DNA of 38,958 bases from a bacterium (lineage in GTDB: Bacteria; Eisenbacteria; RBG-16-71-46): the NCBI GenBank assembly GCA_043779265.1, contig JAYWEM010000096.1, positions 1-38,958 on the forward strand, given 5' to 3'. How positions within the stretch are numbered: the stretch's first letter is position 1; every line of letters starts with the position of its first letter. A program made the position numbers and the translations under genes. This document shows, one piece after another, positions 1-38,958 of this stretch. The notes beneath the pieces are model-generated. The model was not told the origin of the DNA and did not search any database. It worked only from the letters and a program-made list of their open reading frames with translations.

Positions 1-647
1 GCCTTGTTGCCCACACTGATGAAGTGCGAGATCCCGATGTTGAGCTGGGCGGCGTAGTCGAGGATCGCCAGTCCGAGGGCGCCGCTCTGGGATGAGAAGG
101 CCACGTGTCCCCTGGGCGGATACACCGGAGCGAACGTCGCGTCGAGCCGGATCGCCTCGTCGGTGCTCAACACGCCCAGGCAGTTGGGACCGACGAGTCG
201 CATGCCATGGCGGCGAGCGCACTCGAGCAGCGCGAGCTCACGCGCGAGTCCCTCTTCGCCCGTCTCCTTGAAGCCGGCGCTGATGACGACTGCGGCCCGG
301 ACCCCGAACTTGCCGCAGGCCTCGAGGATCGCGGGCACGTGCACGGCCGGCACGACGATCACCGCCAGATCGACCGGCCCGGGAACGTCCTCGATTCGCG
401 CGTACGCTCGCACGGAGTGGACGGAGTCCGCCTTCGGATTGATCGGGTAGACCGGTCCGGTGAACCCGTGCGTGATCAGATTGTGGAAGATCTCGGCGCC
501 GACCGACCCTCGTTCCCTGGACGCGCCGATGACCGCGACCGACCGCGGCCTGAACACGGCATCGAGTCCGTGCACACCCGTGGGGGCTTCGCCGATCGCA
601 GGGCGGTCGATGGCGCGTGCTTCGGTGGGGACTGCAGGCGCTTTCAT
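1..647 (-). CDS. Acetate/acyl-CoA ligase (NDP-forming) family protein, N-terminal part; runs off the window edge
   Basis: Not in the ORF track. Manual translation from ATG 647 (SD-like AGAAGGA) gives LDAVFRPRSVAVIGAS, PVYPINPK, VDLAVIVVP, SAGFKE, RLVGPNCLG, SQSGALG and FISVGNKA, the CoA-binding and ligase motifs of this family. Confidence 0.93.
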   Translation of the reverse strand, partial: MKAPAVPTEARAIDRPAIGEAPTGVHGLDAVFRPRSVAVIGASRERGSVGAEIFHNLITHGFTGPVYPINPKADSVHSVRAYARIEDVPGPVDLAVIVVPAVHVPAILEACGKFGVRAAVVISAGFKETGEEGLARELALLECARRHGMRLVGPNCLGVLSTDEAIRLDATFAPVYPPRGHVAFSSQSGALGLAILDYAAQLNIGISHFISVGNK

Positions 648-811
648 GGATCCTTCTCGCTGAGTGGGTGGGGTGCGGCCATCATCGGCGTCCGGGCGCG
701 GCTCGCGCCAGCACACGGCTTCCCCACCCTAGCGCAACGACGGGCGCTCCCGGCATGGGACCTTGGTCCCATTCGACGGCGCCGCGCTTCAGCGATTCCG
801 GTGCGACGCCG

Positions 812-2250
812 TCACCTCTGCACCACCACTCTCGCCGTGCGCACGACTGAGCCCGCCTCGAGCCTTGCGAAGTAGACGCCCGCACGAACGGCCCGCGAGC
901 CCTGCGGCCGCCACTCCGCCGCATGCCAGCCTGCCGCCAAGGTTCCGTCGATCAACTGCGCCACGTGCCGGCCGGCCAGGTCGAAAATATCGAGCTGCAC
1001 GCGCGAACGTCGCTCGAGCGCGAAGCGCAGTGCAACGTGGCTCCGTGCGGGGTTCGGGAAGGGCGCCAGCAGCGTCACGGCACCGTTTGGCGACTCGACC
1101 GGCTCCAGCCACCGGTCCACAGGTCGCGATCGGCACCGCGGTGATCACGCGGATCTGATCCAGGCTCGAGAGCACATTCGAAGCGAACGTGACCGTGCGG
1201 CGATCGGCCGAGATCTCGATGCTGTCGCCGCCCACGGAACCCGTCAGTTCGGCGCCTCGGCCCGGGAGCCCGTGCGAGTAGTCGACGCCCGCGCCGTGCA
1301 GCAGCGCGTCCGAGGAGTCGAGGCCGGCGTCCGTCACGACCAGGCCCAGCACAATGGTGTCGAACGTCACCGAGCCGCGCGCCTTCGCCGCACCCGAGCC
1401 CGGCGCATCGAGATGCATCATGCGCGAGTCGAGCCAGGTGCCGGGTGCGAGCGTGAGCGGCGTCAACTGACTCGCACTCGTGACGAGCCCACTCTCGCTG
1501 ATCTCGAGCCGAAGCGTCTCACCCGATAGAAGCTGCAGACCGCCTCGCTCCTTGAACACCGACAGCGTGTCGGCGCTCTCCACTGCTCCCTCGGCGAGCG
1601 AGGTCGGTTAGCTTCGCACGCGAAGCGCGCCCGAGGTGGCGATCGGTCCCGCGGCGATCCCCACCTGGAAGTCCGGATGGATCGAGCCGGGCTCCGCGCC
1701 CTTGGTGCCCCCCGCCCCACCCGCAACGCGGATCTGCGAGAGGGAGAATCCATTCCAGCACAGGCTCTCGACCGTCACGCGTCCGCCACCGCCGCCGCCG
1801 TTCCACCCCGGCCCGCCACTCGCGTCGATCGCGCCCGAGCCGCTGATCACGCCCGCGTTCACGCGGATGCTGCCGCCTTCGGCGCCGCCCGGCGAGTACG
1901 TGGGGGTGATCGTCCTCGCACTGTCGCCGCGCGCGCTCACGCGGCCACCCACTCGGATCTCGCCGGCGACATCCAGCCGTAGCACGCCGCCGCCGTTCGA
2001 GAACGAGAGCCCCGAACGGCCGCCGCCGCTGCCGAGGTCCACCGGGAACACCGGGGAGCCGTAGGTCGGCCCACTCGCCGTCGCACCGGCATTCGCGCCT
2101 CGCCCGGCGTGGCTGCCCCCGGCCGCGGGCGAGCCATTCGCTCCTCGGCCCGGGCCCGTGGCGATCGGATACCGACAGCCGTCCACCGACAGTGCCGCTC
2201 CCGCCTCCACAAGCAGGTCGCCGGCCACTGTGACATGGAGCGGCGATCCG
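812..2250 (-). pseudogene. Degraded secreted Gly-rich surface protein with FlgD-Ig/T9SS-like C-terminal domain; 5'-truncated, in-frame stop and frameshift
   Basis: The Gly-rich part of ORF 1608..2966 (YGSPVFPVDLGSGGG, GGGVLRL, GGSIRV, GGGGGRV) continues in the same frame past a single TAA (1608-1610) into ORF 789..1583. It then shifts frame near 1125 into ORF 812..1120 (PFPNP...DIFDLAGR...GVYFARL). No start or signal peptide remains. Confidence 0.78.
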
Positions 2251-2255
2251 ATGGC

Positions 2256-3023
2256 GACACTCACTCGGTCGAGGCGGTGACGGCGATCGCCGGCGTGCGC
2301 TGGTACGAGGTGCGGGACCCCGGCGGCACGCCGTTCGTGTACCAGCAGGGCACCTATGCTCCGGGTGCGAGCGATGGCGTGCATCGCTGGAACGCCGACC
2401 TGGCGATGGATGCGGTGGGCAACATGGGGGTGGGCTACAGCGTCTCGAACGCGTCCGTCTTCCCCGGCGTGCGCTACACCGGGCGGCTGGCGGCCGATCC
2501 GCTCGGCACGCTGCCCGAGAGCGAGGGCATCATCGTGAACGGAGTGGGCATCCAGACCAACACCTCGAATCACTGGGGGCACTACTCGTCGATGAACGTG
2601 GACCCGAGCGACGACTGCACGTTCTGGTATGTCAATCAGTACTACCCGGCGAGCTCGACATTCGGCTGGCGACTGCGCGTGGGCACGTTCCGCTTCCCCA
2701 ACTGCGTCAGCACCACGTCCACGCCGGCCACCGGCACTGGGACCGGCCCCTCGAAGCTGGCGCCGATCGGCGCCGTTCGCGGTCCGGTGAGCATCCGCTT
2801 CACGCTCTCCGGCACCGAGGCCCGCCCCGTGACGCTCGAGTTGATCGACGTGGCCGGCCGCCGCATCCGCACGATCCTCGCCTCGACACTGACGGGAGGC
2901 GAACACCAAGTGCAATGGGACGGCGCGAACACCGCCGGGGACCGAGTGCGCCCCGGTGTCTACCACGTGCGCCTGCGCTCGGGTGATGAGCGGGAGTCTC
3001 AGCCGGTGATGCTGTTGGACTGA
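2256..3023 (+). pseudogene. 5'-truncated remnant of a secreted RWGDY-type (probable beta-propeller) protein with FlgD-Ig-like C-terminal domain
   Basis: Recognisable sequence begins abruptly at THSV..AGVRWYE, then NHWGHYSSMNVDPSDDCTFWY and a C-terminal LIDVAGRRIR..WDG..PGVY domain. The upstream part of ORF 2109..3023 is antisense to the neighbouring remnant; no signal peptide or RBS. Confidence 0.72.
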
Positions 3024-3053
3024 GAGATCCCCGCTCGTGCGACCCGGGATCTC
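3024..3053. terminator. Hairpin between convergent genes, possible terminator
   Basis: GAGATCCC (3024-3031) pairs with GGGATCTC (3046-3053) between the stops at 3023 and 3057; no U-tract. Confidence 0.4.
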
Positions 3054-3056
3054 GAG

Positions 3057-4436
3057 TCAGTTGCCCGCCACCGTCACCGTCCCCACGCTGGCCTGCACCA
3101 TCATCGGCCGTGAGATCACGGTGCCGGCGAGCACCGAATAGCTCCCTGCGAACACCGAGAGCACGGCATTCGCAGGCACGGCGTTGGTACCCTCGAGGAA
3201 CGTGTTCCAGGGGCGCATGAGCGTGCCGCCCTCGGTCATCGGCATCGGGTGATTGTTGTCCACGTGCGTCGTGCCGGCGCCCAGGAAACCGTTGATCACA
3301 TTCTCCAGCGCATCCACCTCGAACGACGTCCCGGCGTTGGCGCCTCCGGTTGTCGTGCAGCCGGCATTCGTGTGGATGCCGAAACAGACGTTCGAAGTCT
3401 CCCAGATGACGGGCCCCCCCGAGTTGCCGCGCTCGGTGTCGACCGCGTAGTCCAGACGGATGTCGAGACCGGCCGCGACCTCACCAGCGAACGGCCCGGT
3501 GCTTGTCTGATTCGTCTGATTGGTCACACCGACATCGGTTCCGAACCCAGTGACGCGAGTGAGTGCATTCACGACTGGCAGCTCTCGTGTGATCCGGAAG
3601 GGCAGGCCGTACACCTGATGCGGCAGCAGGCCGGAGTTGGCATTGGCATTCACGCGGAACACGCACCAGTCCTTGCCCAACCCCTGCCCGGTTCCATCGA
3701 AGCGCCACTGGACGTTGTTCAAGTTGATCGGGAACTGGTCCTGCGGGGCGGCGGCCACCATCGTGCCGTTCGCCTGTGAGGCCGGGACGTTGAACTCGAC
3801 GACGCCGCTCAGGTCGAGGATCCCGTCAGGCAACATCGGGCCACCCTGGTCGGGATCGAGGTCCGCGCAGTGGCCCGCCGTCAGGAAGGCGCCATTGCCG
3901 ATGCGCCATGCGGTGCAGCCGATGTTGAAGATGCGCGCGACCCGATTGTCCGTCGAGGCCACACGGTCGTCGACGGTGCCACACTGCGACTCGGGCTCCG
4001 GAGGCATTCCCACGCCCACGATGGCGCCACGTACTCTCGCCACCACGGCCCGATCGCCCGGCGCCACGATGAGCTTCACGTCGACCCGGTCGCCATTGAA
4101 CACGGCCGACGTGTTCCCCCAGTCCTCGAGCGCGCGGGCATCGAACTGCTGCCAGTCCTGATTCCAATTGGAGCGGATCAGGATGCGACTCGAATCACCG
4201 AGTGAGCACTCGCCGAACACGACGCGCAGCCAGGGAGCCCCCGGCATCTCGATCGCGCCGAGGTCGACCTCGCGCGCGCCCTCACCGGCCTCGCCATCGA
4301 CGAGCCCCGAGGAGCGCGTCACGACCGTCGTGCGCCACAGCGGCGCCTGGCCGCTCGCCACCGCAATGCTCTCCGCTCCGAACGTCGCCACAACGACCAT
4401 CCACGCGATGCTGCAAGCCGAACGTGCTCTCATCAC
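3057..4436 (-). CDS. Secreted trypsin-like (S1) serine protease with N-terminal pro-region and short C-terminal 'PWNT' module
   Basis: Signal-like N-terminus; triad motifs CTAW..FLTAGHC (His), GKDWC (Asp), GNSGGP (Ser); QCGTVDDR at the likely pro/mature junction. Start overlaps the upstream stop. Confidence 0.9.
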   Translation of the reverse strand: MMRARSACSIAWMVVVATFGAESIAVASGQAPLWRTTVVTRSSGLVDGEAGEGAREVDLGAIEMPGAPWLRVVFGECSLGDSSRILIRSNWNQDWQQFDARALEDWGNTSAVFNGDRVDVKLIVAPGDRAVVARVRGAIVGVGMPPEPESQCGTVDDRVASTDNRVARIFNIGCTAWRIGNGAFLTAGHCADLDPDQGGPMLPDGILDLSGVVEFNVPASQANGTMVAAAPQDQFPINLNNVQWRFDGTGQGLGKDWCVFRVNANANSGLLPHQVYGLPFRITRELPVVNALTRVTGFGTDVGVTNQTNQTSTGPFAGEVAAGLDIRLDYAVDTERGNSGGPVIWETSNVCFGIHTNAGCTTTGGANAGTSFEVDALENVINGFLGAGTTHVDNNHPMPMTEGGTLMRPWNTFLEGTNAVPANAVLSVFAGSYSVLAGTVISRPMMVQASVGTVTVAGN

Positions 4437-6292
4437 GGCCCCCTCAGTTCCACAGTGCCACCGTCGGCGAAGACCATCATCGGCTTCGTGATCAAGCCAC
4501 CGTTGGTGTACACGCCCGCCTTCATCACCAGGTCGTTCCCCGGAAATGCGTCATTCACGGCCTCGCTGACGGTGTTCCACGGTCGCTGGGTCGTGCCGAA
4601 CTCGGAACCGAAGTGGGCGACGTCCGCATACACGGCGCGCGGCATGTAGCCGCACCAGAAGCGGAAGTCGCTGCCGTTCTCGCCGCCCCGGTTCGAGGCG
4701 TACATCCCGAAGTACCAGAAGCCCTGCGAGATCGGATCGACCGTGGCACCCGAGTAGTCGCCCCAACGATGCAGCGTCGTGGGCAGATCGGTGGTCGGAT
4801 GGCCCACGTACGCGGTGCCGGCCTGCACCGCGATGCTGGGGCCGAACGCGGGATCGTCCGCCGTGCGCGTTGCGAATCGGTAGTTCGCGAACTCGCCGGA
4901 GCCGGAGCGGCAATAGCCGAGGCCGAACTGGCCTCGCGAGTTCACTGCCACGTTGGGCCAGAAGTGGTAGTTGGCGCCGTCGGTGTAGTCGGACACCCAG
5001 GCCAGAGAGACCGTTGGCCACACGACGCTCAGGTGCACGACGCGCGCCGCACTCTGGGCTCCGCTTCCCACCGTGAGCGGCATCGTCAGTGTGTTGTTCC
5101 GGAAGTACAGACCCAGTTGACCCGCCCCGAAGTTGTCCGCCTGCAGCCGCGCGGGGCCTCCCGATTGCTGCGGGTTGGTGAAACCCGGCGGCGGCGTCGT
5201 GTCCACGGTGCGCCGCGTGAGCGTCGGGCCACCGACCGGAAAATTGCCGGGGAGGCTCACGCCCCACACGCTGATGCGCACGGTATTGGGCGGCGCGACC
5301 ACGCTCTGCCAGGCGGTCATGAACCCATCCACGCCGCCCGCCGGGATGTTGTGCACCTGCGCGACGCGTGTCAGGAACACCGGCTGGCTCGACTCCCCGA
5401 TGACATCACCATAGGTCCAGATGGTGACGGCCTGTCCGGCCACGAGAGCGGTCTTGTCCAGCACCCAGAGGGCATTGGAGTGGTTCGCCGTCGCCGGCGG
5501 AAGAGCGGCCCAGTCCGAGAACGAGATGTAGTTCCCCGTCAGATAGACCGCGCGCGGACCGAAGCCGAGATCTTCGTAGTCGATGCCCTCGCCATCCCAC
5601 TGGTTGGCCATCTGCCCGTAGACATACCAGCCCTGATTCGGATTGCTCGTGATGGAAACCGCGAGTGACCACACGGACTGACGGGCGTTCGGATGGATGT
5701 CGATCGCCATGAGATAGAAACGATTCGTGCCCTCGTCGAACACGACCTTGGGGTCGAAGTGGCCCTTCCAGTTGGCGGTGGCCCCGAGGAGCCCATCGAG
5801 ACTCGAGGTCCAGGTGCGCGTGCCCTGCTTGTCGTAGATGGACACGGTCGAGTTGAACGCGGCGACAAGGTGGGCCGGGCCCGCCGCGATCGTGCAGTCC
5901 CCTGGGACCCACCCGGCCACCTCCTGCACCGTGAAGTTCGTGGTCATGCGTGGCTGATAGGCGTACACCGCCTGGGTCGACTGGCGCGCGAGCGGTCCGT
6001 CGGAGGGCCTGGCGGAGTAAGCGGGCATGAGCGCTCCCAGCGCGCGCTCGGCGTACTCGGGCGAGTCGTTGGGCAGCGGCCATGATGGCTTGGGCTTGCC
6101 CGATGGGACCCGGAATCCATTGAAGCTCGGATCGAAGATCGCCAGTTGCCTCATCTCGACATCGCTCACCACTCGAGGCGTCACGGTGCGCAGCACCGGT
6201 GCCGCGTCGGGCGTCTGCGCGCGAGCATCCCGCACGCCGACCACGGCGAGCACAGCTGTGGTCAGCAGCGCCAATGGGAGAAACGCTCTCAT
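4433..6292 (-). CDS. Secreted RWGDY-type protein (probable beta-propeller) with C-terminal 'PWNT' module
   Basis: Signal peptide ending ARA-Q; motifs PGDCTIAAGP, FDPKVVFD, DYEDLG and HRWGDYSGATVDP; 619 aa; ATGA overlap with the upstream gene. Confidence 0.82.
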   Translation of the reverse strand: MRAFLPLALLTTAVLAVVGVRDARAQTPDAAPVLRTVTPRVVSDVEMRQLAIFDPSFNGFRVPSGKPKPSWPLPNDSPEYAERALGALMPAYSARPSDGPLARQSTQAVYAYQPRMTTNFTVQEVAGWVPGDCTIAAGPAHLVAAFNSTVSIYDKQGTRTWTSSLDGLLGATANWKGHFDPKVVFDEGTNRFYLMAIDIHPNARQSVWSLAVSITSNPNQGWYVYGQMANQWDGEGIDYEDLGFGPRAVYLTGNYISFSDWAALPPATANHSNALWVLDKTALVAGQAVTIWTYGDVIGESSQPVFLTRVAQVHNIPAGGVDGFMTAWQSVVAPPNTVRISVWGVSLPGNFPVGGPTLTRRTVDTTPPPGFTNPQQSGGPARLQADNFGAGQLGLYFRNNTLTMPLTVGSGAQSAARVVHLSVVWPTVSLAWVSDYTDGANYHFWPNVAVNSRGQFGLGYCRSGSGEFANYRFATRTADDPAFGPSIAVQAGTAYVGHPTTDLPTTLHRWGDYSGATVDPISQGFWYFGMYASNRGGENGSDFRFWCGYMPRAVYADVAHFGSEFGTTQRPWNTVSEAVNDAFPGNDLVMKAGVYTNGGLITKPMMVFADGGTVELRGP

Positions 6293-7740
6293 TGCAGGCT
6301 CACCAAGACGAGCACCATGCCGGTGCCGGACTCGAGCGCCGTCATCGCCTTGCCGAGCACCGCGCCGGGGGCACGGTCACGGTCCGACGCCTTCATCGCA
6401 TGTCCGGCGCGAGCCGACGTGGTGAGCAGATCGCCTGCTGAGATCGGCGCATCGGTGGCATCACACTTCACCCAGACGCGGCCGGTCAGGGCCACGGCAG
6501 CCGTGCCCTCGATACGCTCGTCCTTGCTGAGGATGACGCCCGCACTCAGATCGTTCGCGCCACTCACGACGCCCGCGACACGGTGCGAGTACGCCTCGTC
6601 GGACGTGCGCAGATGTCCGACCTGCGCCGGATCGATCGTCAGCACCGTGCCGGGCTCGGGGTTGCCGGCCACATCGAATCGCTCGGCGAGGTCGGCGCCA
6701 CCCACGATCTGCAGCGTCTTGACCCGCACGAGCCCCGCCGTGGCGTCGATCGCGATGCCGCCCGAGGGGCACGAGAACCGGCCGGCAGGCTTGGTGATGC
6801 TGGGCGAGGACGCGTAGATGCCCTCGTTGGGCGTCCCCAGGATCCCGTAGGTGCCCGCGCTCTTGCACTCGCCCGTGACTCCCCAGTTGGTCTGGCTCTC
6901 TCCCGACACGCCACGATCGTCCGTCGAACTGGCGTAGATACCGTTCGAGTTCGCGCTTCCGGTCAGTCCATGCACGTACAACGCCGCGCGGATGCCCGGC
7001 GTGAAGACGCTGCCGGTGGAGACGAACCGTCCGGCGGGGCCGACATTGTTCGCGGCGTCCACGGGATAGACCGGATTCGACATCTTGAACCCGAAGTTGC
7101 CCGCTGAGTAGTGCCTGTCGCTCCACTCGTCGTAGAGGCCGAACCCGCCGACGGCGTCGTTCTGAACGGCGAGTGCGGCGTAGTTGATGTTGTTGTTCTT
7201 GAGCCACAGCGGGTTGCCGCTGGCGCCGGAATCGATCATCAGTCTGCGGTCGACACGTGAAGCGGTACCGATTCCCACGTTCCCCGGATGAGTGATGCCG
7301 AACGTGTCGTTCGTCCACTGGCCGCCGCCCCCGCCGCCCGGCGCACTCAGTGCGTGCAGAGCGTAAGGGGCAGCGGCGAGCAACTGACGCGGCGCGAGCA
7401 GCGTGTAGTCGATCTCCTCGGCGGTCAGCACCTGCATCTCGAGCCACAGCGCCGTACCATCGAACACGCTGCCGAAGTCGAGCTCGACGGTGAACAATCC
7501 CTCGGTCACGACCACGCCTGACAGCGTCACATCGGCGCCCACCTGGTTGCCGGCAGCCGGATCGTCGAAGAGGCGGAAGAGCATCTCGGCTGTGCCGGCG
7601 TGGGGTGCTGCGTCCTTCTGCAGCTTGCCCTGGTAAGTGAAGTTGGTGCCGACAGGCGCGGCCGAGGAGATCGAGACTGCACAGCAGGCCGCGATCGCGA
7701 TCATCGCCGCGGCACGGAACATCCGATCGAGTCTGGACAT
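6289..7740 (-). CDS. Secreted tail-fibre-like protein: FTYQG-type N-terminal domain, fibre repeats, C-terminal peptidase G2-like intramolecular chaperone
   Basis: True start is likely ATG 7740 (SD GGGAG, followed by a signal peptide); 483 aa. NFTYQGKL..FRLFD..GLFTVELDFG..LWLE..PYALHA, a GNVGIGT fibre motif, and GADLAERF..VAGVVS..VALTGRV.VK..GDLLTTS..GHAM..LGKA at the C-terminus. Confidence 0.85.
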   Translation of the reverse strand: MSRLDRMFRAAAMIAIAACCAVSISSAAPVGTNFTYQGKLQKDAAPHAGTAEMLFRLFDDPAAGNQVGADVTLSGVVVTEGLFTVELDFGSVFDGTALWLEMQVLTAEEIDYTLLAPRQLLAAAPYALHALSAPGGGGGGQWTNDTFGITHPGNVGIGTASRVDRRLMIDSGASGNPLWLKNNNINYAALAVQNDAVGGFGLYDEWSDRHYSAGNFGFKMSNPVYPVDAANNVGPAGRFVSTGSVFTPGIRAALYVHGLTGSANSNGIYASSTDDRGVSGESQTNWGVTGECKSAGTYGILGTPNEGIYASSPSITKPAGRFSCPSGGIAIDATAGLVRVKTLQIVGGADLAERFDVAGNPEPGTVLTIDPAQVGHLRTSDEAYSHRVAGVVSGANDLSAGVILSKDERIEGTAAVALTGRVWVKCDATDAPISAGDLLTTSARAGHAMKASDRDRAPGAVLGKAMTALESGTGMVLVLVSLQ

Positions 7741-7768
7741 GGAGAACTCCCGTGAGTGAGGCGTTGAA

Positions 7769-8335
7769 TCAGCGAATGCGAATGAGTCGGAGCGTTGCGT
7801 GGGAATCACCGGCGCGGACCTTGGCGAAGTACATGCCCGGCCCGACCGGGTGGCCGTCGGCGTCGGCGCCATCCCAGATGGCGGTATGGCGCCCGGCACC
7901 CCTCGCGCCATCGACGAGGCGGCGGACGAGCCGGCCATCGACGCCGAAGAGCGCGACGCTCGCCTCGCGTGCCGAGGGCAGGTCGAACTGGATCGACGTG
8001 GAACCGCGGAACGGATTCCCCCCCGAGAGTCGCGCGGCGAACACGAGCGGGACGCCGCCCGGGTTCGTGCCGATCGACGTCGTCGGAGTCGAGGCCGGAT
8101 GCCAGAACCCGCCCGAGAGCGAGTAGGCGCCGCCCGCGAGCGAGCCGGCGTCAGCCTGGCCCGTCGTGCCGCCCACCGAGTAAGCGCCGCCGGTCGCGAA
8201 TGTCTGGCCGCCACCCGTGAGCGTGTTCCACTCGAGGTTGTAGGCGCCGCCCGACTGGGCATGGGCGAGGCTAGGCACCCCGAAGGCGAGAGTGGCGAGC
8301 AGGAGCAGTGGGCGAAGGGCGGTGGGCGGTCGCAT
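7769..8335 (-). CDS. Small secreted protein: Gly-rich 'GGFW' domain plus FlgD-Ig-like C-terminal domain
   Basis: SD GAGGAG; signal peptide ending AHA-Q; QSGGAYNLEWNTLTGGG..GQADAG..YSLSGGFW; then NPFRGST..GRLVRRL..WDG..PGMYF. Confidence 0.85.
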   Translation of the reverse strand: MRPPTALRPLLLLATLAFGVPSLAHAQSGGAYNLEWNTLTGGGQTFATGGAYSVGGTTGQADAGSLAGGAYSLSGGFWHPASTPTTSIGTNPGGVPLVFAARLSGGNPFRGSTSIQFDLPSAREASVALFGVDGRLVRRLVDGARGAGRHTAIWDGADADGHPVGPGMYFAKVRAGDSHATLRLIRIR

Positions 8336-8458
8336 ACGGTCGACTCCTCGGGGACAGAGCGCGGGGATCGAGTCCCCTCACTTCATCCAACCGCCCGAGC
8401 CCATCCGACCGCACACGCGAAATCGAGCAGGAGTCCTAGCGAGCCCCGCCTCGCGTCA

Positions 8459-11400
8459 TCAGCGCCAGTCGCCCGCCGCGACGAATGCCGCCCAGTGGAA
8501 CGGGTGGGTGTCGAGCCCGCGCTGCCGGCGGTCGCGGAGCACTTCGATGCAGGCCGTTCGCACCGACTCGGCCGTGTCGGCACCGCCGATCAGTCGCGCC
8601 GTGTAGAGCTGCAGCATCCAGGCCTTTGTGGCCTGATCATCCACCGCCCACAGGCTCATGACCATGGTCCGGAGTCCCGCTCGGCGGAACGCCCTCTGGA
8701 GCCCCTGCACCGCCTCGGTCCCGCTGGGATCGGAGAGTCCCGTCTCGCACGCCGAGAGCACCGCCCACTCGGTGCCCGTCAGGTCGAGCGACGTGATCTC
8801 CTCGGCGGTCAGGAAGCCATCGTCCGCCCCCTTCTCTCCTTCGACATTCGCGCCGGCCAGTGCGAGGCCGGGAAGTTGGGCGATTCGTCGTGCCGCGCTC
8901 GGGCGGCTTCCGCTCACGACTGCACCGATTGCGCGCAGGCCGGGCCCCGATGACGCGAGTCGCTCGCCGCCCAATGCGAATCCATGTGTCGCCACATGCA
9001 ACACGCGGCGCCCCGGCGCGAGACGCTTGAAGGCCGCCTCGCTCGCAGCCACTCCGGTGAACTCGATCACATCCGTTGCATCGGCCGAGCTCGAGGCTCG
9101 CCATAGCGACGCGATCTGCCCGACCTCGGCCGCCGTCTGGGGAAGCGGCTCGAATCGAAGTCGCGTCGAGTCCGACGGGCTCGTTCGCGTGGTCGTCCCG
9201 AACGTGAGCGCAAGCGGCGTCGAAGGAGCCGAGTCCTCCGCGCGCTCGAAGTCGGCGCCACCCAGCGCCAGCAGACCACGCCCGGCTCGTTCACCTTGTC
9301 CCCACGGGAGCAGGTCGCGTTCGGCGGTCAGCCGATGGAGTGTGGCGCCGCGCTCCACCCGATAGCCGCCACGGGGATCTGGCAGCGCCATGAAATTGAC
9401 CGCGTGCAGCGCGCCGTCGGGCACGACGAACACGCGCCGCGCGCCGCTCAGGAGCAGGGCCATCGGATCGAGCGCCAGTGAACGCACCGTGAGCCCGAGG
9501 GCGGTGCAGCGACGCTCCGCTGCGAGGGCCAGCCGTGCGTCTGCGGATGGCGGCGTGGCACACGCCTCGAGCCACCGGAAGATCGCGACCTCCAGCCGAG
9601 CCGCCGTACCGAGCGAGACGATGTCCGGTGCGCTCGCTCCCGCTCGGAGCACCAGCGCCGAGTAGCGCTGCGAACTCGACCGCGAGGAATCGGACTCGAT
9701 CGACTCGTTGAGACGGTCGCCCGGGAGTTCATGCCGGATGTAGGAGATCATCGCCGTGCCAGCTGGAAGTGCAGCGGCAACGCCGGCGTAGCCCGCATCG
9801 GAGCGTTGCAGGCCGAGCCCGAAATGCGCGCTTCGATCGGCCAGGGCCCGCTCGGCTGATTCTCGCCGCTGGCGAGCCTTGGCGACGAGCGAGTCCGGCG
9901 CGCGCTCCTGGCGCAGCGTCTCGACCAGTGCGCTCGAGAGTGCTTCGCGAGCCGCCTCGAGCTCCTGGACGGATTCGGCGAGCGATGGATCGTGGCTTGG
10001 CAACGCGCGGCGCTCATCCGCCAGCTGATCCAGCACGAGAAGACGCGCGCGCATGACGGCATCGGCCAACTCGACACGGGCCTCGGGCGCGATGTCGTCC
10101 GGCCCCACCGCAAGGGCGAGCATCACGTCGAGCCCCGATGCGCGACTGCGCTCGAGCGTCAGGGCCTCATGCTCCGAGAGCGAGCGAGCGCTCTGCCGCA
10201 TCACATCGAGGCTCGCAGCCTCGAGCCGGCGGGCATCCGCCCACGCCTCGGCGTGGAGCCCACGCTCGACGCGCACCGTCGCGCGATGGGCCAGGGCATC
10301 GAGCGTGTGCGGCGACGATGGGCCGAGCAGGCTGTCCGCCAATGAGAAGGCCCGCTCGAACGAACTGAGTGCGGCGAACAGGCGGCCGTCGGCGCGGGCG
10401 ATCGCGCCCTCGACTTTCCACGCCTCGATCAGGTCGAGCGCGAGACTCCCGAAGTTCGCGGAGTCCACGAGCGAGAGGGTCCGCTCGATCTCGTGCCGAG
10501 CCTCCTCGCGCTCTCCGGTCAACAGCATGGCCTGGGCGACTCGCGTGCCGTTCCATAGGCCATAGCCCGCATGGGGCCCGAACACCTTCTCGCGAAGCAC
10601 GCGAGCTTCCTCGAGGAATCGGCGGGCGCGGACGCCGTCTCCGATACCCAGACACGCGGAGCCGAGATTGTTGAGCGCGATGGAGAGGTCGAATGGAATC
10701 TGCCTCGGAGCGCCGCGCTGGATCGCCACCGCGCGCTCGTAAAGCGGCAGGGCGCGCTCGAAGTCACCCAGATTGTTCAGGGCGCTCCCCAGCGCGGACA
10801 TGGCGACGGCCACGACCGGATGATCGGGCCCGAACAGGCGCTCGCGGATCGCCAGCGCACGCTCGGCGAATCGGCGTTGCGCCACGTAGTCGCCGGCATC
10901 CGCCGCCGCCATGGCACTCAAGAACATCGTGGTGGCCAGATCGGGGTGTTCGCCACCGAGTGCGAGTTCCTGGATCTGCGCCGCGCGCGCGTACATCGAG
11001 CGAGCGCCTTGCAGATCACCTGCCAGCGCTCGGGCCCGCGCGAGATTGCGGCACGCCTGGCCGAGTTGCAGCGAGTCGGGCTTTGCCCTCGATTCGGCGA
11101 GCTGCACGACGCGGGCGAGTTCCTCGCAGGCGCGATCCCCCTCACGGCGCTCGGCGAAAACGTTCCCGAGCGTGCCGCGCAACTGGATCTCGATCGTCGT
11201 GTCGCGCTCGACGGAGGTCTCGTGAAGGAGCAGGGCCTCAGCGACCGTGGACTCGGAACGCGCCAACTGCTTGCTGACGCGTCGCGACTCGGCGAGCCAC
11301 GCGAGCGTCCGGACGACCGGCAGCACCTCCGGCCGGCGTTCGGATCGGCGAAGGGCGAGCGTGCGCGTGAAGATCGAGTCAGCGGCCGGGTACTCAGCGC

Positions 11401-11659
11401 GAGCCAGCCGGATGCGTCCGAGCAGCTCGAGGACATCGGCGGCATCAGCCGGACGAACACGCGGGTCCTCCGAGCGGCGCGCTGCGAGGCGCTCGGCGAG
11501 CGCGAGCAGCCCAGGGTCCGTCGGGCGGAGCGAGACGAACTGCGCTTTCAGTTGGGGCAGCGAGTCGGGTACGGCTCGCGCGCACCAGCCGGTTCCGGGC
11601 AGCACCGAGCCGAGCAGCATCACCACCAGGATCTGCGCACAGCCGAGGCGGGGTCTCAC
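8459..11659 (-). CDS. TPR-repeat CHAT-domain (caspase-like) protease with predicted signal peptide
   Basis: Multiple long TPRs (HPDLATT, HPVVAVA, IALNNLG). CHAT motifs VVPDGAL, LHVATHGF (His), VLSACETG (Cys), SLWAVDD and HPFHWAAF. Hydrophobic N-terminus. Confidence 0.93.
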   Translation of the reverse strand: MRPRLGCAQILVVMLLGSVLPGTGWCARAVPDSLPQLKAQFVSLRPTDPGLLALAERLAARRSEDPRVRPADAADVLELLGRIRLARAEYPAADSIFTRTLALRRSERRPEVLPVVRTLAWLAESRRVSKQLARSESTVAEALLLHETSVERDTTIEIQLRGTLGNVFAERREGDRACEELARVVQLAESRAKPDSLQLGQACRNLARARALAGDLQGARSMYARAAQIQELALGGEHPDLATTMFLSAMAAADAGDYVAQRRFAERALAIRERLFGPDHPVVAVAMSALGSALNNLGDFERALPLYERAVAIQRGAPRQIPFDLSIALNNLGSACLGIGDGVRARRFLEEARVLREKVFGPHAGYGLWNGTRVAQAMLLTGEREEARHEIERTLSLVDSANFGSLALDLIEAWKVEGAIARADGRLFAALSSFERAFSLADSLLGPSSPHTLDALAHRATVRVERGLHAEAWADARRLEAASLDVMRQSARSLSEHEALTLERSRASGLDVMLALAVGPDDIAPEARVELADAVMRARLLVLDQLADERRALPSHDPSLAESVQELEAAREALSSALVETLRQERAPDSLVAKARQRRESAERALADRSAHFGLGLQRSDAGYAGVAAALPAGTAMISYIRHELPGDRLNESIESDSSRSSSQRYSALVLRAGASAPDIVSLGTAARLEVAIFRWLEACATPPSADARLALAAERRCTALGLTVRSLALDPMALLLSGARRVFVVPDGALHAVNFMALPDPRGGYRVERGATLHRLTAERDLLPWGQGERAGRGLLALGGADFERAEDSAPSTPLALTFGTTTRTSPSDSTRLRFEPLPQTAAEVGQIASLWRASSSADATDVIEFTGVAASEAAFKRLAPGRRVLHVATHGFALGGERLASSGPGLRAIGAVVSGSRPSAARRIAQLPGLALAGANVEGEKGADDGFLTAEEITSLDLTGTEWAVLSACETGLSDPSGTEAVQGLQRAFRRAGLRTMVMSLWAVDDQATKAWMLQLYTARLIGGADTAESVRTACIEVLRDRRQRGLDTHPFHWAAFVAAGDWR

Positions 11660-11699
11660 GGGGCGTTCGCCTCATCGTCACCCGCCAGGACGCGCGGGG

Positions 11700-13514
11700 T
11701 CAGGGGACCGGGTTCTCCAGCACCAGCAGTCTCATCCAGACCGCGCGTCCCTCGGATGAGGTCGCCAAGTCGCGAGCGAGTGCCGAAAGGATGCCCGTTC
11801 GATCGCTCTGCTGCAATGACGCAGACTTCCGCACTCCCCCCACGCCGCGAAGGCGCGCGAGCGCATCGGCGGGCAGCGTCCGATAGGCGACCGGGGCATC
11901 CGCCGCTGCCTCCGGGATGGCAGCCACCGCCTCGGCCACCGGCGCGAGCGGCTTCCGGGAGGCCAGCAAGAGGAAGGTCTCGCGCCCACCCGCACTCGTC
12001 ACCTGCCACGTCAGTTGGCCTGCGCCGTCGCGGCCTGGCAGGCGATGCGGCGTCGCGGCGGCCAATGGATTGCCCGAGCCTCTTCCCGACAGCGGGAACA
12101 GCACGAACACCGCGCCGGTCTCATCCTCGCTCAACACGTACACGTGCACGATCTCTCTCGAATCCAGCTCGAGCGCCAGTTCGTCGCCGGGTGCGACCAG
12201 GTCCCCACTGCGCAGCACTTCGCGAGAACCCGCCGTGACTCGCAGCAGCGCGGCCGCCACCTCGGGCGCCCCCGCGGTCGCCACCGCCGGTGTGGCAGGG
12301 GTCGAGGTCGGTGAGGCTTCACTTGCGATGACATCGTCCGACAGCACGGTCGCAGGAGGCGCGCCCACGTTCGACTCGCGGCCAGCACGAGTGGCGAGCA
12401 GGGCCACCACCACGATCGCGGCCGCGGCCAGTCCCGCCAACGTCAGCCGGGAGCGGCGTCCAGCGCCGACGACTTCGTCCGCGTCCACAGCTTCGGGAGC
12501 CGCGATCGCCCGGGCGAGTGAACGCTCGAACTCGGCCATCGTCGCGAAGCGCCGCGCGCGATCGGGGTCGCAGGCGCGCTCGACCACCTCGACCATCGCC
12601 GCCGGTAGATCCGTGCGCGCATCCCGAAGCGAGACACGCTCACCGCGCTCGAGCCGTCCGCGCATCTCGTCGATCGAGCCAGGCTCGATCGGGTAGCGCG
12701 CCGTGAGCAGTCGGTAGAGCACGATGCCGAGCGAGTACACATCCGAACGCACATCCGGCGCCTCGCCGGCCAGCACCTCGGGTGCCATGAACAGCGGCGT
12801 CCCATAGGCGATCAGGTCGGTGACGCGCGCATCCTGAGCGCTGCCGAAGTCCATCAGCACGATTCGGCCCGAGCGACTCGCCGAGCCGGAAGCGGAGCCG
12901 CCTTCTCGCATCACGTTGCGCGTTGTGACGTCCCCGTGCAGCAGCCCGGTCGCGTGCACCGCCGCGAGTGCACTGCAAAGATCGGCCCCGACACCGGCGG
13001 CCTCTCGTGGCCCCAGCGGTCCCTGCGACGTGATCCACTGTTCGAGCGTGCTGCCGTCGATCAACTCGGTCCACAGCCCCGCGCGGCCCTCGTGCTCGTC
13101 CGCCCCCAGGATCGAGAGGACATGCGGATGGCGCACCCGAGCGAGCCGGCGAGCCTCCTCGATCCAGCGCGACGTGCCGAACGAGGGCACCCCCAAGTCG
13201 GCGCGGCGCAGCTTGAGCGCCACCTCTCGCTGCAGCGTCGGGTCCCAGGCCCGATGGATCTCGGCGAACGAGCCCTCACCGATCCGCTCGAGCGCCTGCA
13301 GCGTCCCCCACGTGAACAGCACGCCCGATGGGACGGCTTCGCGGGCACTCGTCAGCGCCGCCTGCAGCGCGGCGATCTCCTGCAATCGCGCCAGTACCGG
13401 GCGTCGTTCGGGCGTGCGGACCTGCTCACGCTCCCAGTCGACGGGCGTGCGATCGGCGACGGCACCCGCCACGTCCACCAGAGGCGCATCCGCTTCGGGT
13501 GTTTCGTCAGCCAC
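11700..13514 (-). CDS. Membrane Ser/Thr kinase with C-terminal DUF4384-like extracytoplasmic domain
   Basis: IGEGSF, VALK, HGDVTTRN, DFG, GTPLFMAPE and SDVYSLG; one TM helix (LTLAGLAAAAIVVVALLA); C-terminal PGDELALEL..VYVL..GAVFVLFP..GRETFLLLAS resembling DUF4384. Start overlaps the ECF stop. Confidence 0.9.
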   Translation of the reverse strand: MADETPEADAPLVDVAGAVADRTPVDWEREQVRTPERRPVLARLQEIAALQAALTSAREAVPSGVLFTWGTLQALERIGEGSFAEIHRAWDPTLQREVALKLRRADLGVPSFGTSRWIEEARRLARVRHPHVLSILGADEHEGRAGLWTELIDGSTLEQWITSQGPLGPREAAGVGADLCSALAAVHATGLLHGDVTTRNVMREGGSASGSASRSGRIVLMDFGSAQDARVTDLIAYGTPLFMAPEVLAGEAPDVRSDVYSLGIVLYRLLTARYPIEPGSIDEMRGRLERGERVSLRDARTDLPAAMVEVVERACDPDRARRFATMAEFERSLARAIAAPEAVDADEVVGAGRRSRLTLAGLAAAAIVVVALLATRAGRESNVGAPPATVLSDDVIASEASPTSTPATPAVATAGAPEVAAALLRVTAGSREVLRSGDLVAPGDELALELDSREIVHVYVLSEDETGAVFVLFPLSGRGSGNPLAAATPHRLPGRDGAGQLTWQVTSAGGRETFLLLASRKPLAPVAEAVAAIPEAAADAPVAYRTLPADALARLRGVGGVRKSASLQQSDRTGILSALARDLATSSEGRAVWMRLLVLENPVP

Positions 13515-14082
13515 GGGGCTCCTCCATCGTCGCGGCGAGTTGGGCGATCGCCCGTGCCACCATCATGCGAGCCGCGTTCGCGGTGCTCTTGCCCGCCGCC
13601 TCGGCGATCTGCTCGTAGCTGCATCCCATCTCGACGCGCATGAACACCGCCTCCTGCTGTTCCTCGCTCAGGCGGTCGAAGGCCGCCTCGTAGCGATCGA
13701 GCATGTCCCTGCCCAGAGCGGACTCGAGCGGTGAAGGCCCCGGGTCCTGCAGCCCCTCGCCGATCTCCTCCTGCTGCCCCCGGGTCGCCGCCCGAGCGAT
13801 CTCGTCGCGCATGGCGTTGATGAGGATGCGCCGGAGGTAGGCGAGGAACGCCCCCTCGTGGCGGGGCTCGAACCTCTCCAATTGCTTCAACACCCTGAGC
13901 ATCGTGATCTGCACAAGATCATCGGTGTCGGCGAATCCCCGAGCCTTGGCGGGCAGCCGCCCATGCGCCCATCGGCGCAACTGGGGCAGGTAGCGCTGGA
14001 GCAGCCGATCGCGCGCGGCCTCGTCCCCCCCGCGGATACGCTGCAGGAGGACCGCGGTGGACTCGGGGCTCGAGGGGTTCAT
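13507..14082 (-). CDS. ECF sigma factor of the kinase-associated type
   Basis: GDEAARDRLLQRY, DTDDLVQ and FLAYLRRILIN..RD (sigma2); LSEEQQEAV..SYEQIAE (sigma4); 191 aa. Confidence 0.93.
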   Translation of the reverse strand: MNPSSPESTAVLLQRIRGGDEAARDRLLQRYLPQLRRWAHGRLPAKARGFADTDDLVQITMLRVLKQLERFEPRHEGAFLAYLRRILINAMRDEIARAATRGQQEEIGEGLQDPGPSPLESALGRDMLDRYEAAFDRLSEEQQEAVFMRVEMGCSYEQIAEAAGKSTANAARMMVARAIAQLAATMEEPRG

Positions 14083-14091
14083 GGGCCCCGG

Positions 14092-14120
14092 AGTGTAGGA
14101 ACCAGAAGGGGTTACGACAA
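14092..14120 (-). promoter_or_regulatory. Sigma70-type promoter of the ECF gene (near-leaderless)
   Basis: TTGTCG-N17-TACACT on the minus strand, ending 9 nt before ATG 14082; no SD. Confidence 0.6.
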
Positions 14121-14228
14121 ACCGGCGCGAGGCCGCAGGCGGAGCGCTAGACTGCCGCGGCGCGAGGCTGCCCCCTCGCCGCTCTCGGACTGTTCGCAGC
14201 GGTCATTTCCTCGCATCGGGAGGCTGTC

Positions 14229-15863
14229 ATGATCCGTCGATCCGCCGCCTTGCTCGGCCTTGCGCTGCTCGGCGCTTGCGCCCCTTCGAACCCCGCAGGC
14301 GAGTTCTACGACATCGGCAGCGTCCACCGTGTGGTGACGACCTCATCGAAGACAGCGCAGGTGTGGTTCGATCGCGGACTCGCGATGTGCTTCGGATTCA
14401 ACCACGAAGAGGCGATCCGCTGCTTCGATCGGATGATCGAACTCGACTCCGAGAGCCCGATGGCCCACTGGGGGCGTGCGTACGCGCATGGCCCCCATGT
14501 CAACAATCCGGTCATGGACTCGACGGCGTCATTGCAGGCCTTCGAGTCGGCGCAGAGGGCGAAGGCGCTGCTCGCGACGGCGACCGCGATCGAGCGCGAA
14601 CTGATCGAGGCGCTGCTCGAGCGCTACGCCTGGCCAGCACCCGAGGACCGCTCGGAACTCGAAGCCCGCTACGCCGAGGCGATGCGTGCGGTGTACTCGC
14701 GGCACCCGGATGACGCCGACATCGCGGCGCTGTTCGCCGAGTCCCTGCTCGACCTGCACCCATGGAAGTGGTGGAGCAAGGCGGGCGAGCCGCTGCCGGA
14801 GGTCCTCGAGGCCATCGCCGTGATCGAGAAGGGAATGGGCGTCTGGCCGCAGCACCCGGCGCTGAACCACCTGTACATCCATGCCGTCGAGATGTCGCCG
14901 GATGTCGAACGCGCGCGCGAAGCGGCGGACCGGCTGAGAACGCTCGTGCCGGGCGCAGGGCATCTGGTCCACATGCCCTCGCACATCGATGTGCTGCGCG
15001 GCGATTACCCGGCGGCCATCCAGGCGAACCAACTTGCGCTGCGGGCCGATCGCGACTTCACGGCGAAGCAGGGTGGCATGAACTTCTACACGCTCTACCG
15101 CGTGCACAACTACCATTTCGTAGCCTACGCGGCGATGTTCGATGGTCAGAGCCAAGTGGCCATGGCCGCCGCGCGTGAACTGGTGAGCGAGATCCCTGCC
15201 GACCTGCTCGCGATGTGGCCGGACTTCCTCGAGGCGTTCGTGGGGATGCCGCTGCACGTGATGGTGCGATTCGGCCAGTGGGACACGATCCTCGCCGAGC
15301 CGGCGCCGCCGGCCGACCACTACGTGACCACCGCTTTCTGGCACTACGCACGTGGCCTCGCGTTCTCGTCACTCGATCGGGTGAAGGAGGCTGAGGGCGA
15401 GCGTGCCGCATTCGCCATGGCGTTCAAGGCGGTGCCCGAGTCTCGACTCCTGTTCAACAACTCGGCGACCCAGATCCTGGGCATCGCCGAGTCGATGCTG
15501 AACGGCGAGGTCGAGTTCCGAAGAGGGAACACGAAGAAGGCTTTCGCGCACCTGCGCGAAGCGGTGGTCCGGGACGATGGGCTCAGCTACGACGAACCAT
15601 GGGGTTGGGCGCAGCCCGCGCGGCATCCGCTCGGAGCGCTACTGATGGAGCAGGGGCTCGTCGACGAGGCGGCACGCGTCTATCGCGAGGATCTCGCACG
15701 CCGACCGAACAACCCGTGGTCTCTGCACGGACTCTCGGAGTGCCTCGCGATGCAGGGTCGCTCGACCGAGTCGGACTCCCTGCGGACGCAGTTGAAGTCC
15801 GCACTCGCCCGCGCGGATGTCGAGATCCGCGGCTCGTGCTACTGCCGCCGACCGAGGAGCTGA
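14229..15863 (+). CDS. Uncharacterised TPR-like lipoprotein with His-rich motifs
   Basis: SD GGGAGG; lipobox LGA-C; AQVWFDRGL..FNHEEA, HLYIHAVE, HLVHMPSHID, HNYHF, YDEPWGW and C-terminal SCYC. Confidence 0.88.
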   Translation: MIRRSAALLGLALLGACAPSNPAGEFYDIGSVHRVVTTSSKTAQVWFDRGLAMCFGFNHEEAIRCFDRMIELDSESPMAHWGRAYAHGPHVNNPVMDSTASLQAFESAQRAKALLATATAIERELIEALLERYAWPAPEDRSELEARYAEAMRAVYSRHPDDADIAALFAESLLDLHPWKWWSKAGEPLPEVLEAIAVIEKGMGVWPQHPALNHLYIHAVEMSPDVERAREAADRLRTLVPGAGHLVHMPSHIDVLRGDYPAAIQANQLALRADRDFTAKQGGMNFYTLYRVHNYHFVAYAAMFDGQSQVAMAAARELVSEIPADLLAMWPDFLEAFVGMPLHVMVRFGQWDTILAEPAPPADHYVTTAFWHYARGLAFSSLDRVKEAEGERAAFAMAFKAVPESRLLFNNSATQILGIAESMLNGEVEFRRGNTKKAFAHLREAVVRDDGLSYDEPWGWAQPARHPLGALLMEQGLVDEAARVYREDLARRPNNPWSLHGLSECLAMQGRSTESDSLRTQLKSALARADVEIRGSCYCRRPRS

Positions 15864-15909
15864 GCGGCTGGCCCGAGCAGCACGAGGCGCAGCGCGAGCG
15901 TGCTGCGTG

Positions 15910-17325
15910 TCAGCGCAGCACGACCAGGCGGCCCCGCGCCTCGGCGCGCACGCCGTTGGCCGCGTGCAGCACGACGCGATAGAGCAGGATGCCGGCACGC
16001 CGGTCGCTCGCCCCATCCCACTCGAGCACGCCTCGGCTCCCGGGCCCGACCTCGCGATCGGCCGCGTGGAGCAACCGTCCCATGGAGTCGAACAGCTCCC
16101 AGCGAACGCGCCCAGCGGCCGATGTGGCGAAGATGATCGCCGGGGACCCCGAGGGGTTCCGCAGCGGCGAGGCCGAGAGCAGGACTGTCGACGAGCCCGG
16201 GGCCACGCTGACGCGGGTCGTCAGTTCGATCTGATCGGCACCTCGGTCCGTGTGAGCCACGGCGCCGGTCGGACGCGGATCCTTCTCGATGTCGTCCACC
16301 ACCGCTACATCCGGGTAGGCATTCGGCGGTGTGAAGCCATAGTGGGTGGCATCGAGATGAAGCGGGCCACCGGGGACGAGGCGATAGAAGTCGGCGTTGT
16401 CGTCATAGGGTGGCCCGGAAGCCCAATCGAGCGCCACGAATGCCGGAGCCGCGCTCGCCTTGGGCAGCACGAGCGATGGCGGCGCCGTGCCGAGGATCGA
16501 CTGGGCGCCGAGCGCCGCCGTCTCGTCCGAGCCCGGCGTGGCGAACGCCACATTGTGCGAGGTGACCACGGTGGGTCCCGCGCCCGCCACCTGCGTGCGA
16601 TAGCCCGTGGGCTCGGGAACCAGCGAGGCGTGGTTCACCGCGACGTTATTGCGAAGCAGGATCAGTGGCCCGACGATCGCGGCGTCGATCCGGATACCGT
16701 GAACGCGATAGTCCGAGAGGACGTTGTTGTAGAGCCGCACCGAGTTCGTCGGATCGATGAATCCGAGCACATCGATGGCACGGTCGAACAGGCCCGGCTG
16801 CCGGGCGAAGAGGATGTTGTTCCGCAGCATGACGTTGGTGGGGTAATTGATGAACACGTTGGAATATCCCGGGAGACCGGGCGTCGGGGCATTGGTGCCG
16901 ATACGGCATCGCTCGATCGTCACGCTCTCACCGGTCAGGATCGTCACGAGGTGATTCACGTTCGTCACATTGCGAAGGATGTCCAGATCCTGGAGCGTGA
17001 CGTGACCCGCATTGGTGATGGACAGGACCGTCACGGTCGGCGCGTTGCTCACGATCGTCGCGCGGTCGAGGCCCGCGGCAGGCCGAATGACCAGCCGTCG
17101 CCCAGCGCCGAACGCATTCCCGATGGCCACGTTCTCCGACGTCGTGACCGGCGAGACACTGATGGTGATCTCATTGTCCACATCGACGCTCAGCGCCGCG
17201 GCGGCGACCGCGAGTTGCAACGTCGCATGCGTCCCCGGCACATCCAGAGCAAGCGGGTGACCGGTCTCCGGCAGACCGATCGTCAACCCGAGTACAGTCG
17301 CAGCCGCACCGATGAGCCGTCTCAC
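15910..17325 (-). CDS. Secreted right-handed beta-helix protein with C-terminal sorting-like domain
   Basis: Likely GTG start at 17325 (SD GAGGAGG); signal peptide; VPGTHATLQ.A start motif; Asn-ladder repeats (LRNNIL, LYNNVL, LRNNVA); DDIEKDPRP..DRGADQ; C-terminal RNP..LFDSMGR..WDG domain. Confidence 0.82.
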   Translation of the reverse strand: MRRLIGAAATVLGLTIGLPETGHPLALDVPGTHATLQLAVAAAALSVDVDNEITISVSPVTTSENVAIGNAFGAGRRLVIRPAAGLDRATIVSNAPTVTVLSITNAGHVTLQDLDILRNVTNVNHLVTILTGESVTIERCRIGTNAPTPGLPGYSNVFINYPTNVMLRNNILFARQPGLFDRAIDVLGFIDPTNSVRLYNNVLSDYRVHGIRIDAAIVGPLILLRNNVAVNHASLVPEPTGYRTQVAGAGPTVVTSHNVAFATPGSDETAALGAQSILGTAPPSLVLPKASAAPAFVALDWASGPPYDDNADFYRLVPGGPLHLDATHYGFTPPNAYPDVAVVDDIEKDPRPTGAVAHTDRGADQIELTTRVSVAPGSSTVLLSASPLRNPSGSPAIIFATSAAGRVRWELFDSMGRLLHAADREVGPGSRGVLEWDGASDRRAGILLYRVVLHAANGVRAEARGRLVVLR

Positions 17326-17354
17326 CGCGCCTCCTCGAATCAAGCCGCCCGTGA

Positions 17355-19217
17355 TCACCTCGATTGGATCAGCACCAGTCGCCTCGTCTCACTCTCTCCC
17401 ATGCCCTGGACACGATAGAAGTACAGGCCATCCGAAGCGCGCGTGCCGTCGGCGCGCACGCCGTTCCAGCGGAACGCGTGCTCGCCGGGCGTCAGCGGGC
17501 CGCGGTGCAACATCGAGACGAGACGCCCGGCCAGGTCGTAGACCCCGACCTCCGCTTCGGAAGCCACGGGCACGCTCACGACGAATCGGGTCTCCGACCC
17601 GAACGGGTTGGGCCGTGCGGCCGAGAGGGTGAGGCGTCGCGCACCGCTCGGCGTCGGCGTCCCGAGCGAGCCCGGCGCGAGCACGGCGCCATCGGGCGCG
17701 GCGAACTCCGCGGACAGCAGCAGCACGTCCGTCGACGGACTCTGCCCGGCTGCGGCCACCAACCGGATCCGCAGCGCGAGGTCTCCCGAGGACGTTGAGG
17801 CGGGTGCGAGCGCCACCAGGGCCAGCGTGAACTCATCGGACGAAAGCTCGTTCACCGTCAACCACGACGCAGCGTCGCCCTCCACTGCCACCTCGGCGCG
17901 ATCGTACACGCCAGCGGGAAGCGTGAAGCGCAATCGGGCCGAGCCGACGAGGTCGGCACCGCTCAGGCGAACCGGCAGGTCGAGCGAGGCGGCCCCAGGC
18001 GCGGGTGAGCCGAGAGCCACACGCAGCCCCGGCGCCGAGCGCGTGGGCAGGCTGTCCGGCAGCGAGCCTCGCAGGATCACGCGGGCGCAGCACAGCACGT
18101 CGTTCACGCCGAGCATGCCATCGCCGTCACAGTCGAACACACTCGAGCCCGAGTCCGGACACGGGCCCGTGCCGATCACACAGCGCGTCATCAGCACCAA
18201 GTCGCGCACGTCGAGGTGCCCATCTCGATTGAAGTCGCAATCGCGGGCGGCGCAGATCCTCGCCGGAGGCACCGCCGCGAACGTCGGGCAGGCCGACACT
18301 TGGTGTCCGAGCGAATCGACGGCGAGCAGGTCGGCCACATCGAGCTTGGTCAGTGGCGGGATCGCGGCGCCAGATCGTGGGGAAACCGTCACCTCGAGCA
18401 CCGGATCGGCGTTCGGGGGGCAGGCCGCAGGCGGGATGCACGGCGAGCCGAACGTGCGACCCTCTGCGGAGAACAGCACGAACTGCGCGCCCGCGGGCGT
18501 GGGGTGCCACGCCACTTGCATGTGCGCGGCGAGACCCACGGCTCGGATACGCGAGATCGCGAGCGCGGACGGATCGAGCGTGAGACGCCCCTGAAGCCCG
18601 GCGAGCGTCGTACCCGTGTTCATGCGGAACAGCACGCGGGCCGGCAGCCCCGGCGCAACGCGCGCATCACATGCAGCGTTCGAGGCGACAGGCCCCCAGT
18701 CGTAGAGGTAGCACGACGAGGACGAGACGCTGCAACGCTCGGCGACTGTGAACGCTTCCCAGCCCGAGTGGATCGTGATCGGCGTGCGCGACGTGTCGCA
18801 CCAACTCACCTCGGCGATCTCGACCTTCAAGTGATAGTCACCGGCCGGGAGCGCGGGCAGCATCTCCCTCGACTGCCACCGCATCGACTGATCCAGACAC
18901 GGCATGCCGAGGCAGTCGTTGCGTGCGATGTACGCTCGCACGATAGGGGGCACCGGGAGCGGCGTCGTGACAGGCGAGGCGATCAGCTCCAAGCCGCGGA
19001 ACTGGAAGCACGAGTTGGGCAGCGCACCCGCGATCAAGAACGGGATCGGCCGATCCGGGCAGATCGCGGGCGGCGGGCACGTGACGCAACTCGGGAGCGG
19101 GCCGACGTCGACCCGGCCGACGAACGGCAGCGAGTCGGCCGGAAACGGATCGCTGCCGGCCCATGCCGATCCGGCCATCAGACCGAGTCCGAGGATGAGC
19201 AGTTGTGCGAGGCGCAC
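17355..19217 (-). CDS. Secreted Cys-rich multidomain protein with dockerin-like repeat pair, cohesin-like domains and FlgD-Ig-like C-terminal domain
   Basis: SD GGAGGTG; signal peptide ending AWA-G; DFNRDGHLDVRDL and DCDGDGMLGVNDV; C-terminal PNPF..VYDLAGRLV..WNG..GLYFY. Confidence 0.85.
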   Translation of the reverse strand: MRLAQLLILGLGLMAGSAWAGSDPFPADSLPFVGRVDVGPLPSCVTCPPPAICPDRPIPFLIAGALPNSCFQFRGLELIASPVTTPLPVPPIVRAYIARNDCLGMPCLDQSMRWQSREMLPALPAGDYHLKVEIAEVSWCDTSRTPITIHSGWEAFTVAERCSVSSSSCYLYDWGPVASNAACDARVAPGLPARVLFRMNTGTTLAGLQGRLTLDPSALAISRIRAVGLAAHMQVAWHPTPAGAQFVLFSAEGRTFGSPCIPPAACPPNADPVLEVTVSPRSGAAIPPLTKLDVADLLAVDSLGHQVSACPTFAAVPPARICAARDCDFNRDGHLDVRDLVLMTRCVIGTGPCPDSGSSVFDCDGDGMLGVNDVLCCARVILRGSLPDSLPTRSAPGLRVALGSPAPGAASLDLPVRLSGADLVGSARLRFTLPAGVYDRAEVAVEGDAASWLTVNELSSDEFTLALVALAPASTSSGDLALRIRLVAAAGQSPSTDVLLLSAEFAAPDGAVLAPGSLGTPTPSGARRLTLSAARPNPFGSETRFVVSVPVASEAEVGVYDLAGRLVSMLHRGPLTPGEHAFRWNGVRADGTRASDGLYFYRVQGMGESETRRLVLIQSR

Positions 19218-19432
19218 GAGTCACCTCCAGAAGAGTGCAGGGGGGCGAACGCGCAGATGGCAGCGTTCACGGTTCGGCCCTGCCGCGAGACCCGGTCGCA
19301 GTCGGAGCCCCATGAAGGTCGCCCTGCCACCACTGCATGTCAATGGCCGATGTGGGGTCGTGAACGGGTTGCCGAGTCGCGCCGGCATGCTAACTTGCCG
19401 CGTCGCGCACCCAACCCCACCAGGAGGCCGTC

Positions 19433-20182
19433 ATGCCGGATCCCCAGTCCCAGATGGTGATGTGGGTCAACAGCATCGCCCAGACCGCGACCGCCAACGG
19501 CGGCACCGTGGTGATGAAGTACTCCCAGTCGCTGCCGCCGACGAGCACACTCATCGGCATGTTCGGCGCGACCAAGGGCGGCATCTGCCAGGCGCTCACG
19601 AACAAGTGGATCGCCGAGCACGCCGCCGGCGGCAGCCTGTGGAACTGGTTGTGCAGTTCGAGTGGCCAAGTGCAGCCGAGCAAGATCTCGAACCTCATGA
19701 TGAATTTCATCGACTCGGCGTCGATGAGCGCACCGGGTGGCATCGACCGGCAGAAACTGATCTCCGAGAAGTACCTGTTCCAATACGGAGTCATCCGCCG
19801 GACGGACATCGTCTCTGGTGAGCGGCTCTATCTGGAGGGCATGGGGAACCTCGCACCCAACCCGGCCTACGGCGCCACGGTCGCCAAGGCGGTCGTCGGG
19901 CAGGGCCTCAAGAACTCAGGCGGCTGCTACCGCATGATCAGCTTCAAGGGAACCGGCGGCGGCCATGTCGTGGCGGCGTGGGTGGCCGAGGACGTGGCGT
20001 TCTTCGACTCCAACTTCGGCGAGTTCTGGTTCGAGAAGCCGGCGAATTTCGCCAAGTGGTTCCCGATGTTCTGGCAGAAGGCCGGATACGGCCAGATGTT
20101 CGGCGGCTGCCAGATTCGCGATTTCGCCATGAAGAAGGGTCACGTCACGGCGCGCCCCGGCAATCAGATGGGGCGCGTCTGA
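19433..20182 (+). CDS. YopT/AvrPphB-like (peptidase C58) cysteine protease domain protein
   Basis: SD AGGAGG; GICQALTNKW (Cys), GHVVAA (His) and FFDSNFGEFWF (Asp) in the order and spacing typical of C58; no signal peptide. Confidence 0.78.
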   Translation: MPDPQSQMVMWVNSIAQTATANGGTVVMKYSQSLPPTSTLIGMFGATKGGICQALTNKWIAEHAAGGSLWNWLCSSSGQVQPSKISNLMMNFIDSASMSAPGGIDRQKLISEKYLFQYGVIRRTDIVSGERLYLEGMGNLAPNPAYGATVAKAVVGQGLKNSGGCYRMISFKGTGGGHVVAAWVAEDVAFFDSNFGEFWFEKPANFAKWFPMFWQKAGYGQMFGGCQIRDFAMKKGHVTARPGNQMGRV

Positions 20183-20198
20183 CGGTCGGCTACTGAAC

Positions 20199-20236
20199 GA
20201 CGAAGCCCTCGCCGGTCCGCCGGCGAGGGCTTCGTC
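20199..20236. terminator. Strong hairpin, probable terminator between convergent genes
   Basis: Perfect 17-bp stem GACGAAGCCCTCGCCGG / CCGGCGAGGGCTTCGTC with a 4-nt loop, followed by TTGCTT. Confidence 0.8.
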
Positions 20237-20282
20237 TTGCTTCGAGTGCACGCAGGCGAGTCGTCGCCCGAGACGTCGTGTG

Positions 20283-20813
20283 TCAGCCCTTCAACTTCTG
20301 CAGCGCTCTCCAACTCGGCTCACGCAGATCGGTCTCCGGGTCGTCCCCGTCGAGCGCCGTGATGATCGGCCTCAGCATCGGTTCGAGCCCGCCGTGAGCG
20401 ACAGCGTGCAGCACGTCACGACAGCCGCGGCGGAGTATCGAGGACTCGTGCCGCTTCATCAGGCCCTCGAGCACCGACACGAGCGCTTCGCGGCCGATGG
20501 CGATCAGCGCCGCCCTGGCGAGTCCCCGCACATCCTCGCTGTCGTCCTCGAGGGCGGTCACGAGGTCCATGGCCGATCTCGGATCCGCCACGGCAACGAG
20601 GATGGTGGCGATCTCCGCTCGGACGACCGGCTCGGGATCCTGCAGCAGTGGCAACAACTGCGGCACCGCTCGCACACCGATGGTGGTGAGCGTGGCACGA
20701 GCCTGCCGCCGCACCACCTCGTCCCGGCTCCGGATTTCGGTGAGGAGCAACTCGAGACGTGGAGCCGCGATGCGTGAGCCGGCTTTCGCCGGGGGCCGTC
20801 GCTGGAGTGTCAT
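20283..20813 (-). CDS. HEAT-repeat protein
   Basis: Repeats of DEVVRRQARATL, AVPQLLPLLQDPEPVVRAE and LVTALEDDSEDVRGLA; ATG directly follows the upstream TAG. Confidence 0.8.
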   Translation of the reverse strand: MTLQRRPPAKAGSRIAAPRLELLLTEIRSRDEVVRRQARATLTTIGVRAVPQLLPLLQDPEPVVRAEIATILVAVADPRSAMDLVTALEDDSEDVRGLARAALIAIGREALVSVLEGLMKRHESSILRRGCRDVLHAVAHGGLEPMLRPIITALDGDDPETDLREPSWRALQKLKG

Positions 20814-21749
20814 CTACTTGGAGAGCCCGAACAGCGCCGAGGACACCCAACCCTCATTGCCCAGTTCGTCCGACACCTTCCACCACACGCCCTCTTTCTC
20901 ACCCGTCGGGTAGAGCATCATGCCGGGATCGAGGTCCCGCACCACCGCGGACTTGGGATCGGCCTTCGAGTACATGCGACCGGGCTTGGCCATCGTGACG
21001 GCCTGCGCGACATTGTCGCCCTTGGCGTCGGGCGTGTTGGTCTGCACTTCCTCGATCAGCTTCTTGACGGCATCGAGGTAGGCCATCGCCACCACCTGCC
21101 CGATCTCGGTGTTGGAGTAACTGCTCGCGCCGAGGGCGGCGAAGCCACCGAAGTAGCTGCCGGCACCCGCGCCCCAGCCGAGGTTCGTCTTCTTGGCGTG
21201 CCCCTGCACGATCGCCACCTGCTCGGTCGAGCGGATGTCCGTGAGCGTCAGCACGACATCGGCGGTCTTGCTCTTCAGATTGACGCCGCCGACCAATGCC
21301 CCGGCGCGGCCGCCGACGAGGCCACCGATCGCGGCGCCGAGGCGCTTGCCGCCCGAGTTCGCGTTCTTGTTGACGATATCCGGCACCAGCACGTAGTCGG
21401 CCGCCTTCATCTGGCCCTTGCCGACGTTGGAGCCGACCCGCGTCTCGCCCGAACCTGCGAGCGCGCGCTCGGCCTTGGCGGCATCGAGGCCCTTGCCCCG
21501 GTCGAGCAGCGTGAAGCACTTGCACTCGTTCAGGTAGGCCTTGATGACCGCCTCGGGCGACTCGAGCCCGTACGACGTCCACCACTTGTTCTCGGGCTCA
21601 TGCACCGCCAGCGTGCCGATCTTCTTGGTACAGACGGGGAGCTTCGATTCGTCGCCATCCTTGGCCGAAGCCATCGGCGCAACTCCCAGCACGGACACGG
21701 CCAGCAGCATCGCGGCGGCGGAATGGATGATCGAGATGGAACGGTTCAT
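20814..21749 (-). CDS. CsgG/HfaB-like secreted protein with C-terminal SH3-like domain
   Basis: SD GGAGGAGG; signal peptide; CFTLLDRG..ERAL..KAADYVL..Gly-zipper..LTDIRSTEQV; C-terminal MYSKADPKS..WWKV..EGWVSS. Confidence 0.85.
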   Translation of the reverse strand: MNRSISIIHSAAAMLLAVSVLGVAPMASAKDGDESKLPVCTKKIGTLAVHEPENKWWTSYGLESPEAVIKAYLNECKCFTLLDRGKGLDAAKAERALAGSGETRVGSNVGKGQMKAADYVLVPDIVNKNANSGGKRLGAAIGGLVGGRAGALVGGVNLKSKTADVVLTLTDIRSTEQVAIVQGHAKKTNLGWGAGAGSYFGGFAALGASSYSNTEIGQVVAMAYLDAVKKLIEEVQTNTPDAKGDNVAQAVTMAKPGRMYSKADPKSAVVRDLDPGMMLYPTGEKEGVWWKVSDELGNEGWVSSALFGLSK

Positions 21750-21972
21750 GGTATCGCCCTCCTCCGAACGGATCGGTGTTCCAAAGGTCGCATCTCGGCC
21801 CGGCGCATCGTGTCGACGTCCGCCGACGGGATGCCAGGGCCCACCTGTCCTTCATGGAGCATTGCGCGAACGGGCGGCGAGAACCGTCATCGCCCAAGGG
21901 GATCGCGCGTCGGTCGGCAGACTAGCACTCACCGGGGCCGTGGACACGGGCCGGAGATCCGAGCTCAGCGGC

Positions 21973-24651
21973 TCAGCGGCTCAGCAGACCCGTCCAGTCG
22001 AGCAGGAGCCGCAGCGATCTCGCTTGGACCGCGCCGCTCGGCCGGCTCACCAGGAATCGCTCCCCATCTCTGGTGTCCATGGACCTCACGCCGAGCGGGA
22101 TCCTGAAGAGTCGTTCAGCCGCACCGGGCTCGAGCCGGTCGCCGACCAGACGAAGCGGCACGCTGACCAGATCACCCGATCCGTCCGGATACAGCAACTC
22201 CTCACCTCGCCGACCCCAGTGGATCGTCAGACCACGGGCCCGGCCGACCTGGACGCGATGGCCCGGCTGAGGATACGAGTCGATGAAGACCGAGTAGTGC
22301 CCCGATTCGGCCTGCGTCCAAGCAGCCCACTTCCCGTCGGGCGAGATCCGCGCGACGCGCTCGAACGAGGGACTCCTGACGTAGGATTCAGGCGCGCCGC
22401 CCTCGATCGGAATCGTCCACAGATCCCACTGGGTCCCCTCCTTACGCTCGATCGGCTTGCTCATCGCCGCAAGCAGCAGCGTGCGTCCGTCCGGGGCCCA
22501 GTCGGCGACCTCCTGGAACTGGAAGTCCGAGGTGGCGAGCGGCGCCTCGCGACCGCTGCCGGCGGGATCGATCAGCTGCATGCGAGGCCCTTCGGGCGTC
22601 TCGACATCGAGTGCGATCGAGCGCGCATCCGGCGACCATGCAGTGCTGAGCCAGGGCCGGATGCCGCGCTTGAGCCTCGTCGCAATGGATCGATCGAGGT
22701 CGATGCGCCACAGGTCATGGCCTTGCATCGCCGTAGCCGAGCGCCCATCTCGCGAGAGCCGCCCGACTTCCCAATCGCCCTCGGTCAGCTCGATCCGGCC
22801 GCGCGTCGCACCACTGCGGTCCAACCACTCGAGTTCTGCGATAGGCGGCTGGATGACCGGCAGCATCAATCGCCGGTTCCTCGAGGCCGAGGCCACCGGC
22901 TCAGCCGTCAGGTCGGAGGCGGCCGGGGCATCCATCAACCCGATCTGCTCGCCGGTCAGCTCGAGTCGCCTGGTGTCGAATCGCTGCGCCATCACCTTGC
23001 CGCCCTGCGTGAACACGAGGTAGCCGGGCTCGGCGAACACCGGCGCACAGTCCGCCTCCATGATGCGCTTGACCTTGCTGCTGCCGAGCGAGCCGACGAA
23101 CACGTCGAAGCCGCGCGGCCCGGCCGGAAGCGCGACGAACAGGAAGTGCTCCCCGTCGGGGAGGAAACAGGGGAATCGATGCGCCACGTGCCGAGCAACG
23201 GTGTCCAGTGTCGTCGCCTGCTCGATGGCCCCGCCGCTGGCGCGCATGCGAATCAACGGCCCCGAGGCCTCTGGAGCGAACACGATGACTTCCTTGCGCC
23301 CCCAACTGGCGCCACGGCCCCAGCTGGCATCGGCAATGCGCGTGGTCGTGCCGCCGGAGATCGGCAAGCGGAGGAGGCCGTCGCCTGCGAAGAAGACGAT
23401 GGACCGCCCATCGGGCGACCACGCCGGCATACTTGCATCCTCCGTACCGGGCAACGAGATCGGACTCTCCGAGCGGAGATCCCAGTACCAGAGCGCCTTG
23501 GTGCCCCCGGACTTCGAGGCGACCGAGACGAGCGCGTCCCCATTGGGCGAAAGAGCATTGTCGGACCAGACATCGGAAACTTGTAGATCGCTCGGCACCG
23601 GGACTCGCAGGACCATCGCAGGCGCGCGGCGGCCGAGCATCAGGACGGCCATGCTCGCCGCTGCGATCAGGCCCAGCAGCCCGACGATCCACGGCAGGCG
23701 TCCGAGCCAGACGCTCGCCGCGCCGCGCTTCGCGTGACTCGCCGTGACCGCGTGCAGCCCCGAGCCCGAGCCGCCCTCGGCGATCCACTGCAGCTGCAAC
23801 TTCACGTCATGCGCGCTCTGGATACGATCGGAGGCGTCCTTCGTGAGACACGCCGTGACCACGCGTTCGAGCCCCGGCGGCGAGAGCGGCGCCACCTGCG
23901 AGATGGGCGCAGGAGTCACGTGCATGATCGCCGCGATCAGCGAGGCTTGGCTCGTGCCCTCGAACGCGCGCTGTCCGGTGGCCATCTCGTGCAGCACACA
24001 ACCCAGTGCCCACAGGTCGCAGCGGGCATCCGCCTCGCGGCCCTCCAGCTGCTCGGGCGCCATGTACTGGAACGTGCCGACGATGGTGCCCTCGGTGGTC
24101 AGAGGCGCCGCCACCGTGGGCGACTGCGTGAGCGCCGCCTGCGTGATACCGCTGCCACCGGCGGGACCGCTCATGCCTGTGGCGCGAGCGAGGCCGAAGT
24201 CCATCAACTTGGCGCCGCTCTTGGTGAGCATGACGTTGCCGGGCTTGAGGTCTCGATGCACGACGCCGGCGCGATGGGCACGATCGAGTGCGTCCGCGAT
24301 CTGTGCGCCCAGCTTGAGCACCTCGGCCGCGGGCAGCGCGCCCTTCGTGAGTCGCTGCGCCAGCGTCTCGCCTTCGACCAGTTCGAGCACGAGATAGTCG
24401 GTCTCACCCTCTCGGCCCACGTCGTGCAACGTGCAGATGTGCGGATGATTGAGACTCGAGACGGCGCGTGCCTCGCGCTCGAATCGCGCCCGCAGCTCGG
24501 GGTTGGCCGAGAGGTGCTGCGGCAGCACCTTGATCGCCACGTCGCGACCGAGACGCGAGTCGTGGGCGCGGTACACCTCGCCCATGCCGCCTGCCCCGAG
24601 GGGCGAGACGATCTCGTAGGGACCGAGCCGGGCGCCGGGCGTGAGCGTCAT
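21973..24651 (-). CDS. Membrane Ser/Thr kinase with C-terminal TolB/PD40-like beta-propeller
   Basis: Start at ATG 24651 (TGATG coupling). [27 protein letters not shown] and YMAPE; TM helix; WSPDG, FLPDG and ISPDG repeats. Confidence 0.95.
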   Translation of the reverse strand: MTLTPGARLGPYEIVSPLGAGGMGEVYRAHDSRLGRDVAIKVLPQHLSANPELRARFEREARAVSSLNHPHICTLHDVGREGETDYLVLELVEGETLAQRLTKGALPAAEVLKLGAQIADALDRAHRAGVVHRDLKPGNVMLTKSGAKLMDFGLARATGMSGPAGGSGITQAALTQSPTVAAPLTTEGTIVGTFQYMAPEQLEGREADARCDLWALGCVLHEMATGQRAFEGTSQASLIAAIMHVTPAPISQVAPLSPPGLERVVTACLTKDASDRIQSAHDVKLQLQWIAEGGSGSGLHAVTASHAKRGAASVWLGRLPWIVGLLGLIAAASMAVLMLGRRAPAMVLRVPVPSDLQVSDVWSDNALSPNGDALVSVASKSGGTKALWYWDLRSESPISLPGTEDASMPAWSPDGRSIVFFAGDGLLRLPISGGTTTRIADASWGRGASWGRKEVIVFAPEASGPLIRMRASGGAIEQATTLDTVARHVAHRFPCFLPDGEHFLFVALPAGPRGFDVFVGSLGSSKVKRIMEADCAPVFAEPGYLVFTQGGKVMAQRFDTRRLELTGEQIGLMDAPAASDLTAEPVASASRNRRLMLPVIQPPIAELEWLDRSGATRGRIELTEGDWEVGRLSRDGRSATAMQGHDLWRIDLDRSIATRLKRGIRPWLSTAWSPDARSIALDVETPEGPRMQLIDPAGSGREAPLATSDFQFQEVADWAPDGRTLLLAAMSKPIERKEGTQWDLWTIPIEGGAPESYVRSPSFERVARISPDGKWAAWTQAESGHYSVFIDSYPQPGHRVQVGRARGLTIHWGRRGEELLYPDGSGDLVSVPLRLVGDRLEPGAAERLFRIPLGVRSMDTRDGERFLVSRPSGAVQARSLRLLLDWTGLLSR

Positions 24652-27350
24652 CAGCGGCTCTTCCTCGCCCGGATCATCTCGTCGATGCGCGCGCCCCAAC
24701 CGACTGATACCGCCACTTCACGACGCTCCTCGGTCCCGGTGGGCGGTCGCGTGAAGAGGAAACGATCATGTCGATGATCGTAAGAATAGTCCCGGAACGT
24801 GATGTCCGTTGGGGAGCCGGGCGGCTCGAACAGCGCGACCGGCTGGGAGAACACGAGATCCCCGCTCTGCTCACGGACCATGACGGACTTGAGCAGTTCG
24901 CGTTCCACGAAGAACAACTCGGAGCCTCCACGGCCCCAGCGCGCGCCGCCGCCGCCTTGTGTACTCACTTGCCAGGGCCCCCTCGTGCCGTCGAGGCTGC
25001 GCACGAATACCTCCTCGCGCCCGGTTCGATTCGAGATATAGACGAGCCACCTGCCGTCGGGCGAGAAATTGGCCGCCAGTTCATACATGTTCGGGCCCGC
25101 ATCCGTCGCGATCTGCTCTGAGCGAGGGTTCTCCCCCAGAGTGGCGAAGTACATGCGGCCGCTCGCCGATCCCCAGTCGGCGAAGAGCACACGCGAGCCG
25201 TCCCGCGAGACATCCCCGAGAGTGGTGCTCTGAGAAACCTCGAGAAGCGTACGCGCGCCTCGCCCCGAGTGGAGTCGGCGTTCCTCCAAGAATCCGTGGC
25301 CGAGCGAATCCGCGTGCGCGTGGATGAAGCCTGAACCATCGGGCAACCACGCGACATTGTTCGTCCTGCCCGAGTAGGTGAGTCGCCGCATCCCGCCGCT
25401 TGCGAGATCCGCGAGCCAGATGTCGAGTGCACCGCCCCCCGGACCCACTCCGACCAATGCGCTCGAGCCATCCGGTGAGATGGCGAGATCTCGATAGTCG
25501 CCGGGTCGGATCGGGGTCGGGCTCCAAGCACCGGAGCGATCGAACCAGCCGACCTCACGCTCAATTCCGAAAGCATCCGAGGGCACCCAGGCAAGCGTAC
25601 CGTCGCGGGCGAGACTCATGAACGAAGCTCCCGAGGAGGCCTCGCCGCCGACCGCCTCCACAACCGGAACGGGCTCGTCGACGACCTTGGGATTCCTGGG
25701 ATCGATCCTCACGGCGAAGAGCGTTCCCTTGCGATCGAAGACCAGATGGCCTGGCGCCGCCCACATCGCGCGCCGGGCACCTCGCAGCAGGTTCCGGCGT
25801 TCGCCCGTCCGGACCGAGACGGCGTCGATGTCGGAACCATCGTAGTCGCCAGGACTGCTCTTGAGCCCCACCGTGAACACCACCCACGGCCCACCATCGA
25901 GTGCATCCGGCCAGCGATGCGTGCGCTCTTGCCGCGTCGAGTCGAGCTGCGTGAGCGATTGGGCAGGTCCGCCTCCCTTGGGAAGTCGAGCCAGCGGTTG
26001 CGTCGCATCGGGGCTGAAGACGATCGTGCCGTCATCCAACCACACGCCGCCTCGGTCCTGCGTGCCGGGCGAGAGTGCGATCGGAGCGCCGCCATGGACT
26101 GACACCTTGAGCAGGTTCTGCGTGTCGAAGTAGGCGACCCACTCACCATCGGGAGAGAAGAACAGATCGCGGGCATCCTGGGTTCCCGGAATCGAGATCT
26201 CCTCGCGCCGATCCAGTCGCCGGACGTGCACTTGCAGGCCGTCCTCCGAGCGCGCGACGAATGCGATCGCGCGTCCACTGGGCGAGAGCGCCATGAAGTG
26301 ATTGGAGCCATTCGCTGCGAGTCGTGTTCCGTGCGGAAGCATGACGCTCAGTTCCTGCGTGGCCGAGGTGGGCGCGGGGCGCTGGAGGGAGCTCACCGCG
26401 AGACCCGTGATCGCGCTGGCCAGCACCACCGCCGACACGAGGCCCACGACTCCCGCCCCAGCTGGCTTGGAAGCCGGAGCGATCGCATCAGGCTCGCGCT
26501 CCTTCAACTCGAGTCGCGCATCTCCGATGTCGCGCAACCGATCACGCGCGTCCTTGCGAAGGCAGCGCTCGAGGACTCGGCGCACCGCGCTCGGCGTCGT
26601 ATCGGGCAGAGCGCTCCAATCCGGCTCGCTCTTGAGGATCTGGGCGACCAGGTCCGACACGGTCTCGCCCGTGTGCAGCGGGCGGCCCGCCAGGCACTCG
26701 TAAAGCACGCAGCCATAGGACCAGATGTCCGTGCGGCGGTCGACGGCTCGGCCACGCGCCTGCTCGGGGCTCATGTAGGCGGCCGTTCCGAGGATCGTGC
26801 CGGCCTCCGTGGCGGCATAAGTCATCGTCGGCGATGCCGAGAGGTTGGCATCGGGCGATGAGCCCCCCGGACCTGCGCTCTTCGCCAGTCCGAAGTCGAG
26901 CACCTTCACCTGCCCCGAGCCGGTGAGCATGATATTTCCGGGCTTGAGGTCGCGGTGGATGATGCCCGCATCGTGCGCGGCTTCGAGCGCCAGCGCGACC
27001 TGGCTCGCCACGTCGATTGCCTCATCCATCGGCAGAGCACCGCGACGCAGACGGTCGGAGAGCGTCATGCCATCGACGAACTCGAGGATGAGATAGCGCT
27101 GACCATCATGCTCCTCGAGGCCGTGGATGCCCGCGATGTTGGCGTGGCTCAAGCTGGCGAGCAGCTTGGCCTCACGCTCGAATCGCGCCAGACGATCGGG
27201 GTCGCGCGCGAACGCGTCGGGCAGCGCCTTGATCGCCACATCGCGCCCGAGCCGCGAGTCGCGAGCGCGGTGCACCTCGCCCATTCCGCCAGCCCCGAGG
27301 GGCGAGACGATCTCGTAGGGACCGAGCGAACTTCCGGGGGTCAGGGGCAT
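24651..27350 (-). CDS. Membrane Ser/Thr kinase with C-terminal TolB/PD40-like beta-propeller (paralog of the neighbour)
   Basis: [27 protein letters not shown] and YMSPEQ; TM helix; repeated FSPDG motifs. Confidence 0.95.
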
Positions 27351-27464
27351 CGCCCGGGAACCTACATCAGAGAGCGAGCGGAGGTGGAGGTGAGCTTCGC
27401 GGTCTCAGCGACTCGTTCGCGCGCGGAACGTCTCGTCACGGACTTCAGGGCCGCGACACCCCGC

Positions 27465-28364
27465 TCAATCGATGGCGTATCTAGCGAGGATCACGGTCAC
27501 GTTGTCCTTGCCGCCCAACTCGAGTGCCCTGGCGACCAGTGCACTGCACTGCGTCTCGCAGGAGGCGCGGCTCGAGAGCAACGCCACGATCTCGCTCTCC
27601 TCGAGCATTCGAGTGAGTCCACCGGAACAGAGAAGCAGACTGTCGCCATCCTCGATGTCGATGTGGCTCATCTCGCTCTCGGGCAACTTCTCATCGGTGC
27701 CGATCGCGCGCGTCAGAACATGGCCCAGCCAGTGCGACTCGACTTCCGTCTGGGGGATCAACCCCTGGTCAGCATACGACTGCGCCAGCGTATGGTCGCG
27801 TGTGAGCCGGTGCAGCCGCCCGTCGCGTAGCAGATAGGCGCGCGAGTCGCCGACATGGATCACGAACAGGTCATTGCCCACGGAGTAGGCCCCGACCAGC
27901 GTCGTGCCCATGCCGTGAAGGCCCTCGCCTGCCCCAGCGCGCTTTCGGACCGCTTCGTGAACACCAGCCAGGTACTGCAGCGCCCGCGCGCGCATGCTGG
28001 CGATCTCGGCCTGGCGCGTCTCGGGGTCATCCAGCTTCAGTGCCCAGCGAGGCGAGCGCAGGATCATCTGCAGCGCGGCGATCAGCGTCGTGCGGCTGGC
28101 GATGTCGCCGGCCGCGTGCCCACCGAGTCCATCGGCCACCATCAGCAGATGACCCGACTCCTCAGTGCGACTCGACAGCTCGCTCTCGGGCACGTTGCTC
28201 GAGACGCGTTCGATGAAGCGCCCCATGCGGAAAACCGCGAAGGAGTCCTCATTCGTGTCGCGCACGTGGCCGATGTGGCTCAGAGCCGCGATCTCGGCGG
28301 TCACCCGGCTCGAGGGGAGCACCTGCTCCTCGGATGCGTGCTGCTGTCGGGGGCGATCGCTCAT
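27465..28364 (-). CDS. PP2C/PPM-family Ser/Thr phosphatase; one metal-ligand Asp replaced by Gly
   Basis: Likely ATG 28364 (SD GGGAGG). RDTNEDS, VADGLGGH, HVGDSRAY, TRDHT and GGKDNVTV are present; LLCSGGL stands in place of LLCSDGL. Confidence 0.9.
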   Translation of the reverse strand: MSDRPRQQHASEEQVLPSSRVTAEIAALSHIGHVRDTNEDSFAVFRMGRFIERVSSNVPESELSSRTEESGHLLMVADGLGGHAAGDIASRTTLIAALQMILRSPRWALKLDDPETRQAEIASMRARALQYLAGVHEAVRKRAGAGEGLHGMGTTLVGAYSVGNDLFVIHVGDSRAYLLRDGRLHRLTRDHTLAQSYADQGLIPQTEVESHWLGHVLTRAIGTDEKLPESEMSHIDIEDGDSLLLCSGGLTRMLEESEIVALLSSRASCETQCSALVARALELGGKDNVTVILARYAID

Positions 28365-28510
28365 CGGTCCTCCCATTCGGAGTCGTGCCGATGAAGCCGC
28401 GCTGCGACGCACGGATCTCGGCTGACGGTCTGCCGGTGGCTCGCCCCCGCCCCTACGCCTGTTCGGCCCGGGATACACGCAGGGACTCGTCTTCGCTTAG
28501 GCTGCAGGTG

Positions 28511-29741
28511 ATGAGCGCCCCTTCGACCGACGCTCCAAGCCCTCGCGAACGCCCCGCGTTCCGGGACCTCCTCGGGCTGCTCTCGGGGACGGTCCTCCTC
28601 GGTCTTGGTGAGCGGCTCGCCGAACGATTCATCCCACTGGCGCTCGCGCGACTCGGCGGCGGCGCGCTCGCCATCGGGCTCTACCAGTCCGCGACCAATC
28701 TGGTCGGCGCAGCCGCCTCGCTTCCGGGCGGGATGATCACCGATCGGCTGGGCTCCAAGCGGGCGCTGCAGTGGTTCGCACTCGTCTCGATCTCGGGCTT
28801 CGCCGTGCTCGCCTTCGCGACCCACTGGACCATCGCGGTGGCGGGCTCCCTGCTCGCGTTGTCGTGGAGCGCGATCACACTCCCGGCGATGCTCACCAGT
28901 TTCACCCGGGCACTGCCGGGGCGGAACACCGCATGGGGCGTCACGGCGCACTCGCTCATCCGCCGCCTGCCGATGGCGATCGGCCCGCTGGTCGCCGGAG
29001 CGATGATGGTGCGCTGGGGTGAGGGCCCGGGCCTGCGCGCTGCGTTCCTGCTCGCCATGGCGCTCGGGATCGCCACCCTGATCGCGCAACAGCTCCTGCT
29101 GTCGCGCGCGCGCGAGCACCGTGAACGGTGGCGGCGGGGCAGCGCCCGCCTTCTCGCCGATGCGCGCGCTGCGCTCGATGAGCCCGCCGCTGCGGCAACT
29201 GTTCCTGGCCGACACGCTCATCCGATTCTGCGAGCAGATCCCCTATGCGTTCGTGGTGATCTGGTGCCTGCGCGTGATCCCCGACCCCATCACACCACTG
29301 CAGTTCGGACAGTTGACCGCGATCGAGATGGCCGCGGCCATGCTCGTCTACATCCCCGGCGCGTGGCTGTCGACCCGGATCGGCAAGCCGGTCTCCGTGG
29401 CGATCACGTTCGTCTTCTTCCTCGCATTCCCGCTCGTGCTGCTGGTCGGGACCACGTTCCCCATGCTGGTGCTGGCCTTCGTGCTGCGGGGCGTGAAGGA
29501 ACTCGGGGAGCCGACGCGCAAGAGCCTCATCCTCGACCTCTGCCCACCCGAATCGAGGGCGACGTACTTCGGCTGGTACTACTGCGTGCGGGACTCGCTC
29601 GCCGCGATCGCCGCCGCGGGCGGGGCGCTGCTGTGGGCCTCCTCGCCGCAGGCGACGCTGCTCGTCTCGGCGGCCTTCGGGCTCGCCGGCACGATCTGGT
29701 ACGCGAGCGTCGCGTTGCGCCGCGCCCCCGACCACGCCTGA
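28511..29741 (+). pseudogene. MFS transporter, frameshifted between its two six-helix halves
   Basis: The N-half (GGMITDRLGSKR, MFS motif A) is in the frame of ORF 28334..30514 from ATG 28511. The C-half (GAWLSTRIGK) is ORF 29121..29741. The switch falls near a (CG)6 tract at 29103-29114. Confidence 0.82.
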
Positions 29742-29752
29742 ACGCTCGGGCC

Positions 29753-30361
29753 TCAGCAGCGCTCGTACTTCCAGTGGCGCGACTTGCCCTCGGCGAGCCA
29801 CTCGATCGCCGTCGCGATCCGACGCTCGCGCGTCGCCTCGGCCTTCGCCTCCGTGATCCACTCGATGTAGTCGCGCCGCTTGCCGGGCGGGAAGGCCTCG
29901 AAATGCTGCTTCGCCAGCTTGTTCCGGCGCAGGGCCGTGGCCAGCGCTGGAGGGACCGAGAGGGCCGGCTTCTTCGCAACGGGGCGCTTGCGAATCGGGG
30001 CCTCGCGCTTGGCCGCCGCTGCACTCCGGATGAGCGTGACCAGCGTTCGCTTCGCCGGGAGTTCCGAGACGTCGGTCAATCGTCCGAAGTGCCCCATCGC
30101 GGAGCGGCTGCCAAGCCCCGCCTCGGCAAGTGCTGCGGCGACCGGCTGCTGAGCCCAGAAGCCGAACGTCGCGTGCGCCTTGAACGCGGCCATGTTGCAG
30201 AAGATGCCATCGAGCTCGAAGAAGGGCATGCCCCACTTGATGGTCTCGCTCGCATCGGGCGCACCCGCATGAACGGCCTCGCGCAGTCGCTCGAGGATCG
30301 GGCGCGCGAAGGGCGCCGACTTCTTGATGTACGCATCCACTCGCTTGTCGCGTGCGCCCAT
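29753..30361 (-). CDS. YdeI/OmpD-associated family protein (DUF1801 plus OmdA-like domain)
   Basis: VDAYI..FARPILERLR..ETIKWGMP..FKAH..GFW; RRDYIEWITEAK..TRERRI..WLAEGK. Confidence 0.92.
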   Translation of the reverse strand: MGARDKRVDAYIKKSAPFARPILERLREAVHAGAPDASETIKWGMPFFELDGIFCNMAAFKAHATFGFWAQQPVAAALAEAGLGSRSAMGHFGRLTDVSELPAKRTLVTLIRSAAAAKREAPIRKRPVAKKPALSVPPALATALRRNKLAKQHFEAFPPGKRRDYIEWITEAKAEATRERRIATAIEWLAEGKSRHWKYERC

Positions 30362-30394
30362 GGAGGGTCTCCTCGTGTCGGGATCGTCGGCCGC

Positions 30395-31609
30395 TCAGCC
30401 TCGGACGATGAGTCGCTCGAGCCCTCGGAAGTGATAGGTATCACGGAACAACGCCTCCCCGACCAGGTGGAGCTGCGGCATCCGTCGGAACAGGACGCGG
30501 AACGCCGCCTGTAGTTCGAGCCTCGCGAGCGGGGCTCCGAGGCAGAAGTGCAGCCCTCCCCCGAAGCTCACGTGAGGATTGGGAGAGCGCGCGGGATCGA
30601 GGCGCTCGGGCTCCTCGAAACGTGCGGCATCGCGATTGGCGGACCCCAGCAGCAGGCCGATGGTCTCGCATCGGCGCAGCGTCACGCCAGCGACTTCGCA
30701 ATCCTCGAGCGCGAATCGAGTGAACAGATGCAGCGGCGCATCGAACCGCAACAGTTCCTCGATCGCGCTGGCGCAGTCGGCGGGCTCGGCGAAGGCCGCT
30801 CGGGAATCGAGTCCCGACTCGAGCACCGCGCGCACGCCGTTGCCGATGGCGTGCACCGTCGCCTCGTGACCTGCGATCAGGAACAGCATTGCGGTGGTGA
30901 CGAGTTCGTCATCGCTCAACCGTTCGCCACCGACTTCGGAGCGCAACAGTTCGCTCACCAGATCCTGGCCGGCCGAGCCCCGACGCTGGTCGAGGAGGTC
31001 CCGGATGCAGGAGGAGAACTCCTCGGTGGCGCGAACCGCGGCGCGCTCGATGCCGGCGTCACGCCTCGCCTGGTACATCGCGATCATGTCGTGCGACCAC
31101 GCCAGCATCCGCGGACCGATCTCGTCCGGCACACCCAGCACGTGCGTGATGGCGCGGACCGGGATCGGCGTGGCGTAGCGCTCGATCAGGTCCCACTCGC
31201 CCTCCTTGGGAAGCGAGTCGAGACACTCCTCGGCGATCCGCGCGAGCGAGGGTCGCAATCCCTCTCCGATCCGGTTGAGGAACGGTCGATTGACGAGGGC
31301 CCTCAGCCGCGTGTGCGAAGGGGGCTCGAGCTCAAGAAGGGAGTGGCGCTCGAAGGCGAGGAACGGCGCCAGGTGCGCTGCGGGCTCGGGCCATCCTAGT
31401 TCCTCGCGGCTTGCGAGATGCAGGATCTGCCGCCCGAATCGACGGTCGCGCAGGAGCGCGGCGACATCATCGTGCTTCGCGAAGCACCAGTGCCCCATCT
31501 CGTGCCAGTGGAAGACGGGCAAGCGCTGCCGCAACTCCTGATACGCCGGATAGGGATCCTGCACGAAGCGCGGATCTCGCGGGTCGAGCGAGACCGCGCG
31601 TGCCGACAT
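30395..31609 (-). CDS. Cytochrome P450
   Basis: EPPSHTRLR, I-helix AGHEAT, EELLR (ExxR), SANRD and heme motif FGGGLHFCLG. Confidence 0.96.
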   Translation of the reverse strand: MSARAVSLDPRDPRFVQDPYPAYQELRQRLPVFHWHEMGHWCFAKHDDVAALLRDRRFGRQILHLASREELGWPEPAAHLAPFLAFERHSLLELEPPSHTRLRALVNRPFLNRIGEGLRPSLARIAEECLDSLPKEGEWDLIERYATPIPVRAITHVLGVPDEIGPRMLAWSHDMIAMYQARRDAGIERAAVRATEEFSSCIRDLLDQRRGSAGQDLVSELLRSEVGGERLSDDELVTTAMLFLIAGHEATVHAIGNGVRAVLESGLDSRAAFAEPADCASAIEELLRFDAPLHLFTRFALEDCEVAGVTLRRCETIGLLLGSANRDAARFEEPERLDPARSPNPHVSFGGGLHFCLGAPLARLELQAAFRVLFRRMPQLHLVGEALFRDTYHFRGLERLIVRG

Positions 31610-31696
31610 CGATGGACAGACTCTCGGGCAGCGGTGCGGAGGTCCGGCGCATGGAAGATCGATGATGCCGGTCCGATCGGCTCGGCGCCAGAGTCC

Positions 31697-32386
31697 CTAG
31701 CGCACGACGGCGATCCGCTGACGGCCCTCCCAGCCGCCGACCTGTGCCCGCACGAGATACACACCGGCCGGCACAGCCCCTCGCTGTTCGTCCCGCAGGT
31801 CCCAGCGCAGGCTGTGGCGGCCCCGTAGGAGGCGACCATCGACCAGCACGCGCACGCGGCGGCCAGTCGTGTCGTAGACCTCGATGCGAGCATCCGCATC
31901 GCGGGGGGAGGTGAACGAGATCGTCGTCGCCTGCCTCGCCGGATTCGGCACCGGGCGAGCGAGGGCGATCCGGCCGAGCGAGTCGGGCATCTCGGCGGTG
32001 GTTCCGGGAAGCGTCGCGTTGTTGGAGACCAGGGACCAGTTGCCCGTCGCGTCGGCCGTCCTCAGCGCGAAGTAGAGCGGTGCTCCGGTGACCGGGACGG
32101 TGACGCTCATGCTGTCGCGTTGTCCGGCGGGCGATGGCGGCCGCAGGCCGAGAATGCGAGCCGATTGCAACACGTTGACGTTGTTGATGGGCGTGGGCGA
32201 CCAGCGGAGTTCGTAGCTGGCGGCCTGTCCGACGTTTCCGTTGTCTCCCGGCGCGGTCCACCGGAGCGTGATCGAGACGGTGGCCGCTCGGGCGGCCGGG
32301 ATCAGAGGAAGCGTGAGGGCGAGCGAAGTGCCGATGATGGCTCGGATGATGCGTACGCGAGCAGCGCCGGATGGCGTTGCGGGCAT
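31697..32386 (-). CDS. Secreted FN3-like protein with FlgD-Ig-like C-terminal domain
   Basis: SD GGGAGG; signal ending ARA-A; LRWTAPGDNG..YELRWS..YFALRTAD..GNWS..SN; C-terminal PNP..VYDTTGR..WD..GVY. Confidence 0.85.
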   Translation of the reverse strand: MPATPSGAARVRIIRAIIGTSLALTLPLIPAARAATVSITLRWTAPGDNGNVGQAASYELRWSPTPINNVNVLQSARILGLRPPSPAGQRDSMSVTVPVTGAPLYFALRTADATGNWSLVSNNATLPGTTAEMPDSLGRIALARPVPNPARQATTISFTSPRDADARIEVYDTTGRRVRVLVDGRLLRGRHSLRWDLRDEQRGAVPAGVYLVRAQVGGWEGRQRIAVVR

Positions 32387-32658
32387 GCCGTTCCTCCCAG
32401 TCGGACACGCGCGTGCTCAACACCCGCGCGGGGCCTTCCTTGGTCACACGCCTTGTCTGCTCAGGCAGACGGGCGCCGCCACTGCGATGCTCCGAAGTGG
32501 CCGGATGTCGTGTCGATGATGTGAGGGGAAGGGGGGGGTCCGGTCAGGCGGCAGCACATCTCCGTGGCTGCCATGCACCGGTCGAGCCCTCATACTCCAG
32601 GGCTGCGGCTCTGGTTCCAGAGTTCTGAGGAATCTTCGAGGTGGCCGGAACGCCCGGA

Positions 32659-32976
32659 TCAGCGCGCCAGATCATCGACATCCACGATCCAATGGAGAGA
32701 GCGTTTCGGATCATAGCAGGGGATCTCATGCGCGTCAGCAATGATCTCCTCGTCCATGAACGCGATGACCGTCGCTCCGCTCGGCAGTTTGATCCGGATG
32801 CGATCACCCTGGAACTGGATGCGGCAGTCCACGAACTTGCCATGCGCATGATTGACGATGCTGCCGCTGTACCAGGGCCCGTCGATCACGCGGCCGTTGT
32901 ACATCGCGGAGTCCGCCGAGCGGGGAACGAGCGCGAGCGCGAGGAGGACGAGACCGATGAGCGAACCCTGACGCAT
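32659..32976 (-). CDS. Small secreted hypothetical protein
   Basis: ATG 32976 with SD GAGGAG; signal peptide MRQGSLIGLVLLALALVP; beta-rich mature region; 105 aa. Confidence 0.65.
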   Translation of the reverse strand: MRQGSLIGLVLLALALVPRSADSAMYNGRVIDGPWYSGSIVNHAHGKFVDCRIQFQGDRIRIKLPSGATVIAFMDEEIIADAHEIPCYDPKRSLHWIVDVDDLAR

Positions 32977-33120
32977 GGAGTGGCTCCTCTGACGTGAGGC
33001 CGAATGAGCGCCCGGTCGCGCGAGTCGATGATACCAGCCGGACGTCGGCGTTCCGCGCGAATTCACAGCCGCAGCAGCGCGACGAGACGAACGGGGGCCG
33101 TGCCGCTAGACTGCGCCGCC

Positions 33121-34512
33121 ATGCGCATGATCGGCCGCTTCCGTGCGTCCGGTGCCGGGGTTCCGACACGCTCGCTCGTCGAGATCGTGACGGTCACCAT
33201 CGCCGCCACCGTGTCGCGCGTGCCCCTGCTCGGAACCGGGTGGGGTTCGGATATGGACGCCTGGCGTTACGCGGGCGCGGCGCTGCACATGCACGAGTCC
33301 GGCCGCTACGAGCCCTCGCGCATCCCGGCGTTTCCGGGCTATGAGCTGCTGCTGGCGCTGATCGCCCCGGGCGGCCCGTTGGCAGCCGTGCTCTGGTCAC
33401 TGCTGTGCGCGGTGATCGCCTCGGTGCTCTTCCTCAAGGTGGCCGAGCGACTCCACCTGCCGCATCCCCTGTTGCTCGCGCTCACGCTGGCGCTCACGCC
33501 CGGCGCCGTGGTCACCGCGACGCAGAGCATGGACTACGCGCAGGCCATGGCGCTGCTCATCGCCGCATGGCTGTCGCTGCTGCACGGCCGCGCCTGGCTC
33601 GCAGGCGCGCTGCTGGGTGCGGCCGCCGCCACGAGGCCCACGCTCGCTCTCGTTCTGCCGGCCGCGATCGTGCTGCTGGCGCTCGCCGGTCGCGGTCGGA
33701 AGTCCCTCGTTCGCGTCGTGGCCGGCTTCGGCGCGACGTGGCTGGCACTCCACTTCCCGACGTTCGGCCATCCGGCGCTCGTCGCGGAAGCCAACCCCCT
33801 GGCGTTCCACGTGGCCCGCCACCACGTCGATGCCGCCACGTTCCTGCCGGTGACGCGAGGAGCGCTGGTCGCCGTGCTCGGGCGACTTCCACTCCTCGTT
33901 CTGGTCTTCGCGCTGGCCTCCCGCCTGCTGCCGAAGCGGCGTGTGCCGCTGTCCTTCGAGCCACGCGGCGCGCACTGGAGCCCGAGCCTCGAGGGTCCGG
34001 TGTTCGAGCTGCTCGCGCTGCTGCCGCTGTTGGCGATCTACCTGCTCGTGCCGCTCGACCCCGGCTACCTCGTGGTGGCGGTGCCGCTGGCACTCGCGAT
34101 CGTGGCGCGCGTGATCCGGCCGAGTGCGATCGGGTGGGTGACGCTGGCCTGCGTCGCCGAACTCCTCGTCCAACCCCTGCCGAGCGAGCGTCGTCTCGCT
34201 CCCGGTCGCATCGCGAGCGAGCGTGCCGACCGCGTGAGACTGATGCATGAAGCGGAACAAGCGCGGGCCGACCTGCCGGAGTCGACGATCGTGCTGGCGG
34301 ATCGCTCGCTGCTCCTTCGCTTGCTCGTGCACGAGCGCGGCCTCGAGCGCACCGAACTCGCCTACGCTCCGTTCCATGCCGCGGGAGTGGCGCTGTGGGC
34401 TCCCGAGCGGCGAGGCGGATGGGCCAATGACCTCACCGCTGCCCAGCGCGACTCGCTCTCAGCGCAGGGCTATCGGATCCTCGAACAACGGACCGTGAAA
34501 GCCGGGCACTGA
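33121..34512 (+). CDS. Polytopic membrane protein, GT-C (ArnT/PMT-like) glycosyltransferase-like
   Basis: Many TM helices; Asp after TM1 (SDMDAWRY), P..PGY, SMDY and AAATRP as in GT-C proteins. Start placed at ATG 33121, 8 nt after TAGACT. Confidence 0.65.
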   Translation: MRMIGRFRASGAGVPTRSLVEIVTVTIAATVSRVPLLGTGWGSDMDAWRYAGAALHMHESGRYEPSRIPAFPGYELLLALIAPGGPLAAVLWSLLCAVIASVLFLKVAERLHLPHPLLLALTLALTPGAVVTATQSMDYAQAMALLIAAWLSLLHGRAWLAGALLGAAAATRPTLALVLPAAIVLLALAGRGRKSLVRVVAGFGATWLALHFPTFGHPALVAEANPLAFHVARHHVDAATFLPVTRGALVAVLGRLPLLVLVFALASRLLPKRRVPLSFEPRGAHWSPSLEGPVFELLALLPLLAIYLLVPLDPGYLVVAVPLALAIVARVIRPSAIGWVTLACVAELLVQPLPSERRLAPGRIASERADRVRLMHEAEQARADLPESTIVLADRSLLLRLLVHERGLERTELAYAPFHAAGVALWAPERRGGWANDLTAAQRDSLSAQGYRILEQRTVKAGH

Positions 34513-34578
34513 TCCAGCCGGAGGGTCCGCCGGCGGCGCGCGGCGCGATGACGGGTACCGTGGGGGCCCCCGCTCGCG

Positions 34579-36387
34579 TCAACGCGACACCGCCAGCTTC
34601 ACCATCCGCGTCTCGCCGCCCTGCTGCAGGCGGGCGAGGTACAACCCCGGCGCTGCGGGCGCCGGGAGGCTCCAGTCGGTCCGCGAGGACTCGACCCTCG
34701 TATGGTTGATGCGTCGGCCCGTCGCGTCGAAGAGTTCGAGCGTCGCAGGGCCATCTCCGGCCAGTGCGATCCGAAGTCGCACCGGGCCGCGCACGGGATT
34801 CTCGGCGATCGAGAGCTCGAGCGCCGTCGACAAGGCAGCGCGCTCCACCCACGCGGCTGATGTCATGCTCGACTCTCCGCCCGAGGTCATGCGCAGTCGA
34901 TAGGCCGCGCGCGAACCCGGGCGCAGAGGCGAGTCCTCGAAGACGAGCAGATCAGCGGACTCGAAGCGGGCCTCGCCGCGCTCGCTCCAGGCGACGCCAT
35001 CGTCGGAGCGCTCGACGACTCCACGAACACCCGCGGCCCCGCTGACCAGCCACTCGATTCGTGTGCGCAGGCCGTTCGCCTCGCCACGAACCAACGACGC
35101 TGCGACCGGAACCGGCACCTGCCATTGCAACTGCCACGTGTCGGCGAAGTAACGGTCCCCGTCATCGTACCCGCCGACCATGAGCAAGCGGTCGGCGGCT
35201 GGGTCACGAGCGTATTCGGACAGAAGACGAGCCCCGGGAGCAATCGTCGCGATGCCCGCGGCGATCCATCTCGAGCCCGCGCCGAGTGCGAGTGAGCGCG
35301 GCTCGGCGAACCGATGCCGCATCGATCCGTCGGCTGGGAAGCCGAGCAGCTCTTGGCGCTGGGCATCGAAGACGACGGGTGCGACGGGCTCGAATCCGAT
35401 CGGGTCCAGTTCCACGCGCTCTCCGATCACCGAGTCAGTAGAGAACGTGAGGTGATGGATCAACGGCCCGCTGCCCAGCACCCAGCCGTCGCCGCGGATC
35501 GGGTCGCTCCAGAACTCCCCGTAGGGAAGCCCGAGATCGCCTCGCGTGCCGAGTTCACGCCACGAGGGCGTGGCTCCGAGCTTGAGTTCCCAGACATCCG
35601 TGTGCGTGCTCGTCAGATCGTCTCCGCCCGCGACGAGGAACCGATCACGAGCGGCATCGAAACAGAAGGACATCAATCGCCTTGGACCGGGGCCCCCGGG
35701 CACCACCAGCCGCTCCCACACGCCACCAGCCGACAAGGGCAGGCGCCAGAGATCCCCCAACAAGCTGCCGGTGCCATCCACGGCCTGTCCGCCGAAGAGG
35801 ACCAACTGATCCCGGACGGGATCATGGGCGAGTCCGTGCAGGAATCGCTGGCTCGGCGCCTCGGGTGAGGCGGCCGCGAGAGCCGCCCAGTCGGCACTGC
35901 CGTCGAGTGGGCGCACCATCACCAGGGTCGGAGCCGGGCCGGGAACCCAGCCACCGAACACGATCAGACGACGCGAGGCCGGCTCGACGACGAGCGAGTG
36001 CCAGATCCGGATCCCGAGGCTGCCCGGGTGCGAGTTCGAGGCATCGCCGACCGTAGATGCGCCTGGCGTCACCCACTCCGACCACTCGCCGAGCCTCGAG
36101 GCCGCTGAGGCCGAGGTCACGAACGCCTGGTCGACGTTCAAGCCCGAACGGTGCCTCGCGGCGCGTGCGGCCAGCATCTGGGTCGCCTCCTCGAAGGTGC
36201 GAGGCTGGAAGCGAAGCACTTCCTCCCGGGGGAGGATGCGGAGGAATCCCGAGGAGGCGACCGCGATGCCGGACGCGAACAGGTTCGAGCACAACAACAA
36301 CAAAGCGAGTGCCCACATGGGAACTCGCCTGGATTGCGGGGGTGTGGCCTTCCATGGGCGCATGCCGTCTGACAGAGCAAGCGCCAT
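34579..36387 (-). CDS. Secreted Kelch-repeat protein with C-terminal sorting-like domain
   Basis: Repeats of R..H...DP..RL.VFGG..D.W.L; C-terminal ENP..LFDATGRR..PGLYLARL. Start uncertain (36387, 36363 or 36318). Confidence 0.85.
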   Translation of the reverse strand: MALALSDGMRPWKATPPQSRRVPMWALALLLLCSNLFASGIAVASSGFLRILPREEVLRFQPRTFEEATQMLAARAARHRSGLNVDQAFVTSASAASRLGEWSEWVTPGASTVGDASNSHPGSLGIRIWHSLVVEPASRRLIVFGGWVPGPAPTLVMVRPLDGSADWAALAAASPEAPSQRFLHGLAHDPVRDQLVLFGGQAVDGTGSLLGDLWRLPLSAGGVWERLVVPGGPGPRRLMSFCFDAARDRFLVAGGDDLTSTHTDVWELKLGATPSWRELGTRGDLGLPYGEFWSDPIRGDGWVLGSGPLIHHLTFSTDSVIGERVELDPIGFEPVAPVVFDAQRQELLGFPADGSMRHRFAEPRSLALGAGSRWIAAGIATIAPGARLLSEYARDPAADRLLMVGGYDDGDRYFADTWQLQWQVPVPVAASLVRGEANGLRTRIEWLVSGAAGVRGVVERSDDGVAWSERGEARFESADLLVFEDSPLRPGSRAAYRLRMTSGGESSMTSAAWVERAALSTALELSIAENPVRGPVRLRIALAGDGPATLELFDATGRRINHTRVESSRTDWSLPAPAAPGLYLARLQQGGETRMVKLAVSR

Positions 36388-36542
36388 GCCCGTCAGCCTC
36401 GTTTAACGATAACCCTTGATGGGAGCGGTGTTCTGCCGCGCCGGGCTCTCAGCGTGCGTGGAGAGATGCGCTGCAGTCTGTAGAACTGTCGTCTCCACCG
36501 ACATCCCGGGCCGGTTCGGCGGCCGCTCGCGGCTTCGAGGCG

Positions 36543-37058
36543 CTAGTGCTCGTCCTCGGCTGGGCCGACGTCCTCGAGTTGCTCCACGAGCCGCAGGGCC
36601 TGTTTGCGCTTCGCCCGGAAGAACTCGCGGAGCAGGTCGCCGCACTCCTCGCCGAGCACGTCCGCCGTCACGCTCACGCGGTGATTGAGTCGCCGCTCCC
36701 CGATCACATCGAGCACCGAGCCGCAGGCGCCCGCCTTGGGGTCGGGGGCGCCGTACACGAGACGGCCGAGTCGGGCGAGCACGATCGCCCCGGCGCACAT
36801 CGCGCAGGGCTCGAGTGTCACGTAGAGCGTGCAGTCGGTGAGGCGCCACGATCCCACCGAATTGGACGCGGCGCCGATCGCGAGCACCTCGGCATGCGCG
36901 GTCGCGTCCTGCAGCGCCTCGACCTGATTGTGACCGCGGCCGATGACGACCCCGTCCTGCACGACGACGCAGCCGACCGGCACCTCATCACGCTCGAAGG
37001 AGGCGCGCGCCTCGCGGAGCGCTGCGCGCATCCCCGCCTCATCGTCGATCACGAGCAC
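36543..37058 (-). CDS. tadA: tRNA adenosine(34) deaminase
   Basis: EVPVG, DATAHAE, WRL..CTLYVTLEPCAMCAGA, DPKAGACGS, LNH and FFR. Confidence 0.95.
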   Translation of the reverse strand: MLVIDDEAGMRAALREARASFERDEVPVGCVVVQDGVVIGRGHNQVEALQDATAHAEVLAIGAASNSVGSWRLTDCTLYVTLEPCAMCAGAIVLARLGRLVYGAPDPKAGACGSVLDVIGERRLNHRVSVTADVLGEECGDLLREFFRAKRKQALRLVEQLEDVGPAEDEH

Positions 37059-37062
37059 GGCG

Positions 37063-37770
37063 TCACTCCGTCGCTGGCGCGGCAGCCTTCTTCGGGAACT
37101 CCAGACTCCAGCGGGTCAGCAGCTTGGTGATCGTCTCCTGGAACGTCGGCGCTCCGCCCTGATTGGTCATCGGGGTGTTGTTGAGCCCGCTGGACTTGAT
37201 CCCCACCGCACTGGCGTTGGCATCCTGATACGGACCCTCCAACGTCTCCCCGCCACTCGCCGACCACAGCAGACGTCCCGTCGAGTCCACCAGTGCCGCC
37301 TTCAATTGCACCGTCGTGGTCGGATGGCCCGACTGGTTGAACTCGAGGATGCGCTGTTCCCACTGGTCGACGCGCACCGTGAGCACCGCCCTCGTCCGCG
37401 CCGCCTTGCAGATCGCAGCAGCCGAGAGCGAATCGATCCGCTCGTGCTTGAGGACGATCTGGTTCACGGCATCGATCAACGAATCGCCACCCGCCCGACG
37501 GAGGAATTCGCGCGACGTGGTGGCCGAGACCCAGCGATGCCCGCTGCCCCGGAACGACTGGCCGATCGACATCTCCGTCGTGCGGCGCGCCTCGAGACTC
37601 CCATCGAACGTGACCACCGGCAGCAGCGCGATGCTGCCGAGCGGAATGCTTCCGATCTCCGGGGACGCCCAGATCCGGTCCACCGATCGGCCCTTCTTCT
37701 GTGCCGAGGCCGCGAGCGGAGCCGAGAGCCACAGGGCCAGCGAGATGATCGCGATCGCGCCGAGTCTCAT
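37063..37770 (-). CDS. Secreted hypothetical protein, possibly DUF799/LpoB/CsgG-like alpha-beta fold
   Basis: ATG 37770 overlaps the upstream stop; signal ending ASA-Q; SIALLP..AVLTVRVDQW..LVDSTGRLLWS pattern. Fold call is tentative. Confidence 0.7.
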   Translation of the reverse strand: MRLGAIAIISLALWLSAPLAASAQKKGRSVDRIWASPEIGSIPLGSIALLPVVTFDGSLEARRTTEMSIGQSFRGSGHRWVSATTSREFLRRAGGDSLIDAVNQIVLKHERIDSLSAAAICKAARTRAVLTVRVDQWEQRILEFNQSGHPTTTVQLKAALVDSTGRLLWSASGGETLEGPYQDANASAVGIKSSGLNNTPMTNQGGAPTFQETITKLLTRWSLEFPKKAAAPATE

Positions 37771-38147
37771 GGTGCCCCCGGCTTGAGGACACCGGCCGTG
37801 AGCGGCGTCATCGCGATGGTCGCCGCTTGGGGACAGCGCGGGCAGAGGCCCGCCTTCTCGACGGGCTTCGAGTCGACCGGACACGAGTAGTCCACTCGCG
37901 AGTGCACCAGGTCGGCATCGCACATCGTGCACATGCCGGCGCGGTCGTAGACCATGTCGCACTTGGGGCAGTCCCAGACCTCGCGCTCGTCGCTGAGCAC
38001 GGGGATCTCGACCGGCACGTGCGCGGCCGAACCCGGCGCGACCGCGCGACTGGCGGCGACCGGCGATGGCGGAGCCTCGGCGGCGGGCGGTGCGGCTCCG
38101 CAACCCGACAACACCGCGAGCAGTGAGAACAGGGCGATCGCTCTCAT
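37767..38147 (-). CDS. Small lipoprotein with two heavy-metal-binding (HMBD-like) Cys repeats
   Basis: ATG 38147 (SD GAGGTG); lipobox LSG-C; WDCPKC..GMCTMC..L and YSCPVD..GLCPRC. Confidence 0.78.
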   Translation of the reverse strand: MRAIALFSLLAVLSGCGAAPPAAEAPPSPVAASRAVAPGSAAHVPVEIPVLSDEREVWDCPKCDMVYDRAGMCTMCDADLVHSRVDYSCPVDSKPVEKAGLCPRCPQAATIAMTPLTAGVLKPGAP

Positions 38148-38248
38148 TCGTTCACCTCGATTGGCGAAGACTCCCCACACCGGACTGGCTTCCGCGGGAA
38201 TGACCATGACGGCCGCGCGAGTGTAGCGCGCGGCCGTCAGGAGTGATA

Positions 38249-38325
<77 letters not shown>

Positions 38326-38372
38326 ACCTCAGCCTTCGAGGCAGAAACGGACCCGGCCAGGGTCCGCGGTAA

Positions 38373-38464
38373 TGGCGGAGAGGAGAGGATTCGAACCTCC
38401 GGTTCAGTTTTACCCGAACAACCGCTTAGCAGGCGGCTGCCTTCAGCCACTCGGCCACCTCTCC
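38373..38464 (-). tRNA. tRNA-Ser(GCT)
   Basis: GGAGAGGTGGCCGAGTGG..CCT-GCT-AA, long variable arm, GGTTCGAATCC, ends CCA; 92 nt. Confidence 0.97.
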
Positions 38465-38475
38465 AAAAATGAAAC

Positions 38476-38561
38476 TGGCGGAGGGAGTAGGATTCGAACC
38501 CACGGAGCTTTCGCTCAGCGGTTTTCAAGACCGCCGCCTTAAGCCACTCGGCCATCCCTCC
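38476..38561 (-). tRNA. tRNA-Ser(TGA)
   Basis: GGAGGGATGGCCGAGTGG..CT-TGA-AA, variable arm, GGTTCGAATCC, ends CCA; 86 nt. Confidence 0.97.
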
Positions 38562-38579
38562 ACCGATACAGCCGACATC

Positions 38580-38608
38580 ACGTTACGGTGGATGGCCGGG
38601 CGCCTCAA
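38580..38608 (-). promoter_or_regulatory. Sigma70 promoter of the tRNA cluster
   Basis: TTGAGG-N17-TAACGT, ending 18 nt upstream of tRNA-Ser(TGA). Confidence 0.65.
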
Positions 38609-38958
38609 GACGCGCCGGGCGCCATTCCAGCCGCCCCTCGTCTCCTGCTTCCCTCGCCTACCCCAACGGTAGTCGTCGGCACGCTCTGGGTCGGCGCTCT
38701 CCGCGATGCGGAGCCGTCCCACAGGGTGCGAGCTTCTACCGAAGGGCGGCCAAGCTACCATCGTGCCGAGAGCGCTGGCAAGCGGCGCCGGGGCTTCAGG
38801 TTCCGGCCGGCCGTCCGATACGAGAGAGGGTCGACGTCCTCGGCTCAGAAACGCGCCTGCCCCTCCCCATGAGGCCCGTGTTGCGCCGAGGTTCCGAGAC
38901 AGGCTTGCCGTCCGGCCCCCGAAGCCCGAGATCATGACCCGTGACCGAGAGACGACGC

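Follow-up and report, generated by a model that had tools for sequence, protein, structure and literature searches.

Mosaic adhesive trimer (MAT) fibres of Bdellovibrio were described by Caulton et al. (2024, PMC10769870). In the available sections of that paper, a MAT protein has a signal peptide, a conserved beta-rich N-domain, a variable fibre and a swappable tip or self-cleaving chaperone. The N-domain presumably binds a yet-unidentified surface element, and those sections describe no dedicated neighbouring partner. The Pam pili of Patescibacteria were reported in a preprint by Troman et al. (2026, PMC13278184). In its available part, a tail-fibre-like gene is conserved near the pam operon, PamT is a single Ig-like domain, and no fibre is proposed at the tip.

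In this study, a fibre gene and its small neighbour were analysed in the window, which is the whole stretch of 38,958 nucleotides. The fibre protein showed the same order of parts as the MAT proteins. The features of the locus were as follows:

6289..7740, minus strand: fibre gene P0001, 483 aa, MAT-like, predicted trimeric
7660..7740, minus strand: fibre signal peptide, judged by eye
7336..7659, minus strand: YQG base domain with an Ig-like beta-sandwich fold, PF30789 via Atlas structure match
6694..7335, minus strand: variable Gly-rich shaft and tip, low-confidence monomer model, presumably an intertwined beta trimer
6292..6693, minus strand: C-terminal chaperone domain of the phi29 gp12 (peptidase G2) type, D350 onward, E353 putative catalytic residue
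7741..7768, minus strand: intergenic gap, 28 bp
7769..8335, minus strand: partner (adapter) gene P0002, 188 aa, upstream of the fibre gene
8258..8335, minus strand: partner signal peptide, AHA|Q, by eye
8096..8257, minus strand: GGFW domain, about 54 aa, Gly-rich, with three loose GxYxL repeats
7772..8041, minus strand: FlgD/T9SS type-A-like C-terminal domain of the partner, best structural match the PorU C-terminal domain

By ORF reading, the likely fibre start was MSRLD at 7740, with the stop at 6289; an alternative longer ORF from 8262 would overlap the partner gene in a different frame. The FTYQG and DLAERF motifs were located at fibre residues 34 and 350, and GGFW at partner residue 75. 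An earlier note on this DNA had described a fibre with a signal peptide and an FTYQG N-domain, 28 bp from a small GGFW protein with a FlgD/T9SS-like tail, and no phage genes nearby. This anatomy was confirmed from the ORFs and profile matches. No phage family was found among the 31 window ORFs searched against Pfam, four of which were also searched against PHROGs.

The fibre protein matched no Pfam or PHROG family, and its single row in NCBIfam was at chance level (E 0.18). When the PDB was searched by sequence with profiles of the fibre, the base and GGFW, only chance rows came back. In the monomer model, the shaft and tip had a block pLDDT of about 40–68. The best structural rows of the base domain, taken from the whole-fibre model, were generic Ig-like folds with Z up to 7.5. 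The MAT N-domain is represented by NF053851, a model of a conserved region of about 130 aa with a cut-off of 60 bits. Of the 86 base domains compared, 47 matched it with E of 0.01 or less, the lowest E being 1.5e-11; the matches listed scored 24–38 bits, below the cut-off, over positions 2–78 of 162. The window base domain itself had no NF053851 match at E 0.01. It is a distant homologue of Bdello_MAT_N, though not a member by the cut-off. The C-terminal tips varied on the common base: by a crude motif, 120 homologues were divided into 46 G2-like, 15 S74-like and 59 others, and kelch, collagen, collar and C1q domains were also found among the tips of fibre homologues.

The fibre had also been said to carry no lipobox. 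A lipobox-like IAAC was present in its signal peptide, but such a motif was kept in only 3 of 34 close sequences, so IAAC is probably due to chance. A lipoprotein anchor on the fibre was ruled out accordingly.

The chaperone of the MAT fibre in the available sections is of the S74 type, whereas that of the window fibre is of the gp12 type. The best structural match of the fibre C-domain was the phi29 gp12 chaperone 3gqh (Z 14.2, rmsd 1.9, 109 aligned, 27% identity), which ranked first among 48,161 chains in the fold search. The alignment started with D350 of the model on D692 of the chain. The next row, with Z 12.9, was a viral capsid-region protein, and noncatalytic capsid decoration proteins had the same fold with Z up to 12.9. 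The DLAE of the fibre was aligned with the DFAE of 3gqh both by structure and in a weak profile match (E 0.36); we take E695 to be the catalytic residue of phi29 gp12. The D, A and E of the D-x-A-E motif at the domain start were invariant (13/13), and the residue before D was Ala in 42 of 47 homologues. The PF11962 profile matched neither the fibre protein nor anything in the whole genome, with a positive control in B. subtilis. Compared with phi29 gp12 (PF11962; PDB 3GQH/3SUC), the window domain had the same fold but was shorter and below PF11962 detection. The peptidase-G2 chaperone of the earlier note therefore stood as a gp12-type fold and not as a sequence label. The structure and the weak profile match point to a putative G2-type domain with predicted self-cleavage.

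T9SS-type tails are primarily export signals. In Bacteroidota, PorU removes the tail and attaches the cargo to the surface. The partner tail matched FlgD_ig in Pfam (E 3.4e-10) and TIGR04183 at 24.2 bits against a cut-off of 23, with FlgD_ig outscoring TIGR04183 by sequence. Its fold resembled that of the PorU C-terminal domain (Z 10.8, rmsd 3.0, 95 aligned); the fold search of the partner model bears mainly on the tail and barely probed the GGFW part. The source genome encoded SprA, PorU and members of the PorV family, all above cut-off, and contained 143 T9SS-type tail matches, of which 141 were C-terminal. The T9SS-like tail proposed for the GGFW protein was thus borne out. Relative to T9SS type-A cargo (TIGR04183), the partner was distinguished by its cargo part, a domain of 54 aa for which no activity is evident. 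This GGFW domain was of low confidence alone (pLDDT 50–67 in the partner model), and its three-repeat signal was weak, with 73 of 2000 shuffles reaching the same level. The GGFW family comprised 10,163 clusters at 50% identity, and neither Pfam nor NCBIfam, in the versions searched, had a model for it. The expectation of lineage-dependent tails on GGFW also held. The tails in 150 representatives included dockerin (16 by Pfam), dockerin_GC (11), FlgD/T9SS (4) and recurring short motifs.

The linkage of the two families was investigated in 151 genomes of the own phylum. Same-strand fibre bases lay within 5 kb of 54 of 57 GGFW matches at E ≤ 1e-10 and of 74 of all 95 GGFW matches, and none lay on the opposite strand; the chance expectation was about 0.003 per match. 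The partner was upstream in 37 cases and downstream in 37. In the fibre-to-partner direction, the own-phylum figure of 72/82 was inflated because alignment A2 was built from fibres beside GGFW matches, and across all listed fibre matches the figure was 81/150. A diverged partner was found in 23 of 40 own-phylum loci that first seemed unpaired. Each family occurred in 16 of 121 Chloroflexota genomes and both in 15; a fibre lay within 5 kb of 42 of 51 GGFW matches there, and a further paired figure was 47 of 63 matches. Fibre-seeded metagenome loci contained a partner in 41 of 79 cases, all 41 on the same strand and with 0 decoy matches. Among full-context metagenome loci, 27 of 39 had a partner and the remaining 12 had no partner match.

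These neighbourhood statistics showed enriched adjacency across phyla, as had been suggested, but the adjacency was not universal. In Planctomycetota, the fibre was found in 22 of 101 genomes and a GGFW HMM match in 5. Only 1 of 20 Planctomycetota loci matched the GGFW HMM, and 10 more had a Ser-rich variant only, of which 8 were picked by motif as seeds and 2 found by their profile. The Ser-rich variant was aligned with GGFW at an hhalign probability of 61% (E 7.9e-5). One Phycisphaerales genome had 14 of 21 fibres without a detectable neighbouring partner. In four loci, the partner was on the opposite strand. Weak GGFW matches in six Pseudomonadota genomes, with E of at least 2e-5, were treated as noise. 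In Flammeovirga, a gap of 8 bp separated the fibre from a downstream T9SS protein whose N-terminus looked similar by eye and had no HMM match. Cultured carriers are Flammeovirga, at KM029_RS25050/25045, and Herpetosiphon aurantiacus, at the Haur_5099 locus.

Self-removal of the G2 domain had been offered as the reason for an anchor in trans. This step of the argument had to be changed, since S74-type and chaperone-less fibres paired with a GGFW partner as well. Because the pairing is independent of the G2 chaperone, the general reason would lie in the layout of the fibre, with its base at the N-terminus and its variable tip at the C-terminus.

The observed domain anatomy, gene linkage, fold matches and T9SS genes are in line with a display module. 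The fibre and the GGFW partner probably form such a module, in which the partner would hold the MAT-like fibre by its base and provide in trans the signal for its export and anchoring. A partner that grips the base and fastens to the surface would explain the display of fibres without an anchor of their own. Both proteins would be carried across the inner membrane by Sec. The gp12-type C-domain would aid trimerisation of the fibre and then cut itself near A349/D350 via E353. The GGFW domain may fold upon binding the fibre base, possibly with one adapter per trimer and one repeat per subunit. SprA/PorV would read the adapter tail, and the fibre would be co-exported or captured outside. As in Bacteroidota, the last step would be removal of the tail by PorU and surface attachment of the adapter. 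In other phyla, this interface would be combined with tails of the lineage concerned. The open literature outside subscription papers, including the available passages of PMC12750041 and PMC13147790, yielded no account of the pair, and among the papers listed on the subject there was no clear report of export or anchoring in trans of a tail-less second protein via a T9SS tail.

The partner may instead be only an export or folding escort, which binds the base and is then released, the fibre being shed or anchored otherwise. The primary role of T9SS-type tails in export, the low confidence of the partner domain alone and the existence of orphan fibres would suit an escort. It is considered unlikely, as many of the tails, among them dockerins, pilin-like bodies and hydrophobic tails with basic residues after them, look like retention devices and not like export signals, and the GGFW domain was also found inside very large surface proteins. 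An origin of the pair as a remnant of a phage or mobile element, with a receptor-binding fibre, an assembly factor and no cell-surface role, is suggested by the phage-type fold of the C-domain. This is highly improbable: both genes encode signal peptides, the partner ends in a sorting tail of host type, the pair was repeatedly found intact in the phylum, and no relative was found in viral contigs or, by single-sequence queries, in phage records.

The remaining alternative, that the partner is an independent or self-polymerising surface protein (Gly/Ser-rich, curli-like), co-transcribed and not binding the base, was judged quite unlikely. Its Gly-rich repeats are consistent with this, and no fibre neighbour was found for 21 of 95 matches (first pass, own phylum) or 9 of 51. 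No fusion of GGFW and base domains was found among the loci and proteins examined either, and a search aimed at longer GGFW proteins gave 2. However, most first-pass orphans were resolved, with a fibre in 11 of 20 refetched partner-seeded loci and most of the others close to contig ends. Moreover, the subtypes of partner and fibre matched in 51 of 56 pairs despite shuffled gene order. Over the 56 pairs, the partner domain tracked the fibre base with a Spearman correlation of 0.40 (0.38 with the tail signal removed), above its correlation of 0.18 with its own tail. The second pair of the source genome, on C69, had both genes of the other subtype. Linkage and co-variation would also arise if the two genes merely travelled together, and kin are not independent. 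If the partner does anchor the fibre, this would be a case of a T9SS tail displaying another protein in trans, and of phage-derived adhesins being reused by very different envelopes through one interface.

A wider generalisation is put forward tentatively, as a possibility we doubt more than we favour. The YQG/MAT base and GGFW/'SxNY' might be a universal plug and socket for phage-like trimeric adhesins, with one short three-repeat domain that docks the fibre trimer and is grafted on the display route of each lineage: T9SS in Eisenbacteria/Bacteroidota, a dockerin, a membrane tail, or the PamT tip pilin in Patescibacteria. The host-recognition adhesin of Pam might then be a tip fibre held via PamT, and the Bdellovibrio MAT anchor might belong to the same family. 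How MAT fibres are held at the surface and how Pam pili recognise the host are left open in the available parts of PMC10769870 and PMC13278184, respectively, and a GGFW-type partner is a candidate for both. The window partner differs from Pam in having neither a pilin body nor pam genes, and a scan of 6 window proteins gave no pam match. The first 80 or so positions of the PamT model NF058579 resembled the GGFW family. The window GGFW protein matched this model over positions 11–80 with E 0.0024 and 17.3 bits against a cut-off of 240, and 19 of 150 GGFW representatives matched it (best 2.2e-8), all scoring far below that cut-off. At loci L217 and L224, which resemble pam operons, a PamR homologue was followed by a small gene, a protein with a GGFW-like head, further genes and a YQG fibre at the end.

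The fibre gene and the gene of its partner lay co-oriented on the minus strand, separated by 28 bp. The neighbourhood was as follows:

3057–4436, minus: secreted-looking trypsin-like protein, 459 aa, 3′ of the fibre gene
4433–6292, minus: secreted-looking protein, 619 aa, no Pfam match, 3′ of the fibre gene
6289–7740, minus: fibre ORF, 483 aa
7769–8335, minus: partner ORF, 188 aa
8459–14082, minus: ECF sigma factor, Ser/Thr kinase with DUF4384 and TPR-CHAT protein, directly upstream of the pair
19433–20182, plus: Peptidase_C58-family domain protein (E 1.6e-16)

The closest named loci belonged to Candidatus Eisenbacteria, the probable source group of the window. The C-terminus of the 188-aa partner was a FlgD/T9SS-type domain by Pfam and NCBIfam profiles; both the gap and the tail described in the earlier note were recovered. 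The fibre had no match in Pfam or PHROG, and a single chance-level row in NCBIfam. Its reported lack of a lipobox held only in part: a lipobox-like IAAC was present in the signal peptide, but of 34 close sequences just 3 had such a motif, which is therefore probably due to chance.

Adjacency of GGFW and FTYQG genes across phyla, previously proposed from recall, was borne out by the counts in Eisenbacteria, Chloroflexota and metagenomes. A fibre base (the N-terminal YQG domain) was near GGFW in eight of nine GTDB loci found via the GGFW domain, spanning Eisenbacteria, Dokdonella, Chloroflexota, Planctomycetota and Binatia. At the remaining locus, upstream sequence extended for just 1.2 kb. Among 151 Eisenbacteria genomes, 51 carried GGFW and 78 carried the base. 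A same-strand base lay within 5 kb of 54/57 strong GGFW matches and 74/95 matches overall, with none on the opposite strand and gene order evenly split (37/37). The partner stood beside 72 of 82 strong base matches, and beside 81 of 150 base matches among those listed, with 62 weaker ones outside the list; the chance expectation of pairing was about 0.003 per match. Because the sequences that seeded the Eisenbacteria base alignment came from beside GGFW genes, the loci of 40 of the 69 unpaired base matches were examined. A diverged partner was found in 23, with no decoy matches, and several more could be seen by eye to encode a FlgD-tailed protein whose Gly/Ser-rich N-terminus had diverged even further. 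Twenty partner-seeded loci, one of them chosen for its base, contained a base in 11, the partner alone in 6 (5 near contig ends) and neither in 2. In Chloroflexota (121 genomes), GGFW was present in 16, the base in 16 and both in 15, with 42/51 and 47/63 matches paired. A base-seeded metagenome scan yielded 79 loci with a partner in 41, always on the same strand; with full context, the partner was present in 27/39.

A second pair in the same genome was of a diverged subtype in both genes:

Contig C69, 24597–26169 (4610–6164 of fetched locus L040): fibre/partner pair, fibre first

The C69 fibre had no evident G2-type chaperone and matched Bdello_MAT_N weakly. On Herpetosiphon plasmid pHAU01, an unannotated GGFW gene (L101, 7960–8243) lay between Haur_5099, the fibre, and Haur_5100; this fibre ended in a hydrophobic-plus-basic tail.

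Other counts went against the linkage. In Planctomycetota (101 genomes), the base occurred in 22 and GGFW in only 5. One of 20 Planctomycetota loci matched the GGFW HMM, and 10 more carried a Ser-rich variant, 8 picked by motif and 2 found by a profile of those. This profile cross-matched known GGFW members and no decoys, and matched the main profile with 61% probability (E 7.9e-5). A fragmented Phycisphaerales genome had 21 bases, 11 partners and only 7 pairs; at a guess, its adapters could be shared between fibres. In Pseudomonadota (301 genomes), the base was found in 10 and strong GGFW matches in 2. Among 20 further loci (16 from Pseudomonadota), 10 had a partner, 4 of these on the opposite strand. 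No GGFW-base fusion was found among the fetched loci and proteins.

The fibre belongs to a known kind. Its N-domain was an Ig-like sandwich in the AlphaFold2 model, and the aligned base region was assigned to PF30789 in 10/10 Atlas structure rows, from proteins of several phyla with many different C-termini. Bdello_MAT_N, the model for mosaic adhesive trimer (MAT) fibres of Bdellovibrio, matched 47 of 86 aligned base domains at E ≤ 0.01. The window domain was not among them and the displayed scores were under the family cut-off, so by sequence the fibre is MAT-like but outside Bdello_MAT_N by the model criterion. According to PMC10769870, the MAT N-domain presumably binds an unidentified surface element.

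The GGFW family comprised 10,163 clusters at 50% identity. Tails among the best 150 of these included dockerin (16, Pfam), dockerin_GC (11) and FlgD/T9SS (4); a crude sorting into motif classes named here gave FYRL-type (23), xLPLI-type (20), short (13) and other (41). Sortase matched one of these 150; P0233, a 287-aa family member, had a sortase-like-looking C-terminal part. GGFW-like domains, in one case in tandem, also occurred inside large proteins (700–3100 aa) near fibre genes:

L143, 4439–4789
L144, 9488–9643
L145, 8661–8828
L147, 6792–6938

The partner is probably an adapter, which would grip the fibre base and provide through its tail a sorting signal in trans; no description of this mechanism was found in the literature searched. 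The genome encoded SprA and PorU above cut-off, PorV-family proteins, and 143 T9SS-type tail matches, 141 of them C-terminal, so the partner tail is plausibly readable by a T9SS. The profile matches were:

Contig C127, 11224–15833: PorU adjoining a PorV-family gene
Contig C46, 3011–8947: SprA homologue

With these genes, the roughly 140 tails represent a large T9SS-type secretome outside Bacteroidota, in a genome that is probably from Eisenbacteria. Folded alone, the partner gave a confident tail, with the PorU C-terminal domain as best structural match (Z 10.8) and unrelated Ig folds close behind, and a low-confidence GGFW domain (pLDDT 50–67). A repeat at offset 19 in GGFW was weak, equalled by 73/2000 shuffles. 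A role as escort only is unlikely. An independent protein merely co-transcribed with the fibre is quite improbable: in 56 Eisenbacteria pairs, partner-domain distances tracked base distances at 0.40 (Spearman; shuffle maximum 0.14) and the partner's own tail more weakly at 0.18, and subtypes agreed in 51/56. Common ancestry can contribute to this co-variation.

That the pair is a phage remnant is very improbable. In the AlphaFold2 model (87-sequence alignment), the N- and C-domains were confident (block pLDDT mostly 84–98) and the middle was not, a pattern that would fit a middle region able to fold only in a trimer. Among 48,161 representative chains, the C-terminal fragment of phi29 gp12 matched best, with a Z of 14.2 and an rmsd of 1.9 over 109 residues; model positions 323–454 were aligned with chain positions 692–854, and model residue 323 is fibre D350. 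In a search with a 13-sequence profile of the C-domain, 3gqh again took the top rank, at a weak E of 0.36, and DLAE was paired with DFAE; D, A and E were invariant in 13/13 sequences. E695 of gp12 is taken here to be catalytic. The G2-type chaperone of the earlier note stood on the fold and the weak profile match, and the Pfam G2 model had no match in the genome. Since the fold is also common to capsid decoration proteins (Z 8–13), self-cleavage is predicted as likely and no more.

A link to Pam pili was also seen. The first 80 positions of the tip-pilin PamT model matched the window partner (E 0.0024), 19 of the best 150 of the 10,163 representatives, and Ser-rich variants (best 3.6e-7), all far under cut-off. 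Two metagenome loci contained pam-like operons:

L217, 2010–8462
L224, 2072–9851

The order was PamR homologue, small gene, GGFW-like-headed protein, three genes and a terminal YQG fibre matching Bdello_MAT_N. The three genes had no HMM match and by eye resembled a pilin and two membrane-tailed chaperones. A tail-fibre-like gene is reported to be conserved near the Pam operon (PMC13278184). Together, these matches and loci suggest a putative fibre carried at the Pam pilus tip.

In the window, stop and start codons overlapped along the fibre, 619-aa and 459-aa genes. The latter two proteins shared a similar C-terminal domain of about 60 aa (RPWNT...GTV) with no FlgD tail, and may possibly be further clients or carry another sorting domain. 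A post-fibre gene with a similar ending occurred at L167 and L168, neither with a GGFW match. The upstream sigma factor/kinase/TPR-CHAT group is a possible regulator of the pair. A CHAT-like gene also preceded the fibre/partner pair in L002, another fetched locus.

Follow-up and report, generated by a model that had tools for sequence, protein, structure and literature searches.

ECF sigma factors linked to kinases are described in several groups, among them ECF43, with the pairs EcfP-PknT of Vibrio parahaemolyticus and EcfK-PknS of Xanthomonas citri, and ECF59, 61, 62, 217 and 283 (PMC8999054, PMC7826278). EcfP is phosphorylated at a threonine in position 3 of the DAED motif (PMC8999054), and the accessible part of PMC7826278 lists ECF59, 61, 62 and 217 as 100% Planctomycetes. 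Other ECFs stand downstream of TPR-CHAT proteins. In Myxococcus xanthus, the periplasmic TPR-CHAT part of DdvA acts upstream of the ECF DdvS. DdvA unites TPR-CHAT with a membrane helix and a zinc anti-sigma domain in a single polypeptide and has no kinase; cleavage-driven activation is proposed there, in a work that also reports that the specificities of CHAT proteases vary (PMC11506125). In the type III-E Craspase (Csx29, Csx30, CASP-sigma), the TPR-CHAT protein Csx29 cuts the sigma-binding Csx30 at a Met between residues 427 and 429, in a small loop within its C-terminal domain (PMC10028731), and in some Csx30 proteins DUF4384 forms the C-terminal domain (bioRxiv 2022.08.17.504292). In the accessible parts of these sources, the system is cytoplasmic, RNA-triggered and dependent on Cas7-11, with no kinase or membrane step and no shared tag described. 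The accessible part of the PMC7826278 supplement places DUF4384 on putative anti-sigma factors of ECF25, as the ectodomain of a membrane ECF regulator, and CHAT and subtilase genes beside ECF54; it describes no kinase for either group and does not combine the DUF4384 and CHAT features.

The locus considered here resembles ECF25 in its DUF4384 ectodomain and ECF54 in its CHAT gene beside an ECF. In the window (the whole stretch of 38,958 nucleotides that was analysed), three genes were found intact by Pfam and reading of the open frames, all on the minus strand, as are all features given below. These are an ECF sigma factor of 191 aa (13507-14082; Sigma70_r2, E 4e-15, and r4_2), a single-pass Hanks-type Ser/Thr kinase of 604 aa with a DUF4384 ectodomain (11700-13514; Pkinase at residues 74-324, E 2e-29) and a likely exported TPR-CHAT caspase-like protease of 1066 aa (8459-11659; TPR_12, E 2e-34; CHAT at residues 728-1064, E 2e-52). 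The tight linkage given in the preliminary description holds, with an overlap of 8 nt between the first two genes and a gap of 40 nt before the third. The reading favoured here, held tentatively and at somewhat less than an even chance, is that the CHAT protease cuts the kinase after Arg556 and that the kinase then phosphorylates Thr53 of the ECF, turning on genes for secreted proteins.

The same genome contains two further complete triads and, at the end of a contig, one ECF-kinase pair, and kinase matches occur in 67 of the 151 genomes of the phylum, so the linkage of the triad exceeds chance. The conservation that had been set as a check is thus borne out, and it ties the CHAT to the DUF4384 tail of the kinase. 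The CHAT gene adjoins 37 of 65 DUF4384 kinases and none of the 10 sister kinases whose tail is of another type, which supports an adjacency specific to this tail, and where the CHAT is not adjacent the genome nonetheless has a CHAT match (27 of 28 kinases). The ECF lies directly upstream of the kinase in 77 of 84 loci. The idea that something else than CHAT is the regular third partner was rejected, the genes downstream of CHAT-less kinases being mostly unrelated (46 proteins scanned). In the scan of GTDB genomes, an alignment of 12 ECF sequences succeeded where a single-protein query gave nothing. The family defined by the ectodomain profile (E up to 1e-30) comprises 787 clusters at 50% identity and is found mostly in uncultured phyla. 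Literature searches, whose coverage largely leaves out subscription papers, returned no paper on the triad combination or on the shared tag described below.

As in ECF43, the ECF gene is followed at +1 by the gene of a kinase with one membrane helix, no separate anti-sigma gene is present, and region 2.2 carries a conserved threonine. This residue belongs to a DTDD motif (residues 52-55, 13918-13929), in which Thr53 (codon 13924-13926) is the predicted phospho-acceptor on account of its invariance: T53, R48 and D55 are kept in 77 of 77 kinase-linked ECFs and D54 in 41. An alignment by eye to the DVPD of E. coli RpoE, within a non-significant BLAST segment, puts Thr53 at position 2 of DAED, one place before the phospho-Thr of EcfP. 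The contrast drawn earlier between DTDDLVQ and the canonical DAED stands only in part: the motif does begin at ECF residue 52, but three acidic residues are kept, at positions 1, 3 and 4. DTDD therefore departs from the ECF43 pattern of a region 2.2 without acidic residues and with the phospho-Thr at position 3. Since D52 and D55 stay acidic, the unphosphorylated sigma factor need not be inactive, and the invariant Thr53 could be structural. The protein also differs from ECF43 in its normal sigma2 and sigma4 Pfam domains; in NCBIfam it lies above the cut-off of TIGR02937, and its best match, TIGR02984, falls below the cut-off (89 vs 183.75 bits). Further differences are the DUF4384 ectodomain in place of TPR and the partner protease. 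In contrast to the known kinase-linked groups, the loci examined come from Ca. Eisenbacteria, Acidobacteriota and others, with no Proteobacteria and no Planctomycetes among them.

The kinase residues K101, E120, H193, D195, N200 and D222 are invariant in 84 of 84 kinases, in keeping with the Hanks type. A point against the favoured reading is that the window kinase is non-RD, with the catalytic-loop Lys replaced by Thr and an Arg two places later (HGDVTTRN). Its single hydrophobic helix at residues 357-375 (12390-12446; mean KD 2.47) matches the one transmembrane helix claimed before, and 69 of 70 DUF4384 kinases score KD 1.6 or more at this position. The extra N-terminal helical segment that had been noticed, VAGAVADRTPVDW, starts at residue 15, within a cytoplasmic helical module (residues 12-55, 13350-13481), whose pattern is conserved in the 84 kinases and which is predicted to dock the sigma factor. 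The module is present in 110 of 120 homologues; its Atlas matches are confined to other kinases and clusters without a name, and a PDB profile search with it gave chance matches only.

This module could instead be a zinc-free anti-sigma domain, in which case the CHAT cut would be a site-1 cut, intramembrane proteolysis would free the sigma factor, and kinase activity would be secondary. Such a release is unlikely, although it has several points in its favour: the N-terminal pattern agrees by eye, weakly, with the expected register of the RseA N-terminus, short helical domains being hard to detect; DUF4384 is found on the putative ECF25 anti-sigma factors in the part of the supplement referred to above; and DdvA, for which the same route was proposed, and Csx30 serve as precedents. 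Against it, the profile comparisons gave no significant match: RseA and zf-HC2 (the latter a profile of 14 sequences) each gave P 0.068 in hhalign against the kinase N-terminus, with controls reaching P 0.12, and no Pfam anti-sigma match was found among 63 members. The position of R556, about 180 residues from the membrane, also speaks against release, because a cut there would leave the fold in place. Moreover, the same module is carried by seven sister kinases whose tails combine TPR with AAA or NB-ARC and in which the post-kinase membrane helix is missing (KD 1.47 or less). An ECF was detected for six of these seven, and in all six its Thr is kept; this was also counted for an output through the kinase.

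In the protease, the intact His/Cys dyad reported earlier is confirmed by H892 in HVATHG (8984-8986) and C971 in LSACETG (8747-8749), both invariant in 100 of 100 CHATs. Searched against PDB sequences, the CHAT profile gave 0 matches at E up to 1; a fold search matched Csx29, separase and DdvA (the last at E 6e-8). The first 29 residues (11573-11659) show the basic-hydrophobic-AxA pattern of a signal peptide by a hydropathy heuristic, with the best 19-mer at residue 5 (KD 1.82), and by the same heuristic 32 of the 33 CHATs of full length begin like a signal peptide, in agreement with the start proposed before. A pair of cysteines, predicted to form a disulfide in the copies that bear it, is gained or lost jointly (both in 76 CHATs, neither in 21, discordant in 2), which points to export, and the CHAT family is likely exported. 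An Arg tag starting at R909 (8909-8935) lies in the loop that follows the catalytic His and is a predicted site of self-cleavage or a mimic of one; the equivalent Arg is present in 37 of 37 kinase-adjacent CHATs. Asp1008, which we take to be the equivalent of the separase S1 Asp, is invariant in 99 of 100 CHATs. Together, the invariant tag Arg and the invariant Asp1008 suggest that the CHAT is probably Arg-specific.

The protease thus has the TPR-CHAT type of DdvA; unlike in DdvA, it is encoded by a separate gene with a signal-like start, without a zf-HC2 match, and the parts are not joined in one chain. Craspase is among the top fold matches of the CHAT, and it shares with the triad, as a prediction here, the cutting of a C-terminal-domain loop in a sigma-binding protein by a TPR-CHAT. 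No CRISPR or CBASS genes were found among 20 window proteins (Pfam), and no Cas7-11, Csx30 or Csx31 families among these 20 (Pfam) or 8 of them (PADLOC). A role in defence was rejected, since PADLOC on the 8 proteins matched generic kinase models only.

The DUF4384-like domain of the kinase, which the preliminary description placed outside the membrane, is supported by a PF14326 match at residues 441-522 (E 2e-9). The ectodomain as a whole (residues 417-604, 11703-12266) is modelled by AlphaFold as Ig-like (pLDDT 84.6), and a fold search returned Ig-like beta-sandwiches, the highest Z being 8.8, with no distinctive match. An Arg-Gly tag starts at R556 (11823-11849), with R556/G557 as the predicted cleavage site. 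All 37 DUF4384 kinases with an adjacent CHAT keep R556, as do 26 of the remaining 28, and the tag is lost in four to five kinases (loci L086, L133, L196 and L217, with L111 frameshifted). In the model, a helix of residues 549-557 ends at the tag and residues 559-571 are disordered; this exposed loop was counted for cleavage. The likely site is a loop internal to the Ig-like domain, for which the cut of Csx29 in the Csx30 loop is a precedent. Because the segment after R556 forms the last strand of the Ig fold, the ectodomain would not be shed; the cut would leave the fold and a tethered new N-terminus.

Kinase and protease are linked by the Arg-Gly tag, which the preliminary description had not noticed; it is common to R556 of the ectodomain and R909 of the CHAT loop and co-varies between them. 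Over the 8 residues after the Arg, cognate pairs score 22.4 against 15.1 for shuffled ones (p<=0.0005), and the signal survives when the kinases are merged into 28 or into 14 clusters (p at most 0.0015); the 4 residues before the Arg show no co-variation (p 0.46-0.77). The 28 held-out kinases with no CHAT in the first stretch match a CHAT tag elsewhere at 25.7 vs 19.7 +/- 1.2 (p 0.0002), and in all 7 multi-copy genomes the true pairing outranks every other one-to-one assignment (1 of 13,824). Such a change in step across bacteria indicates a direct relation of protease and ectodomain and makes it likely that the CHAT cuts the outer domain of the kinase. The earlier proposal of a relation between the two is supported in this respect and refined in one point, as the likely cut falls within the Ig-like domain and would not shed it.

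The signal is uneven, and the CHAT could in principle be an unrelated neighbour or a mere member of the regulon, with the tag a low-complexity coincidence. The window's own pair is weak (score 10, under the shuffled mean; its kinase tag scores 25 with a paralogous CHAT), 9 of 37 pairs score under 15, and a sign test on sister pairs gave 10 for, 4 against and 4 ties (p 0.09). Coincidence is nonetheless highly improbable in view of the adjacency contrast, the co-variation and the held-out and multi-copy tests; the cognate tag also outscores the best other Arg site of the same CHAT in 31 of 37 cases, and matches hold between contigs. Local gene conversion was rejected as the source of the tag, since the two codings in the window differ widely and matches persist across contigs.

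The tag might also work by docking, as a binding peptide or pseudo-substrate, with the kinase loop taking the place of the copy in the CHAT, the two proteins forming a co-receptor, and the protease cutting something else. Co-variation restricted to the residues after the Arg fits this reading, as clan CD proteases usually read P4-P1 (accessible part of PMC4357240), and so do the partly beta-strand form of the CHAT tag in the structure model and the uncut inhibitory Arg loop described for the gingipain prodomain. Docking is nevertheless doubtful: both proteins display, in an exposed loop, an invariant Arg followed by small residues, as would suit a scissile bond, and the catalytic dyad is intact in all 100 CHATs. 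Cleavage could, furthermore, serve as an off-switch or reset, the intact ectodomain being the active sensor that the CHAT disarms. For 28 of the 65 kinases the first stretch contained no CHAT; together with the tag losses, this suggests that the kinase may not need a nearby protease in order to function. This role is quite improbable, however, as for most CHAT-less kinases a CHAT with a matching tag is encoded at another place in the genome, and cleavage activates in the known CHAT-sigma systems.

Under the favoured reading of an activating cut, the CHAT, activated by an envelope signal that its TPR part probably senses, would cut the kinase at R556 and its own tag copy at R909. The first 8-10 residues of the tethered new N-terminus would form a pairing code, and their binding by the protease or a neighbouring ectodomain would cluster the kinases. 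The N-terminal helical module would hold the sigma factor, and Thr53 in region 2.2 would be phosphorylated. In animal protease-activated receptors, a cut after Arg unmasks a tethered N-terminal ligand, as the putative cut would here; these receptors are unrelated GPCRs cut by serine proteases, and here it is the protease itself that carries the same peptide.

The sigma factor is predicted to transcribe from a candidate promoter, TGTGCGGT-N14-CGGTT (8415-8389), conserved before homologues of the gene starting at 8335. The pattern occurs in 12 of 103 held-out post-module regions, compared with 0-6 when the spacing is changed, 1 when the opposite strand is read and 13 of 824 random windows. The site in the window scores best genome-wide, while over the whole genome such sites are little more frequent than background (26 vs 23 and 16). 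A sigma-70 scan gave 0 sites, and the regions upstream of the ECF genes showed no conserved promoter suggestive of autoregulation. The first predicted target (7769-8335, 188 aa) has a signal-like start and a C-terminal FlgD-Ig domain (Pfam FlgD_ig); its homologues follow the module in L039-L042 and lie beside it in L045, L216 and L061. The second (6289-7740, about 483 aa), which co-occurs with the first, is a predicted secreted protein with a fibre-like C-terminal half and no Pfam family. Its look-alikes in the Atlas include PTL_trimer and Peptidase_G2 clusters, which are leads only.

The triad joins two modes of ECF control that are known only apart, activation by a kinase and proteolysis by a CHAT protease, and it suggests that DUF4384 is a domain on which the CHAT protease acts. 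The candidate residues R556, R909, C971 and T53 can be named, and the promoter is usable as a reporter. A swappable tag would make the specificity of the partners directly testable.

The three genes described as tightly linked do lie side by side on the minus strand of the window. The gene of an ECF sigma factor (14082-13507, 191 aa; Pfam sigma regions 2 and 4) overlaps by 8 nt the gene of a kinase (13514-11700, 604 aa; Pfam kinase domain at residues 74-324, DUF4384 at 441-522), which is followed after 40 nt by a TPR-CHAT gene (11659-8459, 1066 aa; Pfam TPR repeats and a CHAT domain at residues 728-1064). The single transmembrane helix claimed for the kinase is found as one strong hydrophobic helix (residues 357-375), and the CHAT N-terminus bears one as well. 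A housekeeping-like promoter (TTGTCG - 17 nt - TACACT; minus strand, 14120-14092) is visible by eye, below the scan threshold; it stops 9 nt ahead of the ECF start, is seen again in three other loci (L039, L041, L042), and suggests a leaderless, constitutively made sensor.

The check on conservation proposed in the preliminary description found the triad again in its own genome, in the phylum, and in Acidobacteriota. Close homologues bear names indicating Candidatus Eisenbacteria. The own genome holds two further complete triads, on contigs C84 and C113, plus another ECF-kinase pair, its fourth in all, at one end of contig C41. Kinase matches (124 in total, E up to 1e-60) occur in 67 of 151 phylum genomes. 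For 80 of the 120 matches outside the own genome, a stretch of ~9 kb was read and classed with the four own loci; the ECF lies directly upstream of the kinase in 77 of these 84, and as kin are not independent, such conservation counts describe the sample only. After five of the 70 DUF4384 kinases were left out for too little downstream DNA, 37 of 65 have an adjacent CHAT (32 downstream, two upstream, three convergent) and 28 have none within the stretch read. The 14 kinases with other tails, namely FG-GAP, PD40, or AAA/NB-ARC plus TPR (12 scanned), yielded no CHAT in the ten scored, four being too short. The CHAT profile matches 70 of the 151 genomes, among them those of 27 of the 28 kinases lacking a near CHAT; for five of these 27, a CHAT lies a few kb upstream, beyond the first stretch read. 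An ECF-based GTDB scan (80 of 237 loci kept) recovered the same triad in Acidobacteriota (e.g., L193, L194, L207, L208, L218, L227, L237, L258) and ECF-kinase pairs in Latescibacterota, Krumholzibacteriia, and Gemmatimonadota. Acidobacterial kinases at L207, L208, L218, and L227 reach ~1060-1100 aa, with extra domains ahead of DUF4384, and similar homologues carry TPR repeats.

The kinase ectodomain and the CHAT share a peptide tag. A near-invariant Arg-Gly-(Ile/Val)-Gly motif begins at R556 of the kinase, and the same motif begins at R909 of the CHAT, 17 residues past the catalytic His. Across 37 loci, the eight residues after Arg are more similar between true neighbours than in shuffled pairs (22.4 vs 15.1, p<=0.0005), also when the kinases are collapsed into 28 or 14 clusters, and the four residues before Arg give no signal in this pairing test (p 0.46-0.77). 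A held-out set of 31 kinases, 30 with the Arg and 28 scored against previously unused CHATs of their own genomes (six within ~12 kb), gave 25.7 vs 19.7 +/- 1.2 (p 0.0002). L090 and L153 have at least eight post-Arg residues in common, as do L055 and L126, and among all one-to-one assignments the true pairing scores highest in every one of seven genomes with two to four triads (1 of 13,824 combinations). Some results speak against the pairing: disjoint sister pairs give ten for, four against, and four ties (p 0.09), the sole top-scoring partner is the own neighbour in only 12 of 18 kinases, and a score of just 10 is reached by the window's own pair, whose kinase tag is a better fit to the CHAT of C84. 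No DUF4384 kinase lies within the fetched stretch beside twelve CHATs in which the pattern shows no clear tag; the tag-less kinases L086, L196, and L217 have no adjacent CHAT, and at L133 a tag-less kinase adjoins a CHAT with a degenerate tag. In the window's genome, the orphan CHAT on C85 and the contig-end kinase on C41 have their first six tag residues in common and may be partners. Further tag-less CHAT genes occur there on C104 (22477-25607), C10, C12, C16, and C134; that on C104 is preceded by a gene whose start resembles a zinc-finger anti-sigma factor, and that on C10 by an ECF and a zf-HC2 gene.

The ectodomain is modelled as an Ig-like sandwich (pLDDT 84.6), with R556 at a helix end, residues 559-571 disordered, and 592-601 as the final strand. 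Given this arrangement, the C-terminal piece would probably stay in place after a cut at R556 and present a newly freed N-terminus, which fits the co-variation confined to the post-Arg side. The intact His/Cys dyad described for the CHAT was confirmed, H892 and C971 being invariant (100/100), and its model (residues 467-1066, pLDDT 84.3) matches Csx29, separase, and DdvA in fold, with the tag partly a strand and then disordered. Both models cover single chains. D1008, invariant in 99 of 100, is presumably the counterpart of separase's Arg-binding Asp. Arg-specific clan CD enzymes have acidic S1 residues, according to the available text of PMC4357240. A second disordered loop (residues 812-832, window ~9164-9226), with Arg in 26 of 37 relatives, is a possible second self-cleavage site.

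Export of the CHAT, proposed from its signal-like N-terminus, is borne out in part. A hydrophobic 12-mer lies near a start codon in 32 of 33 full-length adjacent CHATs (four incomplete ones left out; a heuristic without negative control). A cysteine pair in two CHAT-domain loops is complete in 76 of 99 scored CHATs, absent in 21, and discordant in two, one being a parsing error (nine of 108 unscored); on a quick tree, many of whose forks are weak, the cysteine-less CHATs are scattered over about eight positions. This joint presence or absence suggests a disulfide, and hence that the family resides in an oxidising compartment; neither cysteine is present in the window's own copy.

On the cytoplasmic side, all 77 ECFs have T53, R48, and D55; 73 have an acidic residue (Asp or Glu) at position 52, and only 41 have Asp at position 54. 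In EcfP the phosphorylated residue is position 3 of the motif equivalent to DAED, and in other groups a Ser/Thr close by may serve (PMC8999054, in the part available). Because T53 is motif position 2, vs position 3 in EcfP, the protein lacks this ECF43 hallmark; it is nevertheless plausible that T53, next to the variable position 3, becomes phosphorylated. The core residues of the kinase are invariant (84/84). The conserved N-terminal kinase module resembles planctomycete and acidobacterial kinase N-termini, and sequence comparison established no homology to anti-sigma domains. At seven loci (L106-L108, L112, L114-L116), the same kinase core is joined to AAA or NB-ARC plus TPR tails with no clear post-kinase membrane helix, apparently forming soluble STAND-type sensors; an ECF was detected beside six of them, with the Thr kept in all six. 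Since these sister kinases keep the ECF Thr without a clear membrane helix, kinase activity is argued to be the common output, rather than intramembrane release. In the catalytic loop HGDVTTRN (residues 193-200, window 12915-12938), Thr replaces the usual Lys two after Asp, and Arg stands four after it, as in 27 of 31 Lys-less homologues; tyrosine kinases also have an Arg there. Elsewhere in the window, a CsgG-like gene (20814-21749) and two tandem PD40-propeller Ser/Thr kinases followed by a PP2C phosphatase (21973-28478) were observed; the phosphatase could reset the system.

The next two genes after the triad (7769-8335 and 6289-7740, minus) have signal-like starts, and their homologues are found behind or beside the module in several genera as well as in a second order. 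The element TGTGCRDT-N13/14-MSGTT, predicted to be the ECF's target promoter, lies upstream of the first gene (8415-8389) and of five of seven aligned homologues. Among 103 held-out regions (230 nt each, directly following other modules), a matrix built from these six sites matched 12, some of them kin (L067, L069, L110; L092, L098) and three acidobacterial; five other spacings gave 0-6, the opposite strand one, and random windows 13 of 824; a stricter score gave nine vs 0-2 in controls. The window site is the best match in its genome, the remaining ones being near background. Behind it runs a secreted-looking gene series (3057-8335), whose first protein weakly matches NF058579 PamT (E 0.0024) and whose last is a trypsin-like protease (3057-4436).

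As had been claimed, literature searches turned up no characterised three-part system, nor a paper on the triad or tag; bioRxiv supplements, outside their reach, may bear on it. In the available text of the sources, DdvA (PMC11506125) and Craspase (PMC10028731; bioRxiv 2022.08.17.504292) connect a TPR-CHAT with an ECF and involve no kinase, ECF43-type systems (PMC7826278) connect a kinase with an ECF and involve no protease, and a kinase atlas (bioRxiv 2025.01.12.632604) lists kinase-DUF4384 as an architecture only. By analogy, a split DdvA, or else an exported Craspase, would here feed a kinase step like that of ECF43, though the system is a member of none of these. The triad is rated as a variation on already known kinds of system, and it is rather doubtful that an address code of tethered peptides would amount to a new principle of signalling.
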